DNA of 64,000 nucleotides, taken from the NCBI GenBank assembly GCA_958295725.1, contig OY282368.1, forward strand, positions 1,282,124 through 1,346,123, written 5' to 3'. This document shows, piece by piece, positions 1 to 64,000 of the stretch. The DNA is from an uncultured Alphaproteobacteria bacterium (GTDB lineage Bacteria > Pseudomonadota > Alphaproteobacteria > UBA2966). Both the position numbers and the translations under genes were made by a program. Position 1 is the first letter of the stretch; every line of letters begins with the position of its first letter. The notes beneath the pieces are model-generated. The model was not told the origin of the DNA. It worked only from the letters and a program-made list of their open reading frames with translations, and did not search any database.

Positions 1-198
1 GGACCCCGAATCGGGATCGACGGGCCCGGCGGAGCAGTCTTGGGACGCCGAGCCGCCGCCGACGCCATAGCCGTGGAACCTTCGCCGTCGCGCGTGCGCA
101 CGGCGCCCGAAAAAAGATCCCGCCCGGCTCCCAAGGAATCCCGACCCGCGCGCGTCCGACGGTGTATCGGGAACGCCTGGACGGTCTGATGCCCTGGC

Positions 199-750
199 AT
201 GATTGAGCACGACGACGCGGCGCTGGTTCGCCGGGCCCGCGGGGGAGACCGCGAGGCCTTCGCCGCGCTGATCGAGCGCCACTACGACCGCATCCACCGT
301 CTCGGCGCCCGCGTCCTCGGCGACGGCGAGGAGGCGGAAGACCTGGCGCAGGACGTCTGCGCCGGGCTGGCCGCCAGACTGGGTTCGTATCGCGGCGACA
401 GCCTCTTCACCACGTGGCTCTACCGGGTGGTGGTCAACGCGGCGCGCGACGCGATCCGGCGCGCCGCGATCCGCCGGCGCCGCGAGAGGGAACACGCCGA
501 GGCCGACGCGCTGGTCCGGGCGGCGCGCGCGGACCGGGAAGGCGAGCGGGTCTGGCTGCGGCAGGTCATGGCGCGGCTGCCGGAAGACCTGCGGGCGACG
601 GCGGCCCTCGTCCTCGGGGAGGGCCTGCGCCACGCCGAAGCCGGCGAGATACTGGGCATATCGGAGGCGACGGTGTCGTGGCGGATGCACGAACTGCGCA
701 AGCGCCTGCGTGTCATGGCGGCGGACGAAGAGGAGGAGGCGGTCCCGTGA
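199..750 (+). CDS. ECF (sigma-24/RpoE-like) RNA polymerase sigma factor
   Basis: 183 aa. Region-2-like motif DLAQDV and a region-4 HTH (EAGEILGISEATVSWRMHELRKRL). The stop overlaps the GTG start of the next gene. Confidence 0.85.
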   Translation: MIEHDDAALVRRARGGDREAFAALIERHYDRIHRLGARVLGDGEEAEDLAQDVCAGLAARLGSYRGDSLFTTWLYRVVVNAARDAIRRAAIRRRREREHAEADALVRAARADREGERVWLRQVMARLPEDLRATAALVLGEGLRHAEAGEILGISEATVSWRMHELRKRLRVMAADEEEEAVP

Positions 751-2717
751 GCGACGAGCTGGAGAGATTCGCGAAGGCGTTGCGCGCCGCGCCGCCGCGC
801 CCTTCCGCCGGGGCGCGGGAGCGGGCCGTGGCGGCGGCGCTGGCGGCGTTCGACCGCCTGCATCGGGAACACGGCCAAGGAATCGGCGATGGGGCGCGTC
901 ACAGGGAACAGGCGCCGCGCGGCGGCGCGTCCTTGCCACGGAGATTGGCCATGTCCTTCACGTCCTCCTTCCGCCGCCCCCGGCTCGCGCTGGCCGGCGG
1001 GGCGAGCCTCGCCCTCGTCGCGGGCGCCGCCCTCGTCATCCATCTCTTCCCGGTCGCGCCGCCCACCCCGTTTCCGCTGCTCGCGTCCGTCGAGAGCCCT
1101 CCGGACGCCGCCGGACCGGTCGCCCGGCCCGGCGCTCTCATGAAGACGGCGAGGGAGCCCCGCTCGCTCGACTCGGCGATGTCGATGATCCCGTCGGCGT
1201 CGATGAACTTCTCGGTGGAGGGCCTCTCCGACGGTGAGGAACCGTCGTTCCGCCGGGACGTCCAGGGGCGCGACCGCTTCGCCGCCTTCGATCCCAACCC
1301 GGTGAGAGTCGCCGCCGAGAGGCCCGTCTCGACCTTCTCGGTCGACGTCGACACCGCCTCCTACGCCTTCGCGCGCGCCGCCCTGAACCGGGGCGTGCTG
1401 CCGCCCCCGGACGCGGTGCGTATCGAGGAGCTGGTCAACTACTTCCCCTACGGCTACGAACCGCCGGCGAGCCGCGAGCGGCCCTTCGCCGTCCACGCGG
1501 GGCTGATGCCGGCGCCGTGGAACGACGACGCCCTGCTGCTGCGGATCGGCCTCCAGGGCTACCGGCTGGAGCGCGCCGCCGCGCCGCCCGCCAACCTCGT
1601 GTTCCTGATCGACAGTTCGGGTTCCATGGACGCGCCGGACAAGCTGCCGCTGCTGGTCTCCTCGTTCAAGCTGCTTCTGGACACGCTGGCGCCCGACGAC
1701 ACGGTGGCCATCGTCACCTACGCCGGCGCCGCCGGCACGGTGCTGGAGCCGACCCATGCCGCCGAGCGCGGTCGCATCCTGGCCGCGCTCGAAAGCCTGC
1801 GGGCGGGCGGGTCGACCGCTGGCGGCGAGGGGCTGCGGCAGGCCTACCTGCTGGCCGAGCGGCGCTTCGTCGAGGGCGGCGTCAACCGGGTGATCCTGGC
1901 CACCGACGGCGACTTCAACGTCGGCATCTCCGACCCGGACGAACTGGAGGGCTATATCGCGCGCAAGCGGGAGAGCGGGGTGTACCTGTCGGTTCTGGGC
2001 TTCGGCATGGGCAACTACAACGACGCGCTGATGCAGCGGCTGGCCCAGAACGGCAACGGCGCCGCCGCCTACATCGACGGCCTGCCGGAGGCGCGCAAGG
2101 CGCTGGTGGAGGAGGCGACCTCGATGCTGTTCCCGATCGCCGGGGACGTGAAGGTCCAGGTGGAGTTCAACCCGGCGACGGTGGCCGAGTACCGTCTGAT
2201 CGGCTACGAGACGCGGCTGCTGGCGCGCGAGGACTTCGCCAACGACAGGATGGACGCGGGCGAGATCGGCGCCGGGCATACGGTGACGGCCCTCTACGAG
2301 GTGACGCCTGCGGGGTCGGACGCCCGGCGCGTCGAGCCGCTGCGCTACCGGCGGGAGGCGGCGGAGGCTGGGGAAGCGTCGGCGGCCGGGGCCTTCGCCG
2401 ACGAGATCGCGTTCGTGAAGGTCCGCTACAAGCTTCCGGGGTCCGCGACCGGCGCCGAGATCGCCCGTGCGGTGACCGTCGCCGACGCCTTCGGGAGCGT
2501 CGTGTCGGCGCCCGAGGACCTGCGCTTCGCGGCGGCGGTGGCGGGGTTCGGGCAACTCCTGCGCGGCGGGCGTTACACCGGCGCGTTCGGCTACGACGAC
2601 GTCATCGCGCTGGCCCAGGGGGCCAGAGGCGATGACCCGTTCGGCTACCGGGCCGGGTTCGTCGGCCTCGCGCGTCTGGCGAAGTCGGCCGCCGCCATGG
2701 CGCCGCCCGTCGAATGA
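747..2717 (+). CDS. Anti-sigma factor fused to a von Willebrand factor type A (YfbK-like) domain protein
   Basis: GTGA overlap with the sigma factor stop. Short N-terminal anti-sigma segment and one TM helix (LALAGGASLALVAGAALVIHLF). vWA MIDAS-type motif LVFLIDSSGSMD. Track ORF 414..2717 trimmed to the GTG at 747. Confidence 0.75.
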   Translation: MSDELERFAKALRAAPPRPSAGARERAVAAALAAFDRLHREHGQGIGDGARHREQAPRGGASLPRRLAMSFTSSFRRPRLALAGGASLALVAGAALVIHLFPVAPPTPFPLLASVESPPDAAGPVARPGALMKTAREPRSLDSAMSMIPSASMNFSVEGLSDGEEPSFRRDVQGRDRFAAFDPNPVRVAAERPVSTFSVDVDTASYAFARAALNRGVLPPPDAVRIEELVNYFPYGYEPPASRERPFAVHAGLMPAPWNDDALLLRIGLQGYRLERAAAPPANLVFLIDSSGSMDAPDKLPLLVSSFKLLLDTLAPDDTVAIVTYAGAAGTVLEPTHAAERGRILAALESLRAGGSTAGGEGLRQAYLLAERRFVEGGVNRVILATDGDFNVGISDPDELEGYIARKRESGVYLSVLGFGMGNYNDALMQRLAQNGNGAAAYIDGLPEARKALVEEATSMLFPIAGDVKVQVEFNPATVAEYRLIGYETRLLAREDFANDRMDAGEIGAGHTVTALYEVTPAGSDARRVEPLRYRREAAEAGEASAAGAFADEIAFVKVRYKLPGSATGAEIARAVTVADAFGSVVSAPEDLRFAAAVAGFGQLLRGGRYTGAFGYDDVIALAQGARGDDPFGYRAGFVGLARLAKSAAAMAPPVE

Positions 2718-2930
2718 ACGGCGGCTGGAGAGTCGGGGATGGGCCCGCGTCGCTCCCCGGCCCTCCGCTCCGCCGGGCAATCCCTTCCCGATCCTTCCAT
2801 AACCGGAGACGGCGGACGGCGCCGGGCCGTGGGCGGCGGCTGTCGTGTGGCCTTGGCGGGCGACGTGTGCTTATAGTGCCGTCATCGGCCGCTTCTGTAA
2901 CTGTCGCTGGTTCCGGGGAGGGACGAACAC

Positions 2931-3395
2931 ATGGCGGGGAGCCTCAACAAGGTGCAACTCATCGGCAATCTCGGGCGCGACCCCGAGGTGCGAAACACGC
3001 AATCGGGCGATCAGATCGTGCATCTCTCGGTGGCGACCAGCGAGACCTGGCGCGACCGGCAGTCCGGCGAACGCCGGGAGCGTACCGAATGGCACCGGGT
3101 GGTGATCTTCAGCCAGCAACTCGGGGACGTGGCCAAGCAATATCTGCGCAAGGGGTCCAAGGTCTACCTCGAGGGTCAGCTGCAGACCCGCAAGTGGACG
3201 GATCAGGAGGGGCGCGACCGCTACACCACCGAGGTCGTGCTGCGGCCCTACCGGGGAGAGCTGACCATGCTCGATTCGCGGGGTAGCGGCGGCGGGGAGT
3301 TCGGCGCGCCGGACTCCGGCGCTTCGATGGACGAGCAGTCCGCGACGCGCGAGCCCGTGGCGGGCGCCGACATCGACGACGAGATCCCGTTCTGA
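2931..3395 (+). CDS. ssb: Single-stranded DNA-binding protein
   Basis: OB-fold N-terminus (NKVQLIGNLGRDPEVR...WHRVVIF), a Gly-rich linker, and the acidic C-terminal tail DIDDEIPF typical of SSB. Confidence 0.9.
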   Translation: MAGSLNKVQLIGNLGRDPEVRNTQSGDQIVHLSVATSETWRDRQSGERRERTEWHRVVIFSQQLGDVAKQYLRKGSKVYLEGQLQTRKWTDQEGRDRYTTEVVLRPYRGELTMLDSRGSGGGEFGAPDSGASMDEQSATREPVAGADIDDEIPF

Positions 3396-3433
3396 GCGGC
3401 CGGAGGTCGCGGGCGACGTCGGCACCGGTCCGG

Positions 3434-4453
3434 TTATCGTGCCCGACCGCCCGGTCCGAAGGGATCGGACCGTAGCCACTCGACGGTCTCGCGCAACATG
3501 GTGGGAATGTCTCGGAGCGCCACGCCCAGGCTGTCCCGGCGGGTGAAGTCGAATCTCGTCGGAGGGACGGGCGGCTCGGTCAGGGGTTCAGGAATCTTCA
3601 TGTCCGGCAGGAGTTTCCCGACCTCCGCGTAGATGTCCCGCCAATGCCAGCTCTCGTACACTCCGTAATACCGCCCCGACGCGTCGGGATTTTCATACGC
3701 GGCCAGGAAGAGGGCCGCGAGATCGTGTAGATGGATCATGGAATGGGAGTCGTTGGGCACCTTGCCGTGCCGGGGCTCCCCGCCGTCCATGGCGCGCCGC
3801 AACCAGGCATACGGGTTGTGGTTCATGTGCCCGGGCAGGATCAGCGGCCCGTACATGCCCGTCGGCAAGAGGACGCAGAGGCGCATGCCGTTCTCGTCGG
3901 CGTACCTGATCGCCGCCTTCTCCATGACGGTCTTGGTGGCGGACGTGTATTTCTTCGCCCGGCACTGCTCTTCCTCGTCCGACCAATGGTCGACTTCGTT
4001 CTTGACCGGCGCCGGCGGCACGGGGTTGGTGCTGCTGGTGCTGCTACAGACGACGACGGTCCCGGCGCCCGTCCGCGCCGCGGACCGCATGACGTTCAGG
4101 CAACCCTCCACGGTGGGCGTGATGATCTCGGCGTAGCCCTGCTCGTCGTCCATCTCGCGGGCGGGCTTGCCGTCGCGGCCCGCGTACACCGGGACGAGGC
4201 AGGCGACGAAGACGCCGTCGCATCCCGACACGGCCTCGTCGAACGCGCCGTCCTCGGCCATCTCGGCGCTGAACAGCCGCAGACGCTCCGGCGCGCCCGG
4301 CAGGGCCTCCAGGTAAGGCGCCTTGTCGGCGTCGTTCCGGTCGCGCAGGGTGCCGTTGACGGCGTAGCCCCGCTCCAGGCCCGCCCGGACGATGTTGGAG
4401 CCGACGAGGCCGCTGGCGCCCGCCACGCAGATGGTCTTCCTGTCGGTCGTCAT
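3434..4453 (-). CDS. NAD-dependent epimerase/dehydratase family protein (HpnA-like sugar epimerase/reductase)
   Basis: 339 aa. Rossmann motif ICVAGASGLVGSN. The start ATGA-overlaps the stop of the upstream RND gene. Track ORF 3434..6136 trimmed to the internal Met by residue count. Confidence 0.8.
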   Translation of the reverse strand: MTTDRKTICVAGASGLVGSNIVRAGLERGYAVNGTLRDRNDADKAPYLEALPGAPERLRLFSAEMAEDGAFDEAVSGCDGVFVACLVPVYAGRDGKPAREMDDEQGYAEIITPTVEGCLNVMRSAARTGAGTVVVCSSTSSTNPVPPAPVKNEVDHWSDEEEQCRAKKYTSATKTVMEKAAIRYADENGMRLCVLLPTGMYGPLILPGHMNHNPYAWLRRAMDGGEPRHGKVPNDSHSMIHLHDLAALFLAAYENPDASGRYYGVYESWHWRDIYAEVGKLLPDMKIPEPLTEPPVPPTRFDFTRRDSLGVALRDIPTMLRETVEWLRSDPFGPGGRAR

Positions 4454-6987
4454 GCTCCGCCTCCCTGTTGACGTGACGGGACGAGGGGTGACCGGTCCCG
4501 GCCGAAGGGTCTCCATATCAGGATCAGTTTCGGCAGGACCGTGAGGGCGGCGAGGAGGGCGATGAACATCGCCGCCCCGGTCAACACGCCGAAGTAGATG
4601 GTGGGGATGAAATTGGACAGCATCAGGACAGAGAAGCCGAAGACGATGGTCATGGTCGTGTAGAACACCGCCTTGCCGATGTTGCGGTGGCAGATGTGCA
4701 GAGTCTCCAGATAGTCGCCGTTCAGCGCATACTCCTCCCTGAAGCGGTAGATGTAGTGAATACCGTTGTCGACGGCGATGCCGACGGCGATCGCGGCGAC
4801 CGTGACGGTCATCATGTCCAGGGGTATCTTCGCCAACCCCATGAAGCCCAGGACGGCCGCGGCGCCGAGCAGGTTCGGCAGGATGCCGATGACCGACAGG
4901 ACGACCGACCGGAACAGCACGAGGAACATGATCGCGATTCCCAGCATTACCACCCCGATGGTCTTGATCTGGGACGCGAACAGGCTCTGTAGCATGTTGT
5001 TGTAGAGCACGAGGAGTCCGCTCACGGTGACGTCCTTCTCGTCGTATCCCAGCTCGTCCACGAGGTCGCGGCGGACCGTTTCCAGCAGCTCCTTGCGGCG
5101 CAGATCGGGCCTTGAATCCACGATGCGCGCGAGCAGCCGCGCCTCGTTGTCGCTCACGGAGACATACGGGTCGATGAGGCTCCTCTTCACCTCGGGCGGG
5201 ACCTTCCCGTACAAGATGGCGAGCTCGGTCCCGTCGAGCTCCTTTTTCAGAGAGGCTTCGGCGATGCGCACCGTCGACGCGAGGCTCAGCACCTTGCCGA
5301 CGTCGGGGCGCCCGTCGAGATAGTCGTGGACCTCCTTGATGCGGTCGATCTTGTCGGCCGTGAACCAGTAGCGCGGCGAGTTGGCGCGCTCCCGCGCGTA
5401 CTCCATCTCCATCTCGATTTCCTCCTCGGTCAGCCCTTCGAGGTCCTCGGGCGTGGGGAAGACGTCGGCGTCGGGCTCGAACCTGACGAGGATCTCCAGG
5501 GGCGTGGTGCCGCCGAGCTCCTCGTCGATGAGCTTCAGGCCCTGGTAGATCTCGGTGTCGTCCTTGAAGTAGTTGACGAAGCTGTTCTCGACGCGGAGTT
5601 GCGTCATCCCGGCGATGCTCGCGGCGGTCAGGACCGCCGCCGCTATCATGATCGCGGCGCCCCGGGTCTCGGTCAGGCGCGCCAGCCAGACGGGGGGGCG
5701 GAACCGGTCGCGATCGGGAGCCGGCGGGGTGCGAGCCTTGCCCATCGCCATCAGCAGCGCCGGGAACAGGAGGAACGAGGTCGCGAACGTCACCGCCAGC
5801 CCGGCGCTCATCATCCAGCCGAAGTCGATGACCGGCTTGATCCCGCTGACCAGCAGGGAACCGAACCCTATGACGGTCGTGAGGGCGGTGTAGAGGCAGG
5901 GTCTCGCCATCTTGCTCGCGGTGGTCCGGACCAGCACCGATTGGTCGTCCCCGGGGCGGTCCCGATGGAGTTGCCGGTAGCGCACGATGAGATGGATGTT
6001 CATCGAGATGGTGATGATCAGCATCAGGGCGAGGAAGTTGGACGAGATGACGGTGACCTTCCAGCCGATCAGTCCCAATGCTCCGATCATGGTCAGGCCG
6101 GCGTAGAAGCAACTGAGGAGCGGCAGCGCCACCCAACGCGCTTCCCGGAATATGACCGTGAGCATGACGACCAGAAACACGAGGACTCCGCCGCCGAAGA
6201 CGATCAGGTCGTTGCGCACGAGGGTCATCATGTCGTCGGCGATCATCGGCACGCCGCCGAGATGGAGAACGCCGTGCCGCCGGTACGGCGCGATGATGTC
6301 CCTGATACTCCGGATGTCGAGATGGCGGCGCTCGACGAGCGCCTCGCGCGCCCGGTCGTACTCGGCGGCGACGCGTTCCAAGGTCCGTGCCTCTTCGTCC
6401 GAGAGGCCGGCGCCGCGCCGCTTGGCGCGCAGATCGTTTCTCTCCTTGAGGAGGCTGTCGAGGTTCCGGTTCTCGGCGAGCTCCAGCAGCAGCGCGGTGG
6501 TCCGCCCGTCGGGACTGACGACGAGGTTGCGATAGATCGGGCTCGTGCGCAGTTCCTCGCGGGCTCTGGCGCGGTCGACACCGGGCTTCTCGAGGCTCGG
6601 GATATCCTCGATCAACTCCTGGAGAGGGACATCGGAGCTGGCGAGCAGCGGCGCGTCGAGGATCGTGAACACGGAGGCCACGCTGTCGACTTCTTTCAGT
6701 TCGTCGCGAAGCCGTTTCAACGGCTCCAGGGCCCGATCCGAGAAGAGGTCCGCCTCCGGGCTGTAGGTCACGACGAGCAGGTCGTTGCTCGGGTACCGCT
6801 CGCGGATTTCCCGGAACAGGCGGAGGTCGGCATCGTCCTCCAGCAGCAGGGAGTCGGCCGAGGCGTCGAGCTTGAAGTCCCGCGCGTGGTAGCCGAAGAA
6901 GACCAGGACGGCGAGCAGCGCGGCCAGGACCGGTTTCGGATGGCGGAGCACCGAGGCGTCGTAGATCCTCGCGATACGCGATGTCAT
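4450..6987 (-). CDS. RND superfamily exporter (MMPL/HpnN-like, 12-TM)
   Basis: About 845 aa. Two blocks of 6 TM helices separated by large periplasmic loops. GxxxD-rich TM segments typical of MMPL/HpnN transporters. Confidence 0.8.
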   Translation of the reverse strand: MTSRIARIYDASVLRHPKPVLAALLAVLVFFGYHARDFKLDASADSLLLEDDADLRLFREIRERYPSNDLLVVTYSPEADLFSDRALEPLKRLRDELKEVDSVASVFTILDAPLLASSDVPLQELIEDIPSLEKPGVDRARAREELRTSPIYRNLVVSPDGRTTALLLELAENRNLDSLLKERNDLRAKRRGAGLSDEEARTLERVAAEYDRAREALVERRHLDIRSIRDIIAPYRRHGVLHLGGVPMIADDMMTLVRNDLIVFGGGVLVFLVVMLTVIFREARWVALPLLSCFYAGLTMIGALGLIGWKVTVISSNFLALMLIITISMNIHLIVRYRQLHRDRPGDDQSVLVRTTASKMARPCLYTALTTVIGFGSLLVSGIKPVIDFGWMMSAGLAVTFATSFLLFPALLMAMGKARTPPAPDRDRFRPPVWLARLTETRGAAIMIAAAVLTAASIAGMTQLRVENSFVNYFKDDTEIYQGLKLIDEELGGTTPLEILVRFEPDADVFPTPEDLEGLTEEEIEMEMEYARERANSPRYWFTADKIDRIKEVHDYLDGRPDVGKVLSLASTVRIAEASLKKELDGTELAILYGKVPPEVKRSLIDPYVSVSDNEARLLARIVDSRPDLRRKELLETVRRDLVDELGYDEKDVTVSGLLVLYNNMLQSLFASQIKTIGVVMLGIAIMFLVLFRSVVLSVIGILPNLLGAAAVLGFMGLAKIPLDMMTVTVAAIAVGIAVDNGIHYIYRFREEYALNGDYLETLHICHRNIGKAVFYTTMTIVFGFSVLMLSNFIPTIYFGVLTGAAMFIALLAALTVLPKLILIWRPFGRDRSPLVPSRQQGGGA

Positions 6988-7360
6988 GAGGGTTCCTCTT
7001 CGGACGACGGCGACCTGTCTAGCGCAAAACGGACGCGCGGGCACATGGTTTGCCGCGTGCGCGGCATCATGGGTGTCGTCCGGAGGCGGCAACGACGCGT
7101 TCCGCGCGGAATGGACGGCGCGGCGGTGGACCGACGCGTTGCCGCACAACGAACCGCGCCGCGACCGCTACCGGATTGGGGCGGTTCGCGGCCTTCATTC
7201 GACGGTCCCGTTGACGGCGGCCCGACCCCGTCGGGGAACCGACGAGCCTTTCATGGATGGCGACGTAGTCGTCGGCGAGGCGTTCCGGCCTGTAGGCGCC
7301 GCCGGCCGCCAGACAGGCCGGACGGAACGCCTCCGGCGAATCGAGCTCTTGTTCGGCGCT

Positions 7361-8515
7361 CTATTCGGCGGCCTCGATCCTTTGCCCGCTGCCGAAATCG
7401 AACACTTCATTCCGGAACTCCCGCGCATCCGCGATGAAGTCCTCCAGCATGCGCCAGGCTTTGTCGTCCGTGTACTGGATCGGCGGATGCTTGCAGAAAT
7501 AGCTGGACGGCGGATGGATGGGGCCGCGCAGTCCACGGTCCAGCGCCAGTCTCGCACAGCGGATCGTGTCGATCGCGACGCCCGCCGAATTCGGCGAATC
7601 CTCCACCGACAAGCGCAGCTCGAGGTTCATGGGAACGTCGCCGAAGAGCTTGCCTTCCATGCGGATGAAGCAGATCTTGTTGTCCTTCTGCCAGGGGACG
7701 TAATCGCTGGGGCCGACGTGGATATCGCTGTCGGGCAACCGGATTCCCGCCACCGACTGGACCGCCTCGGTCTTGGACTCCTTCTTGGAAGCCAACCGGT
7801 CACGGTTGAGCATGTTCAGGAAATCGGTGTTTCCCCCGGTGTTGAGCTGGTACGTGCGCTCCAGCTTGACGCCGCGTTTCTTGAACAGGTCCACCAGGGC
7901 ACGATGGGTGATCGTGGCGCCTACCTGGGCCTTGATGTCGTCGCCGATGATCGGCAGTCCGGTCAAATCAAAGCGTCGCGCCCAGACCGGGTCGGAGGCG
8001 ATGAACACCGGGATGTTGTTGACGAAGGCGCATCTCGCTTCGAGGGCGCATTCCGCGTAGAACCGCGTCGCGTCCTCGGACCCCACCGGCAGGTAGTTCA
8101 TGAGGACTTCGACGCCGCGTTCCCGGAGCTCGCGGACGATGTCGTCCTTCCCCGGCTGTTTCACTCGTGACGGCTGGAACGTTCGCGATGGGTCCCAGTC
8201 CGCCATGTGGGCCGAGAATCCGTCCAGGATCTGGCCCATGAGGACGGGGACGTCCATGGCCGGGATGTCCTCGTGGAACACGGTCGTGCAATTGGGCGGG
8301 GCGAAGATCGCCTCCGACAGGTCGCGTCCGACCTTTCGTTCGTCGATGTCGAACGCGGCGACGATGTCGATGTCCGAGGGCCGATATCCCCCGAGGTCCC
8401 AGTGCATCAGGCCGACCGCGGAGTCGGGGTGCTTGTCGTCGTAGTAGCACAGACCCTGGAGTAGCGAGCTGGCGCAGTTCCCCACACCGACGATACCCAC
8501 CTTGATCTGCTTCAT
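7361..8515 (-). CDS. Myo-inositol-1-phosphate synthase (bacterial/archaeal type)
   Basis: 384 aa. N-terminal NAD-binding KVGIVGVGNCASSLLQGL and a conserved SKKESKTEAVQS region characteristic of the Inos-1-P synthase family. Confidence 0.7.
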   Translation of the reverse strand: MKQIKVGIVGVGNCASSLLQGLCYYDDKHPDSAVGLMHWDLGGYRPSDIDIVAAFDIDERKVGRDLSEAIFAPPNCTTVFHEDIPAMDVPVLMGQILDGFSAHMADWDPSRTFQPSRVKQPGKDDIVRELRERGVEVLMNYLPVGSEDATRFYAECALEARCAFVNNIPVFIASDPVWARRFDLTGLPIIGDDIKAQVGATITHRALVDLFKKRGVKLERTYQLNTGGNTDFLNMLNRDRLASKKESKTEAVQSVAGIRLPDSDIHVGPSDYVPWQKDNKICFIRMEGKLFGDVPMNLELRLSVEDSPNSAGVAIDTIRCARLALDRGLRGPIHPPSSYFCKHPPIQYTDDKAWRMLEDFIADAREFRNEVFDFGSGQRIEAAE

Positions 8516-9017
8516 TTCTGCGTACCTCCCTTTGATCGGTTTCTCGTCTCGCCGCGGACGGGGACGATCGGGGACGATCCAGAGTCGTTCCCCTGTTCGA
8601 AATTCGGAGTGCCCCGGCCCCTTTATCGCGAGGCGAAAGGGAGAATCCCCTTCGAGCGTCAGGACACTCGACGGTCTCCGCCCGTTCGATCAGGGGGATG
8701 CACTCGTACCGTCAATATACAGCCTCGACCTCGCCATTATCAAGGCCGTGTCCTGGTTCAGGCCATATGAGGCGGGAGGGTTTCTTCGGCTGGGCGTTCG
8801 GCAAGGTACCGGACGGGCGGTCGGCCGCCTCGGGAGGTTCCTGCTCCGGCGTTCCGGAATTCGACGAGGGGTCTTGAAATCCATCACGCCCCGCCTACAT
8901 GCCTTTTACCGACGGCCGCTTCTCGCAAGGGCCGTCGCATCGTCGATCAGGCGGGGCCGAACGGCACGTCGAACCGACTGGCTGGACCCGCCGGGATATT
9001 GCTTGAAGGAGGATATC

Positions 9018-9488
9018 ATGCGCACGACAGCGTTCGACCTTTCCCCCCTTTTCCGCACGTCCATCGGTTTCGACCGCATGTCGCGTCTGCTCGATTCGGC
9101 GGCGCGTGTCGAGGACAGTGCGCTTTCCTATCCGCCCTACAACATCGCGCAGGTCGGTGAGGACAAGTACGACATCACGATGGCGCTGGCCGGGTTCACC
9201 AGGGACGATATCGAACTGACGGTCCACGAGGGCACCCTGACCGTGAAGAGCGCCCGAGGCGAAACCGGCAGCCGGGACGAAGGCCACAAGTTCCTGCATC
9301 GCGGCATCGCCGCGCGGGCCTTCGAGCGGAAGTTCCAGCTCGCCGACCACGTCGAGGTCGTGGGCGCGGAACTCGAGAACGGCCTGCTTCGGATCGATCT
9401 GGAGCGGGTCGTCCCCGAGGAGAAGAAGCCGCGCACCATCGAGATCGGTGCTCCGAGGCAGATCGAAGGCAAGGCGAAAGCCGCCTGA
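9018..9488 (+). CDS. Small heat-shock protein (Hsp20/alpha-crystallin family)
   Basis: 156 aa. RBS GAAGGAGG lies upstream. Alpha-crystallin domain (YPPYNIAQVGEDKYDITMALAGFTRDDIELTV...GLLRIDL). Confidence 0.85.
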   Translation: MRTTAFDLSPLFRTSIGFDRMSRLLDSAARVEDSALSYPPYNIAQVGEDKYDITMALAGFTRDDIELTVHEGTLTVKSARGETGSRDEGHKFLHRGIAARAFERKFQLADHVEVVGAELENGLLRIDLERVVPEEKKPRTIEIGAPRQIEGKAKAA

Positions 9489-9513
9489 CGTCTTCGGGAA
9501 TCTCCGGGAAGAA

Positions 9514-9539
9514 GGGGGGACGGCCGTGGCCGTCCCCCC
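9514..9539. terminator. Bidirectional intrinsic-terminator-like GC hairpin between convergent hsp20 and the LytTR gene
   Basis: GGGGGGACGGCC-GT-GGCCGTCCCCCC is a perfect 12-nt inverted repeat. T-rich flanks follow on both strands. Confidence 0.5.
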
Positions 9540-9558
9540 TTCGCAGCTACAGGCGTGA

Positions 9559-10359
9559 TCAAACCAGACCGGCGGCGCGGACGTCGGCGAGATAACCGCG
9601 GCTGACCGGCACTTCCCGTCCGCCGGTGAGACGAAGCACCCGGCGGCCGTTGCGGCGCGTCGTTCCGACGACGTGACCGCGTGCGACCCAGTGGGAGCGA
9701 TGCACCCGCAGGCCGTCGGTGCCGTCGAGCTCGGCGATGGCGTCGGCGAAGCGCATCAGGACCAGCGTCGACCCGGCGGTCGTGAACGCCTCGACGTAGT
9801 GATCGGCCATCTTCAGGTGGACGAGGTCGCGACCGAGTTCCGGGGGCAGACGGTCGAGGAAGCGCGCCGTTCCACCGGCGGCGACGTCGCCGCTCGCCGC
9901 CGCGGCTTCCGCGTTCTCCGGGACCCGGCGCCGCCGCGCGAGAACGGCGACCACCGTGGAGCCGATCGCCAGCATCAGCACGGCCACCGACACATAGATG
10001 ATCGGCAACGAGCTCTCGTCGGAATAGTCCGGCCGGAACAGCGCCTCGGCGGTGAACACGACGCCGGTTCCGGGGATCGCGGCCAGGAGCGCCGCTCCGG
10101 CCACCGTCGGTATCCGGGTTCGCGGCGACCCGCCGCGCGCCAGGCGCAGCGCGGTGGTCATGACGCCCGCGCAGACGAGCCAGTTGGCGCCCATCGCCAC
10201 GGCCCAATAACCCAGGCGCCCGAGCGGTCCCATCGAGTCGTAGGTGCCGAACGGCCCGATGAAGGCGAACAGCGTCACGAGGCCCGCGAGCGCCACGGCC
10301 TGGCCCACGAGCGACCTGGTACCGAGCAATTCACGATGCGCGGATGGAGAATCTGGCAT
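9559..10359 (-). CDS. Membrane-associated LytTR-family transcriptional regulator
   Basis: N-terminal TM helices. C-terminal LytTR DNA-binding domain (LVHLKMADHYVEAFTTAGSTLVLMRFADAIAELD...RVHRSHWVA). Start trimmed to MPDSP to avoid a divergent overlap. Confidence 0.6.
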   Translation of the reverse strand: MPDSPSAHRELLGTRSLVGQAVALAGLVTLFAFIGPFGTYDSMGPLGRLGYWAVAMGANWLVCAGVMTTALRLARGGSPRTRIPTVAGAALLAAIPGTGVVFTAEALFRPDYSDESSLPIIYVSVAVLMLAIGSTVVAVLARRRRVPENAEAAAASGDVAAGGTARFLDRLPPELGRDLVHLKMADHYVEAFTTAGSTLVLMRFADAIAELDGTDGLRVHRSHWVARGHVVGTTRRNGRRVLRLTGGREVPVSRGYLADVRAAGLV

Positions 10360-10465
10360 TACACGAATGATTCCGCGCCGTTCGCGTATTTGGCAATGAC
10401 CTCGTCGGCGAATGCGTTCAACACTGGCGGGGTCATGTTCAACCACTGAAACGGGAGTACGCGAA

Positions 10466-10927
10466 ATGACCCGATCGAACAACACGTTGGTGGGCCTCGC
10501 CCTCGCATGTCTCGCCCTGTTTGCCGCCCAGACCGCCCTCGCGGGTGACCTCGAGGTCCGCCTCGATGGCCTGCGCTCGGCGGACGGAGATGCCCGTATC
10601 GCGCTTCATCGCCGTGTCGACGGCGTGAAGTTTCCCGATGGCGCCGGCGTGGTCGCCGCGATATCCCGGCGGGCCGTCGCCGGTTCGATGCGCGTCGTCT
10701 TCACCGACTTGCCGCCCGGCGACTACGCGGTGGCGGCGTTTCACGACGCCGACGGAGACGGCGAGCTGGCGACGAACCTCCTGGGGATGCCGACGGAGGG
10801 CTACGGTTTCTCCAACGGCGCTCGCGGTTTCATGGGACCGCCCCGTTTCGACGCCGCGACCGTGACGGTCGGACAGGAAGCGGGCCTGCTCTCCGTCGCC
10901 GTGCCCATGGGCTATCCCGAAAGCTGA
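10466..10927 (+). CDS. Secreted DUF2141-family protein
   Basis: Signal peptide. FHDADGDGELATNLLGMPTEGYGFSNGA matches the conserved DUF2141 core. Confidence 0.55.
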   Translation: MTRSNNTLVGLALACLALFAAQTALAGDLEVRLDGLRSADGDARIALHRRVDGVKFPDGAGVVAAISRRAVAGSMRVVFTDLPPGDYAVAAFHDADGDGELATNLLGMPTEGYGFSNGARGFMGPPRFDAATVTVGQEAGLLSVAVPMGYPES

Positions 10928-10946
10928 TGCTGAAGAGGAAGACGAT

Positions 10947-12458
10947 ATGATGAAGAAACTCCCGTCCCGCCGCGACGTGTTGCTGGCTACCGCCGGCCTG
11001 CCGGCGCTGTTCGCGGCGAGGGCGGCGGTCGGCGCCACCGACGCGCCGGCCGCCACGTCGGCGCGCCAGTCCCGGACGATCGGGTTCGCTTCCGTCGTGG
11101 CGGAGGAGCTCTCGTCTCCGCTGGAGACGTCGGGCGGCCGCCCGCCGGCGGGACTCACGGGTATCCTGTGGCGCAACGGCCCGGCCGAGCACGATCGTTT
11201 CGGCCACCGCTACGGTCACTGGTTCGACGGCGACGGCATGGTGCAGGCCTTCGCCTTCACCGGAGCCGGCGTCGCGCACCGCGGCCGCGTCCTGGATACC
11301 CCCAAACGACGCCGCGAGACCCGACACGGCAAGCGCGTCGTCCCCGCGTTCGCCACGCTCCCGCCGGGGCACACGCAGGTGCTCGCGCCCGACGACATGA
11401 ACGTGGCCAACACGTCCATCCTCGCTCACGCTGGGCGCCTCATGGCCTTGTGGGAGGGCGGTTCGGCGCTGGAGATCGATCCGGAAACGCTCGCCGCCGG
11501 ACGGTTCGTCGACTGGGCGCCGAGTGTCGCCGGTGTCCCGTTCTCCGCCCATCCGAAGATCGGACGGGACGGGACGCTGTGGAACATCGGTTGCGTGCCG
11601 GGACCGCGGCCGGTACTGGTGTTCTATCGCATCGATCGGGCCGGCCGCCTCGTCAAGGCCAACGTCGCGCCGGTCGCGCCGTTGGGCATGGCGCACGATT
11701 TCGTCATGACGGCGCGGCATCTCGTCGTGATGTTGGCGCCGTTCGTGCTCGAACCCGACTTGCTGGCCTCCGGCCGCGTGAGCTTTCTCGACGCCCACGA
11801 CTGGCGTCCGGCTCTGGGTACCAGGGTCTTGACGATCGACAGGGATACGCTGGAAGTGAAACGGCGCCACGAGCTGCCGCCGGGCTTCCATTTCCACCAC
11901 GGCAACGGCTGGGAGGAGGCGGACGGGACGATCCGGCTCGATCTGTGTCAAGCGCCCGGTCCCGGGTTCGTCACCAGGGACCTGCGGGCCGCGATGCGCG
12001 GGGAGGGGCGGTTCTCCTCCGCCCATCCGAGCTACCGGCAGGTCGTCCTCGAGCCGAACGGCGCCGCCAGGGTCGGGCCGGCGGTTCCGGGCGCGGCGGA
12101 ATTCCCTCGTATCGATTCCCGTCGCACCGGGATCCGGCACGATATGGTTTTCGCGCTCGCCGACGGCGGGGAGGGGGAGGGCTGGCCGTTTTCGCGCGTC
12201 GTCCGTCTCGAGCCCGGCAACGGCGAAGTCGACAGTTGGACGTTCCCCGGGCACCGGATTCCCGAGGAGCACGTGTTCGTGCCGCGCGGCGAGGCGGAAG
12301 GCGACGGCTGGCTCGTCGGCTCCTTTCTCGATGTCCGCCGTCGCGTTACGGGGCTCGGCGTTTTCGAGGCTATGCGCCTCTCCGACGGTCCGGTGTGGGA
12401 AGGCGTCCTGCCCTATCCGCTGCCGCTCGGACTGCACGGCACGTTCGTGAAGTCGTAG
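10947..12458 (+). CDS. Carotenoid cleavage oxygenase (RPE65 family), Tat-secreted
   Basis: Tat motif SRRDVL. Four conserved iron-ligand His contexts (HTQVL..., FSAHPK, MAHDF, HFHHGNGWEE). Confidence 0.75.
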   Translation: MMKKLPSRRDVLLATAGLPALFAARAAVGATDAPAATSARQSRTIGFASVVAEELSSPLETSGGRPPAGLTGILWRNGPAEHDRFGHRYGHWFDGDGMVQAFAFTGAGVAHRGRVLDTPKRRRETRHGKRVVPAFATLPPGHTQVLAPDDMNVANTSILAHAGRLMALWEGGSALEIDPETLAAGRFVDWAPSVAGVPFSAHPKIGRDGTLWNIGCVPGPRPVLVFYRIDRAGRLVKANVAPVAPLGMAHDFVMTARHLVVMLAPFVLEPDLLASGRVSFLDAHDWRPALGTRVLTIDRDTLEVKRRHELPPGFHFHHGNGWEEADGTIRLDLCQAPGPGFVTRDLRAAMRGEGRFSSAHPSYRQVVLEPNGAARVGPAVPGAAEFPRIDSRRTGIRHDMVFALADGGEGEGWPFSRVVRLEPGNGEVDSWTFPGHRIPEEHVFVPRGEAEGDGWLVGSFLDVRRRVTGLGVFEAMRLSDGPVWEGVLPYPLPLGLHGTFVKS

Positions 12459-12637
12459 CGTCCGCTTCTCCGGCTTGCGATCGCATGTGTCCATGCGAAC
12501 CCCCTCCCCTGAGCATAGGGGGAAGGAGACAACGGAGGGGGCAGCAAAGAGTTCGTTCTGTACGCCGGACCGGACATGAAATATCATCCGAATCGTATCG
12601 CCTCCCGGAGGCCGTTCGAACCTGAAGGAGACCCGAC

Positions 12638-13819
12638 ATGAGAAGAATCCTCGTATCTTCCGTGGCGCTCGCGATGATGGCGTCGTCCGCGTCCGCCGAT
12701 ATGAAGATCGGTGTTCTGCTGGGCTTTACCGGACCGATCGAGTCCCTGACCCCCGACATCGCGGCCGGAGCCGAGCTCGCCATGACGGAGGCATCGGAGT
12801 CCGGCAAGTTCCTCGGCGGCCAGAAGGTGGCGCCGGTGCGTGGCGATTCCACCTGCGTCGACGCGGCGGCCGCGACGGCGACGGCCGAGCGCCTGATCAC
12901 CTCGGACGGCGTCGCCGCTATCATGGGCGCGGATTGCTCGGGTGTGACCATCGCCGTCACCAACAACGTCGCGGTGCCGAACGGCGTGGTCATGATCTCC
13001 CCGTCGGCGACCTCGCCGGCGCTCAGCACCATCGAGGACAAGGGATATTTCTTCCGCACGGCGCCTTCCGACGCCCGGCAGGGCGAAGTGCTGGCGCAGG
13101 TCGCCAAGGCGCGCGGCATCGAGAGCATCGCCATCACCTATACCAACAACGACTACGGCAAGGGATTGGCGGAGTCGTTCTCCGACGCGTTCGAGGCCGT
13201 CGGCGGCCGGGTCGAGCTTTCGGCGTCGCACGAGGATGGTAAGGCGGACTATTCCGCGGAAGTCGGTGCGCTGTCCGCCTCGGGCGCCGGGCACTTGGCC
13301 GTCTTCGGCTATATCGACAAGGGCGGCAAGGGCATCATCCAGGCCTCCATCGACACCGGCGCGTTCGACAAGTTCCTCCTGGCGGACGGCATGATCGGGG
13401 ACTCGCTGGTCAAAGCCATCGGCGAGCCGCTGAACGGCGCCGTCGCCACTGCGCCAGGTTCGGATTCTCCTAACGCCACGAAGTTCATCGATGTTGCCAA
13501 GGCCGCGGGAATCAAGGGCGACGCGCCGTTCGTGGGCCAGGCCTACGACGCGGCAGCCCTGATCATCCTGGCGGCGCAGGCGGCGGGCTCGATGGATCGC
13601 GCCGCGATCCAGTCGAAGATCATGACCGTCGCCAACGCGCCGGGCGAGGCGATCGGACCCGGCGAGGTGGGCAAGGCGCTCGAGCTTCTCGCCGCCGGAA
13701 AGGCCGTGAACTTCCAGGGCGCGACGGATGTCGAGTTGAACGAGGTGGGCGAGGCCTCCGGATCCTATAAGGAGTACGAGGTGAGGGACGGCAAGTTCAC
13801 GGGCGTCAACGTGCATTGA
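12638..13819 (+). CDS. ABC transporter substrate-binding protein (branched-chain amino acid/amide type, LivK-like)
   Basis: Signal peptide. Periplasmic binding protein type-6 architecture. First gene of a Liv-type operon. Confidence 0.8.
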   Translation: MRRILVSSVALAMMASSASADMKIGVLLGFTGPIESLTPDIAAGAELAMTEASESGKFLGGQKVAPVRGDSTCVDAAAATATAERLITSDGVAAIMGADCSGVTIAVTNNVAVPNGVVMISPSATSPALSTIEDKGYFFRTAPSDARQGEVLAQVAKARGIESIAITYTNNDYGKGLAESFSDAFEAVGGRVELSASHEDGKADYSAEVGALSASGAGHLAVFGYIDKGGKGIIQASIDTGAFDKFLLADGMIGDSLVKAIGEPLNGAVATAPGSDSPNATKFIDVAKAAGIKGDAPFVGQAYDAAALIILAAQAAGSMDRAAIQSKIMTVANAPGEAIGPGEVGKALELLAAGKAVNFQGATDVELNEVGEASGSYKEYEVRDGKFTGVNVH

Positions 13820-13876
13820 CCCCGTAGCGGAGCTCCCCGGCGCGCTTTCCCCGCGCCCTCGGACGACGGGCGTACC

Positions 13877-14659
13877 GTGATCCGTGTCGTCGACGTGTGC
13901 AAGCATTTCGGCGGCGTCCGCGCCGTCGATGGCGCCACCCTGAAAATCGAGGAAGGCGCCATCACCGGGCTGATCGGCCCGAACGGCGCGGGCAAGACCA
14001 CCTTGTTCAACGTCATCGCCGGGGTCTATCCGCCGACCTCGGGGCGCGTCTACCTCGGAGACGAGGACATCACCGGGCTCCGGCCCCACGAGCTCTTCCG
14101 CAAGGGCGTGGCGCGGACGTTCCAGGTCGCACACGAGTTCTCCACATTGACGGTGTTGGAGAACCTGATGGTGGCCGCCGTGGACCAGATCGGCGAAGAC
14201 CTTCTCGGCGCCTGGATGCGACCGGGTCGGGTTCGCTCCCAGGAAGCGGTGCTCCGCCGCAAGGCCGAGGAGGTTGTCGAGTTCCTGAACCTGGAGGCGG
14301 TCGCGGGGGAACCGGCCGGCAACCTGTCGGGCGGCCAGAAGAAACTGGTCGAAATCGGGCGCGTGATGATGACGGATGCCCGGGTGATTCTGCTCGACGA
14401 GATAGCGGCCGGCGTGAATCGCGCCCTGCTGAGAGACATTTCCGGGACCATCTTGCGCCTCAACCTGCAACGCGGCCTCACGTTCTGCATGATCGAGCAC
14501 GACATGGATCTCATCTCCCTGCTCTGCGACCCGGTCATTGTCATGGCCGAGGGGGCGGTGCTCACCCAGGGCCCGGCCCCGGACGTCCGGGCCGACGAAC
14601 GGGTTATCGAGTCCTATCTGGGCAGGGGGCGCGGAAACCCGCCGGCCGGTTCCGCGTGA
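13877..14659 (+). CDS. livG: ABC transporter ATP-binding protein (LivG-like)
   Basis: Walker [10 protein letters not shown], signature LSGGQKK, Walker B ILLDE. GTG start. Confidence 0.85.
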   Translation: MIRVVDVCKHFGGVRAVDGATLKIEEGAITGLIGPNGAGKTTLFNVIAGVYPPTSGRVYLGDEDITGLRPHELFRKGVARTFQVAHEFSTLTVLENLMVAAVDQIGEDLLGAWMRPGRVRSQEAVLRRKAEEVVEFLNLEAVAGEPAGNLSGGQKKLVEIGRVMMTDARVILLDEIAAGVNRALLRDISGTILRLNLQRGLTFCMIEHDMDLISLLCDPVIVMAEGAVLTQGPAPDVRADERVIESYLGRGRGNPPAGSA

Positions 14660-15360
14660 GCTATCTGGCTGGCGAGGACATGCGCGGCGGCTATGGCGCC
14701 GCCGACATATTGCGTGGATGCGCCATCGCCGTGGACAGGGGCGAGATCGCGGTCATCGTGGGTCCCAATGGGGCCGGAAAATCGACGGCGATGAGGGCGT
14801 TGTTCGGCATGTTGCGGCTACGGCGGGGCAGGGTGCTCTTGGACGGGCGCGACATCGGGAGGCTGACGCCGCGGGAGCGGGTGAGGGCGGGGATGGCCTT
14901 CGTCCCGCAGACCGACAACGTGTTCACGACCATGACGGTCCAGGAGAACCTCGAGATGGGCGCCTTTCTGCGTCGCGACGACATCTCCGAAAGCATGGAG
15001 GAGATCTTCGGGCTGTTCCCGGTGCTGAGGGAAAAGCGTCGCCAGCAGGCCGGCACGCTGTCCGGCGGACAGCGCCAGCAGGCCGCCATCGGACGGGCCC
15101 TGATGACGCGGCCGAGCGTGTTGATGCTCGACGAGCCGACCGCCGGCGTGTCGCCGATCGTCATGGACGAGTTGTTCGACCGGTTGCTCGAAATCCGGCG
15201 GATGGGGATCGCCATCCTGATGGTCGAGCAGAACGCCCGCCGGGCGCTCGCCATCGCCGACCGCGGCTTCGTCCTGGTGAACGGCGGAAACCGGTTCACC
15301 GACACCGGACACGCGCTGCTCGCCAATCCCGAGGTGGGGCGCGCGTTCCTCGGCGGATGA
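14656..15360 (+). CDS. livF: ABC transporter ATP-binding protein (LivF-like)
   Basis: GTGA overlap with livG. Walker A GPNGAGKST, signature LSGGQRQ. An N-terminal length of 12 residues before the YG motif supports the GTG start. Confidence 0.8.
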   Translation: MSYLAGEDMRGGYGAADILRGCAIAVDRGEIAVIVGPNGAGKSTAMRALFGMLRLRRGRVLLDGRDIGRLTPRERVRAGMAFVPQTDNVFTTMTVQENLEMGAFLRRDDISESMEEIFGLFPVLREKRRQQAGTLSGGQRQQAAIGRALMTRPSVLMLDEPTAGVSPIVMDELFDRLLEIRRMGIAILMVEQNARRALAIADRGFVLVNGGNRFTDTGHALLANPEVGRAFLGG

Positions 15361-15380
15361 CCGGAGGGGATGACGGGGCG

Positions 15381-16397
15381 ATGATCGTCGATGTCGCCAA
15401 TGCCTTGGTTCTGCTGTGCAATTTCGTCGTCGTTCCGGCTATTGCCTACGGTTCGCAACTCGCCCTGGGCGCGCTCGGCATAACGCTGGTGTTCGGCGTC
15501 CTGCGTTTCGCCAACTTCTCCCACGGCGATCTCATGGCCCTGGGCACGATGGTCACGATCCTGGCGACCTGGCAGTTGCGGCGCTGGGGCGTCGGCGCCG
15601 GTCCGTTGCCCACCGCGCTGCTGGCCCTGCCGTTCGGCGCGCTGGTCGCGGTCGTCGCGAGCCTCGCCGTCGACCGGTCGGTGTTCCGCTTCTACCGCGT
15701 CAGGCGGAGCGGGCCGGTGGTGCTGACCGTCGTGTCGGTCGGCGTGATGTTCGTGATGAACGGCGTGGTCCGCTTCGTCATCGGTCCGGACGACCGCTCC
15801 TTCGCCGACGGCGCCCGTTACCTGATGACGGCGGGCGAGTTCAAGCGCATGACCGGCCTTGACGAGGGGTTGGCGATTCGCTCCTCCCAGGTTCTGACCG
15901 TGTTTGTCGCCGTCGCGTCGGTGGCGACCCTGTTCTGGTTCCTGCAACGCACGCGCATGGGCAAGTCGATGCGGGCCTATGCGGACAACGAGGATCTGGC
16001 GCTGCTCTCGGGCGTCGACCCGGACCGGGTGGTGCTCGTGACCTGGACCATCACCGCCGTGCTCGCGACCGTCGCCGGCACGCTCTACGGCCTCGACAAG
16101 AGTTTCCAGCCGTTCACCTACCTGCAACTCCTGCTCCCCATGTTCGCCGCTGCCATCGTCGGTGGCATCGGCCAGCCGCTGGGGGCCATCGCCGGGGGGT
16201 TCCTCGTCGCCTTCTCCGAGGTCGCGATCACCTACGCCTACAAGAAGTTCCTGCGGTACCTGCTCCCCGAGCACCTGCATCCCGACGGCCTGGTGCAGCT
16301 TCTGTCGACCGACTACAAGTTTTCGGTCTCGTTCGCCATCCTGGTGGCGGTCCTGCTGTGGCGTCCCACCGGCCTGTTCCGGGGACGGGTGCTGTGA
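15381..16397 (+). CDS. livH: Branched-chain amino acid ABC transporter permease (LivH-like)
   Basis: RBS GGAGGGGA. Multi-TM permease. Confidence 0.8.
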   Translation: MIVDVANALVLLCNFVVVPAIAYGSQLALGALGITLVFGVLRFANFSHGDLMALGTMVTILATWQLRRWGVGAGPLPTALLALPFGALVAVVASLAVDRSVFRFYRVRRSGPVVLTVVSVGVMFVMNGVVRFVIGPDDRSFADGARYLMTAGEFKRMTGLDEGLAIRSSQVLTVFVAVASVATLFWFLQRTRMGKSMRAYADNEDLALLSGVDPDRVVLVTWTITAVLATVAGTLYGLDKSFQPFTYLQLLLPMFAAAIVGGIGQPLGAIAGGFLVAFSEVAITYAYKKFLRYLLPEHLHPDGLVQLLSTDYKFSVSFAILVAVLLWRPTGLFRGRVL

Positions 16398-17758
16398 GCG
16401 AGCGGGCGCGCGCCGTCGGCGGCTTCGCGATCGTCGCCGTGCTGCTGGTCGCCGTCGGCTTCGGCCGATCCTGGTCGGTCAGTCTGGCGGTGTTCAATCT
16501 CTGCCTGATCTCGGCGGTGATGTCGCTCGGCGTGAACATCCAGTGGGGTTACGCCGGCCTGTTCAATGCCGGCGTCATGGCCTTCGCCGCCCTCGGCGGG
16601 CTGGCGGGCGTGCTGGTCTCCCGCCCGCCGGTGTGGGCGGCCGTGGCGGCGGGCGGCGGCGGTCTGCTGTGGGCGGCCGTGGCGGCGTGCCTGACGCTCG
16701 CCCTCGTCCGGGTCGCGTTCCGGCGCTTGCCTCCGGGTCGATGGCGGTTGCTGGGCGTGACGGCAGCGGTCGTCGCCGGCTTTTTCGCGACGCGCGCCTT
16801 TTTCGACCCCGCCGTCGAGGCGATCGAGGCGGTCGATCCCTCCACGAGCGGCTATCTCGGGGGTCTCGGTCTGCCCATCGTCCTGTCGTGGGCGGTCGGC
16901 GGCGTGTTCGCGGCCGCCGTCGCCTGGGTGGTCGGTCGAGTCGCGTTGGGGCTCCGCTCGGATTACCTCGCCATCGCCACGCTCGGCATCTCCGAGATCG
17001 TGATCGCGGTTCTCAAGAACGAGGATTGGCTCGCGCGCGGCGTGAAGAACGTGACCGGTCTCGACCGCCCGGTCCCCTACGAGCTCGACCTCCAGCAGGC
17101 TGTCTGGTTCCGGGATCTCGTGGCGGCGCTCAACGCCGGCAGGCTCTCCGCCCTGGACGCGGCCGAGCGCGCCGCGGCGCTGCATGGCCTCGCGATCGAA
17201 GCGGCGGGCATCTTCGTCAAGCTCTGCTACGCGGGGTTGTTCGCCGCCGTCCTTCTGGTCGTCCTGTTGCTCAGCGAGCGGGCGCTCCGTTCGCCGTGGG
17301 GGCGGATGATGCGGGCGATCCGGGACAACGAGGCGGCGGCGGAAGCCCTCGGCAAGGACGTCGTTCGCCGTCACCGACAGGTCTTCGTCCTCGGTTCCGC
17401 GGTCGTCGGCATCGCCGGCGCGATGCTTGTCACGCTCGACGGACAGTTCACGCCTTCCGCTTACAACCCGTTGCGGTTCACGTTCCTGATCTGGGTGATG
17501 GTGATCGTCGGCGGCTCCGGCAACAACCTGGGCGCGGTGCTTGGCGGCTTCGTCATCTGGTTCGTCTGGATCGAGGCCGAACCGGCCGGCCTGTGGCTGG
17601 TGGGCGCGCTGACGTCGGCCATGGCGCCCGACGATCCGGTTCGCGCGTATCTGGTCGCGTCGGCGGCGCACATGCGTCCGATCCTGATGGGAACGATCCT
17701 GCTTCTGGTGATGCGCTTCAGCCCGCGCGGCATGGTGCCCGAGACAGTCCGGCGCTGA
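16394..17758 (+). CDS. livM: Branched-chain amino acid ABC transporter permease (LivM-like)
   Basis: GTGA overlap with livH. Multi-TM permease. An alternative start at 16358 exists. Confidence 0.8.
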   Translation: MSERARAVGGFAIVAVLLVAVGFGRSWSVSLAVFNLCLISAVMSLGVNIQWGYAGLFNAGVMAFAALGGLAGVLVSRPPVWAAVAAGGGGLLWAAVAACLTLALVRVAFRRLPPGRWRLLGVTAAVVAGFFATRAFFDPAVEAIEAVDPSTSGYLGGLGLPIVLSWAVGGVFAAAVAWVVGRVALGLRSDYLAIATLGISEIVIAVLKNEDWLARGVKNVTGLDRPVPYELDLQQAVWFRDLVAALNAGRLSALDAAERAAALHGLAIEAAGIFVKLCYAGLFAAVLLVVLLLSERALRSPWGRMMRAIRDNEAAAEALGKDVVRRHRQVFVLGSAVVGIAGAMLVTLDGQFTPSAYNPLRFTFLIWVMVIVGGSGNNLGAVLGGFVIWFVWIEAEPAGLWLVGALTSAMAPDDPVRAYLVASAAHMRPILMGTILLLVMRFSPRGMVPETVRR

Positions 17759-17771
17759 AGACTGCCGACGA

Positions 17772-19577
17772 TCACCGCCCGGCGGCGAGCCCTTCCCGGC
17801 GCGGGTCGACGGCCCCGGACAGGGCGACTTCGCCGTCCTTGCGGTCGAGTTGAACGGCGTGCAGCCCGCTGTTCATGTCGCGGACCTTCACCGTATGGCC
17901 CCGGGCCTCCAGTGCGCCCTGGAGCGCGGCCAGCGCGGTGCCCCGTTCGAGCTCGGTCGCGCCGCCCCGGTTGCACCGGTGCGGCAACTCGACCGCGGCT
18001 TGGGCGCCGAGCCCCCAGTCGATCACCGCGACCAGCGTCCCCGCAACGTAGCAGATGATGCGCGAGCCCCCCGGTGAGCCGACGACCAGGTGCAATCGTC
18101 CGTCCGCGTCGAACACCATGGTCGGCGCCATCGAGCTGCGCGGGCGCTTGCCGGGCTGCACGCGGTTGGCGACATCGCGCCCGTCGCGTTCGGGCGCGAA
18201 GGAGAAGTCGGTGAGCTGGTTGTTCAGCAGAAATCCGCGCACCATGAGTGCCGAACCGAACGCGAACTCGATGCTGGAAGTGAGCGCGACCGCGTTGCCG
18301 TGGCGGTCGACGATGCTGAGGTGCGACGTGCCCGGGGCTTCTTCCGGCGACTCGGCCTTCCGCCTCGTGCCTGCGATTCCGGGCGGTGTGCCGGGTGGCG
18401 CGTCGGTGGCGGCGGTATCGGCGTCGATCAGCGCCGCGCGCGCCCGCAGATAGGATCGGTCGAGCAGGCCGCCCGTCGGCACCGCGACGAAGTCCGGATC
18501 GGCGATGTACATGTCCCGGTCGGCGTAGGCGAGGCGGCTCGCCTCGGCGAACAGATGCACGGCGTCGACCGAGTTCGGCGCCAACGCCCCAATGTCGAAA
18601 CGTTCGAGCAATCCGAGGATCTGCAGAACGGTCAGCCCGCCCGAGCTCGGCGGACCCATGCCGCAGACCCGGTATCCGCGATAGGCGAGGCAGACCGGCG
18701 GCCGCAGCTTGGCGGCGTAGTCCGCCATGTCGCTGGCGCTCAGCTCGCCGGGATTGACCGCCGAGGCGGCGACGACGCGCGCGATGTCGTCCGCGACCGC
18801 GCCGCGATAGAAGGCGTCGGCGCCGCCGGCGGCGATACCCCGGAGCGTGTCGGCGAAGGTCGGGTTGCGCAATATCGCGCCGACCGGCTTCGGCTTCCCG
18901 TCGCCGTCGAGAAAATAGGCCGTCGTTTCGGGGAAGCGGGCGACCGTCGCAACGCGCGTCAGCAGCTTGTTGAGCCGCGGGCTGATCGCGAATCCCGCCT
19001 CGGCGAGCGCGATCGCGGGCTCGAACAGATCGGGCCACGGCAGCGCGCCGTGCGCGCGGTGTGCCGCCTCCAGCATACGCAACAGTCCGGGCGCGCCGAC
19101 CGACCGGCCGCCCACCAGAGCTTCGATATAGCCCGGCAGGCCGCCGTCCGGCTTGACGAACAGCTCGGGCGTCGCCGCCGCGGGCGCGGTCTCCCGCCCG
19201 TCATAGGTGATGAGCGCGCCGGTCGCTCCATCGTAGTGGAGCAGGAACGCGCCGCCGCCGATGCCGGACGATTGCGGCTCGACGAGGTTGAGCACGAGTT
19301 GCGCGGCGATCGCGGCGTCGATCGCGCCGCCGCCGGCCGCCAGGATCCGGCCCCCCGCGCGCGCGGCGTGCGGATTGGCCGCGACGACCATCTCGGATCC
19401 CGCCACGATGCCGGCGCGCGCGCTCGTCCCGGCGCCGGTTTCGGGCTGGATATCCCGTTCGCCCGCGTGGCTGCCGCCGGTCCAGAGCAGACAGGCGCAC
19501 AGCGCGGCCGCCGTGCGGCCTCGAGGCTTGGTTCCGGCGTTCGTCGTCTCGGTCATCGGCGGTATTCCTTCCGTCAT
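17772..19577 (-). CDS. ggt: Gamma-glutamyltransferase
   Basis: Signal peptide. GGT signature TSHLSIVDRHGNAVALTSSIEFAFG and the C-terminal GGSRII motif. Confidence 0.9.
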   Translation of the reverse strand: MTEGIPPMTETTNAGTKPRGRTAAALCACLLWTGGSHAGERDIQPETGAGTSARAGIVAGSEMVVAANPHAARAGGRILAAGGGAIDAAIAAQLVLNLVEPQSSGIGGGAFLLHYDGATGALITYDGRETAPAAATPELFVKPDGGLPGYIEALVGGRSVGAPGLLRMLEAAHRAHGALPWPDLFEPAIALAEAGFAISPRLNKLLTRVATVARFPETTAYFLDGDGKPKPVGAILRNPTFADTLRGIAAGGADAFYRGAVADDIARVVAASAVNPGELSASDMADYAAKLRPPVCLAYRGYRVCGMGPPSSGGLTVLQILGLLERFDIGALAPNSVDAVHLFAEASRLAYADRDMYIADPDFVAVPTGGLLDRSYLRARAALIDADTAATDAPPGTPPGIAGTRRKAESPEEAPGTSHLSIVDRHGNAVALTSSIEFAFGSALMVRGFLLNNQLTDFSFAPERDGRDVANRVQPGKRPRSSMAPTMVFDADGRLHLVVGSPGGSRIICYVAGTLVAVIDWGLGAQAAVELPHRCNRGGATELERGTALAALQGALEARGHTVKVRDMNSGLHAVQLDRKDGEVALSGAVDPRREGLAAGR

Positions 19578-19631
19578 ATTGCGCCGCGTTCCATGGACGC
19601 TTTATGAAATATAACGCCGAATCGAGGTGTC

Positions 19632-21740
19632 ATGACCGGATCGCAACCCCGATACCGTATCGGCGTGGACGTGGGCGGCACGTTCACGGACGTGGCCGTG
19701 GTCGACGAGGCGAGCGGCCGTATCGGCGTCGTCAAGACGTCGACCACGCCGCGGGACTTCGTCGCCGGCGTCATCGACGCGCTGAAGGCGGCGATGTCGC
19801 GCCACCGGGTCGCCGCCTCGGACGTCGTTCTCCTGTCGCACGCGACCACCGTCGTGACCAACGCCATTCTCGAGGAGAGGGGTGCGAAGACTGCGTTGAT
19901 CGCCACGCGCGGCTTCAGGGACGTTCTGGAATTGCGCCGCTCGGCCCGTGCGCGCCTCTACGACCGCAACCAGGAACCGCCCGCCGTGCTGGTGCCCCGC
20001 CACAGGCGATTCGAGGTCACCGAGCGCGTCGGTGCGGACGGCGAGGTGGTGGTTCCGCTGGCGGAGGAAGAGCTCGACGCCATCGTCGAGGAGATCGGGA
20101 ACGAGGGGGTGGAAGCGGTCGCGGTATGCCTGCTGTTCTCGTTCCTCCACGACGACCACGAACGGCGGGTCGGCGCGCGGCTGCGGGCCGCGCTGCCCGG
20201 CGTCCCGGTCTTTCTCTCCTGCGACGTCCTGCCCGAGTTGAAGGAGTTCGAGCGCACCAGCACGACCGCCGTCTGCGCCTATGTCGGTCCGCTCCTCGTG
20301 TCGTATCTGGAACGCCTGGAGCGGGCCACCCGCGCGCTGAAGCTGCCGCCGCTCCACGTCATGGGGTCGAGCGGCGGAGTCCTGGATGTCGCCGAAAGCG
20401 TGAAGATGCCGGTCATGGCCGTGGAGTCCGGCCCCGCCGCCGGCGTCATCGCCGCGGCCTTCATCGGCGGGCAGATCGACGAGCCGAACCTGATCTCCTT
20501 CGACATGGGCGGGACGACCGCCAAGGCGAGCCTCATCGCGGACGGACGGATCGAGGTGACGTCGGAGTACGAGGTCGGCGCCGACGCCAATGTCGCCCGC
20601 TGGATGCACGGCGTCGGTCACCCGGTCAAGGCGCCCGTTATCGACCTCGCGGAGGTCAGCGCCGGCGGGGGCAGCATCGCGTGGATCGATCCGGGGGGCG
20701 GACTGCGCGTCGGCCCCCGCAGCGCCGGCGCCGAGCCGGGTCCCGTATGCTACGGACGGGGCGGGCGGGACCCCACGGTCACCGACTGCGACCTGATCCT
20801 CGGATACCTGGACCCGGACTATTTCCTGGGTGGCGAGCTGGCTATCGATACGGCGGCGGCCGAAGCCGCGCTTCGGGAGAAGATCGCCGAGCCTCTCGGC
20901 CTCTCCGTCCTCGAAGCTGCGGCCGGCGTCGTCGAGGTGGTCGACCACAACATGGCGGAGGCGTTGCGCATCGTCTCCGTCGAGCGCGGCCACGACCCGC
21001 GCGAATTCGCGCTCGTGGCGTTCGGTGGCGCGGGGCCGGCGCACGCGGCGAGCCTCGCCCGCGAGCTCGGTATCCCGAAGATCATCGTGCCGCCCATTCC
21101 CGGTGGATTCTCCGCCTTGGGCCTCGTCGCCACCGACCTGCGTCGGGATTACGTCCGCACGTTCCACGGACGGCTCGACCGGGTGTCCCCGGACGAGATC
21201 TCGGAGGCGCTGTCGACGATGGAGGCGGCCGGGCGCGCCGTGCTGGCCGCGGCCGGCGTGCCGGAGGCCAGGCGCAGGCTGCGACGGGCTGCGGACGTGC
21301 GCTACACGCGGCAGGCCTACGAGCTCACGGTACCGATCGAGGACGGCACCATCGGCGCCGCGCACCTCGCGAAGTTGGCGGAGGCGTTCCATGCTCGCCA
21401 CCGGGCCACCTATGGACACGACAGCCCCGGCGAGCCGCTTCAGATCGTCAATCTCCGGGTCGGCGCCATCGGCGTCCTCGAGGGCCTGGATCTGAAGGCG
21501 GGCGATGCCGGGAACGGAGCCGTCGACGACGCCCGGCGCGGGACGCGCCCGGTCTATTTCAAGGATACCGGCGCGGTCGCGTGCGATATCCTCGACCGGG
21601 ACCGCCTACCGTCGCGCGGCGATGCGCCGGGGCCGGCCGTCATCGAGGCGGCGGACACGACGATCGTTGTTCCGCCCGGATGGAGGGCGCGGATCGACCC
21701 GAGGGGAGTCCTCGTCGTGGAGGAGGGCGGCGATGGCTGA
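19632..21740 (+). CDS. hyuA: Hydantoinase/5-oxoprolinase subunit A (HyuA family)
   Basis: 702 aa. N-terminal YRIGVDVGGTFTDVAV ATPase fold motif. Confidence 0.85.
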   Translation: MTGSQPRYRIGVDVGGTFTDVAVVDEASGRIGVVKTSTTPRDFVAGVIDALKAAMSRHRVAASDVVLLSHATTVVTNAILEERGAKTALIATRGFRDVLELRRSARARLYDRNQEPPAVLVPRHRRFEVTERVGADGEVVVPLAEEELDAIVEEIGNEGVEAVAVCLLFSFLHDDHERRVGARLRAALPGVPVFLSCDVLPELKEFERTSTTAVCAYVGPLLVSYLERLERATRALKLPPLHVMGSSGGVLDVAESVKMPVMAVESGPAAGVIAAAFIGGQIDEPNLISFDMGGTTAKASLIADGRIEVTSEYEVGADANVARWMHGVGHPVKAPVIDLAEVSAGGGSIAWIDPGGGLRVGPRSAGAEPGPVCYGRGGRDPTVTDCDLILGYLDPDYFLGGELAIDTAAAEAALREKIAEPLGLSVLEAAAGVVEVVDHNMAEALRIVSVERGHDPREFALVAFGGAGPAHAASLARELGIPKIIVPPIPGGFSALGLVATDLRRDYVRTFHGRLDRVSPDEISEALSTMEAAGRAVLAAAGVPEARRRLRRAADVRYTRQAYELTVPIEDGTIGAAHLAKLAEAFHARHRATYGHDSPGEPLQIVNLRVGAIGVLEGLDLKAGDAGNGAVDDARRGTRPVYFKDTGAVACDILDRDRLPSRGDAPGPAVIEAADTTIVVPPGWRARIDPRGVLVVEEGGDG

Positions 21741-23445
21741 CACCGCGCCCGGAGCGTTCGCGGACGACGATCCGGTCACGTTCGAGGTGGTGAAGAACAG
21801 CCTCTATTCGATGGCCGCGGAAATGCGGGTCGTTCTGTCGAAAACGGCCTATTCGCCGATCCTGAAGTCGGCGGGCGATTTCTCGTGCGGCATCTTCGAC
21901 ATGCGGGGCGACATGGTGGCGCAAGGGCCGGATTTGCCGATGCATCTCGGCTCGATGCCGCTGGCCGTCAAGGCCGTCATCCGCGCCTGGGAGGAGATTG
22001 CGCCCGGCGACGTGTTCATCCACAACGATCCGTACTTCGGCGGCTCGCATCTGCCGGACGTCAACGTGGTGACGCCTGCCTTCGCGGACGGCGGGCGCCT
22101 GCTGGGGTTCGTCTGTCTGCGGGCCCATTGGCCGGACGTGGGCGGCGGCGCGCCCGGCAGCTACGGCGTCGAGACCGAGATATTCGCCGAGGGCCTGCGT
22201 CTGCCTCCCGTCCGGTTGTATCGCCGGGGCGAGCCCGTGCGCGAGGTCGAGGACATCATCTTCGCCAACGTGCGGACGCCGGAGGAGGGACGGGGCAACC
22301 TTCGCGCCCAGGTCGGTGCCAACCGTCGCGCGGCGGCCCGGCTCGAGGGACTGGCGCGCCGTCATGGGGCGGACCGCTTGTTGCGTATCATGCGGGGCGT
22401 GATGGACCGTTCCGAGGCGATGATGCGCCGGGCCCTGGCGGCGTTGCCCGACGGCGAGGGGAGTTTCGAGGACTTCTGCGACGGCGACGGCATCCTCGAG
22501 CCGGGCGAGACCGAGGATTCGCCGTTCGCCATCAGGCTGCGCGTGAGGAAGAGCGGCGACACGCTCGCCGTCGATTTCGCGGGTACCGATCCGGTCGTGC
22601 GAGGTCCCATGAACTCGCCCCTCGCGGTGACGGCGTCGGGGGTCTACACGGCCGTGAAGACCGTGGCCGACTCGGACGCGGCGATCCCCCCGAATTCGGG
22701 CTGCTGGCGTCCGATCTCCGTGAACGCCGAGCCCGGGACTGTCGTCAACGCCACGTTTCCCGCGCCGGTGGTGTACGCCAACCACGAGATCGCCCACCGG
22801 GTCTGCGACATGGTGTTCATGGCCATGTCGGGCTTCGCGCCGGACAACGTCATGGCGTGCTCCCAGGGAACGTCGGCCATTCTCGCCATGGGCGGCATCG
22901 ACCCGCGCGACGGCGCCCGCTACGTCAACTACGAGGTCGTCAAGGGCGGGTTCGGTGCGCGCCCGGGCAAGGACGGCATCAACGCTATCGCCGCCAGCGT
23001 CGCCAACACGGCGAATACGCCGGTGGAGGTCGTGGAGATGAGCTTTCCGCTACGGGTCGACCGCTACGAGCTGATCCCGGACTCGGGCGGAGCCGGGGAG
23101 TACCGCGGTGGTCTGGCGGCCCGCCGCGTGTGGAAGGTTCTCGGCCACGTGGCGGAGGCCACGGTGTGCTGCGAGCGGTCCAAGTCGCCGCCGTTCGGCC
23201 TGTTCGGGGGCGGGGCGGGCGCACCCGCGCGCGTCTACCTGATCGAGGCCGACGGCGCACGGCGCGATCTCAACAGCAAGGAGCACTTCCTCGCGCCCGA
23301 AGGCTCCGAGATCTGGTACGAGGTGCCCGGATCGGGCGGGTTCGGCCCGCCGTCGAAGCGCGATCCGGCGAAGGTCAGGGCAGACGTCCGCGACGGATAC
23401 GTCAGCGCCGAATCGGCCCGGCGCGATTACGGCGTCGAGGTTTAG
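21733..23445 (+). CDS. hyuB: Hydantoinase/5-oxoprolinase subunit B (HyuB family)
   Basis: 8-bp overlap with hyuA. Conserved FEVVKNSLYSMAAEM...KSAGDFSCGIFD motif. Confidence 0.85.
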   Translation: MADTAPGAFADDDPVTFEVVKNSLYSMAAEMRVVLSKTAYSPILKSAGDFSCGIFDMRGDMVAQGPDLPMHLGSMPLAVKAVIRAWEEIAPGDVFIHNDPYFGGSHLPDVNVVTPAFADGGRLLGFVCLRAHWPDVGGGAPGSYGVETEIFAEGLRLPPVRLYRRGEPVREVEDIIFANVRTPEEGRGNLRAQVGANRRAAARLEGLARRHGADRLLRIMRGVMDRSEAMMRRALAALPDGEGSFEDFCDGDGILEPGETEDSPFAIRLRVRKSGDTLAVDFAGTDPVVRGPMNSPLAVTASGVYTAVKTVADSDAAIPPNSGCWRPISVNAEPGTVVNATFPAPVVYANHEIAHRVCDMVFMAMSGFAPDNVMACSQGTSAILAMGGIDPRDGARYVNYEVVKGGFGARPGKDGINAIAASVANTANTPVEVVEMSFPLRVDRYELIPDSGGAGEYRGGLAARRVWKVLGHVAEATVCCERSKSPPFGLFGGGAGAPARVYLIEADGARRDLNSKEHFLAPEGSEIWYEVPGSGGFGPPSKRDPAKVRADVRDGYVSAESARRDYGVEV

Positions 23446-23455
23446 CTTACGAGAG

Positions 23456-24955
23456 GTGCGCGACATGCAAGAAGAGGTGCGCGACATCTGGAACCCCGGA
23501 ACGGGCATCACGGATGTGGATACCGATTGGGAGAACCTGTCCGTCTCGGAGATTCCGGGAATCAAGGCGATATGGCGCGACCAGCGGGAACGCCTCAAGG
23601 GAACGAATCTCGTTTCCGACTTCAACGAGCGGCTCGGGCGCGAATGGGCGATCGAGACCGGCATCATCGAGAACCTCTACGACATCGAGCGCGGAGTTAC
23701 TCAGACACTGATCGACCGGGGGTTTCGGGAAGAGTTGCTGGCCCACGGCTCGACCAACCGTCCGCGTGAATTCGTCCTTCAACTGCTGCGCGATCAGAAA
23801 CGGGCCCTCGATGGCGTGTTCGATTTCGTGAAGGGCGCGCGGCCCTTGTCGGCCTCCTACATCAAGGAGCTCCATGCCGTGCTGCTTCGGAGCCAGACGG
23901 TCACGGAAGGGATCGATTCGCTCGGCCGGCCCGTCGAGGTAGAACTGATCAAGGGCGACTGGAAGAACCAGCCCAACCATCCGGTCCGGGACGGCGTGAC
24001 CTACAGGTACTGTCCGCCGGAGCATGTGGCGGGCGAGATGGAGAGACTCGTCGAACTGCACGCGGAGCATGTCGCCAGGGAAATGCCGGCGGAAGCGCAG
24101 GCGGCCTGGCTGCATCATCGGTTCACGCAGATCCATCCGTTCCAGGACGGCAACGGCCGGTTGGCGCGGGCCCTCGCGTCGCTCGTCCTGATCCAGCACG
24201 GTCTTTTCCCGCTGGTCGTGACCAGGGACGACCGGACGGCCTATCTCGATGCTCTCGAAGCCGCCGATGATGGCGATCTCAAGCCACTCGTCGACCTGAT
24301 CGCCACACTTCAGAGAGTTCAATTCCGCAAGGCGGTGACGCTGGCCGAAACGGTATTGTCCGACAAGACTGACGTCGGGGCGATGCTGGACGGACTCCTC
24401 AAGGCTGCCGATAAGACCGCCGTTGAAAGAAGGCAGGAGCTTAAAGGGGTTTTCGATATAGCTGGCGCGGTAAAGAAACGTTTGCATGAACGGCTGGATG
24501 AAATCGCTCCGGATGTCACAAACGCGTTATTGAAGATAACGCCTTCGGGCGCGGCCTGGATCAAGGTGAAAGACGACAAGACCGGCCATTGGTACCGGGC
24601 GCAGATCATCCAGAACGCAAAACATCATCTGGGCTACTTCGTCAACTTCGGTGAGTTCCGTTCCTGGGTGGCGCTGCATATGACTTGGGAACGGCGGGCG
24701 CGGCTGGTGTTCGCGATCCACGGTATCGGACACGGGTTCACCGGAAGCCTGATCTGCGCGCCGTTCCTGGAGATTCTGGACGAGGACGAGGACGAGGACG
24801 AAGACGGGCACCGGCGCTCCACGCTCGTTCCGGTGGCGGAAGAAGGGTTCATCTTCTTTTACAACGACACGGAGGAGGCGGTCCTGAAGAGGCTCCAGCC
24901 GTGGCTCGAAAACGTGCTCAAGATCACCCTGAAGCAATTGACCGAGAACCTCTGA
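23456..24955 (+). CDS. Fic-family protein (class II, intramolecular inhibitory motif) with a long uncharacterised C-terminal domain
   Basis: Fic active-site motif HPFQDGNGRLAR. N-terminal inhibitory motif TGIIEN (S/TxxxE(G/N)). A C-terminal extension of about 230 aa with an acidic DEDEDEDED run. GC falls locally around 24300-24650. Confidence 0.8.
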   Translation: MRDMQEEVRDIWNPGTGITDVDTDWENLSVSEIPGIKAIWRDQRERLKGTNLVSDFNERLGREWAIETGIIENLYDIERGVTQTLIDRGFREELLAHGSTNRPREFVLQLLRDQKRALDGVFDFVKGARPLSASYIKELHAVLLRSQTVTEGIDSLGRPVEVELIKGDWKNQPNHPVRDGVTYRYCPPEHVAGEMERLVELHAEHVAREMPAEAQAAWLHHRFTQIHPFQDGNGRLARALASLVLIQHGLFPLVVTRDDRTAYLDALEAADDGDLKPLVDLIATLQRVQFRKAVTLAETVLSDKTDVGAMLDGLLKAADKTAVERRQELKGVFDIAGAVKKRLHERLDEIAPDVTNALLKITPSGAAWIKVKDDKTGHWYRAQIIQNAKHHLGYFVNFGEFRSWVALHMTWERRARLVFAIHGIGHGFTGSLICAPFLEILDEDEDEDEDGHRRSTLVPVAEEGFIFFYNDTEEAVLKRLQPWLENVLKITLKQLTENL

Positions 24956-24995
24956 CGCGGGCGACCGGCCGGCTCTCCGGCCGGGATTCCCGGCG

Positions 24996-25886
24996 CTATC
25001 CGCTCCCGTCGTAGCGGTCGTCCCACAACGTCATCAGCGCCGGGCTTTCCCACGCGCCCCTGCCGCGCGCATGGACGGCCGTGTTGAACTGGGCGATGAG
25101 CGCGGTGACCGGGAGCGCGACGCCGAACCGCCGCGCCTCGTCCAGGCAAAGGCCGAGATGGATCATCAGGGAGTCGATGCCGCCGTCCGCGGGGTCGAGA
25201 TCGCCGTCGATCATGCGCCGGATCCGATGGTCGAACCACCAGGACTGCGCCGAGCCCTCGGCGAGCAGCGAGAAAGCCTTGTCGAGATCGAGGCCGGACG
25301 CGCGGGCGAACGCCACTCCCTCGGCGAGGCCCTGCATGGTCGCCGAGATCAGGATCTGGTTGACCATCTTCGCGAGCTGACCGTGCCCGCTCGGCCCGAC
25401 GCGCTCGGCGGTTCGCGAATAGGCGACGAGATACGGCCGCGCCGCCGCCACGCCGGCCTCGGCGCCGCCGATCATCACGGCCAGCTCTCCGGCGTCGGCG
25501 AGCTCCTCCGCCCCCGACACCGGCGCGTCCAAGTAGTAGATGCCGCGTTCCGCGGCCGCCTCGGCCGACGCCCGCGCGGCCCGCGCCGTCATCGTGTCGT
25601 GATCGACGAACACCGCGCCTTCAGACATCGTCCGGAAAGCGCCCGCCGGCCCCTGGGTCGCCTCCCGCGACTCGTCGTCGCCGCCGACACAGGCGGCGAT
25701 GTAGACGGCGCCGTCCGCGGCCTCGGCGGCCGTGCGGGCGGCCCGTCCGCCATGCGCGGCGACGAACGCGTCCGCCTTCTCGGGCGCGATGTCGTGAACC
25801 GTCACGTCGTGACCCGCGTCGGCGAGATGCCTCGCCATGGGTCCGCCCATCCGGCCGATGCCGATGAATGCGACCTTGTCCACCAC
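24996..25886 (-). CDS. NAD-binding 3-hydroxyisobutyrate dehydrogenase-like oxidoreductase
   Basis: VAFIGIGRMGGPMARHLADAGH Rossmann motif of the 6PGDH/HIBADH family. Confidence 0.8.
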   Translation of the reverse strand: MVDKVAFIGIGRMGGPMARHLADAGHDVTVHDIAPEKADAFVAAHGGRAARTAAEAADGAVYIAACVGGDDESREATQGPAGAFRTMSEGAVFVDHDTMTARAARASAEAAAERGIYYLDAPVSGAEELADAGELAVMIGGAEAGVAAARPYLVAYSRTAERVGPSGHGQLAKMVNQILISATMQGLAEGVAFARASGLDLDKAFSLLAEGSAQSWWFDHRIRRMIDGDLDPADGGIDSLMIHLGLCLDEARRFGVALPVTALIAQFNTAVHARGRGAWESPALMTLWDDRYDGSG

Positions 25887-25914
25887 TGGAACGCCTCCGG
25901 AAGGTTGCCCGCGC

Positions 25915-26703
25915 TCAGCTCTCGCGATAATCCGGCGTCCGCTTTTCGAGGAAGGCGCTCACGCCCTCGTCGCGTTCGCCGCTCGCCAGACACAACGCGA
26001 AGAGCTTGCGCTCGTAGTCGATGCCGGCGGCGAGATCGGCGTCCGGACTCGCCAGGACGGCGTCCCGCGCCGCCATCAGGGAGACGGGGCCCTTGACCTG
26101 CCATTTACGGCAGACCTCGCGGCCCGCGTCCATCAGTTCGCCGTCCTCGTGAACGGCGTTGACCAGCCCGACAGCGAGCGCCTCGTCGGCGGATATCGGC
26201 TCGCCCAGGGTCACCATCGCCATGGCCCGTCCGAGGCCGACCATGCGGGTCAACCGCTGGGTTCCGCCGCTGCCGGGAATGACGCCGAGATTGATCTCGG
26301 GCAGGCCGAGCCGCGCCGAGCGCGCCGCGATGCGGAGCGTGCAGGCCAGCGCGATCTCGAGGCCGGCGCCGAGGCAATGGCCGTTGACGCAGGCGAGCGT
26401 CGGCAGGCGCATGGTCTCCAGCAGGCGCGGAAGCTCGCGGCGCAGGCCGGCCCTGGTGGAGAGCTCGCTCGCGACCGTGCGTTCCTTCAGCTCGTTGATG
26501 TCGGCGCCGGCGGAGAAGGCCCTGTTGCCGGCGCCGGTCAGGATGACGCAGTCCGCCTCGCCGTCGTCCTCCAGGGAACGCAGGGCGTCCATGCATTCCT
26601 CCCGCATCGGCAGGCTCATGGCGTTGCGCCGCTCGGGATCGGTGAGGGTGACGGTCGCGATGCGTTCCTCGATATCGACCGAAATCCGGGTGTAGGCGGC
26701 CAT
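25915..26703 (-). CDS. Enoyl-CoA hydratase/isomerase (crotonase family)
   Basis: Crotonase fold motifs AFSAGADI and ACVNGHCLGAGLEIALACTLRIA. Start trimmed to MAAYTRIS by residue count. Confidence 0.85.
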   Translation of the reverse strand: MAAYTRISVDIEERIATVTLTDPERRNAMSLPMREECMDALRSLEDDGEADCVILTGAGNRAFSAGADINELKERTVASELSTRAGLRRELPRLLETMRLPTLACVNGHCLGAGLEIALACTLRIAARSARLGLPEINLGVIPGSGGTQRLTRMVGLGRAMAMVTLGEPISADEALAVGLVNAVHEDGELMDAGREVCRKWQVKGPVSLMAARDAVLASPDADLAAGIDYERKLFALCLASGERDEGVSAFLEKRTPDYRES

Positions 26704-26722
26704 GGTTTCTCCTCTCCGGGTT

Positions 26723-28288
26723 TCAGGCGGATGCCGCTTCCAGCAGGCTGGCGGCGAGCCCGGCGCGAACGGTCTTGCCGCTCGCGTTCCTGGGGATCGT
26801 CGCCACCACCTCGAGCCGGCGAGGCTTCTTGTAGTCCGCCAGTTCCCGCGCGCAGTGGGACTGGAGCTCCGCCAGGTCGGGGCGCTCTCCACGGCGCGGG
26901 ACGACGCACGCGGCGACGATCTGCCCCCACTTGGCGTCGGGCAGGCCGACGACGGCGCAATCGAGCACCGCCGGGTGAGACATCAGCACCCGCTCGATCT
27001 CGGCCGGGTGGATGTTGACGCCTCCGCTGATGACGATCTCCTTCAGCCGGCCGACCAAATGGAGGTATCCATCCTCGTCGAGATAGCCGAGATCGCCGGT
27101 GTGGAACCACCCGTCCGTGAAGGCCGCCTTCGTGGCCTCGGGATCGTCCAGGTATTCGCGCATGACCGAGGGATTGAGGCACAGTATCTCGCCGACCTCG
27201 CCGGCGGGCAGGGCCGCGCCATTCTCTCCGACGATCCGGATCTCGACGCCGGCGAACGGCCGGCCGACCGACGCAGGCTTGCGCCGCTGATCCGCGGGCT
27301 CCAGGACCGTCATGCTGTTCGACTCCGTCGAGCCGTAGTAGTCGAACAGACGGGGCGTGACGCGCTCCAGCACCTTTTCCTTGATCGCCGGTTGCAGGGG
27401 CGATCCGCAGGTCACGAGGCGGGACAGGCTGTCCAGTTTCGGCGGGAAGGAGCCGCGTTCCAGCTCGTCGAGCACCATGACCAGGACGGTGGGCACGACG
27501 AGGCTCGACGTCACCCGTTCGCCAGCCACGAGCGACAGATACTCCGCGGGATCGAAGTCGCGCTGGATGCGCACGCGACCGCCCACGCACAGATGCATCA
27601 GCGTGAACGTGAGGCCCGCCGAATGCACCTGGGGCATGACGCCGAGGTAGGTATCCTCGGGGCCGAGGCCGTAGACGTCGATCGCCTTGTAGATCCAGGC
27701 CATGCGGGCGCGATGGGTGGAGAGCGCGCCCTTGGGCTCGCCCGTCGTGCCCGAGGTGAACATCAGGCCGAAGTCGTCGTCGGGAGAAACGTCGGGAAGC
27801 GCGCCGAACGCCGATTCGTGCGGTCGCTCGAACGCGGCGTCGCTCGCGTTTCCGCCGGGGTCGATGGCGACGATCTCGGGGCGGACGACCTCGGCGCGCT
27901 CGACCGCCCGCTCGATCGTGTCCGCGCGGTCGACGGCGGTGACGAGGCAGCGGGGACGGGCGAGGGCGAGAAGGCCGGCGGCCTCGCCTTCCTTCAGACG
28001 CGGGTTGATGGGCGAGAAGACCCCGCCCGCCCGCGCCACCGCCAGAACGACGACGACATAGGCGATGCAGTTGGGGAGATACGCCGAGACGACGTCCCCC
28101 TTCCGCACGCCGAGGCCGGTCAAGGCCGTCGCGAAGCCGTCGGCGCGGCGGTCGAGATCGTCGAACGTCAACGAGGCGCCGCCGTCGGTCAGGGCGATCC
28201 TGTCGGGCGTGGTCCGGGCGACTGTCGCGCCGATCCGCCCGACGAGGAAATCCTCGTCTCCCCGGGGTCGCTCAGCCCTCGTCGTCAT
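26723..28288 (-). CDS. AMP-dependent acyl-CoA synthetase/ligase
   Basis: AMP-binding motif FTSGTTGEPKGA and C-terminal GKTVRAG. Confidence 0.85.
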   Translation of the reverse strand: MTTRAERPRGDEDFLVGRIGATVARTTPDRIALTDGGASLTFDDLDRRADGFATALTGLGVRKGDVVSAYLPNCIAYVVVVLAVARAGGVFSPINPRLKEGEAAGLLALARPRCLVTAVDRADTIERAVERAEVVRPEIVAIDPGGNASDAAFERPHESAFGALPDVSPDDDFGLMFTSGTTGEPKGALSTHRARMAWIYKAIDVYGLGPEDTYLGVMPQVHSAGLTFTLMHLCVGGRVRIQRDFDPAEYLSLVAGERVTSSLVVPTVLVMVLDELERGSFPPKLDSLSRLVTCGSPLQPAIKEKVLERVTPRLFDYYGSTESNSMTVLEPADQRRKPASVGRPFAGVEIRIVGENGAALPAGEVGEILCLNPSVMREYLDDPEATKAAFTDGWFHTGDLGYLDEDGYLHLVGRLKEIVISGGVNIHPAEIERVLMSHPAVLDCAVVGLPDAKWGQIVAACVVPRRGERPDLAELQSHCARELADYKKPRRLEVVATIPRNASGKTVRAGLAASLLEAASA

Positions 28289-28985
28289 GATCGGCGACGA
28301 GGGCCTTGAGCCGTTCCAGGGTCGCGGACAACGGTATCCGGGCGGGACAGACGCTTTCGGCGCGGGCCATCGCCTCCGCGCTCAGGCCGCGCGCTTCCCC
28401 GGCGATGTCCCCCAGACGCGCGATCCCGGCGCCGTCGCGTTCGTCGAGCGCGAGCATGAGCACGCGGTTCAGGGCGGCCGGCCCGACGCCATCGCCGCTC
28501 GTCGCCTCACCGGCGACGGCGGAAACGCAGGCGCCGCAGGTGATGCAGCCGTTCCGCGCCTCGATCGCGGCTCGTTCGTCGGAATCGGGCGGCAGGACCG
28601 GCAGATCGCGTCGATCCGGTTCCCGTGGACGAAGGGCGGCCCCGGCGCGGGCGAGGCCCTCGAAGAAGGGCCGCATGTCGACGATCAGGTCGTGTCGCGC
28701 GGGCAGGCCCCGCAACGGCTCGACGCGCAAGGTTCCGCTCTCGACGTCGCCGAGAGCGGTCTGGCAGGTCAGGGCTTCCTTGCCGTCGATCACGACGGCG
28801 CAGGCTCCGCACATGCCGACGCGGCAGGCGTAACGAAACCCGAGCGTGGGATCCTCGTTCTCGCGGATCCAGTTCAAGGCGTCGAGGACGCGCGCGTGCG
28901 CGGACCGGACCGGCACCTCGAAGCGGTTCCGGCCCGCCGGGTCGGTGCGGACGACTTCGAGGGTGACGGTCGCGTTCGATCCCAT
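28272..28985 (-). CDS. Succinate dehydrogenase/fumarate reductase-type iron-sulfur subunit
   Basis: 237 aa. 2Fe-2S motif CRVGMCGAC...C and a CITCGAC 4Fe-4S-type motif. 17-bp overlap with the ligase start. Confidence 0.65.
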   Translation of the reverse strand: MGSNATVTLEVVRTDPAGRNRFEVPVRSAHARVLDALNWIRENEDPTLGFRYACRVGMCGACAVVIDGKEALTCQTALGDVESGTLRVEPLRGLPARHDLIVDMRPFFEGLARAGAALRPREPDRRDLPVLPPDSDERAAIEARNGCITCGACVSAVAGEATSGDGVGPAALNRVLMLALDERDGAGIARLGDIAGEARGLSAEAMARAESVCPARIPLSATLERLKALVADHDDEG

Positions 28986-29005
28986 GTTCGATCCGGTCGC
29001 GCCGC

Positions 29006-30712
29006 TCACGCGGGGATGAGGATATCGCCCTGCAACGCCTCGGGCGTGCGGCGGGTGAAGGCCACGGAGCGGGGTTCGGTACGCGGTTTTCCGTCGGCGC
29101 CGCGTCGCTGGACGAAATTGACGAGGAAGCGGTCGTCGGAGTCGGGGAAGTCCTCGCGGAAATGGCTGCCCCGGCTCTCTTCCCGGAGTTCCGCCGCCGC
29201 GCCGATGAGGCGCGCCACGTCGATCAGGTTCTCGGCGTCGAGACGCTCCTGGAGGTCGGGGTTTCCGCCGCGTCGCGTCGGCATGGCCAGGGCGCCGAGC
29301 TCGTCTTCGATGGCGTCGATCTCGCCCGCCGCCCGCGTCAGGCCGTTCGCGTCGCGGAGAACGCCGAGGCGGTCCCAGGCCAGGGCGCGCAACCGCTTCT
29401 TCAGCTCGAAGGGCCGTCCGGTGATCCCGCCGGAACCCTCCAGGCGGGTGCGGGCGGCGTCGAGCCGGTCCCTGTCGATGGACGCGCGTGTCCCTTCCGT
29501 CGCGTGACGGGCGATCGATTCGCCGGCGATGGCCCCGAACACCATCGATTCGGCCACTCCGTTGCCGCCGAGGCGGTTGGCGCCGTGGACGCCGCCGGCG
29601 TCCTCGCCGGCCGCGAACAGCCCCTCCAGGGTCGCTCGGCAGTCGGCGTCGATGCGGATACCTCCCATCTGGAAGTGCGCCGTGGGGGTTACCTCGATCA
29701 GGTCCGTCGCCATGTCGGCGCCGACGGTCAGGCAGCGGGCGTACATGCCTGGGGAGGACTCGAGCAGGAACTCCTTCCCGAGATGCCGGACGTCGAGATA
29801 GACGCCCCCGCTGGCCGTGCCGCGGCCGGCCCGGACCTCCATCATGCCGCTCCGCGAGACGCGGTCGCGGGTGGAGCGTTCCATCTTCTCGGGATCGTAG
29901 CGCGCCATATAGCGCTCGCGACCGGCGTTGAGCAGATGGCCGCCGGCGCCCCGCAGGCCTTCCTCGAGGACCGTCCCGTTCATCAGCGAGCCGTCCACGA
30001 TAAGTCCCGTGGGATGGAACTGCATCATCTCCATGTCGACGAACTCGGCGCCGGCCCGGTAGGCCATGGCGAGGCCGTCCCCCGACTTCTCGAGCGAGGC
30101 CGCGGTGATGCGGTAGAGCGGGGCGGCCCCGCCCGTCGCCAGCAGGACGGCGGTGGTGTGGACGGCGATGAGCTCGCCGCTGTGAAGGTCGAGCAGCAGT
30201 GCGCCGGCCACCGCCCGGCCCGAGGCGTCCAGCAGCAGGTCGACGCCGCGGACTTCGTCGAGCAGCTCGATGTCGCGAACCAGAACCTGTTCCGCGAGGC
30301 GGCCGACGATCTCGATTCCGGTGAGATCGCCGCGGTGGATCGTCCGGTTGAACGACTGTCCGGCGAGCGCGCGCTGGTGGATGGCGCCGTCGGCGTCGCG
30401 GTCGAAGACGCAGCCGAAGGCGTTCTCCATCTCGAAGACGCGCTCCGGCGCTTGCGTGACCAGGGTCCAGGCCAGCTCCTGATCGTTGATCAGGCCGCCG
30501 CCCCGGATCGTGTCGTCGTAATGCCTGTCGAACGAATCGTCCTCGTGCAGGACGGCGTTGTAGCCGCCCTGGACCATGCGGGTGCATCCGCTCTTGCCGA
30601 ACAGGCCCTTGCTGGCCACGACGATATCGAGGCCGGGCGCGGCGTCGCGCGCGTGGATCGCCGCGTACAGCGCGCCGCCGCCGCCGCCGATGATCAGGAT
30701 ATCGCAGGTCAT
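29006..30712 (-). CDS. FAD-binding fumarate reductase/succinate dehydrogenase-type flavoprotein subunit
   Basis: 568 aa. N-terminal DILIIGGGGGALYAA, the FAD-attachment context MQFHPTG, and the C-terminal RGSHFREDFP motif. Confidence 0.8.
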   Translation of the reverse strand: MTCDILIIGGGGGALYAAIHARDAAPGLDIVVASKGLFGKSGCTRMVQGGYNAVLHEDDSFDRHYDDTIRGGGLINDQELAWTLVTQAPERVFEMENAFGCVFDRDADGAIHQRALAGQSFNRTIHRGDLTGIEIVGRLAEQVLVRDIELLDEVRGVDLLLDASGRAVAGALLLDLHSGELIAVHTTAVLLATGGAAPLYRITAASLEKSGDGLAMAYRAGAEFVDMEMMQFHPTGLIVDGSLMNGTVLEEGLRGAGGHLLNAGRERYMARYDPEKMERSTRDRVSRSGMMEVRAGRGTASGGVYLDVRHLGKEFLLESSPGMYARCLTVGADMATDLIEVTPTAHFQMGGIRIDADCRATLEGLFAAGEDAGGVHGANRLGGNGVAESMVFGAIAGESIARHATEGTRASIDRDRLDAARTRLEGSGGITGRPFELKKRLRALAWDRLGVLRDANGLTRAAGEIDAIEDELGALAMPTRRGGNPDLQERLDAENLIDVARLIGAAAELREESRGSHFREDFPDSDDRFLVNFVQRRGADGKPRTEPRSVAFTRRTPEALQGDILIPA

Positions 30713-30765
30713 GGATTGCACGCGGGTCTCTCCGGACGCCTCTCGGGGACAGGCCGCGCCGGAAG

Positions 30766-32142
30766 CTACAGGCCGTCGGCGAGGTCCGACAGCGCGCGGT
30801 CGATCCTCTCCACGATGTAGTCGACGTCGTCGCTGGTCGTGATGAGGGGCGGCAGGATCGGGATCACGCCGTCGGCGGCTCGCGTCAACAGGCCGTGGCC
30901 GTCGAGGAGGGCGGTAATCCTGTCGCCGATGCCTGCGGCCGCCGGGAACCGTTCCCGCGTCTCGCGGTCCCCGACCAGCTCGACGGCGGCGAACAGCCCC
31001 TTGCCGCCCCTGATATCGCCGACGAAAGGATGTCGGTAGAGCACCTGGAGGCGCTCGAACAAGTACCGCCCCATCTTCGCGGAGTTCTCGACCAGGTTCT
31101 CCTTCTCGATGATGTCGAGATTGGCGAGCGCCGCGGCGCAGGCGATCGGGTGCCCACCGTAGGTGTACAGATGGCGGAACTTCTCGTCCTCGCCGCCCAT
31201 GAACGTGTCGGCGATCCGCTTGCGGACGATCGCGCCGGCGGCGGGGAGATAGCCGCTGCTCAACTGCTTGGCCATGGTCGTGATGTCGGGCCGCGCGTCC
31301 CAGTGCATGCTGGCGAACCATTTGCCCGTCCGCCCATATCCGGTGACCACCTCGTCCATGATCATCAGGACGCCGAAGCGGTCGCAGATCTCGCGAACGG
31401 TCGGCCAGTAATCCTCGTGCGGGATGTAGACGCCGCCGGTGATCGACATCGGCTCGCCGATGAAGGCGGCCACCGTCTCCGGTCCCTCGTCCTCGATGAC
31501 GCGCTCGACCTCGCGCGCGCACTCAAGCGTGCATGAGCCGTTCGCCGCGCACAGCGCGCAGTGGTACTCGTTGGGCTGGGTCACGTGGATGTTGCCGGGT
31601 TGCAGCGGACCGTAGTCCCCGGGCGCCGCGATGCCGCCGCCGCCCGCGGCCATCGTCGCGTGCGTGCCGCCGTGGTACGAACCGGCCCTGCTGACGACCT
31701 TGTAGCGGCCCTTCTCGCCTTGGATCCGGTGGTATTTCTTGGCGATCTTGAGCGCGACCTCGTTGGACTCGGCGCCGCCGTTGGTCAGGAACACCCGCGA
31801 TCCCGTATCGGGCGCGAGGCTGGCGATCCTGGCCGAGAGTCGGATGGTGTTGGGGTTCGTGCCCGCCCAAGGGTTCGATGTGATCCCTCGCATGGCCTCG
31901 TATACGGCGTCCGCGATCTCCCCGCGACCGTAGCCCACCGCCTGTAACCACATCCCCGACATCATGTCGAATATCTTTCGCCCGTCGATGTCGGTCAGCC
32001 AGCAGCCTTCGCCGCTCGCGTAGATCTTCAACGACTCCGGGGCCTTGGCGAAGTCGTTCATCTGGTGGAACGGGAGCCACAGATGATCGACCGCCATTCG
32101 CCGCAGGTCTTCGTGCGCTCGTTCGCGTCCTTGTCCGGTCAT
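30766..32142 (-). CDS. Class-III (omega) aminotransferase, PLP-dependent
   Basis: 458 aa. Fold-type-I motifs including the MIMDEVVTGYGRTG region and the PLP-lysine context (TMAKQLSSG). Confidence 0.85.
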   Translation of the reverse strand: MTGQGRERAHEDLRRMAVDHLWLPFHQMNDFAKAPESLKIYASGEGCWLTDIDGRKIFDMMSGMWLQAVGYGRGEIADAVYEAMRGITSNPWAGTNPNTIRLSARIASLAPDTGSRVFLTNGGAESNEVALKIAKKYHRIQGEKGRYKVVSRAGSYHGGTHATMAAGGGGIAAPGDYGPLQPGNIHVTQPNEYHCALCAANGSCTLECAREVERVIEDEGPETVAAFIGEPMSITGGVYIPHEDYWPTVREICDRFGVLMIMDEVVTGYGRTGKWFASMHWDARPDITTMAKQLSSGYLPAAGAIVRKRIADTFMGGEDEKFRHLYTYGGHPIACAAALANLDIIEKENLVENSAKMGRYLFERLQVLYRHPFVGDIRGGKGLFAAVELVGDRETRERFPAAAGIGDRITALLDGHGLLTRAADGVIPILPPLITTSDDVDYIVERIDRALSDLADGL

Positions 32143-32173
32143 GTCGTCGGCTCTCCAGGGACGTCTTCACCCG

Positions 32174-33556
32174 TCATGAAGCGAGCACGGCGTCGGCACG
32201 TTCGCGCGCGGCGGTCGCGCGCTCCGAGTCGCCCAAGGCCTCCAGGGTCTCGGCGTACTTGAGCCAGTTTCCGCGGCTGTTGGGTCTCTCGGCGACCCGC
32301 TCGGCGAGCAAGGCACGCGCGAGGGCGAGGCGCTTGTTCCGGATCGCCGATTCGATCAGCACCTGGGCGAAGATATCGCGCTGCGCGTGGCTACCGCCGA
32401 GGCAGGCGAGGTCGTAGCGCAGGGGCAGCAGGCCATCGACCACGGCGTCATGGTCGTCCCTGGCGAAGTCCAGCAAGGCCTGGCAGATCGGGATCGCCAC
32501 GGATTCCATGGTCGCGGCGGCGAAGTTGTCCGGCGTCCCGGCGAACGCGCGCAGCGACGCCAGCAACTTCTCGGCGGCGTCGAAACGCCTGTCGGCCGCC
32601 AACGCCATCATCGTGTGGGTGTCGGTGAAGGCGAGGACGTGGTCGTCCACGTGCGCCTCCATGGCGTCCGCCATGGGCTTCCAACGGCCGCCCACGTCGA
32701 CGCCGAGGAGGTCGAGGCGCAGCAGCATGGAGGCGCCATTCTGGACATCGAGATAGAAGTCCCATGCCTCGGGCGTGACGGAGCGGTCGAACAGCGCCAG
32801 CGCGCTGCCATAGTCGCCTGTTTCGACCGAGTACATGGTCCGGTGCCACCAGAGATGGCCCCTGAAGGGATTGCGGTCCTCCCAGGCGTCGGCCGGGTAA
32901 TCCAGCCAGTCCATTCCCTCGCGCACGCGACCTTGCATCTCGAGGACATGGGCGACCGCGTGGATCGCCCACAGGTCGTCCGGGTTGGCCTCGACGGCGC
33001 GACGCCCGAATTCCTCGGCCCGCGCGTACTCGCCGCATTCCTCCAGGCCGAAGGCGTACATGCCTTGAACGCCGCCATAGCCGGGCACGGACTCGTCCCA
33101 CCGGTCGATGACCCGGGCGACGCCGTCGCGGAGGTCGCCCGCCCGGCCCATCCAGAAGGCGTTGTAGTGCTGCAGGCGCAGCGCCAGCAGGTCGTGGGGA
33201 TGTTCCCGGAGGATTTCGTCCCAGACGGCGCAGGCCGCCGCGAGGTCCCCGCGGGACCAGGCGCCGAGCGCCGCCACGTGGGCGGCTTCCCGGCTCGTGA
33301 CCTTGCCGACGCCGGCTTCCGCGGCGGCGAGGCTCTCCTCGATCTTGGGCCGCACCGCGGTGGTCCCGAACAGGTTGAAGAGATAGCCCTTGAAGCACTG
33401 CCCCATGACGAAGCCGGGGTCGGCCTCGAGCATCCGTTTGACGGCGTCCCCGACTCCCGCCCGATAATCCAGATACTGCGCCATCGTCTCGTCGAAGCCC
33501 TCGGCCGCGGCAGCGCTGTCGGTGGTCAGGGCGAGACCGCGTTCGTCGGCGTACAT
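32174..33556 (-). CDS. TPR-repeat protein (TTC38-like)
   Basis: All-helical, with repeated A/L-rich TPR-like units. RBS GAGGAG lies before MYADERG. Confidence 0.5.
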   Translation of the reverse strand: MYADERGLALTTDSAAAAEGFDETMAQYLDYRAGVGDAVKRMLEADPGFVMGQCFKGYLFNLFGTTAVRPKIEESLAAAEAGVGKVTSREAAHVAALGAWSRGDLAAACAVWDEILREHPHDLLALRLQHYNAFWMGRAGDLRDGVARVIDRWDESVPGYGGVQGMYAFGLEECGEYARAEEFGRRAVEANPDDLWAIHAVAHVLEMQGRVREGMDWLDYPADAWEDRNPFRGHLWWHRTMYSVETGDYGSALALFDRSVTPEAWDFYLDVQNGASMLLRLDLLGVDVGGRWKPMADAMEAHVDDHVLAFTDTHTMMALAADRRFDAAEKLLASLRAFAGTPDNFAAATMESVAIPICQALLDFARDDHDAVVDGLLPLRYDLACLGGSHAQRDIFAQVLIESAIRNKRLALARALLAERVAERPNSRGNWLKYAETLEALGDSERATAARERADAVLAS

Positions 33557-33833
33557 GGCTGCTCCTCTCGCGGGTCGGGACGGCATGGTGTAGACGGGAA
33601 TCCCGAAATCTTCAACGCCGTCCCGATCTACAATTCATATAACAAACAAAATGAATGTTGTAATACTTTGATTGAAATGAATTTTTGAACTCACAACACC
33701 GACCCCGCGATCCGGGACTCGATCGCTTCCCATTGCCTGTCTCCGCCCGGAGATCGCCGATGTCTGGATTGGCGTCGACGGGGCGAGACCGGGGCCGCGG
33801 GAGCGCGCGCGGGCCGCAGCCGTCGCCTTCCGG

Positions 33834-34169
33834 TCACGAGTCCGGCGCTCGGGACTCGTCGAGGCGGACGTATATCTTCCCGTTCTCGACCTTGGTGGCG
33901 TAGGTGTCGAGGGCGACGGACACCGGCGCGCCCTTGGGCTTGCCGGTGGGGATGTGGAACCGCCCCTGATGGACCGGACACTCGATGATGTCGTCGATCA
34001 CGACCCCTTCCGACAGGAAGGCGAAGGCGTGGGTGCAGATGTTCTCGGTGGCGTAGAACTTTCCCTTCACGTTGTAGACGGCGACGGCGGTGCCCGCCAC
34101 GTCGACGCCGATCACGTCCTCTTCCTCGATATCGTCGGTCGACGCGACCAAGCGCCACTCTCCGGCCAT
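33834..34169 (-). CDS. Rieske [2Fe-2S] ferredoxin
   Basis: CTH...CPVHQG Rieske ligand boxes. 111 aa. Confidence 0.8.
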   Translation of the reverse strand: MAGEWRLVASTDDIEEEDVIGVDVAGTAVAVYNVKGKFYATENICTHAFAFLSEGVVIDDIIECPVHQGRFHIPTGKPKGAPVSVALDTYATKVENGKIYVRLDESRAPDS

Positions 34170-34206
34170 GCAACGGGTCTCCTGTCGTCCGTGGACGGAC
34201 GTCAGT

Positions 34207-35214
34207 TCAGAGGGATTGGACGATGCGGAATCGGAATTTCCGTTCCAGGTGGTGACGTAGCACGTCCCGCTGGACCGCCCAGTACCCCTTGTCGACGGGG
34301 TTCATTTCGTGACCCACCTCGGCATGGAGCGCGGGCAGGGCGTGGAACGGAACGGACGGCGCCAGATGATGCTCGCAGTGATAGGGCATGTTCCAGCACA
34401 GGAACCGGGTCAGGGGACCGGTCCTCACGGTGCGGGCGTAGGTCCGGAGATCGAGCTTCCCTTCCGTGCAGCCGGTATGGTCGGCGATACGGATGGCCCG
34501 CGCCACGGGTACGCCGATGACCGTGGGGATAGCCCAGTAGATGGCGACGGCCCACGTCCCGAGAGCGACGCTGACGGCGGCGAGGCCGACGTAGATCGCC
34601 AGCATGACACGGGCTTCGAGGAAAATTCTGGGGAGCTGGTCCTCGGGCACGAACTGGCGGTTGAACGGGCGGATACGGCCCATGGAATGGCGCAGGATCC
34701 AGCCGATGTTCTTGATCCAGAGCTGGGTGGCCGTGACGTAGTACACGTAGTCCATCCACGACGAGGGGCTCGGCAGGACCAACTCCGGGTCCTTGCCGAA
34801 TTCCTGGGCATGGGTGTGATGGCCGGTATGGTCGTAGCGGAAATACGTCGGCGGCCACAGGATCATGATGCCCGTGATCCAATGCACGGTCTCGTTGAGC
34901 CAGCGGGTGCGGAAGGCGGTACCGTGGCTGCACTCGTGCATCGGCGCGAACAGATGCCCCAGCATGACGCCGTGCAGAAGCATCGCCGGGATCAGCCATC
35001 CCGTCCCCGTGGCCAGATACACCAGGTATCCGGTGCCGAGGACGATCGACATGTGTCCGCCGAAATAGATCAGGCCGTGGCGATCGGTGCGCTTGGTGAA
35101 GGGCTTGAGCCGCTCGCGCGAGACGATCTCCCGCTGCGCAGCCAGGAGCTTCGCGTTGGCCTCGGGGCTGGTCAGTTTTCGGGTCCGGAGGTCGTCGACG
35201 GCTACGGCTTCCAA
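34207..35214 (-). CDS. Membrane fatty-acid desaturase/hydroxylase family protein (three His boxes)
   Basis: His boxes HECSH, HTGHHTH, HCEHH. Multiple TM segments. Confidence 0.75.
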   Translation of the reverse strand: MEAVAVDDLRTRKLTSPEANAKLLAAQREIVSRERLKPFTKRTDRHGLIYFGGHMSIVLGTGYLVYLATGTGWLIPAMLLHGVMLGHLFAPMHECSHGTAFRTRWLNETVHWITGIMILWPPTYFRYDHTGHHTHAQEFGKDPELVLPSPSSWMDYVYYVTATQLWIKNIGWILRHSMGRIRPFNRQFVPEDQLPRIFLEARVMLAIYVGLAAVSVALGTWAVAIYWAIPTVIGVPVARAIRIADHTGCTEGKLDLRTYARTVRTGPLTRFLCWNMPYHCEHHLAPSVPFHALPALHAEVGHEMNPVDKGYWAVQRDVLRHHLERKFRFRIVQSL

Positions 35215-35390
35215 TGTCGCACCCTTTCGCTAAACTCCCGCTGGAGCGGTTCGGGAGAACATTGCCGAATCTAGCAGCGGCGCTCCGTACCCGCAAGCGA
35301 TCGCGGATCCGCGATCGAAGGCGCGGGTCGCGTCTCGTCCGAACCGGTCCGGGCGTCGCGACGATGCGAAAATCATGTCTCGGGGAGGCG

Positions 35391-36992
35391 ATGAAACAGA
35401 TGTCAGCACCGAATTTCCTTTTCATTCAGGCCGATCAGATGGCGGCGCCGGTTCTTCCGGTCTACGGCCACCCGCTGGTCAAGGCGCCGTATCTGGAAGG
35501 TCTGGCGCGCGACGGGGTCGTCTTCGAGAACGCCTACTGCAACAACCCGATCTGCGCGTCGTCCCGTTTCTCGATGATGGCGGGTCAGCTTCCCTCGCGC
35601 ATCGGCGCCTATGACAACGCGGCGGAGTTTCCCGCGACCGTGCCGACCTTCGCCCATTACCTGCGGGCGCTCGGCTACGCGACGTGCCTGAGCGGCAAGA
35701 TGCACTTCGTCGGTCCGGACCAGCTCCACGGCTTCGAGGAGCGGCTGACCACCGATATCTATCCGTCCGATTTCGGCTGGACGCCCGACTGGTCCAGGGG
35801 CGACAGGCAATTGCCGCCGTCGGGCATGAGCATGCGCAGCGTCGTCGAGGCCGGCCTCTGCCGGCGCAGCCTGCAGATCGACTACGACGAGGACGTCGGC
35901 TTCCAGGCGGTGCGGAGGATCTACGACTACGCGCGCGACCCGGACGGCAAGCCGTTCTTCCTCGCGGCGTCGTTCACGCATCCGCACAACCCGTTCACGA
36001 TCACGCCGGAGTTCTGGAATCTCTACGACCACGACGATATCGACCTGCCCAGGTATCCCGGCAAGCCGGTCGAGGAGCGCGATCCCTGGAGCCGGCGCTA
36101 CCACTACCTGATCCGCCAGGACGAGCACGAGGTCGCCGACGAACACCTGCGCAACGCGCGGCATGCCTACTACGGGATGGTGAGCTATGTCGACAGCCAC
36201 GTGGGCCGGCTGCTCGACGCGTTGGAAGCCACGGGTCTCGCCGACAACACGGTCGTGATCTTCACCGCGGACCACGGCGAAATGATGGGCGAGCGCGGCA
36301 TGTGGTACAAGTTCAACCCCTTCGAATGGTCCGTGCGCGTGCCGTTGATCGTGCGCGCGCCGGGGAACGCCAAGGGGCGGCGCGAGGCGAAGTCGGTCTC
36401 GCTCGTCGACCTGCTGCCGACGTTGCTCGACCTCGCCACGGACGGCGGCCCGCCCGATCTCGTGGAACCCGTCGACGGACGCACATGGTCCGGAATGCTC
36501 CACGGCCCGGACGAGTCGCGCCCCGACGAAGCCATGATCGAGTTCACCGCCGAGGGCGCCATCGCGCCTTGCCTGATCCTGCGCAAGGGTCCCTACAAGT
36601 ACGTCTACAGCGAGCCCGATCCCGGCATGATGTTCAACGTCGAGACCGACCCGGGAGAGCAGGAGAACCTCTGTGGTGATCCCGCGCACAAGGACGTCGA
36701 GGACGAACTGCTGGCGGACATCCTCGGCCGGTGGGATCCGCGGCGCATCGAGGAAGACATCCTGGAAAGCCAGCGGCGGCGTCTCTTCATCCAGGACGTG
36801 CTGACGAGCGGCCGGCCTACCCCGTGGGACTATCAGCCGATGCGCGATGCCTCGCGGCAATACCTGCGGTCGGGCGGCAGCCCGACGATGGTCAAGGGTC
36901 TCGCGCGTTTCCCCTACATGGAGCCGGTGCCCCCGGACTTCCCGCGGCCCGACGCCGTTCGACCCGCGCGGGAAAAGGAGGCGCGATCATGA
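35391..36992 (+). CDS. Choline-sulfatase-like (BetC family) sulfatase with an atypical active-site motif
   Basis: Strong BetC-like blocks (YDNAAEF...GKMHFVGPDQLHGFEERLTTDIYPSDFGWTPDW). The motif reads C-A-S-S-R (35553..35567) instead of the canonical C-x-P-x-R. RBS GGGGAGG. An alternative start at 35364 exists. Confidence 0.8.
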   Translation: MKQMSAPNFLFIQADQMAAPVLPVYGHPLVKAPYLEGLARDGVVFENAYCNNPICASSRFSMMAGQLPSRIGAYDNAAEFPATVPTFAHYLRALGYATCLSGKMHFVGPDQLHGFEERLTTDIYPSDFGWTPDWSRGDRQLPPSGMSMRSVVEAGLCRRSLQIDYDEDVGFQAVRRIYDYARDPDGKPFFLAASFTHPHNPFTITPEFWNLYDHDDIDLPRYPGKPVEERDPWSRRYHYLIRQDEHEVADEHLRNARHAYYGMVSYVDSHVGRLLDALEATGLADNTVVIFTADHGEMMGERGMWYKFNPFEWSVRVPLIVRAPGNAKGRREAKSVSLVDLLPTLLDLATDGGPPDLVEPVDGRTWSGMLHGPDESRPDEAMIEFTAEGAIAPCLILRKGPYKYVYSEPDPGMMFNVETDPGEQENLCGDPAHKDVEDELLADILGRWDPRRIEEDILESQRRRLFIQDVLTSGRPTPWDYQPMRDASRQYLRSGGSPTMVKGLARFPYMEPVPPDFPRPDAVRPAREKEARS

Positions 36993-37059
36993 CCCGTATG
37001 GCCGGACGTCGACGCGGCCTGTCTGGACACTCGGACAGATCGGGGAACAGGACGCGCCT

Positions 37060-38010
37060 TCACGAGCCGGGCCGGGGCGGCCGGGAAGCGCCAGGGCGGG
37101 GCAGCACCGTCGAGACGCCGCCGACGAGCAGGAAGAGGGCGACAACCTCGACCCAACCCAACGGCTCGTCGAGAACGACGGCGCCCGATACGAGGCCCAC
37201 CGCCGGAATCGCCAGCGTCGACAGCGAGGCGACCCAGACCGGCACGAGTTGCAGGATCTTGAAGTAGAGCCAGTGGGCGAGCGCGATGCCGACGACGATG
37301 ACGTAGGCCGTGGCGAGCAAGACCTCCCACGTCGTGCCGCGCAGGTCCTGGAACTGGACGGCCCCGGCGACGATGACGGGCAGACCGCCGATCAACGCCT
37401 GCCAGCCCACGACCGCCGTGGCCGAGACCTGCCAGCGCACCCGTTTCACGACGATGGAGGACAGCGCCCAGAACACGGCGCCGCCGCTCATGACCGCGAG
37501 GCCGAGCCAGCCCCGATAGGTCGCCTCGAGGTCGCGCGCGGCCAGCAGCGCGATGGCGCCGAGGCCGAGAGCGAGGCCGAGCCACTTGCCGGGGGTGGGC
37601 CGCTCACCCAGGAACAGCGTTCCGATCAGGAACACGTAGAGCGGCATGGTATAGGCGGCGATCGCGGTGTGGCCCGAGGTCGTGAGCCGGACGGCGAGCG
37701 CGGAACAGATGAACCACACGGTCATGTTGCAGAAGCCCACGACGCCGACGCCTATCCAGTTGTCGCGCGGCATCCGCAGACGTTCCCGGTTGGCGGCCGC
37801 GATGGTCAGCATGAGGACGCCCACGCTGAGCACGCAGATCGCCCGGAACGGGAGCAGGGGCAGGCCCATCGACGCGATCTTGAGAATCGGCCAGTTGACG
37901 CCCCATGCCAAGGTCAGCAGCCCCAGCAACAGGAGGCCGCGGGTCGGAAGGCGCGTCGGTTCCGGCGCCGGGTCGGGGCCGTCCAGATGTCGGCCTGTCG
38001 CGTCCGTCAT
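37060..38010 (-). CDS. EamA/DMT-family transporter
   Basis: 10-TM protein with two EamA-like halves. Confidence 0.7.
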   Translation of the reverse strand: MTDATGRHLDGPDPAPEPTRLPTRGLLLLGLLTLAWGVNWPILKIASMGLPLLPFRAICVLSVGVLMLTIAAANRERLRMPRDNWIGVGVVGFCNMTVWFICSALAVRLTTSGHTAIAAYTMPLYVFLIGTLFLGERPTPGKWLGLALGLGAIALLAARDLEATYRGWLGLAVMSGGAVFWALSSIVVKRVRWQVSATAVVGWQALIGGLPVIVAGAVQFQDLRGTTWEVLLATAYVIVVGIALAHWLYFKILQLVPVWVASLSTLAIPAVGLVSGAVVLDEPLGWVEVVALFLLVGGVSTVLPRPGASRPPRPGS

Positions 38011-38111
38011 GGTTCGCGCAGCTACGGGGAACGGTCGGCGCCGCGGCCGGATCCCGACAGCGTCGAGGCGAAGGCGAGGGAGGCTCTCCCCATTCGCGTC
38101 CGGCGGCGGCT

Positions 38112-39338
<1,227 letters not shown>

Positions 39339-39423
39339 GGTTTCCCGTTATTCCCTTGCGATCCGGCGGGGGACGGAGGCGATCGTTCCAGTCTTCCGCC
39401 TCGATTATACACCACGTCGAAAG

Positions 39424-39917
39424 GCGCGGCGTCCGCACAATCCGCACACCCTCCGGGGGTCGAACCCGGCGTGGCGTCCGCACAATCCGCACACCCTTCG
39501 GGGGTCGAGCCCGGCGTGGCGATCCGCACAATCCGCACACTCTCCGGGGGTCGAACCCGGCGTGGCGATCCGCACAATCCGCACACCCTTCGAGGGTCGA
39601 ACCCGGCGCGGCGATCCGCACGATCCGCACACTCTCCGGGGGTCGAACCCGGCGCGGCAATCCGCACGATCCGCACACTCTCCGGGGGTCGAGCCCGGCG
39701 CGGCGATCCGCACGATCCGCACACTCTCCGGGGGTCGAACCCGGCGCGGCGATCCGCACGATCCGCACACCCTCCGGGGGTCGAGCCCGGCGCGGCGATC
39801 CGCACGATCCGCACACCCTTCGCGGGTCGAGCCCGGCGCGGCGATCCGCACGATCCGCACACTCTCCGGGGGTCGAACCCGGCGCGGCGATCCGCACAAT
39901 CCGCACACCGTCGGGCC
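39424..39917. repeat. Tandem array of about 11 direct repeats of a 45-46-bp unit (no spacers)
   Basis: Unit (G)ATCCGCACAATCCGCACA-CCCTCCGGGGGTCGAACCCGG-CGTGGC. It contains an internal ATCCGCACA duplication and the palindrome CCGGG-GGTCGAA-CCCGG. Variant positions are caatcc/cgatcc, ccctcc/cccttc/actctc, gaaccc/gagccc and gcgtgg/gcgcgg. Confidence 0.9.
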
Positions 39918-39961
39918 GCATATTCCCGGAGCGCCAACCCGGCGCGCGACGGATTTTGACC

Positions 39962-41350
39962 TGTCGAGAACATTTTGAGTTGACCGGATTATGTACCAAA
40001 TGGATTGACCGCTTCTGTTGGGGTTGTTGGCCCTGTGGGGAAGTGGTCAGGCGCGGGGCGGCTGTCCACTTGTCCACAGGGCGCCGGCGGGTTGCGTCGA
40101 AGCGGGTCACGCGGCCTTGCGGGTTTGGGTTTCGAGCGGGGTTCCGTCGGCTTGGTAGTGAGCGAGGCGCCTGGGTCCGTGGAAGACGGCGAGGGTGTCG
40201 TCGGGGTACTCGTGCACCCGGACCTTGACCTTGACGTAGTGGTGGCGATGTCGCCCGGCGGGGATCTGCAGGCTGCGTCCCTTGTAGCGCACGGTGTTGT
40301 CGCCTGACACGGTGCGGTCCTCCTGGACGCAGAGGATGTCTTCCAAGGCGCCGGCGAAGGGCACGAAGGCCGAACCCTCGGCCTCGGGCGGGGTCGCGAA
40401 GCGTCTGTTGTGGTCCGGCAGGTAGACCTCCTCGAGGAAGCGGTTGGCCTCGGCCATGTCGGTGATGCCGGCGAGCCTGAGTTCCTGGGGCAGGCGCTTC
40501 TGCACGGTGGCGAACATGCGCTCCGAGCGCCCCCTGGCCTCGGGCGAGTAGGCGGCGATGTGCTCGATGCCGAGTTGGTGAAGCGCGCGACCGACCTGGG
40601 TCGGAGTGTCCTTGTCCACCTTGCCGCCGGCCTCGGGGGTGCGCCAGTAGTGGCTGCCGCGGTCGGTGTAGAGCGAACAGAACAGTCCGCGCTCGCGGAT
40701 CACCTCGCGGAGCGCCCGGAAGCTCGACATGGTGCCCTCCTCGGTGACGAAGAAGGCCGAGTAGACCTCGCTGGTGGCGTCGTCCAGGGTGACGATCAGG
40801 TCCCACTCCCGACCGGGTGCCCACTCATGGCGCGAGCCGTCCTGATGCAGCATCATGCCGGGCAGTGCCCGGCGCGGCCGCTTGCGCCGGTGGGCGCCGC
40901 GCCGGGGCGCCGCGCGCCTGCGGCCATGAGCCTGCAAGGTCAGCCGAACCCAGTTGTAGCTGCGCTTGATGCCGTGCGCGGTGACCAGCTTCTCGTGAAA
41001 ATGCTTGGCGTTGAAGTCCCAGTAGCGGGTGTCGAACAACGCCAGAACCCGCGCCACCTCGTCCACGCCGGCGCGGCGCGCCGAGACCCGGCCCAGACGG
41101 CGGTCGTACAACCCCTCCGCCCCCTCCGCCTCGTAGCGGTCGCGCCAGCGCCGGAAGGTCCGTTCCGAAACACCCAGAACCTCCGCCGCCTCGCCTTGGC
41201 TCAACACACCCCGATGGGTGCGACCGTAAACCTCCTCGAACTTCATCAATCTCAGTCCCTGTCGCTGCTCCGTCCGACGCATCCAGTCCCTCCTTGGCCT
41301 GAATACGTTCTAAAACCGGACAGATCAGTTGGTACATAATCCGGTCATAT
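39962..41350 (-). mobile_element. Insertion sequence (ISNCY/IS481-like) with about 38-bp imperfect terminal inverted repeats
   Basis: IRL TGTCGAGAACATTTTGAGTTGACCGGATTATGTACCAA (39962..). IRR reverse complement GCTGTCGTTAACAGAGGATATGACCGGATTATGTACCAA (..41361). Flanked by the direct repeat GACGGATTTTGACC (39948-39961 and 41364-41377). Confidence 0.75.
40107..41282 (-). CDS. DDE transposase (rve/integrase-core; ISNCY/IS481-like)
   Basis: 391 aa. N-terminal HTH (LSQGEAAEVLGVSERTFRRWRDRYEAEG) and an integrase-core segment with a YTDRGSHY-type motif. Confidence 0.8.
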   Translation of the reverse strand: MRRTEQRQGLRLMKFEEVYGRTHRGVLSQGEAAEVLGVSERTFRRWRDRYEAEGAEGLYDRRLGRVSARRAGVDEVARVLALFDTRYWDFNAKHFHEKLVTAHGIKRSYNWVRLTLQAHGRRRAAPRRGAHRRKRPRRALPGMMLHQDGSRHEWAPGREWDLIVTLDDATSEVYSAFFVTEEGTMSSFRALREVIRERGLFCSLYTDRGSHYWRTPEAGGKVDKDTPTQVGRALHQLGIEHIAAYSPEARGRSERMFATVQKRLPQELRLAGITDMAEANRFLEEVYLPDHNRRFATPPEAEGSAFVPFAGALEDILCVQEDRTVSGDNTVRYKGRSLQIPAGRHRHHYVKVKVRVHEYPDDTLAVFHGPRRLAHYQADGTPLETQTRKAA

Positions 41351-41375
41351 CCTCTGTTAACGACAGCGACGGATT

Positions 41376-41405
41376 TTGACCTTGCGGCGTCGTTCGTGGT
41401 AGGAT
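41376..41405 (+). promoter_or_regulatory. Candidate sigma70-type promoter of SLP gene copy 1 (TTGACC-N18-TAGGAT)
   Basis: The same element with TAGGGT as the -10 is present at 56531-56560 upstream of copy 2. Its position just upstream of the 13-bp repeat tract would put the repeats in the 5' UTR. Confidence 0.3.
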
Positions 41406-41419
41406 AAGGTTGCGAACTT

Positions 41420-41549
41420 CACGGGGCCTCTTCACGGGGCCTCTTCACGGGGCCTCTTCACGGGGCCTCTTCACGGGGCCTCTTCACGGGGCCTCTTCAC
41501 GGGGCCTCTTCACGGGGCCTCTTCACGGGGCCTCTTCACGGGGCCTCTT
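41420..41549 (+). repeat. Simple sequence repeat (CACGGGGCCTCTT)x10 between the putative promoter and the RBS of the SLP gene
   Basis: Exactly 10 perfect 13-bp units. The RBS GGAGG lies 9 nt after the tract and the ATG is at 41573. Confidence 0.9.
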
Positions 41550-41572
41550 CAGGAAGCGGAGGTCCTGTTCCG

Positions 41573-42904
41573 ATGTTCTTCAGCAGTGCTCGTGGATTCG
41601 TCTTGTCGGCGGTGGCGTGCGCCCTCGTTCTCATTCTCTCCGGCTGCGGCGGCGGCGGGAGCAGCAGCGGCACCGCGCCTCCTCCGGGACGGTCGATGGC
41701 GCAACTCGATCCCGAGCCGACGCCGGCACCAACGCCAACGCCGGAGCCGACGCCGCCGGAGACGCTGAGTAATGCGCTGGCTGTTGAAACGATACAGCCG
41801 GGTGCCGTGCTGGGGATCGAGAAGGCCATCGGCGCCGAACCAAAGGCCAGCAGCAGCACGCTGTCTAGCATCACACAGTCTTCGAATACGGACGCTGATG
41901 GTGTCACGACCGACCAAGTGGAGATATTCGCGGAGTACGGAGCCACCACACCCCGTTTTTCGGTGACAAACGGAGCCGAATGGGCCATCGGCATGGATGA
42001 AGGAAATCCCATGGCGATACAGGGCTTCGACCAATCTTGGAAAGGTGCTCAGTTGATCAACACTCATCTCTCCCATATCTCCGGGGGCACCTTGTACGTC
42101 GATGCCTACACGAACATCGAGGCGCCGACGACGGAGAATGTGCCGGGACCTTCCCAAATAGTAAGGAGAGGTGATACAGTAGGCGGTGTCTTCTTTTCCA
42201 TACCGTCCTCCGGAACTCTGAACGGCGAAGATGGCGAGTTTGAGTGTGGCTCTTCTACATGTTCTTTCAACTACCGGCGGGACTTCTCCGGCCGCGGCCC
42301 CGTTACCGATATCTCAGGGACCGTCTTATTCACCCCAGCCTCTACAACGCGCACAGACACCGACTATCTGGCCGGTGGGGTCTGGCTGTTCGTTCCCGAC
42401 ACTGCGTCAAGCACCGACGACTACGTATTCGGCGTCTTTGCGCGCGGCGAGGATCCTTTCAATCAAGGGCGGATCATGGCTCTAACCGGCAGCGCGACGT
42501 ATATGGGGGGCGCCACCGGGAAATATTCGCAAAAGGATGGTAGTTCGACCACCATCGGATCCTTCGAGGCCGACGTTAGCCTGACGGCCAGCTTTGGTGC
42601 TGCCGACAGCCTTGGTACGATCAGCGGTACGATCACCGATTTCGAATTGGACGGTGAGGCGACCGCGGGCAGCTTGACCTTGGGAGAGGCCGCTATCGGC
42701 TCCGCCAACAGCGGCTTCTTCAAGGGTGCGGTGGGCGGCTCGGATGGCTCCCGCACATACGCTGGCAAGTGGGGTGGCCAGTTCTTCGGCAACGGGGCGG
42801 CCAGTACCGACCATCCGGGATCGGTTGCCGGGACGTTCGGCGCACAGTCCACGGACGAGGCTGTGAACTACATCGGCTTTTTCGGCGCGGACCGGGAGCA
42901 GTAA
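41573..42904 (+). CDS. Surface lipoprotein with TbpB/fHbp-like C-terminal beta-barrel (putative Slam/T11SS cargo), copy 1
   Basis: Lipobox LILSGC followed by a Gly/Ser/Pro-rich linker. Handle-domain-like motifs (ATYMGGATGKY, FEADVSLTASFG...LGTISGTI). C-terminal barrel signature YAGKWGGQFFGNGA...GSVAGTFGA...YIGFFGADREQ. Confidence 0.65.
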   Translation: MFFSSARGFVLSAVACALVLILSGCGGGGSSSGTAPPPGRSMAQLDPEPTPAPTPTPEPTPPETLSNALAVETIQPGAVLGIEKAIGAEPKASSSTLSSITQSSNTDADGVTTDQVEIFAEYGATTPRFSVTNGAEWAIGMDEGNPMAIQGFDQSWKGAQLINTHLSHISGGTLYVDAYTNIEAPTTENVPGPSQIVRRGDTVGGVFFSIPSSGTLNGEDGEFECGSSTCSFNYRRDFSGRGPVTDISGTVLFTPASTTRTDTDYLAGGVWLFVPDTASSTDDYVFGVFARGEDPFNQGRIMALTGSATYMGGATGKYSQKDGSSTTIGSFEADVSLTASFGAADSLGTISGTITDFELDGEATAGSLTLGEAAIGSANSGFFKGAVGGSDGSRTYAGKWGGQFFGNGAASTDHPGSVAGTFGAQSTDEAVNYIGFFGADREQ

Positions 42905-42971
42905 CGCGATATCCAATCTCGCAACCCCGAACGGGAGAAGGGCGGCCCCGCGGCTGCCCTTCTTTTTCTCC

Positions 42972-44327
42972 ATGATGACGATGAAGTGGATCTGCGCCCT
43001 CGCCGTCGCCGTTCTGGTCCACGCTTCGGCGCTCGCCGCTTCCGACCGTTCCCATCTGTCCTCCGACCCCCGGGTCAACGACGCCCGGACACTCATCGAA
43101 AGCGGCCGCTTCGCCGAGGCGCTGGACGTCCTGCGCCCGCTGGCGCCGGACCATCCGGACCGGACGGACGTCCTCTTCCTCCTCGGTCTGGCCGCCGTCG
43201 AGGCCTCCCGGCGGGCCGACACCGGGGAAGCGGAACGGACCGTCCTGCTCGACGAGGCCATCGCCGCGCTCCGCGCCATCCTGATCGATCGGCCGGGTCT
43301 CGTGCGCGTGCGCCTGGAGCTGGCGCGGGCGTTCTTCCTCAAGCGCGAGGACGACCTCTCGCGCGAGCATTTCGAGCGCGTGCTGGCCGGCGGGCCGTCG
43401 CCGGCGATGGTCGCCAACATCCGCCGTTATCTGGCGGAAATGCGGGAGCGCCGGCGTTGGAGCGCCTGGTTCGGCGCGGCGCTGGCGCCGGACAGCAATC
43501 TCAACACGGCCTCGGACTCGGACGTCATCTACATCCGCGGCCTGCCGTTCCGCCGCGGGGCGGACGCGGGCCCCCGCTCGGGGGTGGGCGCCATCCTCTG
43601 GACGGGCGGCGAATACCAGCACCCCCTCGGCCAGCGCCTGCGCCTGCGCGCGGGCGCCGACCTCGCTCGCCGGGAGTATGCCGGAAGCGGCTTCGATCGG
43701 ACCTTTCTGTCCGGGCACGTCGGGCCGCGCTGGCTGGCGGACGCGAAGACCGAGGCGAGCCTGCTCGCCAGCGCCCGGCGCAGCTGGAGAGCCGGGGCGC
43801 CGGAGAGCCATGACCTCGGCGCCCGTCTGGAGGGCGAGCGCCGCTTCTCCCGACGCGTGACGGCGAGCGCGCGAACCTCCCTGCACTGGCGCGAATACCG
43901 GAGCGACCGACGCCTCGACGGGCCGGTTTTCGATCTCTCCCTGGGCGCCGCATGGCTCGCGACGCCGACCGTGCGGTTCGACGCGACGCTCGGCTATGCG
44001 CGTGAACGTCCGGGGCGAACGGTCTGGCGCAATACCAGCCGATGGGCGCGGGCCGGTTTCTCCATGGCGCTGCCGCTGGGCTTCACCGTCGGCGTCGGCG
44101 GTGAGTTGCGCCGGACAAGGTACGAGGGCCGGTCGCCGTACACGCTCGGCGGCGCGTCCCGCGAGGACCGGGTCCGGGTGCTGCGGATCTCGACGTTCAA
44201 TCGGGTCTTCACCCTGTACGGATACAGTCCGCGGCTCGTGCTGGCGAACGAGGCGCGCGACTCCAACGCGCAATTGCACGACTACAAGCGCAATCGCGCC
44301 GAATTGCGATTCGTGCGGCAGTTCTAG
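42972..44327 (+). CDS. Slam (surface lipoprotein assembly modulator)/DUF560 outer-membrane protein, type XI secretion, copy 1
   Basis: Signal peptide. N-terminal TPR-like periplasmic region. DUF560 onset motif RWSAWFGAALAPDSNLN. An alternating beta-strand-rich C-terminal half ending in the aromatic residue (RFVRQF) typical of OM barrels. Confidence 0.7.
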   Translation: MMTMKWICALAVAVLVHASALAASDRSHLSSDPRVNDARTLIESGRFAEALDVLRPLAPDHPDRTDVLFLLGLAAVEASRRADTGEAERTVLLDEAIAALRAILIDRPGLVRVRLELARAFFLKREDDLSREHFERVLAGGPSPAMVANIRRYLAEMRERRRWSAWFGAALAPDSNLNTASDSDVIYIRGLPFRRGADAGPRSGVGAILWTGGEYQHPLGQRLRLRAGADLARREYAGSGFDRTFLSGHVGPRWLADAKTEASLLASARRSWRAGAPESHDLGARLEGERRFSRRVTASARTSLHWREYRSDRRLDGPVFDLSLGAAWLATPTVRFDATLGYARERPGRTVWRNTSRWARAGFSMALPLGFTVGVGGELRRTRYEGRSPYTLGGASREDRVRVLRISTFNRVFTLYGYSPRLVLANEARDSNAQLHDYKRNRAELRFVRQF

Positions 44328-44520
44328 GCTCAGGATTCATAACCGGACCTGCTCATCCGCACGACTCGTCCAGCGACGGGAGTGCCGATCATGGACTTCA
44401 TCGCCGTCGGGTCCATCCATACTCCCCCCTGAAAGGGGGAGGAGTGGCGCACCGGACATTGCCGTCTTGACGATTCCGGTGTCGCGCGGGTGGAATCGCC
44501 GTGGGGTCTCGCTCCCGGTC

Positions 44521-44555
44521 CCCGGCGTGGCGATCCGCACAATCCGCACACCGTC
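44521..44555. repeat. Solitary copy of the terminal variant of the 45-bp repeat unit
   Basis: CCCGGCGTGGCGATCCGCACAATCCGCACACCGTCGG. It matches the last unit of the array at 39424-39917, including the ...CCGTCGG ending. Confidence 0.85.
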
Positions 44556-44973
44556 GGACCCTGCGAGCGTTCCAGATAAAACCACTATATGTCGTATTTC
44601 CTGTGTCATGAATATCGATATATGGTATCGTCGAGGGGGTTATCGAAACGATCCTCGCCGAGTCGCGGGACTATGGCCCCCTCCCGACTTCCTCCCTGAC
44701 CAAGGGGGAGAAGTATGAACGGATCCGGCGGATGAACCCCGGCTCGGCACTCCACCGACCGCGCGGCCGACGAGTTCCCAACGTCCCGCATGTAGCGAAC
44801 CAGGACATGCAATGGACAAATACACCGAGTTGGTGCTATCGATCGGACGCTGAAGGGAAGGGAGGCCCGATAGTCCCGGAAATCGCGAATCCGGCGGCGG
44901 TCGTGCGAACCGCCGCCCGGGAACCCGAACCCGACGCCGGAACGTGGCTACCGAAGATTCAAGGAGTACCCTC

Positions 44974-45699
44974 ATGACGGAGACGACCACCCTCGCATCC
45001 CAGGCGGAGTCGCTGACGTCGCTGCTGGGGTTGTCCGACCCCCCGCTCGCCATCACGTTCTCGTCCGAGGCGCCGGACGGCGTGAAACGTTTCGACGCCG
45101 CGATGCCGGAGCCGACGCCGGACGGTCGGACGGGCCGGGTCGCCGCGAGCTGCGTGTTCTGGATCAAGGCTCGCGATCGGACATTCACGACGGTGGCGGA
45201 GGACCACGGCAATTGCAGCGTCGGTTCGCTGACCCACGGGTTCAAGACCTTGGAGGAGGCGGCGGCCGGCGCCGACGTAGCGGCGCTGGTCGAGTCGGAG
45301 TGGGTGACGCCCGACGTGTTCCCGCACATCCCGACGGTGAACGAGAAGCCCGGGTTCGTCACCTACGGCCCCCTCGCCGAATCCCCGGCCGCCCCGGACG
45401 TCGTGTTCCTCCGGCTGAACGGCAAGCAGGCCATGATGCTGCATGACGCCTGGCCCGACCTTCGCGTCGAGGGTAAGCCCCAGTGCCACATAATCCCCAT
45501 CGCCAAGGAGGGCGGCGAGGTCGCGGTGAGCGTCGGCTGCATGTTGAGCCGCGTTCGCACGGGCATGAGCAACAACGAGGTCACGTGCGCCATTCCGACG
45601 ACCAGGCTGGGCGAGCTCCTCGAGCGTCTCGAGACGGCGAACGCCGCCGACATGAAGGTGGCGGCCTACGCCGCGGCGGACGCCAAACGTTTCGCATAG
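44974..45699 (+). CDS. DUF169 (COG2043, ArCR-type) domain protein
   Basis: About 240 aa. Conserved Cys/His pattern (ASCVFW...HGNCSVG...CHIIPIA...VGCMLSR). RBS AAGGAG. Confidence 0.5.
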   Translation: MTETTTLASQAESLTSLLGLSDPPLAITFSSEAPDGVKRFDAAMPEPTPDGRTGRVAASCVFWIKARDRTFTTVAEDHGNCSVGSLTHGFKTLEEAAAGADVAALVESEWVTPDVFPHIPTVNEKPGFVTYGPLAESPAAPDVVFLRLNGKQAMMLHDAWPDLRVEGKPQCHIIPIAKEGGEVAVSVGCMLSRVRTGMSNNEVTCAIPTTRLGELLERLETANAADMKVAAYAAADAKRFA

Positions 45700-45791
45700 G
45701 GCCCGGGCCCGCCTTCGCCCCCCCTGGGAGCACGGAGCGGAAGCCGCGTCTCCGGAGCGTCCGTCGAGGCCGGAGAAGGGGGGGAGGCGCG

Positions 45792-46784
45792 ATGTCCGAC
45801 ACGATTCCCGTCATTGACGTCGCCGACTTCATGGCCGGCTCGGCGCGGGGATTGGAGGACGCCGCGCGTGGGGTGCGCGAGGCCCTGACGACGGTCGGCT
45901 TCTTCGTCCTCACGGGACACGGCGTGCCGTGGACGCGGATCGACAGGGCATTCGACGCCGCCGCGCGGCTGCACGCCTTGCCCATGTCCAGGAAGCTCGC
46001 CCTGAGGATGAACGAGCACAACAACGGGTACATGGCCCTGGGCCATTACGCGGTCTGGACGTCGGAGGTGAACGACAACGACCGGCCCGACCTGAACGAG
46101 GCTTTCTTCGTCCGGCGCGAACGGCCCGACGACGACCCCGTGTACGCGTCGGGACGGCGTTTCCTCGGGCCCAACCGATGGCCCGACGAGGACGACCTGC
46201 CGGGATTCCGCGCCGAGATCCTCGCCTACACGGGCACCCTCGAGGCGCTGGCGCGCCGCTTCCTGCCCGTCGCCGCCCGGGCTCTCGACCTCCGGCCGGA
46301 CTGGTTCGACGGGTTCTTCGCGGACGCCTACTACATCCTGCGCCTGTCCCATTATCCCCCGGTGGAGGCGGAGACCAACCAGTTCGGGATCGCGCCGCAC
46401 ACCGACGCCAATTTCCTGACATTCCTGCCGCTCGCCGACGTTCCCGGGCTCCAGGTGCGTATGCCCGGCGGCGAATGGAAGGACGTGCCCCGCGTTCCCG
46501 GCGCCTTCGCCGTGAATTCCGGCGACATCGTGAAGCGTTGGTCGAACGGGCGCTTCAGGTCGACCCCGCACCGGGCGCTGCCGCCGGTGGGCCGGGACCG
46601 CTACGCCCTGCCGTTCTTCTTCGGCCCGGACTGGGACGCGACCATCGAATGCCTGCCGGGTTGCGGCGGGCCGGACGATCCGCCGCGCTGGCCGGCGATC
46701 ACTTACGGCGAGTGGATGACGGGCTGGTACGACGCCAACTACGACCACAAGGTCCAGGAACGGGCGACCGCGCGCCGCCACTGA
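45792..46784 (+). CDS. 2-oxoglutarate/Fe(II)-dependent oxygenase (isopenicillin-N-synthase-like)
   Basis: HxD...H facial-triad context (APHTDANFLTFL ... RFRSTPHRA) and an N-terminal DIOX_N-like region (IPVIDVADF). Confidence 0.7.
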   Translation: MSDTIPVIDVADFMAGSARGLEDAARGVREALTTVGFFVLTGHGVPWTRIDRAFDAAARLHALPMSRKLALRMNEHNNGYMALGHYAVWTSEVNDNDRPDLNEAFFVRRERPDDDPVYASGRRFLGPNRWPDEDDLPGFRAEILAYTGTLEALARRFLPVAARALDLRPDWFDGFFADAYYILRLSHYPPVEAETNQFGIAPHTDANFLTFLPLADVPGLQVRMPGGEWKDVPRVPGAFAVNSGDIVKRWSNGRFRSTPHRALPPVGRDRYALPFFFGPDWDATIECLPGCGGPDDPPRWPAITYGEWMTGWYDANYDHKVQERATARRH

Positions 46785-46873
46785 GTTTCCGTTCCCGGCT
46801 CCGGCTCCCGGGTTCGTCCTTGCGGTTCCCGCGGCGCGCGGATTATCAAGATCGCCGACGGGAGGGACCGCGT

Positions 46874-47800
<927 letters not shown>

Positions 47801-47804
47801 ACCG

Positions 47805-49331
47805 GTGACGGACGCCACGGCGCCGCCTCCGTCCGCTCCCGGGCCGTTCCATGTGCGGGGCGCGCTGAAGGAGGCCGGCCTCGCGGCGTTCGTCATGCTC
47901 GGCCTGAGCCTCGCCCTGATCGGGGCGCGCATCGACGACGTGTCCGGTGGGTTGGCGGTCCGGTGGCGACCGTTCGACGTCCTCGCGGCCGTCGTCGTGG
48001 CGTTTCTCGGGCGGCTCGGTCTCGCGTTCCTGCGCGCCGGCCGTCCGGCGCCCGTGGCGCTGGCCTCGGGGCTGTCCTGCGCGGCGCTGGCGCCGTTGCT
48101 GGCAGTCTCGGCGACCGGCGGCGGTGCGGCGGACTGGGCGCGGACGGCGCTCCCGTTCAGCGGTTTCGCCGTCAACGTCCTCGTTCTCGTCGTCGTCGTC
48201 GTCCTGGCGTTGCGCGCCGGGCTGGCCTGGCGCTTCGGCGCACGGGCCGGCGCGAGAGCGAGAGCGGGCGCGCCCGGGGCGGAGACGATGGACCGGCTCG
48301 CGTCTGTGGCGCGGCGCGCCGCCGTCCACGCCGTTCCCGTCCTTCTCCTGGCGGCGGTGCTCTTCCCGTTCCTGCCCTTCGCCGACCGCCGCATCCTCGA
48401 CATCGCCATCCTCGTGGTCACCTACGTCATGCTCGGCTGGGGACTGAACATCGTGGTCGGGCTGGCCGGCCTCCTCGATCTGGGATACGTCGCCTTCTAC
48501 GCTGTCGGCGCCTACGCCTACGCCCTGCTGGCGACGGAAATGGGCCTCGGCTTCTGGCTCTGCCTGCCGTTCGCCGGCGTCATGGCGGCGCTGGCGGGCG
48601 TGCTTCTGGGGTTCCCGGTGCTGCGCCTGCGCGGCGACTATCTCGCCATCGTCACGCTCGGTTTCGGCGAGATGATCCGCATCGTCCTGCTGAACTGGTA
48701 CGAGGTCACGAACGGCCCGGACGGCATCTCCGGCATTCCGAAGCCCACGTTCTTCGGCCTCCCGTTCGTGCGCTCTCCGCCGGAGGGTACAGAGTCGTTC
48801 CACACCTTCTTCGGGCTGGCTTACGCGCCCATCGACCGGATCGTCTTCCTCTACTATGTGATCCTGGCGATGGCGCTGATCACCAACCAGTTCACGTTAC
48901 GGATCCGCAAGCTGCCCGTGGGCCGCGCCTGGGAGGCTCTGCGCGAGGACGAGACGGCCAGCCGGTCGCTCGGGATCAACCCCCGCAACACCAAGCTCAC
49001 GGCGTTCGGCATCGGCGCGATGTTCGCCGGTTTCGCGGGATCGTTCTTCGCGACGCGCCAGGGCTTCATCAGTCCGGAGAGCTTCGTATTCATCGAATCG
49101 GCGGTGATCCTGGCGATCGTCGTGCTCGGCGGCATGGGAAGCCAGGTCGGCGTGGTGCTCGCCGCCGTCCTGCTGATCGGCCTGCCCGAGATATTCCGGG
49201 ATCTCCAGGAATTCCGGATGCTGGCGTTCGGGGCCACCATGGTGTTGATCATGACCTGGCGGCCACGCGGGCTCCTGGCCCATCGCGAGCCCACGATCCG
49301 CCTGTCCGGGAAGGGAGCGGTCAGGCGATGA
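47805..49331 (+). CDS. livM: Branched-chain amino acid-type ABC permease (LivM-like), second operon
   Basis: 508 aa. Long N-terminal extension followed by the LivM core ([31 protein letters not shown]). Confidence 0.85.
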
Positions 49332-50227
49332 CGACGGCGCCCGATACCACGGAGCCGGCCCGGCCGTTCTCGCCGCCGCAGCGGCCGCTGCTCGACGTCG
49401 AGCACCTGACGATGCGGTTCGGTGGCCTCGTGGCCGTCGACGACGTCTCCTTCGCCGCCGCGCCGGGGGACATCACGGCGATCATCGGACCCAACGGGGC
49501 GGGCAAGACGACCGTGTTCAACTGCCTGACAGGCTTCTATCGGCCATCGGTCGGGCGCCTCGCGCTGCGCGGGAACGGGCGCGAGTACCTGCTCGAGCGC
49601 ATGGAGTGCCACGACATCGCCCGGGCCGGCATGGCGCGGACGTTCCAGAGCATCCGGCTGTTTCCGCGGATGTCCGCGTTCGAGAACCTCGTCGTCGCCC
49701 AGCACAACAAGCTGATGCGGGCGTCGGGGTACACGGTGTTCGGACTGCTGGGGACGCGGAGCTACGCGGAGGCGGAGGCCGGGGCCGTGGAGCTCGCCCG
49801 GTACTGGCTGGAGAAGATCGGGCTGGTGGACCGCGCGGACGACGACGCGGGCAACCTCGCCTACGGACAGCAGCGTCGGCTGGAAATCGCGCGGGCGATG
49901 TGCACGGAGCCGCTGCTCCTCTGCCTGGACGAGCCCGCAGCGGGCCTGAACCCGCGCGAGTCGGCGGAGCTGGAGGAACTCCTGCTCTTCGTCCGGGAAC
50001 GGCACGACGTCGGCATCCTGCTGATCGAACACGACATGAGCGTGGTCATGAAGATATCCGATCGCATCGTGGTCCTCGATCACGGGCGGAAGATCGCCGA
50101 CGGAACGCCGGCGGCGGTCCGCGGCGCCCCGGCCGTGATCCGCGCTTATCTCGGCGAGGCGGACGGCGCCGACACCGACACTCATACCCGCGCGGACACC
50201 CGCCGGGACGCGGGCATGGGCGCGTGA
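49328..50227 (+). CDS. livG: ABC ATP-binding protein (LivG-like), second operon
   Basis: ATGA overlap with the preceding gene. Walker [10 protein letters not shown]. Confidence 0.85.
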
Positions 50228-50970
50228 TGCTCGAGGCGACCGGTGTCGAGACCTTCTACGGCAACATCCAGGCGTTGCGCGGGGTCGACGTCTCGATCCG
50301 GCGGGGAGAGATCGTGGCGCTCATCGGGGCCAACGGCGCCGGGAAGTCGACGTTGTTGATGACGATCTGCGGCAATCCGCGCGCGGCCTCCGGGCGCATC
50401 GTCTTCGAGAGCCGGGACATCGCATCCCTGCCGACCCACGAGATCGCGCGGCTCGGGATCGCGCAGGTGCCCGAGGGGCGTCGGATCTTTCCTCGCATGA
50501 CGGTGCTGGAGAACCTCCAGATGGGTGCGACGGTCGCCGAAGAGGCCTGCTACGAGGAGGACGTCGAGCGCGTCTTCGAGCTCTTTCCCGTCCTTCGCGA
50601 GCGCCAGCGCCAGCGCGGCGGCACGTTGTCCGGCGGCGAACAGCAGATGCTCGCCATCGCCCGCGCCCTGATGAGCCGGCCCAGACTCCTGTTGCTGGAC
50701 GAACCCTCTCTCGGCCTCGCGCCGCGTCTCGTGGCCCGGATCTTCGAGACCATCGGGGAGATCAACGAACGCCAGGACGTGACGATCTTCCTCGTCGAGC
50801 AGAACGCCCATCACGCCTTGCGTCTGGCGCACCGGGCCTACGTGATGGCGAACGGCGCCATCCTGTTGACGGGGACGGGACGGGAGCTGCTCGACAACGA
50901 CGAGGTCCGCGCGGCCTACCTGGAGGGCGGGGCCGGGAAGACGGATGTCGAACGGGGAGGGGACGTGTGA
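50227..50970 (+). CDS. livF: ABC ATP-binding protein (LivF-like), second operon
   Basis: Overlapping start. Walker A GANGAGKST, signature LSGGEQQ. Confidence 0.85.
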   Translation: MLEATGVETFYGNIQALRGVDVSIRRGEIVALIGANGAGKSTLLMTICGNPRAASGRIVFESRDIASLPTHEIARLGIAQVPEGRRIFPRMTVLENLQMGATVAEEACYEEDVERVFELFPVLRERQRQRGGTLSGGEQQMLAIARALMSRPRLLLLDEPSLGLAPRLVARIFETIGEINERQDVTIFLVEQNAHHALRLAHRAYVMANGAILLTGTGRELLDNDEVRAAYLEGGAGKTDVERGGDV

Positions 50971-51329
50971 TGGAGGGGCCGCCCGACGCGAACCTCGGTG
51001 TCTTCCTCGTCGTGACCGTCGCGGTCATGGGCTTCGCCGCGTACATGACGGGGCAGGCCTGCGCGAACACCTGGCGTCCCGTCGGACACGTGGTCTTTTA
51101 CTGCTTGCTGCTGGGTTTGGCGGACCGGTTCCTGGTCTTCGCCCTGTTCGAGGGCGAGTTGCTGTCGGTCGGCGGCTACCTCGTCGATACCGCGGTGCTG
51201 GTTGCCGTCGCGCTGCTCGCCTTCCGGCTGAATCGGACCGCGCGCCTGACGACGCAGTATCCGTGGCTTTACGAGCGTGTGGGGCTTCTGTCGTGGCGCG
51301 ACCGGCCCCGGCACGGCGACGGCCCGTGA
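50970..51329 (+). CDS. Small 3-TM membrane protein commonly trailing Liv operons (DUF6867-like)
   Basis: Start overlaps the livF stop. Three hydrophobic helices. Family assignment is from memory only. Confidence 0.4.
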   Translation: MEGPPDANLGVFLVVTVAVMGFAAYMTGQACANTWRPVGHVVFYCLLLGLADRFLVFALFEGELLSVGGYLVDTAVLVAVALLAFRLNRTARLTTQYPWLYERVGLLSWRDRPRHGDGP

Positions 51330-51506
51330 CAACGACATGGACCCGTTCGACAAGACGGCGAGGATCCCGGGCGCGGGCGGCAACGGCGTGACGAACGCGG
51401 AAGCTCCCGGTTCGACAGGGCGCGTCGCGGCGTGCTACATTGCGAGCGTCACGAGCGTCGATACCCACCGGAAAAGTAAGGCGCCCCGGAGATCGAGGAG
51501 CACGTC

Positions 51507-52592
51507 ATGTCCGCAGCCGAGGAATTGACCGATTACGCCATGCCGCCCGACGAGATCGCCGGGCCGAGCGTCTGGTACGGCCCCGAAATGGCCGCACGGG
51601 AAGACACGTGGCTTCGTCCCTTCGACGAGAAGGAGCTCGCCGAGCTCGACGCCGCCATGCGGGACGTGAAATCCCGAGGTCTCGACATTCTGGACATCGA
51701 CAGAAACGCTTTCCCGTTACCCACGCTTTCGCCGGTCTTCGACGAGATCCGTCGCGAGCTGCTGCGCGGCCGCGGTTTCGTCCTGATGCGCGGAATCCCG
51801 GTGGAGCGCTATTCCATCGAGGAATCGGCGATCGTCTATTTCGGCATCGGCTCGCACTTCGGTCTCTCCCTGCCGCAGAACGCCAGGGGGCACGTGCTGG
51901 GACACATCAGGGACGTCGGCCGCCATGAGTTCGATACCAAATCGCGCATCTACCAGACCAACGCGCGTCAGACCTTCCATTCGGATACCGCAGACATCAT
52001 CGGCCTTATGTGCCTGCATCCGGCCAGGAAAGGCGGGGAGTCGGCAGTCGTCTCGTCCGACACTCTCTACAACGAGGTGCGCCGCCGCCGTCCGGACCTG
52101 CTGCCGCTGCTCTTTCAGCCCTACGCCACGGACTGGCGTAACGAGGCGCCGGACGGAGGCGAGGGCCATTACTCCGTGCCGGTCCTCAGTTGGCACGCGG
52201 GACGGCTCTACTGCCGGTACGCGCGGCGCTACATCGATTCGGCCCAGCGTTTCGATGACGTGCCGCCGCTGACGGAGCGGGAGGTCGAGGCACTCGATTT
52301 CTTCGACTCGGTGGCGGACGATCCCGCCATCCACCTGAAGATGGAGTTCAAGGCGGGGGACATTCAACTGATCCACAACCACCAGACCCTGCACGACCGC
52401 ACCGAGTTCGAGGACTGGCCGGAACCCGAGCGCAAGCGCCACCTGTTGCGGCTGTGGCTCAACTGCGTGGACGGCTTGCCGTTACCGGAATCCTTGCGGC
52501 CCCGCTATCGCGAGCTCGAAATCGGGAGCCCGTTGCGCGGCGGCCTCCGCGTCCCCGGCCAAGTCCTTGTCGCGCCCCTCGAGGCGGAGTAG
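51507..52592 (+). CDS. TauD/TfdA-family Fe(II)/2-oxoglutarate dioxygenase
   Basis: HxD motif (FHSDTAD) and a distal His (HNHQTLHDR) in a TauD-like fold. 361 aa. Confidence 0.7.
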   Translation: MSAAEELTDYAMPPDEIAGPSVWYGPEMAAREDTWLRPFDEKELAELDAAMRDVKSRGLDILDIDRNAFPLPTLSPVFDEIRRELLRGRGFVLMRGIPVERYSIEESAIVYFGIGSHFGLSLPQNARGHVLGHIRDVGRHEFDTKSRIYQTNARQTFHSDTADIIGLMCLHPARKGGESAVVSSDTLYNEVRRRRPDLLPLLFQPYATDWRNEAPDGGEGHYSVPVLSWHAGRLYCRYARRYIDSAQRFDDVPPLTEREVEALDFFDSVADDPAIHLKMEFKAGDIQLIHNHQTLHDRTEFEDWPEPERKRHLLRLWLNCVDGLPLPESLRPRYRELEIGSPLRGGLRVPGQVLVAPLEAE

Positions 52593-52678
52593 CTCCCGGC
52601 CGCGGCAGACGGCCGAAACGGTCGGACAGCGGTCTCCGGGGCGACGCCGACGCGGAGGACGGGGAAGGGGGATATCCG

Positions 52679-54127
52679 TTACTCCAGCCCCACCCAGACG
52701 CTCTTCTGCTGGAGATACTCGCGGATCATGGCGGAGCCCGACTCGCGCCCGAGACCGGATTTCTTGTAGCCGCCGAAGGGCATCATCGGGGACTGCTGGC
52801 GATAGGTATTGATCCACACCGTTCCGGCCTGCACGCCACGGGCGACCCTGTGCGCGCGGCCCAGGTTCTCGGTCCAGATACCGGCGGCGAGACCGAAGTC
52901 GATGTCGTTGGCGATACTCACGGCCTCGTCGTCGTCCTTGAAGCGGATGACCGAGAGGACGGGACCGAATATCTCCTCCCGCGCCACGCGCATCCCGTTG
53001 TCGACGCCGTCGAACACGGTGGCCTCGATGAAGCGGCCGTCGCCGCATTCCGGCCCGGCGCCCCGGTTGCCCCCGCACACGAGCTCCGCGCCCTCCGCCT
53101 TGGCCACATCGACGTATTCCATGATCTTGTCGAACTGCGAGGCGGTGGCCACGGGACCGAGTTGCGTGTCTTCACGGGTCGGGTCGCCCATCTTCCGGGA
53201 GGCGGCGACGGCGGCGATGGCGGTCACGACCTCCCTGTGGATATCCTCCTGGATCAGGAGGCGCGAGCCGGCGATGCAGGTCTGGCCGGTCGAGGCGAAA
53301 ATGCCGGCGACGACTCCGGGGACGGCTTTTTCCAGGTCCGCGTCGGCGAACAGGATATTGGGGGACTTGCCGCCGAGCTCCAGCGTCACGCGCTTGAGAT
53401 GCCTGGCGCCGGCCTCGTAGACCCGTGCGCCGGCCTCGGTGCTCCCGGTAAAGGCGATCTTGGCGGTCAGCGGGTGCTCGACCAGCGCCATGCCCGCTTC
53501 GCCGCCGCCGCCGGTGACGACGTTGACGACACCTGCCGGAAACCCGGCCTCCTCCACGAGACGCATGAAGACGAGGGTCGATGTCGAGGTGTTGCTGGAG
53601 GGCTTGACGACCATGGTGTTGCCCGCCGAGAGCGCCGGGGCGAGCTTCCATGACAGCAACCTGAGCGGGGAGTTCCACGGCGTGACGGCGACGCAGACGC
53701 CGACCGGCTCGAAGCGCGTGTAGTTGAGGAACCTGTCCTCGTCGACGGGAACGGTGTCGCCCTGGACCTTGTCAGCGAGACCCCCGTAGTAACGATACCA
53801 GCCGGCCATGGTGCGCATCTGGTTACGAGTCTCGCCGATGACCTTGCCGTTATCGCGCGTTTCGGCCTGGGCGAGTTCCTCGGCGTTCTCCAGGACCAGA
53901 TCGCCCAGCCGGCCCAGGAGCCCGCCGCGGTCGGACGCCTTCATCTTCGGCCACTCGCCGGTCGTGAAGGCGCGGTGCGCCGCCCGCACGGCCCGGTCGG
54001 CGTCCGTGGCGTCGGCCTTGGCGACCCTGGCCCAGGGCGCGGCGGTGTAAGGGTTGTCCGTGTCGAACCAGGCGCCGGCGGCGGCCTCGCGGCGCTCGCC
54101 GTCGATATACATGCCGAAGTGTTCCAT
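52679..54127 (-). CDS. NAD(P)-dependent aldehyde dehydrogenase
   Basis: ALDH catalytic motifs LELGGKSP and FASTGQTCIAGSRLL (catalytic Cys) and the C-terminal PFGGYKKSG motif. Confidence 0.9.
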   Translation of the reverse strand: MEHFGMYIDGERREAAAGAWFDTDNPYTAAPWARVAKADATDADRAVRAAHRAFTTGEWPKMKASDRGGLLGRLGDLVLENAEELAQAETRDNGKVIGETRNQMRTMAGWYRYYGGLADKVQGDTVPVDEDRFLNYTRFEPVGVCVAVTPWNSPLRLLSWKLAPALSAGNTMVVKPSSNTSTSTLVFMRLVEEAGFPAGVVNVVTGGGGEAGMALVEHPLTAKIAFTGSTEAGARVYEAGARHLKRVTLELGGKSPNILFADADLEKAVPGVVAGIFASTGQTCIAGSRLLIQEDIHREVVTAIAAVAASRKMGDPTREDTQLGPVATASQFDKIMEYVDVAKAEGAELVCGGNRGAGPECGDGRFIEATVFDGVDNGMRVAREEIFGPVLSVIRFKDDDEAVSIANDIDFGLAAGIWTENLGRAHRVARGVQAGTVWINTYRQQSPMMPFGGYKKSGLGRESGSAMIREYLQQKSVWVGLE

Positions 54128-54206
54128 GAGGTCGCGTCTCTCCGTCGTGGATGTTCTCGTGAATTCGGGTGCGGATCGACCGTGTAGCGGAGTATGTCGG
54201 CTTCAT

Positions 54207-54329
54207 CCCATCGAGCGCATGTTCGACAGAATCAAGGACTGGCGGCGTATCGCCACACGATACGACCGATGCGCCCACACCTTCTTCAGCGCCATCTGCA
54301 TCGCCGCTACCGTCATCTTCCGGTTATGA
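54207..54329 (+). pseudogene. C-terminal remnant of an IS5-family transposase
   Basis: IERMFDRIKDWRRIATRYDRCAHTFFSAICIAATVIFRL matches the conserved IS5/IS427 transposase C-terminus (ERFFxxIKxxRRIATRYDK). No upstream catalytic domain was found. Confidence 0.6.
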
Positions 54330-54579
54330 GTCCCGAGCCCGGATTTCCGACCGGACCCGACGTCCGGTCAACCCGTGATTCCATTTCTTGAAAATTCGCC
54401 AGGGCAACTGCATGGATGGGAATATATCGAAAAGGGTTGGGGGCCGTTCATGGCCGGGGGAGGGGCCTGCTCCGCGGTCGCCGATAGTCTCCTCCTTCCC
54501 GCGTTCCTCACGATGGGCCGCCGTTCCCGACCGCGCCGCGGGCGGCCGGGCCGCTCTACGCGGCCGCCCGCGGCGCGGC

Positions 54580-54882
54580 CTACGGAAGCAGCTTGAGCAA
54601 GGCGAAGGTCAAGCCGGCGTTGGCGAGCACGATGCCGACGGCAATCCCGACGAACCGGACGGTCACGCGGGTTTCGAGGGCGGCAAGGTCGGCTTTCGTC
54701 GCCATCTTGTCCTCGATGTGTTCGATCTTGTCTTCAAGGTGGGCGATGTCGGTCTTGGCGGCGACGCCTCCGGTGATGGCGTCGCGAACCGTCGCCACGA
54801 CGCTTTCGGCCTGGCGTTCGTCGAACCCGGCTTCCCGGAGCGCCTTGGCGGCGGCGCAGGTGTCGAAGGCGGTAGCGGTCAT
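54580..54882 (-). CDS. DUF1640-like small coiled-coil/TM protein, tandem paralogue 1 of 5
   Basis: N-terminal MTATAFDTCAAAKALREAGFDERQAE, a central coiled coil, and C-terminal TM GIAVGIVLANAGLTFALLKLLP. Confidence 0.5.
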   Translation of the reverse strand: MTATAFDTCAAAKALREAGFDERQAESVVATVRDAITGGVAAKTDIAHLEDKIEHIEDKMATKADLAALETRVTVRFVGIAVGIVLANAGLTFALLKLLP

Positions 54883-54909
54883 GCGGCGGTTCCCCCGGTC
54901 GGGCGCGGC

Positions 54910-55173
54910 CTACGGAAGCAGCTTGAGCAAGGCGAAGGTCAAGCCGGCGTTGGCGAGAACGATGCCGACGGCAATCCCGACGAACCGGACGGTCATGCGG
55001 GTTTCGAGGGCGGCAATCTCGATCCTGAGGTCAGCTTTGGTCGCCAGTTCGTTCCGGTCGGCGGCAGTGGCGTCGCGCATGACGGCGACGGCGGCTTCGG
55101 CCTGGCGTTCGTCGAACCCGGCTTCCCGAAGGGTCTTGGCGGCGGCGCAGGTGTCGAAGGCGGTAGCGGTCAT
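54910..55173 (-). CDS. DUF1640-like small coiled-coil/TM protein, tandem paralogue 2 of 5
   Basis: Same N- and C-terminal modules with a different central segment. Start trimmed to MTATAF. Confidence 0.5.
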   Translation of the reverse strand: MTATAFDTCAAAKTLREAGFDERQAEAAVAVMRDATAADRNELATKADLRIEIAALETRMTVRFVGIAVGIVLANAGLTFALLKLLP

Positions 55174-55199
55174 GCGGCGGTTCCCCGGTCGGGCGCGGC

Positions 55200-55451
55200 C
55201 TACGGAAGCAGCTTGATGAGCGCGACGACGGCGGCGACGATGGCTCCGGCCTGCATCCACGAGGCGCGGTACATCCGCGCTTCGAGAGCGGCAATCTCGA
55301 TCCTGAGGTCAGCTTTGGTCGCCAGTTCGTTCCGGTCGGCGGCAGTGGCGTCGCGCATGACGGCGACGGCGGCTTCGGCCTGGCGTTCGTCGAACCCGGC
55401 TTCCCGAAGGGTCTTGGCGGCGGCGTAGGTGTCGAAGGCAGTGGCGGTCAT
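55200..55451 (-). CDS. DUF1640-like small coiled-coil/TM protein, tandem paralogue 3 of 5
   Basis: Same N-terminus. The C-terminal TM has diverged (WMQAGAIVAAVVALIKLLP). Confidence 0.5.
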   Translation of the reverse strand: MTATAFDTYAAAKTLREAGFDERQAEAAVAVMRDATAADRNELATKADLRIEIAALEARMYRASWMQAGAIVAAVVALIKLLP

Positions 55452-55506
55452 GCGGCGGTTCCCCGGTCGGGCGCGGCCTACGGAAGCAGCTTGAGGGCGG
55501 CGCCGA

Positions 55507-55758
55507 TCAAGCCGCCGGCGGAAGCAGCTTGAGCAAGGCGAAGGTCAAGCCGGCGTTGGCGAACACGATCCCGATAGCGACCTTGAGCATGTCGGCCTTG
55601 AGATCGGCGAGATCGGCCTTGTCGGCCTTGGTGGCCATCTTGTCTTCAAGGCGGGCGATGTCGGTCTTGGTGGCGACGCCTTCGGCCTGGCGTTCGTCGA
55701 ACCCGGCTTCCCGGAGCGCCTTGGCGGCGGCGCAGGTGTCGAAGGCGGTGGCGGTCAT
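55507..55758 (-). CDS. DUF1640-like small coiled-coil/TM protein, tandem paralogue 4 of 5
   Basis: Same N-terminus and a shortened central region. A 3' duplication scar (LKLLPPAA plus a vestigial repeat at 55490-55520). Confidence 0.45.
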   Translation of the reverse strand: MTATAFDTCAAAKALREAGFDERQAEGVATKTDIARLEDKMATKADKADLADLKADMLKVAIGIVFANAGLTFALLKLLPPAA

Positions 55759-55784
55759 GCGGCGGTTCCCCGGTCGGGCGCGGC

Positions 55785-56024
55785 CTACGGAAGCAGCTTG
55801 AGCAAGCCGACGATGAGCACGGCCTGTCCGGCGGCGACGGCGAAGACGAAGCGGACCAGCCGGGTTTCGAGGTTGGCGAGATCGGCCTTCGTCGCCAGCG
55901 TGTCCCGCTCGGCGGCAGTGGCGTCGCGCATGACGGCGACGGCGGCTTCGGCCTGGCGTTCGTCGAACCCGGCTTCCCGAAGAGTCTTGGCGGCGGCGTA
56001 AGTGTCGAAGGCGGTGGCGGGCAT
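55785..56024 (-). CDS. DUF1640-like small coiled-coil/TM protein, tandem paralogue 5 of 5
   Basis: MPATAFDTYAAAKTLREAGFDERQAE... The track ORF extends to 56090, and the start is uncertain. Confidence 0.45.
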   Translation of the reverse strand: MPATAFDTYAAAKTLREAGFDERQAEAAVAVMRDATAAERDTLATKADLANLETRLVRFVFAVAAGQAVLIVGLLKLLP

Positions 56025-56186
56025 GAAGCGATCATGGGCCATCACGGGTCCTTGCGCAAGTTCCGCACGGTCCCGCAACATCCCGTCCATGCCCGTTTCA
56101 GATTGTTGGCGAAATTGGGGGTGTAATCCGATGTCCAGAAGAAATATCGCATTTTTCTGTGGATTTCAGGACATTTAGCGGCGGAT

Positions 56187-56230
56187 TCCCAATCCGCAGG
56201 CCGGAGGTTCGAATCCCTCCGGGGTCGCCA
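56187..56230 (+). other. tRNA-Gly(CCC)-like 3' fragment (anticodon arm, imperfect T-arm, acceptor 3' strand plus CCA) lacking a 5' half
   Basis: GCGGA-TTCCCAA-TCCGC stem-loop with anticodon CCC. GGTTCGAATCC T-loop. ...GGGGTCGCCA at the end. The upstream 30 nt cannot form the D-arm or acceptor 5' strand. Confidence 0.35.
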
Positions 56231-56574
56231 AGCCTCTCCTTCCAGAAACCCTGGAGAAACAGCGACTTTCACGGAACGAGGCCAAAGAAATTGGCTCGAT
56301 TGGCGAATCGCAGGCATGTCCCGGCCGTGGCGGTCGGACATGGCAGCCTCTCCTATATCCGGGGAACCTGAACCACATGCCGCTCGAATACTGAATGCCG
56401 CTTACAGGTCCTGAGCCTGGCGACACACGACCGCACCGGGCACTCGACGGACATACCCCTGCCGAGTACCTTCACTCGCTCACAGCCAATGAGACCCCAT
56501 CGTCTCATATATCCTGAACCAGGACGAATTTTGACCTTGCGGCGTCGTTCGTGGTAGGGTAGGGTTGCGAACTT

Positions 56575-56605
56575 CACGGGGCCTCTTATCTTCACGGGGC
56601 CTCTT
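56575..56605 (+). repeat. Two copies of the CACGGGGCCTCTT unit (separated by ATCTT) upstream of SLP gene copy 2
   Basis: Same promoter-proximal context as 41420-41549, but 2 units rather than 10. Confidence 0.85.
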
Positions 56606-56628
56606 ATTAAGAAACAGAGAGGTTCCGA

Positions 56629-58164
56629 ATGTCTATCAACGGTACGAGTGGATTCGTCTTGTCGGCGGCGGCGTGCGCGATCGTGCTGTCCGGCTGCGGC
56701 GGCGGCGGCGGCGGCTCGTCGCCGGCGAAAGAGATCGCGGATTTGGCCGAAGGCGGCCGTCTACAGATCATGAAAGCCGCCGGGAACGACCCCGCGCCGA
56801 GCGGCAGCGTGATGCAATCCTCGAATGCGACGGACGGCGTGACGAAGGACAGCATCGGCGTCATGGCAAAGCACGAGAACGGGCAGGTGACGTTCGCCGT
56901 AGACTACGACGACGGCTCCGGGGGAGACCCCGAGATAACGATGGGCACGGCGGACGACCTGCGCGCGAGGTTCTCCGGCGACGTCATTTGCGAACAGTGC
57001 GACGCCAAGCCGTTCAGCGGCAACGCCAGGTGGAACGGCGCCGAACTGCGAAAGTCGTACGGGGACGGAACGTTGTGGGTCGATGTCTACACGGATATCG
57101 AGAAACCGACGACGGAGACGGTGACGACCGGCGGCGACGCTCCTCAAACCGGCGATGGCACCCGGGATGTTCCTACCGGGACGCGGATATCGTTTACGCA
57201 ATTCATCGGAGGCCGCGTCGACATCGATAGGCCAGGTGGGTTTAGCACTCTTGGGACACTGGATGGCGCTATGGGTACGTTCACGTGCCCGTCGAGTTGT
57301 GTTGTCAGTAACCACATCGTGGCAGGGGGGAGTTGGACCTTCACCCCCACCCGGCCGCCGGGAGCCCTTGACGTTCTAAGCAACGCGGCCGGCGTCGTCC
57401 TTACAGGGAACTTCGATGAGACTCGAACTGACGGCACCTTCAACGGCGCGGCGGGATACTTCAAATGCCTGTCCCGGTTGACGGGAAGTTGCGGTCGTGG
57501 CGTATCGAACGGCCGCACTACGCTCAGTGGCGAGTGGGTATTCATTCCCACCACCCCCACGCCAGCAGGTACGACGACGACACGCACCGTACAGGATGCC
57601 GACTATCTGGCCGGCGGAGTCTGGTTGTACGTTCCGGAGAGCGGCGACGCTTATCAGTTCGGCGCCTTCGTAGACGGCGGCCAGCCCTTTCTCCAGAGCC
57701 GTATCGAGGGCCTGACGGGCACCGCGAAGTATGCAGGAGACGCGACCGGTATCTACGTGGAAAAGGAATCCTCCACCGCCGCCGCCGAGATCGGATATTT
57801 CGACGCGGAGGTGACGTTGACGGCCGACTTCGGCACGAATGCCGAGCTGGGAACGATCCGTGGAGTCATCGATAACTTCGTCGAGGAGTCGACCGACGAG
57901 GCCATTGTCGGGGATCCGGAGGTGACGCTGCGGCAGGCTGACATCGGGTCCGCGGACAGCGGTTTCTTCAAGGGCAAGACGACGGCAACCCTCTCCGGCA
58001 GAGAGTTCACCGGCAAATGGGGTGGCCAGTTCTACGGCAACGGCGCCACCGCCACCGCCCACCCCGGTTCCGTCGCCGGCACGTTCGGCGGCGCGGCGCC
58101 GGAGAACGCCGACGACGGTTACGAAGCCTCGTTCGTAGGGGCGTACGGGGCCTACAAACAGTAA
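56629..58164 (+). CDS. Surface lipoprotein with TbpB/fHbp-like C-terminal beta-barrel (putative Slam/T11SS cargo), copy 2
   Basis: Lipobox VLSGC plus a Gly-rich linker. Its central region differs from copy 1. Conserved handle motifs (AKYAGDATGIY, FDAEVTLTADFG...LGTIRGVI) and C-terminal barrel (FTGKWGGQFYGNGA...GSVAGTFGG...FVGAYGAYKQ). Confidence 0.65.
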   Translation: MSINGTSGFVLSAAACAIVLSGCGGGGGGSSPAKEIADLAEGGRLQIMKAAGNDPAPSGSVMQSSNATDGVTKDSIGVMAKHENGQVTFAVDYDDGSGGDPEITMGTADDLRARFSGDVICEQCDAKPFSGNARWNGAELRKSYGDGTLWVDVYTDIEKPTTETVTTGGDAPQTGDGTRDVPTGTRISFTQFIGGRVDIDRPGGFSTLGTLDGAMGTFTCPSSCVVSNHIVAGGSWTFTPTRPPGALDVLSNAAGVVLTGNFDETRTDGTFNGAAGYFKCLSRLTGSCGRGVSNGRTTLSGEWVFIPTTPTPAGTTTTRTVQDADYLAGGVWLYVPESGDAYQFGAFVDGGQPFLQSRIEGLTGTAKYAGDATGIYVEKESSTAAAEIGYFDAEVTLTADFGTNAELGTIRGVIDNFVEESTDEAIVGDPEVTLRQADIGSADSGFFKGKTTATLSGREFTGKWGGQFYGNGATATAHPGSVAGTFGGAAPENADDGYEASFVGAYGAYKQ

Positions 58165-58204
58165 CGCCGCAGGCCGTCCCGAAACGGAAAGAAGGCATCG
58201 CGAG

Positions 58205-59578
58205 ATGCCTTCTTTTTCGTTCGCGCCCCGGCTGTTCGGCGCGCTCGCCGCCGTCCTGTTCCTTCTCCCGGTCCTCGCGACCGTCGCGGCTTCCGACCGT
58301 TCCCACCTGTCCTCCGACCCCCGGGTCAACGACGCCCGGACACTCATCGAAAGCGGCCGCTTCGCCGAGGCGCTGGACGTCCTGCGCCCGCTGGCGCCGG
58401 ACCATCCGGACCGGACGGACGTCCTCTTCCTCCTCGGTCTGGCCGCCGTCGAGGCCTCCCGGCGGGCCGACACCGGGGAAGCGGAACGAACCGTCCTGCT
58501 CGACGAGGCCATCGCCGCGCTCCGCGCCATCCTGATCGATCGGCCGGGTCTCGTGCGCGTGCGCCTGGAGCTGGCGCGGGCGTTCTTCCTCAAGCGCGAG
58601 GACGACCTCTCGCGCGAGCATTTCGAGCGCGTGCTGGCCGGCGGGCCGTCGCCGGCGATGGTCGCCAACATCCGCCGTTATCTGGCGGAAATGCGGGAGC
58701 GCCGGCGTTGGAGCGCCTGGTTCGGCGCGGCGCTGGCGCCGGACAGCAATCTCAACACGGCCTCGGACTCGGACGTCATCTACATCCGCGGTCTGCCGTT
58801 CCGCCGCGGGGCGGACGCGGGCCCCCGCTCGGGGGTGGGCGCCATCCTCTGGACGGGCGGCGAATACCAGCACCCCCTCGGCCAGCGCCTGCGCCTGCGC
58901 GCGGGCGCCGACCTCGCTCGCCGGGAGTATGCCGGAAGCGGCTTCGATCGGACCTTTCTGTCCGGGCACGTCGGGCCGCGCTGGCTGGCGGACGCGAAGA
59001 CCGAGGCGAGCCTGCTCGCCAGCGCCCGGCGCAGCTGGAGAGCCGGGGCGCCGGAGAGCCATGACCTCGGCGCCCGTCTGGAGGGCGAGCGCCGCTTCTC
59101 CCGACGCGTGACGGCGAGCGCGCGAACCTCCCTGCACTGGCGCGAATACCGGAGCGACCGACGCCTCGACGGGCCGGTTTTCGATCTCTCCCTGGGCGCC
59201 GCATGGCTCGCGACGCCGACCGTGCGGTTCGATGCGACGCTCGGCTATGCGCGTGAACGCCCGGGGCGAACGGTCTGGCGCAATACCAGCCGATGGGCGC
59301 GGGCCGGTTTCTCCATGGCGCTGCCGCTGGGCTTCACCGTCGGCGTCGGCGGTGAATTGCGCCGGACAGGGTACGAGGGCCGGTCGCCGTACACGCTCGG
59401 CGGCGCGTCCCGCGAGGACCGGGTCCGGGTGCTGCGGATCTCGACGTTCAATCGGGTCTTCACCCTGTACGGATACAGTCCGCGGCTCGTGCTGGCGAAC
59501 GAGGCGCGCGACTCCAACGCGCAACTGCACGACTACAAGCGCAACCGCGCCGAATTGCGATTCGTGCGGCAGTTCTAG
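58205..59578 (+). CDS. Slam/DUF560 outer-membrane protein, type XI secretion, copy 2
   Basis: Mature region essentially identical to copy 1. Only the signal peptide and a few residues differ. Confidence 0.7.
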   Translation: MPSFSFAPRLFGALAAVLFLLPVLATVAASDRSHLSSDPRVNDARTLIESGRFAEALDVLRPLAPDHPDRTDVLFLLGLAAVEASRRADTGEAERTVLLDEAIAALRAILIDRPGLVRVRLELARAFFLKREDDLSREHFERVLAGGPSPAMVANIRRYLAEMRERRRWSAWFGAALAPDSNLNTASDSDVIYIRGLPFRRGADAGPRSGVGAILWTGGEYQHPLGQRLRLRAGADLARREYAGSGFDRTFLSGHVGPRWLADAKTEASLLASARRSWRAGAPESHDLGARLEGERRFSRRVTASARTSLHWREYRSDRRLDGPVFDLSLGAAWLATPTVRFDATLGYARERPGRTVWRNTSRWARAGFSMALPLGFTVGVGGELRRTGYEGRSPYTLGGASREDRVRVLRISTFNRVFTLYGYSPRLVLANEARDSNAQLHDYKRNRAELRFVRQF

Positions 59579-59813
59579 GCTCAGGACTCATAACCGGACC
59601 TGCTCATCCGCAAGACTCGTCCAGCGACGGGAGTGCCGATCATGGACTTCATCGCCGTCGGGTCCATCCATACTCCCCCCCTGAAAGGGGAAGAAGTGGC
59701 GCACCGGACATTGCCGTCTTGACGATTCCGGTGTCGCGCGGGTGGAATCGCCGTGGGGTCTCGCTCCCGGTCCCCGATGCGGCGACCCGGCGGGAGGCCG
59801 GAAGGAGGGACGG

Positions 59814-60323
59814 ATGGGCGGCGGCTACCGCGGTTTCATGAAGGCGACGATGCCGGCCCTGGCCACCGGCATCGCGTTGGGCGGGTGTTTCGATCCCGGA
59901 ACCGATTGCTGGGACCGGGAGCGATACCAGGCCGCGGCGCGAAACCCGGGCGGTCCGATCCACGAGATACGGGCCGGGACGCACCCTGGAGAGGTCGTGG
60001 TCGAAAACCCGGACAACTGGTGGACGGGCGTCCGGTTCACGGGCGAGTCGTGCCGGATGGAGGTCGAGCACCGACCGGAAGGGACGTACGTCCGCGCGTC
60101 TTTCCTGGACGCGGCGGTGAGGCTGCGCGTGCGCATGGGCCCGGAGGACAGCCCGTTCTTTTCCGGAGAGACCGCGGACGGGAAGGCCGTCGTCCTGCAA
60201 CACCATCTGGGCCGCCCCGTGTCGCTGACGCTGACCCACTACCGGGCGGACGGGACGCTGAGCTACGGGGCCTGCGGCGAACCGGGAGAACCCTTTCTGG
60301 AGTGTCACGGCGGACGCGAGTAG
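59814..60323 (+). CDS. Small predicted lipoprotein of unknown function
   Basis: RBS GAAGGAGGGA. Lipobox IALGGC. 169 aa, with no recognisable family. Confidence 0.45.
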   Translation: MGGGYRGFMKATMPALATGIALGGCFDPGTDCWDRERYQAAARNPGGPIHEIRAGTHPGEVVVENPDNWWTGVRFTGESCRMEVEHRPEGTYVRASFLDAAVRLRVRMGPEDSPFFSGETADGKAVVLQHHLGRPVSLTLTHYRADGTLSYGACGEPGEPFLECHGGRE

Positions 60324-60501
60324 GGATTGCCGGGCTTCTCGACCGGAGGTCGCCACGGCTTCGGCGAGACCGGACGCGGATTGACTCGCGCGGCGCGCCG
60401 TCGTCTGATTTTACGGGAACGCGCCGCCAACCGCGGACAGCCGCCACGATCGTCCGCGTCTCGCCGATATCCGCCGCCCGTCCAACGACAGGGAAGCCCG
60501 C

Positions 60502-61446
60502 ATGACATCGACCCCGTCCCGAATCGTTTCCCTGCTTCCCAGTGCTACGGAAATCGTGTCCGCAGTGGGCCATCGGGACGCGCTGGTCGGCCGCTCCCAC
60601 GAGTGCGACTTTCCGGCCGGCGTCGAGGCCCTGCCGGTCTGTACCCGGCCGCGTGTGAAACTGGACGGGAGTAGCTTCGAAATCGACCGTGAAGTCAAGG
60701 CGATCGTCGAACAAGCTCTATCCGTATATGAAATCCTGGAAGATACCTTGAAGCACCTGTCGCCCGAGATCGTCGTGACCCAGGACAGATGCGAGGTGTG
60801 CGCCGTCTCGCTGTCCGACGTCGAGGCCGCGGTCCGCGAACGGATCGGCGGCGACGTCGATATCGTTTCGCTCACGGCGGAGTCCACGGAAGCCGTGTAC
60901 GAAGACATCCGACGGGTCGCCGCGGCACTCGATGCCGTCGAGGACGGCGCCGTCGTCGTCGAGCGGATGCGAAGCCGCTTCGCCGAAATCTCGGAGCGCG
61001 CGGCGGAGTTCGACGACCGTCCGCGAGTCGCCTGTATCGAATGGGCGGATCCCCTGATGGCGGCCGGCAATTGGATTCCGGAATTCGTCTCCGCGGCGGG
61101 CGGCGAGGACCCGTTCGGGGAGGCCGGCGAGCATTCGCGGTGGCTGGACTGGGAGACGCTCGCGGACGCCGACCCCGACGCGATCGTCCTGATGCCCTGC
61201 GGCTACGACCTCGGACGGACGCGCGAGGAAGCGGACCTGCTCTCCGGGGACCCCCGTTGGCGGGGCCTGCGGGCGGCGAGGGAGGGGTGGGCCTTCGCCG
61301 TCGACGGCAACGCCTGGTTCAATCGTCCCGGTCCGCGCCTGCTGGACTCGCTGGAGATGATGGCCGAGATGCTGCATCCGGAGCGCTTCTCGTTCGGTCA
61401 CGAGGGGCGCGGATGGATACGTCTTCCGGCGGCGGACGCGGCCTGA
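60502..61446 (+). CDS. BtuF/FecB-like (class III periplasmic-binding-protein fold) cobalamin/iron-complex binding protein, apparently without a signal peptide
   Basis: Conserved N-terminal RIVSLLPSATEIV and two-lobe architecture. The N-terminus is not hydrophobic. Confidence 0.6.
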   Translation: MTSTPSRIVSLLPSATEIVSAVGHRDALVGRSHECDFPAGVEALPVCTRPRVKLDGSSFEIDREVKAIVEQALSVYEILEDTLKHLSPEIVVTQDRCEVCAVSLSDVEAAVRERIGGDVDIVSLTAESTEAVYEDIRRVAAALDAVEDGAVVVERMRSRFAEISERAAEFDDRPRVACIEWADPLMAAGNWIPEFVSAAGGEDPFGEAGEHSRWLDWETLADADPDAIVLMPCGYDLGRTREEADLLSGDPRWRGLRAAREGWAFAVDGNAWFNRPGPRLLDSLEMMAEMLHPERFSFGHEGRGWIRLPAADAA

Positions 61447-61529
61447 GCGAGCCGCGCCCGTCCTCGACCCCGCCGCGCGCGGGCGGCAAGCGGGGAGGCC
61501 GGCGGGGCGGCCCGTGGGGCGTCTTGTGG

Positions 61530-62357
61530 ATGCTGGGCGCGATCTGTTCGTTCGCGACGCTGGCGCTGGCGGGACGCGCGCTCGCCGGGGAGCTCGACGC
61601 TTTCCAGATCATGCTCTACCGGAGCGTTATTTCCCTGCTCATCGTCGTCGGCCTGCTGGCGCTCGGCGGATTCGGGGAAACGGGCTTCGGTCAGTTGCGA
61701 ACCTCGGTCCCCGCCTTTCATCTCGGCCGTAACCTCGTCCATTACGTCGGCCAGTACAGCTGGTTCTACGCGCTTCCATTGATCCCGCTGGCGCAGATAA
61801 CGGCACTCGAGTTCAGCGCCCCGGTCTGGACGGTCCTGCTCGCTGCCGCGGTCCTCGGCGAGCGGTTGACCGCCCGGCGAGGTCTCGCCGTCCTCCTCGG
61901 CTTCGGCGGGATTCTGGCCATCCTCCGTCCCGGCGCGGTTCCGGTCGAGCCGGCGGCCCTTGTCGTGCTCGGGGCGGCGTTCTGCTACGCCGTCGTCTTC
62001 GTCGTCACCAAGCGCATGACGGCGACCGAAACGCCGCTCGCCATCCTGTTCTACATGTTCCTGATCCAGTCCGCGGTCGGCCTCGGTCCGGCGCTTCCGG
62101 GGTTCGTCGTACCCCCGACGGAGGACTGGCCCTGGGTGTTCGCGGTGGGCGTCACCGGCCTCTCTGCCCACTACTGCCTGACGCGCGCCTTCATGGCCGC
62201 CGAGGCGAGCGTCGTGGTGCCGGTCGATTTCCTGCGCCTGCCGTTGCTCGGCGTCGTCGGCTGGCTGCTCTACGGCGAGGGCGTGGACGGGTGGCTGATC
62301 GTGGGCGCAGGGCTGATCCTCTCCAGCGTCTGGATCAACGTCCGCGCGGGCGCGTGA
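61530..62357 (+). CDS. EamA/DMT-family transporter
   Basis: 10-TM protein with duplicated EamA halves. A TTG at 61524 or a start further upstream is possible. Confidence 0.6.
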   Translation: MLGAICSFATLALAGRALAGELDAFQIMLYRSVISLLIVVGLLALGGFGETGFGQLRTSVPAFHLGRNLVHYVGQYSWFYALPLIPLAQITALEFSAPVWTVLLAAAVLGERLTARRGLAVLLGFGGILAILRPGAVPVEPAALVVLGAAFCYAVVFVVTKRMTATETPLAILFYMFLIQSAVGLGPALPGFVVPPTEDWPWVFAVGVTGLSAHYCLTRAFMAAEASVVVPVDFLRLPLLGVVGWLLYGEGVDGWLIVGAGLILSSVWINVRAGA

Positions 62358-62383
62358 CGGGATTCGACCGGAATGGCCGGGGT

Positions 62384-63124
62384 TCAGAGCACGGTCGCCG
62401 CGACTCCCACCACCGCCAGCAGCCACAGCGCGACGCGGCGATAGAGCGCTCCGGAGGTGCCGCGGAAGATCCGCGAGCCGATCCACAGGGATGTCATGTA
62501 GGTGGGCAGATAGACCAGCATCTTGAGCAGGTCGGCGGCGGCCACGCCGCCCCCGGCGGCGAGGAAGGCGAGGCCGGCGGCGGTCAGTGCGCCGATGATG
62601 ACGATCAGGTTCGCCCGGATCGTCGCCACGGGTTCGGGCGACGAGATGAGGTAGAGTGTGGCGATGGCGCCGCCGACCCCGCCGAGGCCCGTCACCAGGC
62701 CGCAGGCCGCGCCGACGGCGCAGCCGATTGCCGTCGTCCGCGGGCCGCGCCAGCTCCAGCCGCGCAGCATGGCGATGGCGCACGCGAGCACGAAGACGCC
62801 GATCCCCCGGCGCACGAGATCGGGGTCGATCGTCAGCAGCAGCCAGGTGCCGAACGGCATCGAGACCAGGGCGGCGAGGACGAGGGGGACGAAGAGGCGA
62901 CGACTCGCCAGTGGCAGCGCGCCCGGCATCAGCTGGACGGTGCCGACCGCCCCGCACGCCAGGACCACGGCGATGGCCGAGGTCGGCCCGTAGATCAGGC
63001 CGAGGAGGGGAATGGCGAAGATGGCGCCGCCGAACCCCGTGTACCCGCGGAGCACGCCGGCGCCCAACCCCACCGCCAGCGTCGCCGCCGTGGAGGCGGA
63101 AAGGAGGTCGGCGAGGATGTTCAT
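62384..63124 (-). CDS. TauE/SafE (DUF81) family sulfite/anion exporter
   Basis: 7-8 TM, glycine-rich helices (GFGGAIFAIPLL). An alternative start at 63139 exists. Confidence 0.65.
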   Translation of the reverse strand: MNILADLLSASTAATLAVGLGAGVLRGYTGFGGAIFAIPLLGLIYGPTSAIAVVLACGAVGTVQLMPGALPLASRRLFVPLVLAALVSMPFGTWLLLTIDPDLVRRGIGVFVLACAIAMLRGWSWRGPRTTAIGCAVGAACGLVTGLGGVGGAIATLYLISSPEPVATIRANLIVIIGALTAAGLAFLAAGGGVAAADLLKMLVYLPTYMTSLWIGSRIFRGTSGALYRRVALWLLAVVGVAATVL

Positions 63125-63231
63125 GCGTTTCCCTAACATATGGTCCGGCGCCGGGGAATCGTGCTAGATACCGCCTTGCCCGCGCAGCGGGACGCTCGCG
63201 GAATCCGGACACGATCGGGGAGGATCGACCC

Positions 63232-63768
63232 ATGGACATCGCCTCGCACCTCGAGAAGGTGAAGCGGTTCGAGCGCTACAGGGCCAAGCTCGACCCGGAG
63301 AAGGAGTTCGAGATGTGGTACTGGATGTCGCTCAGTGGCGGCACCAGCGTCGTCAATGCCGCCCTGCACGCGGCCGGATTGACCGACGACGGCGACTACT
63401 TCTGCACCCAGTCGGTCGACGTCTACATGCGCGACGGCAAGCGCGACGACCCGGGGTCCTGGAAGCCCGGGTTCATGTGGGACGCGGACCTCATCCATAT
63501 CCACATGCCCGAGATATCCAAGCCGCTGACGCCCAAGATCGAGAAGGCCTACGCGGCGATGCAGGTGCTCGAGGACGTGCGCGACCCCTGCGTGCGCGGC
63601 GGCAGGAAGATCACGAAGAAGATCGTCCGCGACGTCGATGCCGCGTTCACGACCGCCGTGACCCTGTGTCGCGAAGTGGTCGAGGAAGCGGGCGCCGGAG
63701 AGGAGAAGGCGCCGGCGAAGCCGCGCCGCACGGCGACCCGAGCCGGAGGAGGGAGGAAACGCCGATGA
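63232..63768 (+). CDS. Hypothetical protein (first of two tandem paralogues)
   Basis: 178 aa with no family recognised. Shares the W..N(A)ALH..GL.DD.D core with the next ORF. Confidence 0.4.
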   Translation: MDIASHLEKVKRFERYRAKLDPEKEFEMWYWMSLSGGTSVVNAALHAAGLTDDGDYFCTQSVDVYMRDGKRDDPGSWKPGFMWDADLIHIHMPEISKPLTPKIEKAYAAMQVLEDVRDPCVRGGRKITKKIVRDVDAAFTTAVTLCREVVEEAGAGEEKAPAKPRRTATRAGGGRKRR

Positions 63769-64000
63769 CCCCCGAGTTCCACCGCGACAAGGCCAAAAGG
63801 ATCGCGCGCGCCATGCGCCATTTCACGGCGCGGGACTACGAGGCCGTGATCGAAGGCTGCATGTTGGCCGGCACTCACTGGTTCAACGCCGCCCTGCACA
63901 AGTTCGGCCTGTTCCCGGACGACCATGACGTGTTGCACGCCGAATATCTGCACAACGCCGACCGCACCCGGATAAACATCGTCGCGCCGCAGATGCTGAC
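63765..64000 (+). CDS. Hypothetical protein, paralogue of the previous ORF (3' end truncated by the window)
   Basis: ATGA overlap with the upstream stop. MTPEFHRDKAKRIARAM...WFNAALHKFGLFPDDHD. Confidence 0.35.
   Translation, partial: MTPEFHRDKAKRIARAMRHFTARDYEAVIEGCMLAGTHWFNAALHKFGLFPDDHDVLHAEYLHNADRTRINIVAPQML

Follow-up and report, generated by a model that had tools for sequence, protein, structure and literature searches.

Five short open reading frames, alike at their ends and different in their middles, follow one another on the minus strand of a 64,000-nucleotide stretch of DNA from an uncultured alphaproteobacterium (the window). The locus raises the questions of whether these are genes at all, how they came to combine common ends with differing middles, and what their products might do. 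The account that fits best, with a probability of about 0.6, is that they are real, co-transcribed paralogues of the CCDC90-like family, that their products are tail-anchored trimers with a scaffold role, and that the array recombines in place.

Layout of the array

The array occupies positions 54580-56042 of the window and is made up of five intact, co-oriented genes encoding 79/85, 83, 83, 87, and 100 aa; these and all of the array features below are on the minus strand. A preliminary description of five consecutive minus-strand genes with conserved ends is thereby confirmed, as three parts of the protein alignment do not vary among the five copies: the N-terminus, M.ATAFDT.AAAK.LREAGFDERQAE, the ATKAD motif, and the L.KLLP end. 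The GLTFALLKLLP helix that most copies were said to share is indeed common to g2, g4, and g5, but g1 and g3 end in other hydrophobic tails. Tandem Repeats Finder reports a period of 278 with 4.3 copies (74% matches, score 1098), and a repeat search of the array returns 5 copies at a spacing of 266-307 nt.

The 5'-most gene, g1 (55785-56042), encodes 85 aa from the ATG at 56042 (MAHDRFMPATAFDT), with the head followed by the beta-layer motif LATKAD and transmembrane (TM) type B (VRFVFAVAAGQAVLIVGLLKLLP). An alternative start at ATG 56024 would give 79 aa beginning MPATAFDT (55785-56024), but the longer form is the more likely, since AAGGA is present 8 nt 5' of ATG 56042 and the equivalent start is picked by gene callers on related contigs. 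The 26 nt spacer between g1 and g2 (55759-55784, GCCGCGCCCGACCGGGGAACCGCCGC) has an SD-like GGGGAA within it. The second gene, g2 (55507-55758, 83 aa), carries the motifs VATKTD, MATKAD, and KADKAD and ends in TM type A with a PPAA tail; its head has no second helix, as 13 codons present in g5 are missing in frame, with GCGTCG microhomology at the flanks of the gap.

The spacer between g2 and g3 totals 55 nt, of which the 26 nt at 55452-55477 are identical to the other spacers. The remaining 29 nt, between the g2 stop codon and this regular part, are a vestigial 3' gene end (55478-55506, TCGGCGCCGCCCTCAAGCTGCTTCCGTAG, ..GAALKLLP*), left from a copy that was lost or recombined, which bears out the partial duplication that had been suspected near 55490-55520. 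Then come g3 (55200-55451, 83 aa), identical in head and middle to g4 and ending in TM type C (YRASWMQAGAIVAAVVALIKLLP), a spacer of 26 nt (55174-55199), and g4 (54910-55173, 87 aa), a chimera of the g3 middle and the g5 pre-TM and TM segments, with TM type A. After a spacer of 27 nt (54883-54909), longer by one extra G, the array closes with g5 (54580-54882, 100 aa), in which the head is followed by VAAKTD, two heptads, MATKAD, and TM type A. This is the longest stalk of the five and includes a 21 bp tandem duplication of one heptad, IAHLEDK / IEHIEDK (54704-54747). The spacers are thus near-identical throughout, at 26-27 nt, as had been described.

A GC-rich stem-loop with a perfect 20 bp stem begins at the final base of the g5 stop codon (54529-54580; MFE -70.5 kcal/mol, z -3.2). 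It is the single hairpin for the array, has no U tract, and is the probable end of the transcript; neither a σ70 promoter nor a canonical terminator was found in a consensus scan. The identical 26-27 nt spacers and the one strong hairpin 3' of g5 suggest that the five genes are probably co-transcribed.

The open reading frames are genes

Tandem GC-rich DNA can be suspected of carrying open reading frames by chance, and the array might alternatively be a set of decaying pseudogenes or encode a product on the plus strand. Indeed, plus-strand ORFs of 346 and 207 aa overlap it, none of the five proteins reaches the Pfam gathering threshold, part of the g2 head is gone, and there is a vestigial gene end. 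However, the GC content by codon position in the array (0.68/0.47/0.85) has the same pattern as that of the adjacent aldehyde dehydrogenase gene (0.66/0.48/0.90), while the profiles of the antisense and alternative-frame ORFs are atypical, so that the pattern suits only the minus-strand frames. The plus-strand and alternative-frame ORFs over the array have no Pfam matches. All five genes are intact in three assemblies, the two other contigs being 97.5-99% identical, and the differences between copies in the head region, read off the alignment, are mostly synonymous. A search with the family profile finds 10,501 cluster representatives at E ≤ 1e-3, and homologues with the same plan of head, beta-layer, and TM segment occur across several phyla. 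The five minus-strand ORFs are genuine paralogous genes, and the reading of the array as non-functional DNA, which is largely refuted already, is extremely improbable. For annotation, the lesson is that an ORF of 80-100 aa in GC-rich tandem DNA with a sub-threshold PF07798 match is a real gene.

Family membership and protein architecture

Homology to DUF1640, which had been proposed, is upheld by a match of all five proteins to PF07798 (CCDC90-like, formerly DUF1640) at E 1.1e-7 to 2e-4. The bit scores, 21.7-32.3, all lie below the gathering score of 33.5 because only 26-67 of the 175 model positions, about a third, are covered. The same model matches 76 of the 78 aligned relatives (best E 1.3e-12), and the family profile aligns with human CCDC90B (PDB 6H9M) at E 6.2e-5 over the head, FDT..L..GF..QAE; NCBIfam gives only noise for the array proteins, at E > 0.005. 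As far as sequence comparison goes, the array proteins belong to the CCDC90-like/DUF1640 (MCUR1/CCDC90B) family, of which they are minimal prokaryotic representatives.

With MCUR1 and CCDC90B they share the head motif FDT..L...GF...QAE, a beta-layer at the junction of head and stalk, a coiled-coil stalk, and a C-terminal TM segment. They differ in having only 79-100 aa against a model of 175 positions, a stalk of only one to four heptads, no N-terminal targeting or TM segment, and scores below the Pfam gathering level, and in being encoded by a recombining array of five genes. MCUR1, CCDC90B, and prokaryotic homologues are reportedly characterised in a 2019 paper in Structure, and the occurrence of the CCDC90-like family in prokaryotes and organelles was described earlier (PMC4786415).

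In each protein the head is acidic, about 35 aa long, and of the pattern FDT..L.EAGFDERQAE; it may form a two-helix module of some 35 residues. The second of these helices is nearly invariant, and its absence from g2 counts against the favoured account.

Between head and membrane are one to three beta-layer motifs of the form [aliphatic]-A-T-K-x-D per protein, and stalks of one to four heptads. LATKAD is found in g1, g3, and g4, VATKTD with MATKAD(KAD) in g2, and VAAKTD with MATKAD in g5, and at least one such motif is present in 120 of 127 relatives. In solved relatives, beta-layers break the run of a parallel trimeric coiled coil and also nucleate it, and by analogy the array proteins probably form trimers. 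The invariant ATKAD of the array fits the published beta-layer consensus for the start of a stalk, [aliphatic]-A-T-K-[polar]-[DE] (PMC4786415). Repeats of [aliphatic]-A-T-K-x-D, in the form of hexads or nonads set between heptads, are also seen in Tcar0761 (DUF3782; 5APZ; Hartmann et al. 2016, PMC4786415), and similar spacing occurs in g5 (VAAKTD, two heptads, MATKAD) and g2 (VATKTD, a heptad, MATKADKAD). Tcar0761 differs in having 14 consecutive nonads and neither a DUF1640 head nor a TM anchor, and the alignment of g5 with its MATKDD construct 5APZ is weak (E 0.07) and confined to the motif. In a low-confidence AF2 monomer model of g5 (pLDDT 64, 78-sequence alignment), helices span residues 8-17, 22-60, and 66-97, with the break at 61-65 falling exactly on MATKAD; Foldseek with this model against the PDB gave no match with E below 1.

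The coiled-coil architecture with a C-terminal TM segment, as first described, is borne out. The Kyte-Doolittle 18-residue maximum within the final 30 residues is 1.91-2.13 in all five proteins, and the corresponding value exceeds 1.6 in 124 of 127 relatives.

Topology and the possibility of a surface component

No signal peptide or lipobox is apparent on inspection of the N-termini (MTATAFDTCAAAKALREAGFDERQAE), which are hydrophilic and acidic in all five proteins, and the sole hydrophobic segment closes the chain, the TM helix being followed by just 0-3 residues. Because a signal peptide is absent and next to nothing comes after the helix, the proteins are most likely anchored by their tails in the inner membrane, with head and stalk in the cytoplasm.

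The preliminary description had instead raised the possibility of a variable surface or envelope component, or a phage receptor, in which the coiled coil would lie outside the cytoplasm and the array would serve to diversify it. The modular variation and multi-copy layout do resemble those of antigen families, the array adjoins a Slam surface-lipoprotein locus, and a Borrelia protein annotated as DUF1640 is seroreactive in infected mice (PMC6856195). The topology speaks against this, as export of the head would mean moving 55-75 hydrophilic residues without a signal, and the best-conserved part of the proteins is this head, not the hidden anchor. The window's other Slam locus, a paralogue at 41.4-44.5 kb, has no such array, and a functional tie to Slam was rejected. 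For a phage receptor there are only 2 relatives in 2.9 million viral contigs and no prophage genes nearby. A surface role is therefore very unlikely.

Bdr of Borrelia has a similar architecture. Its small N-terminal domain has a GF.EE turn, the coiled coil that follows is built of repeats and varies in length, a hydrophobic anchor forms the C-terminus, and each genome encodes many polymorphic paralogues. Bdr paralogues differ mainly in repeat number, and their genes are usually scattered over cp32 prophage plasmids and not in tandem; the one bdr gene examined, on plasmid cp32-1 of strain B31, is single-copy. Homology was rejected, hhalign of the family alignment against this Bdr giving a probability of 0.2%. 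Bdr matches the Pfam KID repeat PF02524 and not PF07798, while the window proteins have no KID match.

Recombination within the array

The middles had been called variable and modular, and they are, segment by segment. Whichever two copies are compared, the head and start-codon region is 91-99% identical. Between units 3 and 4 the middle is identical at 79 of 79 nt and the TM segment at 68%, while between units 4 and 5 the middle is only 49% identical and the pre-TM and TM segments match at 102 of 104 nt. Gene 4 is gene 3 joined to gene 5, and the swapped middles are recombination mosaics.

Variation between strains has the same character. There are 12 SNPs inside the array, about 8 of which, in a column-by-column reading of the strain differences against the copy alignment, give the site the base that another paralogue has, as with TGC/TAC at codon 9 of g2, g3, and g5. 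Together with the mosaicism, these swaps give substance to the suggestion that the locus is a recombination hot-spot. All three assemblies have 5 copies and so give no direct view of unequal crossing-over in progress. Exact spacer and start-codon patterns were not found in JGI metagenome contigs, and there was no exact match to g5 in the contig index.

The array probably arose by tandem duplication of a unit of about 280 bp and has since evolved as its copies recombine homologously with one another. The near-identity of spacer and head would be maintained by gene conversion and unequal crossing-over, which would also reassort the middle modules and the TM anchors, each of three kinds; slippage would gain or drop single heptads.

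Flanking sequences and the possibility of mobile cargo

The array lies, as had been noted, between an IS5 remnant and a tRNA-like fragment, close to Slam. Downstream is the C-terminal remnant of an IS5-family transposase (DDE_Tnp_1_2, ~54207-54317, plus strand, E 3e-6). Upstream is a degenerate tRNA-Gly(CCC)-like fragment (56157-56222, plus strand, anticodon loop UUCCCAA), which at 22.5 bits is below the gathering score of 29; ARAGORN reports no tRNA anywhere in the window, and Rfam finds nothing there at gathering level. The Slam locus, a lipoprotein gene and SlipAM (E 3e-15), follows at 56629-59578.

The genes could alternatively be cargo that a phage or other mobile element left at an integration hot-spot, "moron"-like genes for superinfection exclusion, lysis control, or defence. 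In keeping with this, the IS5 remnant and tRNA-like fragment bracket the array, and the phage family PHROG 17872 matches all five proteins at E 1.5e-13 (g5) to 1.9e-8, over the full length of g2, g4, and g5. That family has no assigned function and so adds no mechanism. Two relatives are on viral contigs of IMG/VR, one of them adjoining a tape-measure gene, a 520 bp two-gene cassette is 93% identical between two otherwise unrelated contexts, and some relatives adjoin CRISPR-Cas, HicB, restriction-modification, or IS genes.

These two relatives are, however, the only ones among the 2.9 million contigs, which were scanned with a 32-sequence family alignment, and tblastn was blank in 50,697 phage records (INPHARED) and 72,556 plasmids (PLSDB). 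The locus is outside any prophage, the neighbours in the window being metabolic and transport genes (Aldedh, TauD, ABC transporter, Slam), and the GC content of the array, 0.67-0.70, is that of the surrounding genome. An immunity-related family, which had also been suggested, receives no support from PADLOC-DB, where 0 families match the five proteins at E ≤ 0.1. The best matches are mostly within-phylum, which argues against rampant transfer, and pervasive horizontal transfer across phyla was rejected. No partner gene is conserved among the neighbourhoods analysed. Carriage as mobile cargo is thus unlikely, if less so than a surface role. The locus is a tidy but fairly ordinary case of in-place gene-family evolution, a well-documented modular array and not a new kind of system.

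Related loci and possible function

If tail-anchored trimers are indeed formed, these would keep the head on the cytoplasmic side, close to the membrane and at a spacing that differs from copy to copy. By analogy with MCUR1 and CCDC90B, the proteins would most likely serve some cytoplasmic partner as a scaffold or adaptor fixed in the membrane. The idea of a conserved partner gene was rejected, the top neighbour clusters being antisense shadow ORFs or lineage-specific synteny. Since no conserved neighbour indicates the partner, the scaffold function is drawn only from a distant mitochondrial analogy. The role of the mitochondrial homologues is itself debated, and their function, as an MCU or metabolic scaffold, is not directly transferable to the window proteins.

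The arrangement had been considered unusual, but it is not unique, as at least two adjacent copies are present at 21 of 80 related loci, about a quarter. The largest array, in another alphaproteobacterial MAG (locus L030), has about 22 genes (~19-22, of 89-152 aa); their head DNA is 97% identical, the number of repeats varies, and two TM tails alternate. Searches of the literature for DUF1640 and PF07798 turned up no account of arrays of this kind.

A more speculative reading is that the arrays are a dedicated, co-expressed "length library" of tail-anchored trimeric tethers and not a by-product of repeat instability, perhaps typical of symbiont MAGs and occasionally moved by mobile elements. 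Behind it are the homogenised heads, the graded stalk lengths, and the alternative TM anchors, in 5 genes here and ~22 elsewhere. This is unlikely; if true, the library might set the membrane-proximal spacing or the sorting of a cytoplasmic partner, perhaps through heterotrimers.

The locus and the larger arrays form a natural series, with the same head, 1-3 beta-layers, 1-4 heptads, and three anchors, which could be used to study the behaviour of beta-layers and stalk length in a membrane-anchored trimer, binding by the head, and module-wise gene conversion. Many of the related MAGs appear, from the names of their records, to be associated with sponges or corals.

Organization of the array

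The five DUF1640-like genes are on the minus strand, in the order g1 (window positions 55785-56024 or 55785-56042; ORF of 79 or 85 aa), g2 (55507-55758; 83 aa), g3 (55200-55451; 83 aa), g4 (54910-55173; 87 aa), and g5 (54580-54882; 100 aa). AAGGA lies 8 nt upstream of the g1 ATG at 56042, and gene callers picked this start on related contigs; therefore the array probably ends at 56042 rather than 56024. Tandem Repeats Finder reports a period of 278 bp (4.3 copies, score 1098), and a repeat search of the window places five copies at a spacing of 266-307 nt. In the protein alignment the N-terminus M.ATAFDT.AAAK.LREAGFDERQAE, the sequence ATKAD, and the L.KLLP end are invariant in all five. ORFs, alignments, and repeat searches bear out the preliminary description of five genes with conserved ends and swapped middles, and the near-identical spacers, partial duplication, and flanks that it named are all present. 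Three of the four spacers are GCCGCGCCCGACCGGGGAACCGCCGC, with a length of 26 nt that an additional G raises to 27 nt in one of them, and these carry a Shine-Dalgarno-like GGGGAA. The fourth, between g2 and g3, is 55 nt because a 29 nt vestigial gene end (..GAALKLLP*, minus strand, 55478-55506) precedes the normal spacer.

A perfect 20 bp GC-rich hairpin is present only after the last gene, g5 (54529-54580; MFE -70.5 kcal/mol, z -3.2). A consensus scan found neither a σ70 promoter nor a U-tract terminator. It is plausible that the five genes form a putative operon.

The array is flanked by a C-terminal remnant of an IS5-type DDE transposase, by a tRNA-like fragment with a Gly-CCC anticodon loop (56157-56222), which has a sub-threshold score and is not called as a tRNA by ARAGORN, and by the Slam locus. 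Its GC content is that of its surroundings, where the neighbours are metabolic and transport genes (Aldedh, TauD, ABC transporter) in addition to the adjoining Slam locus. In the low-GC stretch (0.57-0.59) separating the array from the Slam locus there is a 40 aa ORF (56395-56517, plus strand) that Pfam matches weakly to the C-terminal domain of Xre/MbcA/ParS antitoxins (E 0.0035). This ORF and the tRNA-like fragment suggest the remains of an old integration.

Coding capacity and family membership

The GC content at codon positions 1/2/3 of the five ORFs (0.68/0.47/0.85) matches that of the neighbouring aldehyde dehydrogenase gene (0.66/0.48/0.90). Neither the long plus strand ORFs over the array (346 and 207 aa) nor the other minus strand frames have a Pfam match, and their codon-position GC is atypical; it is scarcely credible that the array is non-functional DNA or codes on the other strand. 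All five genes are intact on two further metagenome contigs, at 97.5-99% nucleotide identity, and are very probably real genes of a DUF1640-like family. None of the grounds on which the preliminary description would have given up its reading, namely lack of homology, lack of conservation, or coding on the other strand, was encountered.

The DUF1640 homology proposed there was borne out by Pfam, in that PF07798 (CCDC90-like, formerly DUF1640) matches all five proteins with E values of 1e-7 to 2e-4, although at 21.7-32.3 bits these are below the gathering threshold of 33.5, because coverage is limited to the first 26-67 of the 175 model positions. A word-indexed search gave 317 relatives, the majority with precomputed PF07798 matches; when aligned relatives were scanned one by one, 76 of 78 matched PF07798 (best E 1.3e-12). 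A 32-member profile matches human CCDC90B (PDB 6H9M; E 6e-5) over the head motif FDT..L...GF...QAE. An exhaustive profile search found 10,501 50%-identity cluster representatives at E <= 1e-3 (1,314 at E <= 1e-10); among the matches listed, 150 of these representatives, lengths are 74-273 aa, mostly below 200. By the Pfam, relative, and profile matches, the five belong to a large prokaryotic family of small DUF1640-like proteins. Within the CCDC90-like family the array proteins are short members, sharing its homology, β-layer motif, and transmembrane anchor. The family itself is already known; what is new is a member organized as a recombining tandem array, and no description of tandem DUF1640 arrays was found in the searchable literature.

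Recombination between the copies

In the DNA alignment of the five repeat units, any two units are 91-99% identical over the head and start codon region, and the remaining segments show incongruent relationships between pairs. The units holding g3 and g4 are identical at 79/79 positions in the middle segment but at 68% in the pre-TM and TM segment, while those holding g4 and g5 are 49% identical in the middle segment and identical at 102/104 positions of the pre-TM and TM segment. Gene g4 is thus a chimera, g3-like in its 5' part and g5-like in its 3' part. The stalk module of g2 is common to g5 and its anchor to g4 and g5; its head lacks 13 codons, with GCGTCG microhomology at the gap edges. 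There is a one-heptad (21 bp) tandem duplication within g5.

The window and the two related contigs differ by 12 SNPs within the array, and about 8 of these, judged by eye against the five-unit alignment, switch the site to the state of another paralogue (TGC/TAC at codon 9 of g2, g3, and g5; ACC/ACT, GCT/GCC, GTT/GTG). Such changes are the hallmark of interparalogue gene conversion. The comparison of copy number that had been proposed gives the same count, five, for each of the three assemblies, and it is the chimeras and the 29 nt vestige that speak for unequal crossing-over. The array would be reshaped by gene conversion and by unequal exchange between copies, with heptad slippage altering stalk length, a reading to which a probability of about 0.85 is given. 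As an example of modular concerted evolution the array is neat, if of modest surprise value.

Predicted architecture and function

In crystal structures, hexad or nonad elements form a three-residue β-layer within a trimeric coiled coil (Hartmann et al., PMC4786415). The invariant ATKAD is this motif, [aliphatic]-A-T-K-x-D. There is one copy (LATKAD) in each of g1, g3, and g4, whereas the g5 stalk reads VAAKTD + IAHLEDK + IEHIEDK + MATKAD + LAALETR (hexad, two heptads, hexad, heptad) and that of g2 VATKTD + IARLEDK + MATKADKAD + LADLKAD. The g5 protein aligns weakly to the MATKDD construct 5APZ, and its low-confidence AlphaFold2 monomer model (pLDDT 64) has helices at 8-17, 22-60, and 66-97, with a break exactly at MATKAD.

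In all five proteins a hydrophobic stretch (Kyte-Doolittle 1.9-2.1) lies at the C-terminus, with 0-3 residues after it; a hydrophobic C-terminal end is likewise present in 124 of 127 relatives. The five N-termini are hydrophilic and acidic, with no signal peptide. Most simply, the proteins are predicted to be tail-anchored, with head and stalk cytoplasmic, a topology that agrees with the matrix orientation proposed for mitochondrial homologues. On balance, tail-anchored, cytoplasm-facing trimers are the favoured prediction, for oligomeric state and topology alike. Of the preliminary interpretation, the DUF1640-like family and the recombining array stand; the variable surface protein that it also entertained is very improbable. 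There is a likeness to the Borrelia Bdr proteins in the small head, variable repeat coiled coil, C-terminal anchor, and many polymorphic copies, which is one of architecture and genomic behaviour, homology to Bdr having been tested and none found.

By analogy with MCUR1/CCDC90B the proteins could be membrane scaffolds or adaptors, a tentative reading because no partner is indicated. That they are cargo of mobile elements and act in exclusion or defence is less likely still: they match PHROG 17872, which carries no assigned function, and relatives are encoded on two IMG/VR contigs, but they have no match in the phage reference collection, the plasmid reference collection, or PADLOC.

Related loci in other genomes

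A genome scan identified 78 loci, nearly all in MAGs, from Alphaproteobacteria, Chloroflexota/Dehalococcoidia, Binatia, Nitrospirales, Acidobacteriota, and Gammaproteobacteria. At least two adjacent family genes are present in 21 of 80 loci analysed. The largest copy number is in an alphaproteobacterial MAG (L030; OZ241350.1, 1002756-1015037), where positions 2846-11014 of the locus hold ~19-22 tandem genes, all on one strand, with products of 89-152 aa. The heads are 97% identical in DNA sequence, two TM tails alternate, and the stalks have variable numbers of ALRADTRADIA / LDTGLAAVRAD repeats of 7-11 residues. Such larger arrays are a more striking lead than the array in the window. The L030 array adjoins short interspersed repeats and an HsdR-like remnant. 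In another MAG the family occupies at least 14 dispersed loci.

No neighbouring gene is conserved across lineages in the loci compared by neighbourhood. Some copies are beside CRISPR-Cas, HicB, restriction-modification, or IS genes. By eye from translations, three loci from Binatia or Nitrospirales (L023, L041, L053) have a family gene within ~3 kb of type I CRISPR-Cas-like genes (Cas5/Cas7/Cas8-like), and in four from Acidobacteriota or Chloroflexota (L034, L037, L049, L058) it adjoins a HicB-like antitoxin. The best matches of family members are mostly within-phylum, which speaks against pervasive transfer between phyla. Nearly all close relatives (L005-L082) come from MAGs belonging to phyla that typify sponge and coral microbiomes, a possible habitat enrichment; the isolate names of several presumably refer to Aplysina, Rhopaloeides, and Porites hosts.

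A two-gene DUF1640-like cassette of 520 bp is 93% identical between two loci (L089, 6741-7260; L090, 6755-7260) that share no other sequence, and both encode one identical 84 aa product. Either the cassette has been transferred, or gene conversion has kept a paralogous site similar. A third locus (L091, 4633-6026) has a ~1.4 kb insertion relative to a 96-98% identical contig (L090 7110-7490 compared), encoding a 364 aa protein with no Pfam match. It is flanked by a ~380 bp duplication that takes in the 3' part of a DUF1640-like gene, and may be an unclassified mobile element.

Other repeats in the window

The window has two paralogous Slam loci (41368-44537 and 56523-59789), each with a surface lipoprotein gene and SlipAM, which form a ~3 kb direct duplication 15.25 kb apart; the DUF1640 array is located between them, immediately upstream of the second. 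Among the segments detected as repeats, a 300 nt SlipAM stretch is 99% identical, while the lipoprotein ORFs are only 77-81% identical. A 13 bp tandem repeat, CTTCACGGGGCCT, is present in ~11 copies (41417-41559) upstream of the first Slam-associated lipoprotein gene, stopping 14 nt short of its start codon, and about one unit is present at the paralogous locus (56572-56587). This may be a phase-variable 5' region. There is also a 46 bp tandem repeat at 39385-40007, with ~10 or more copies of 78-94% identity.
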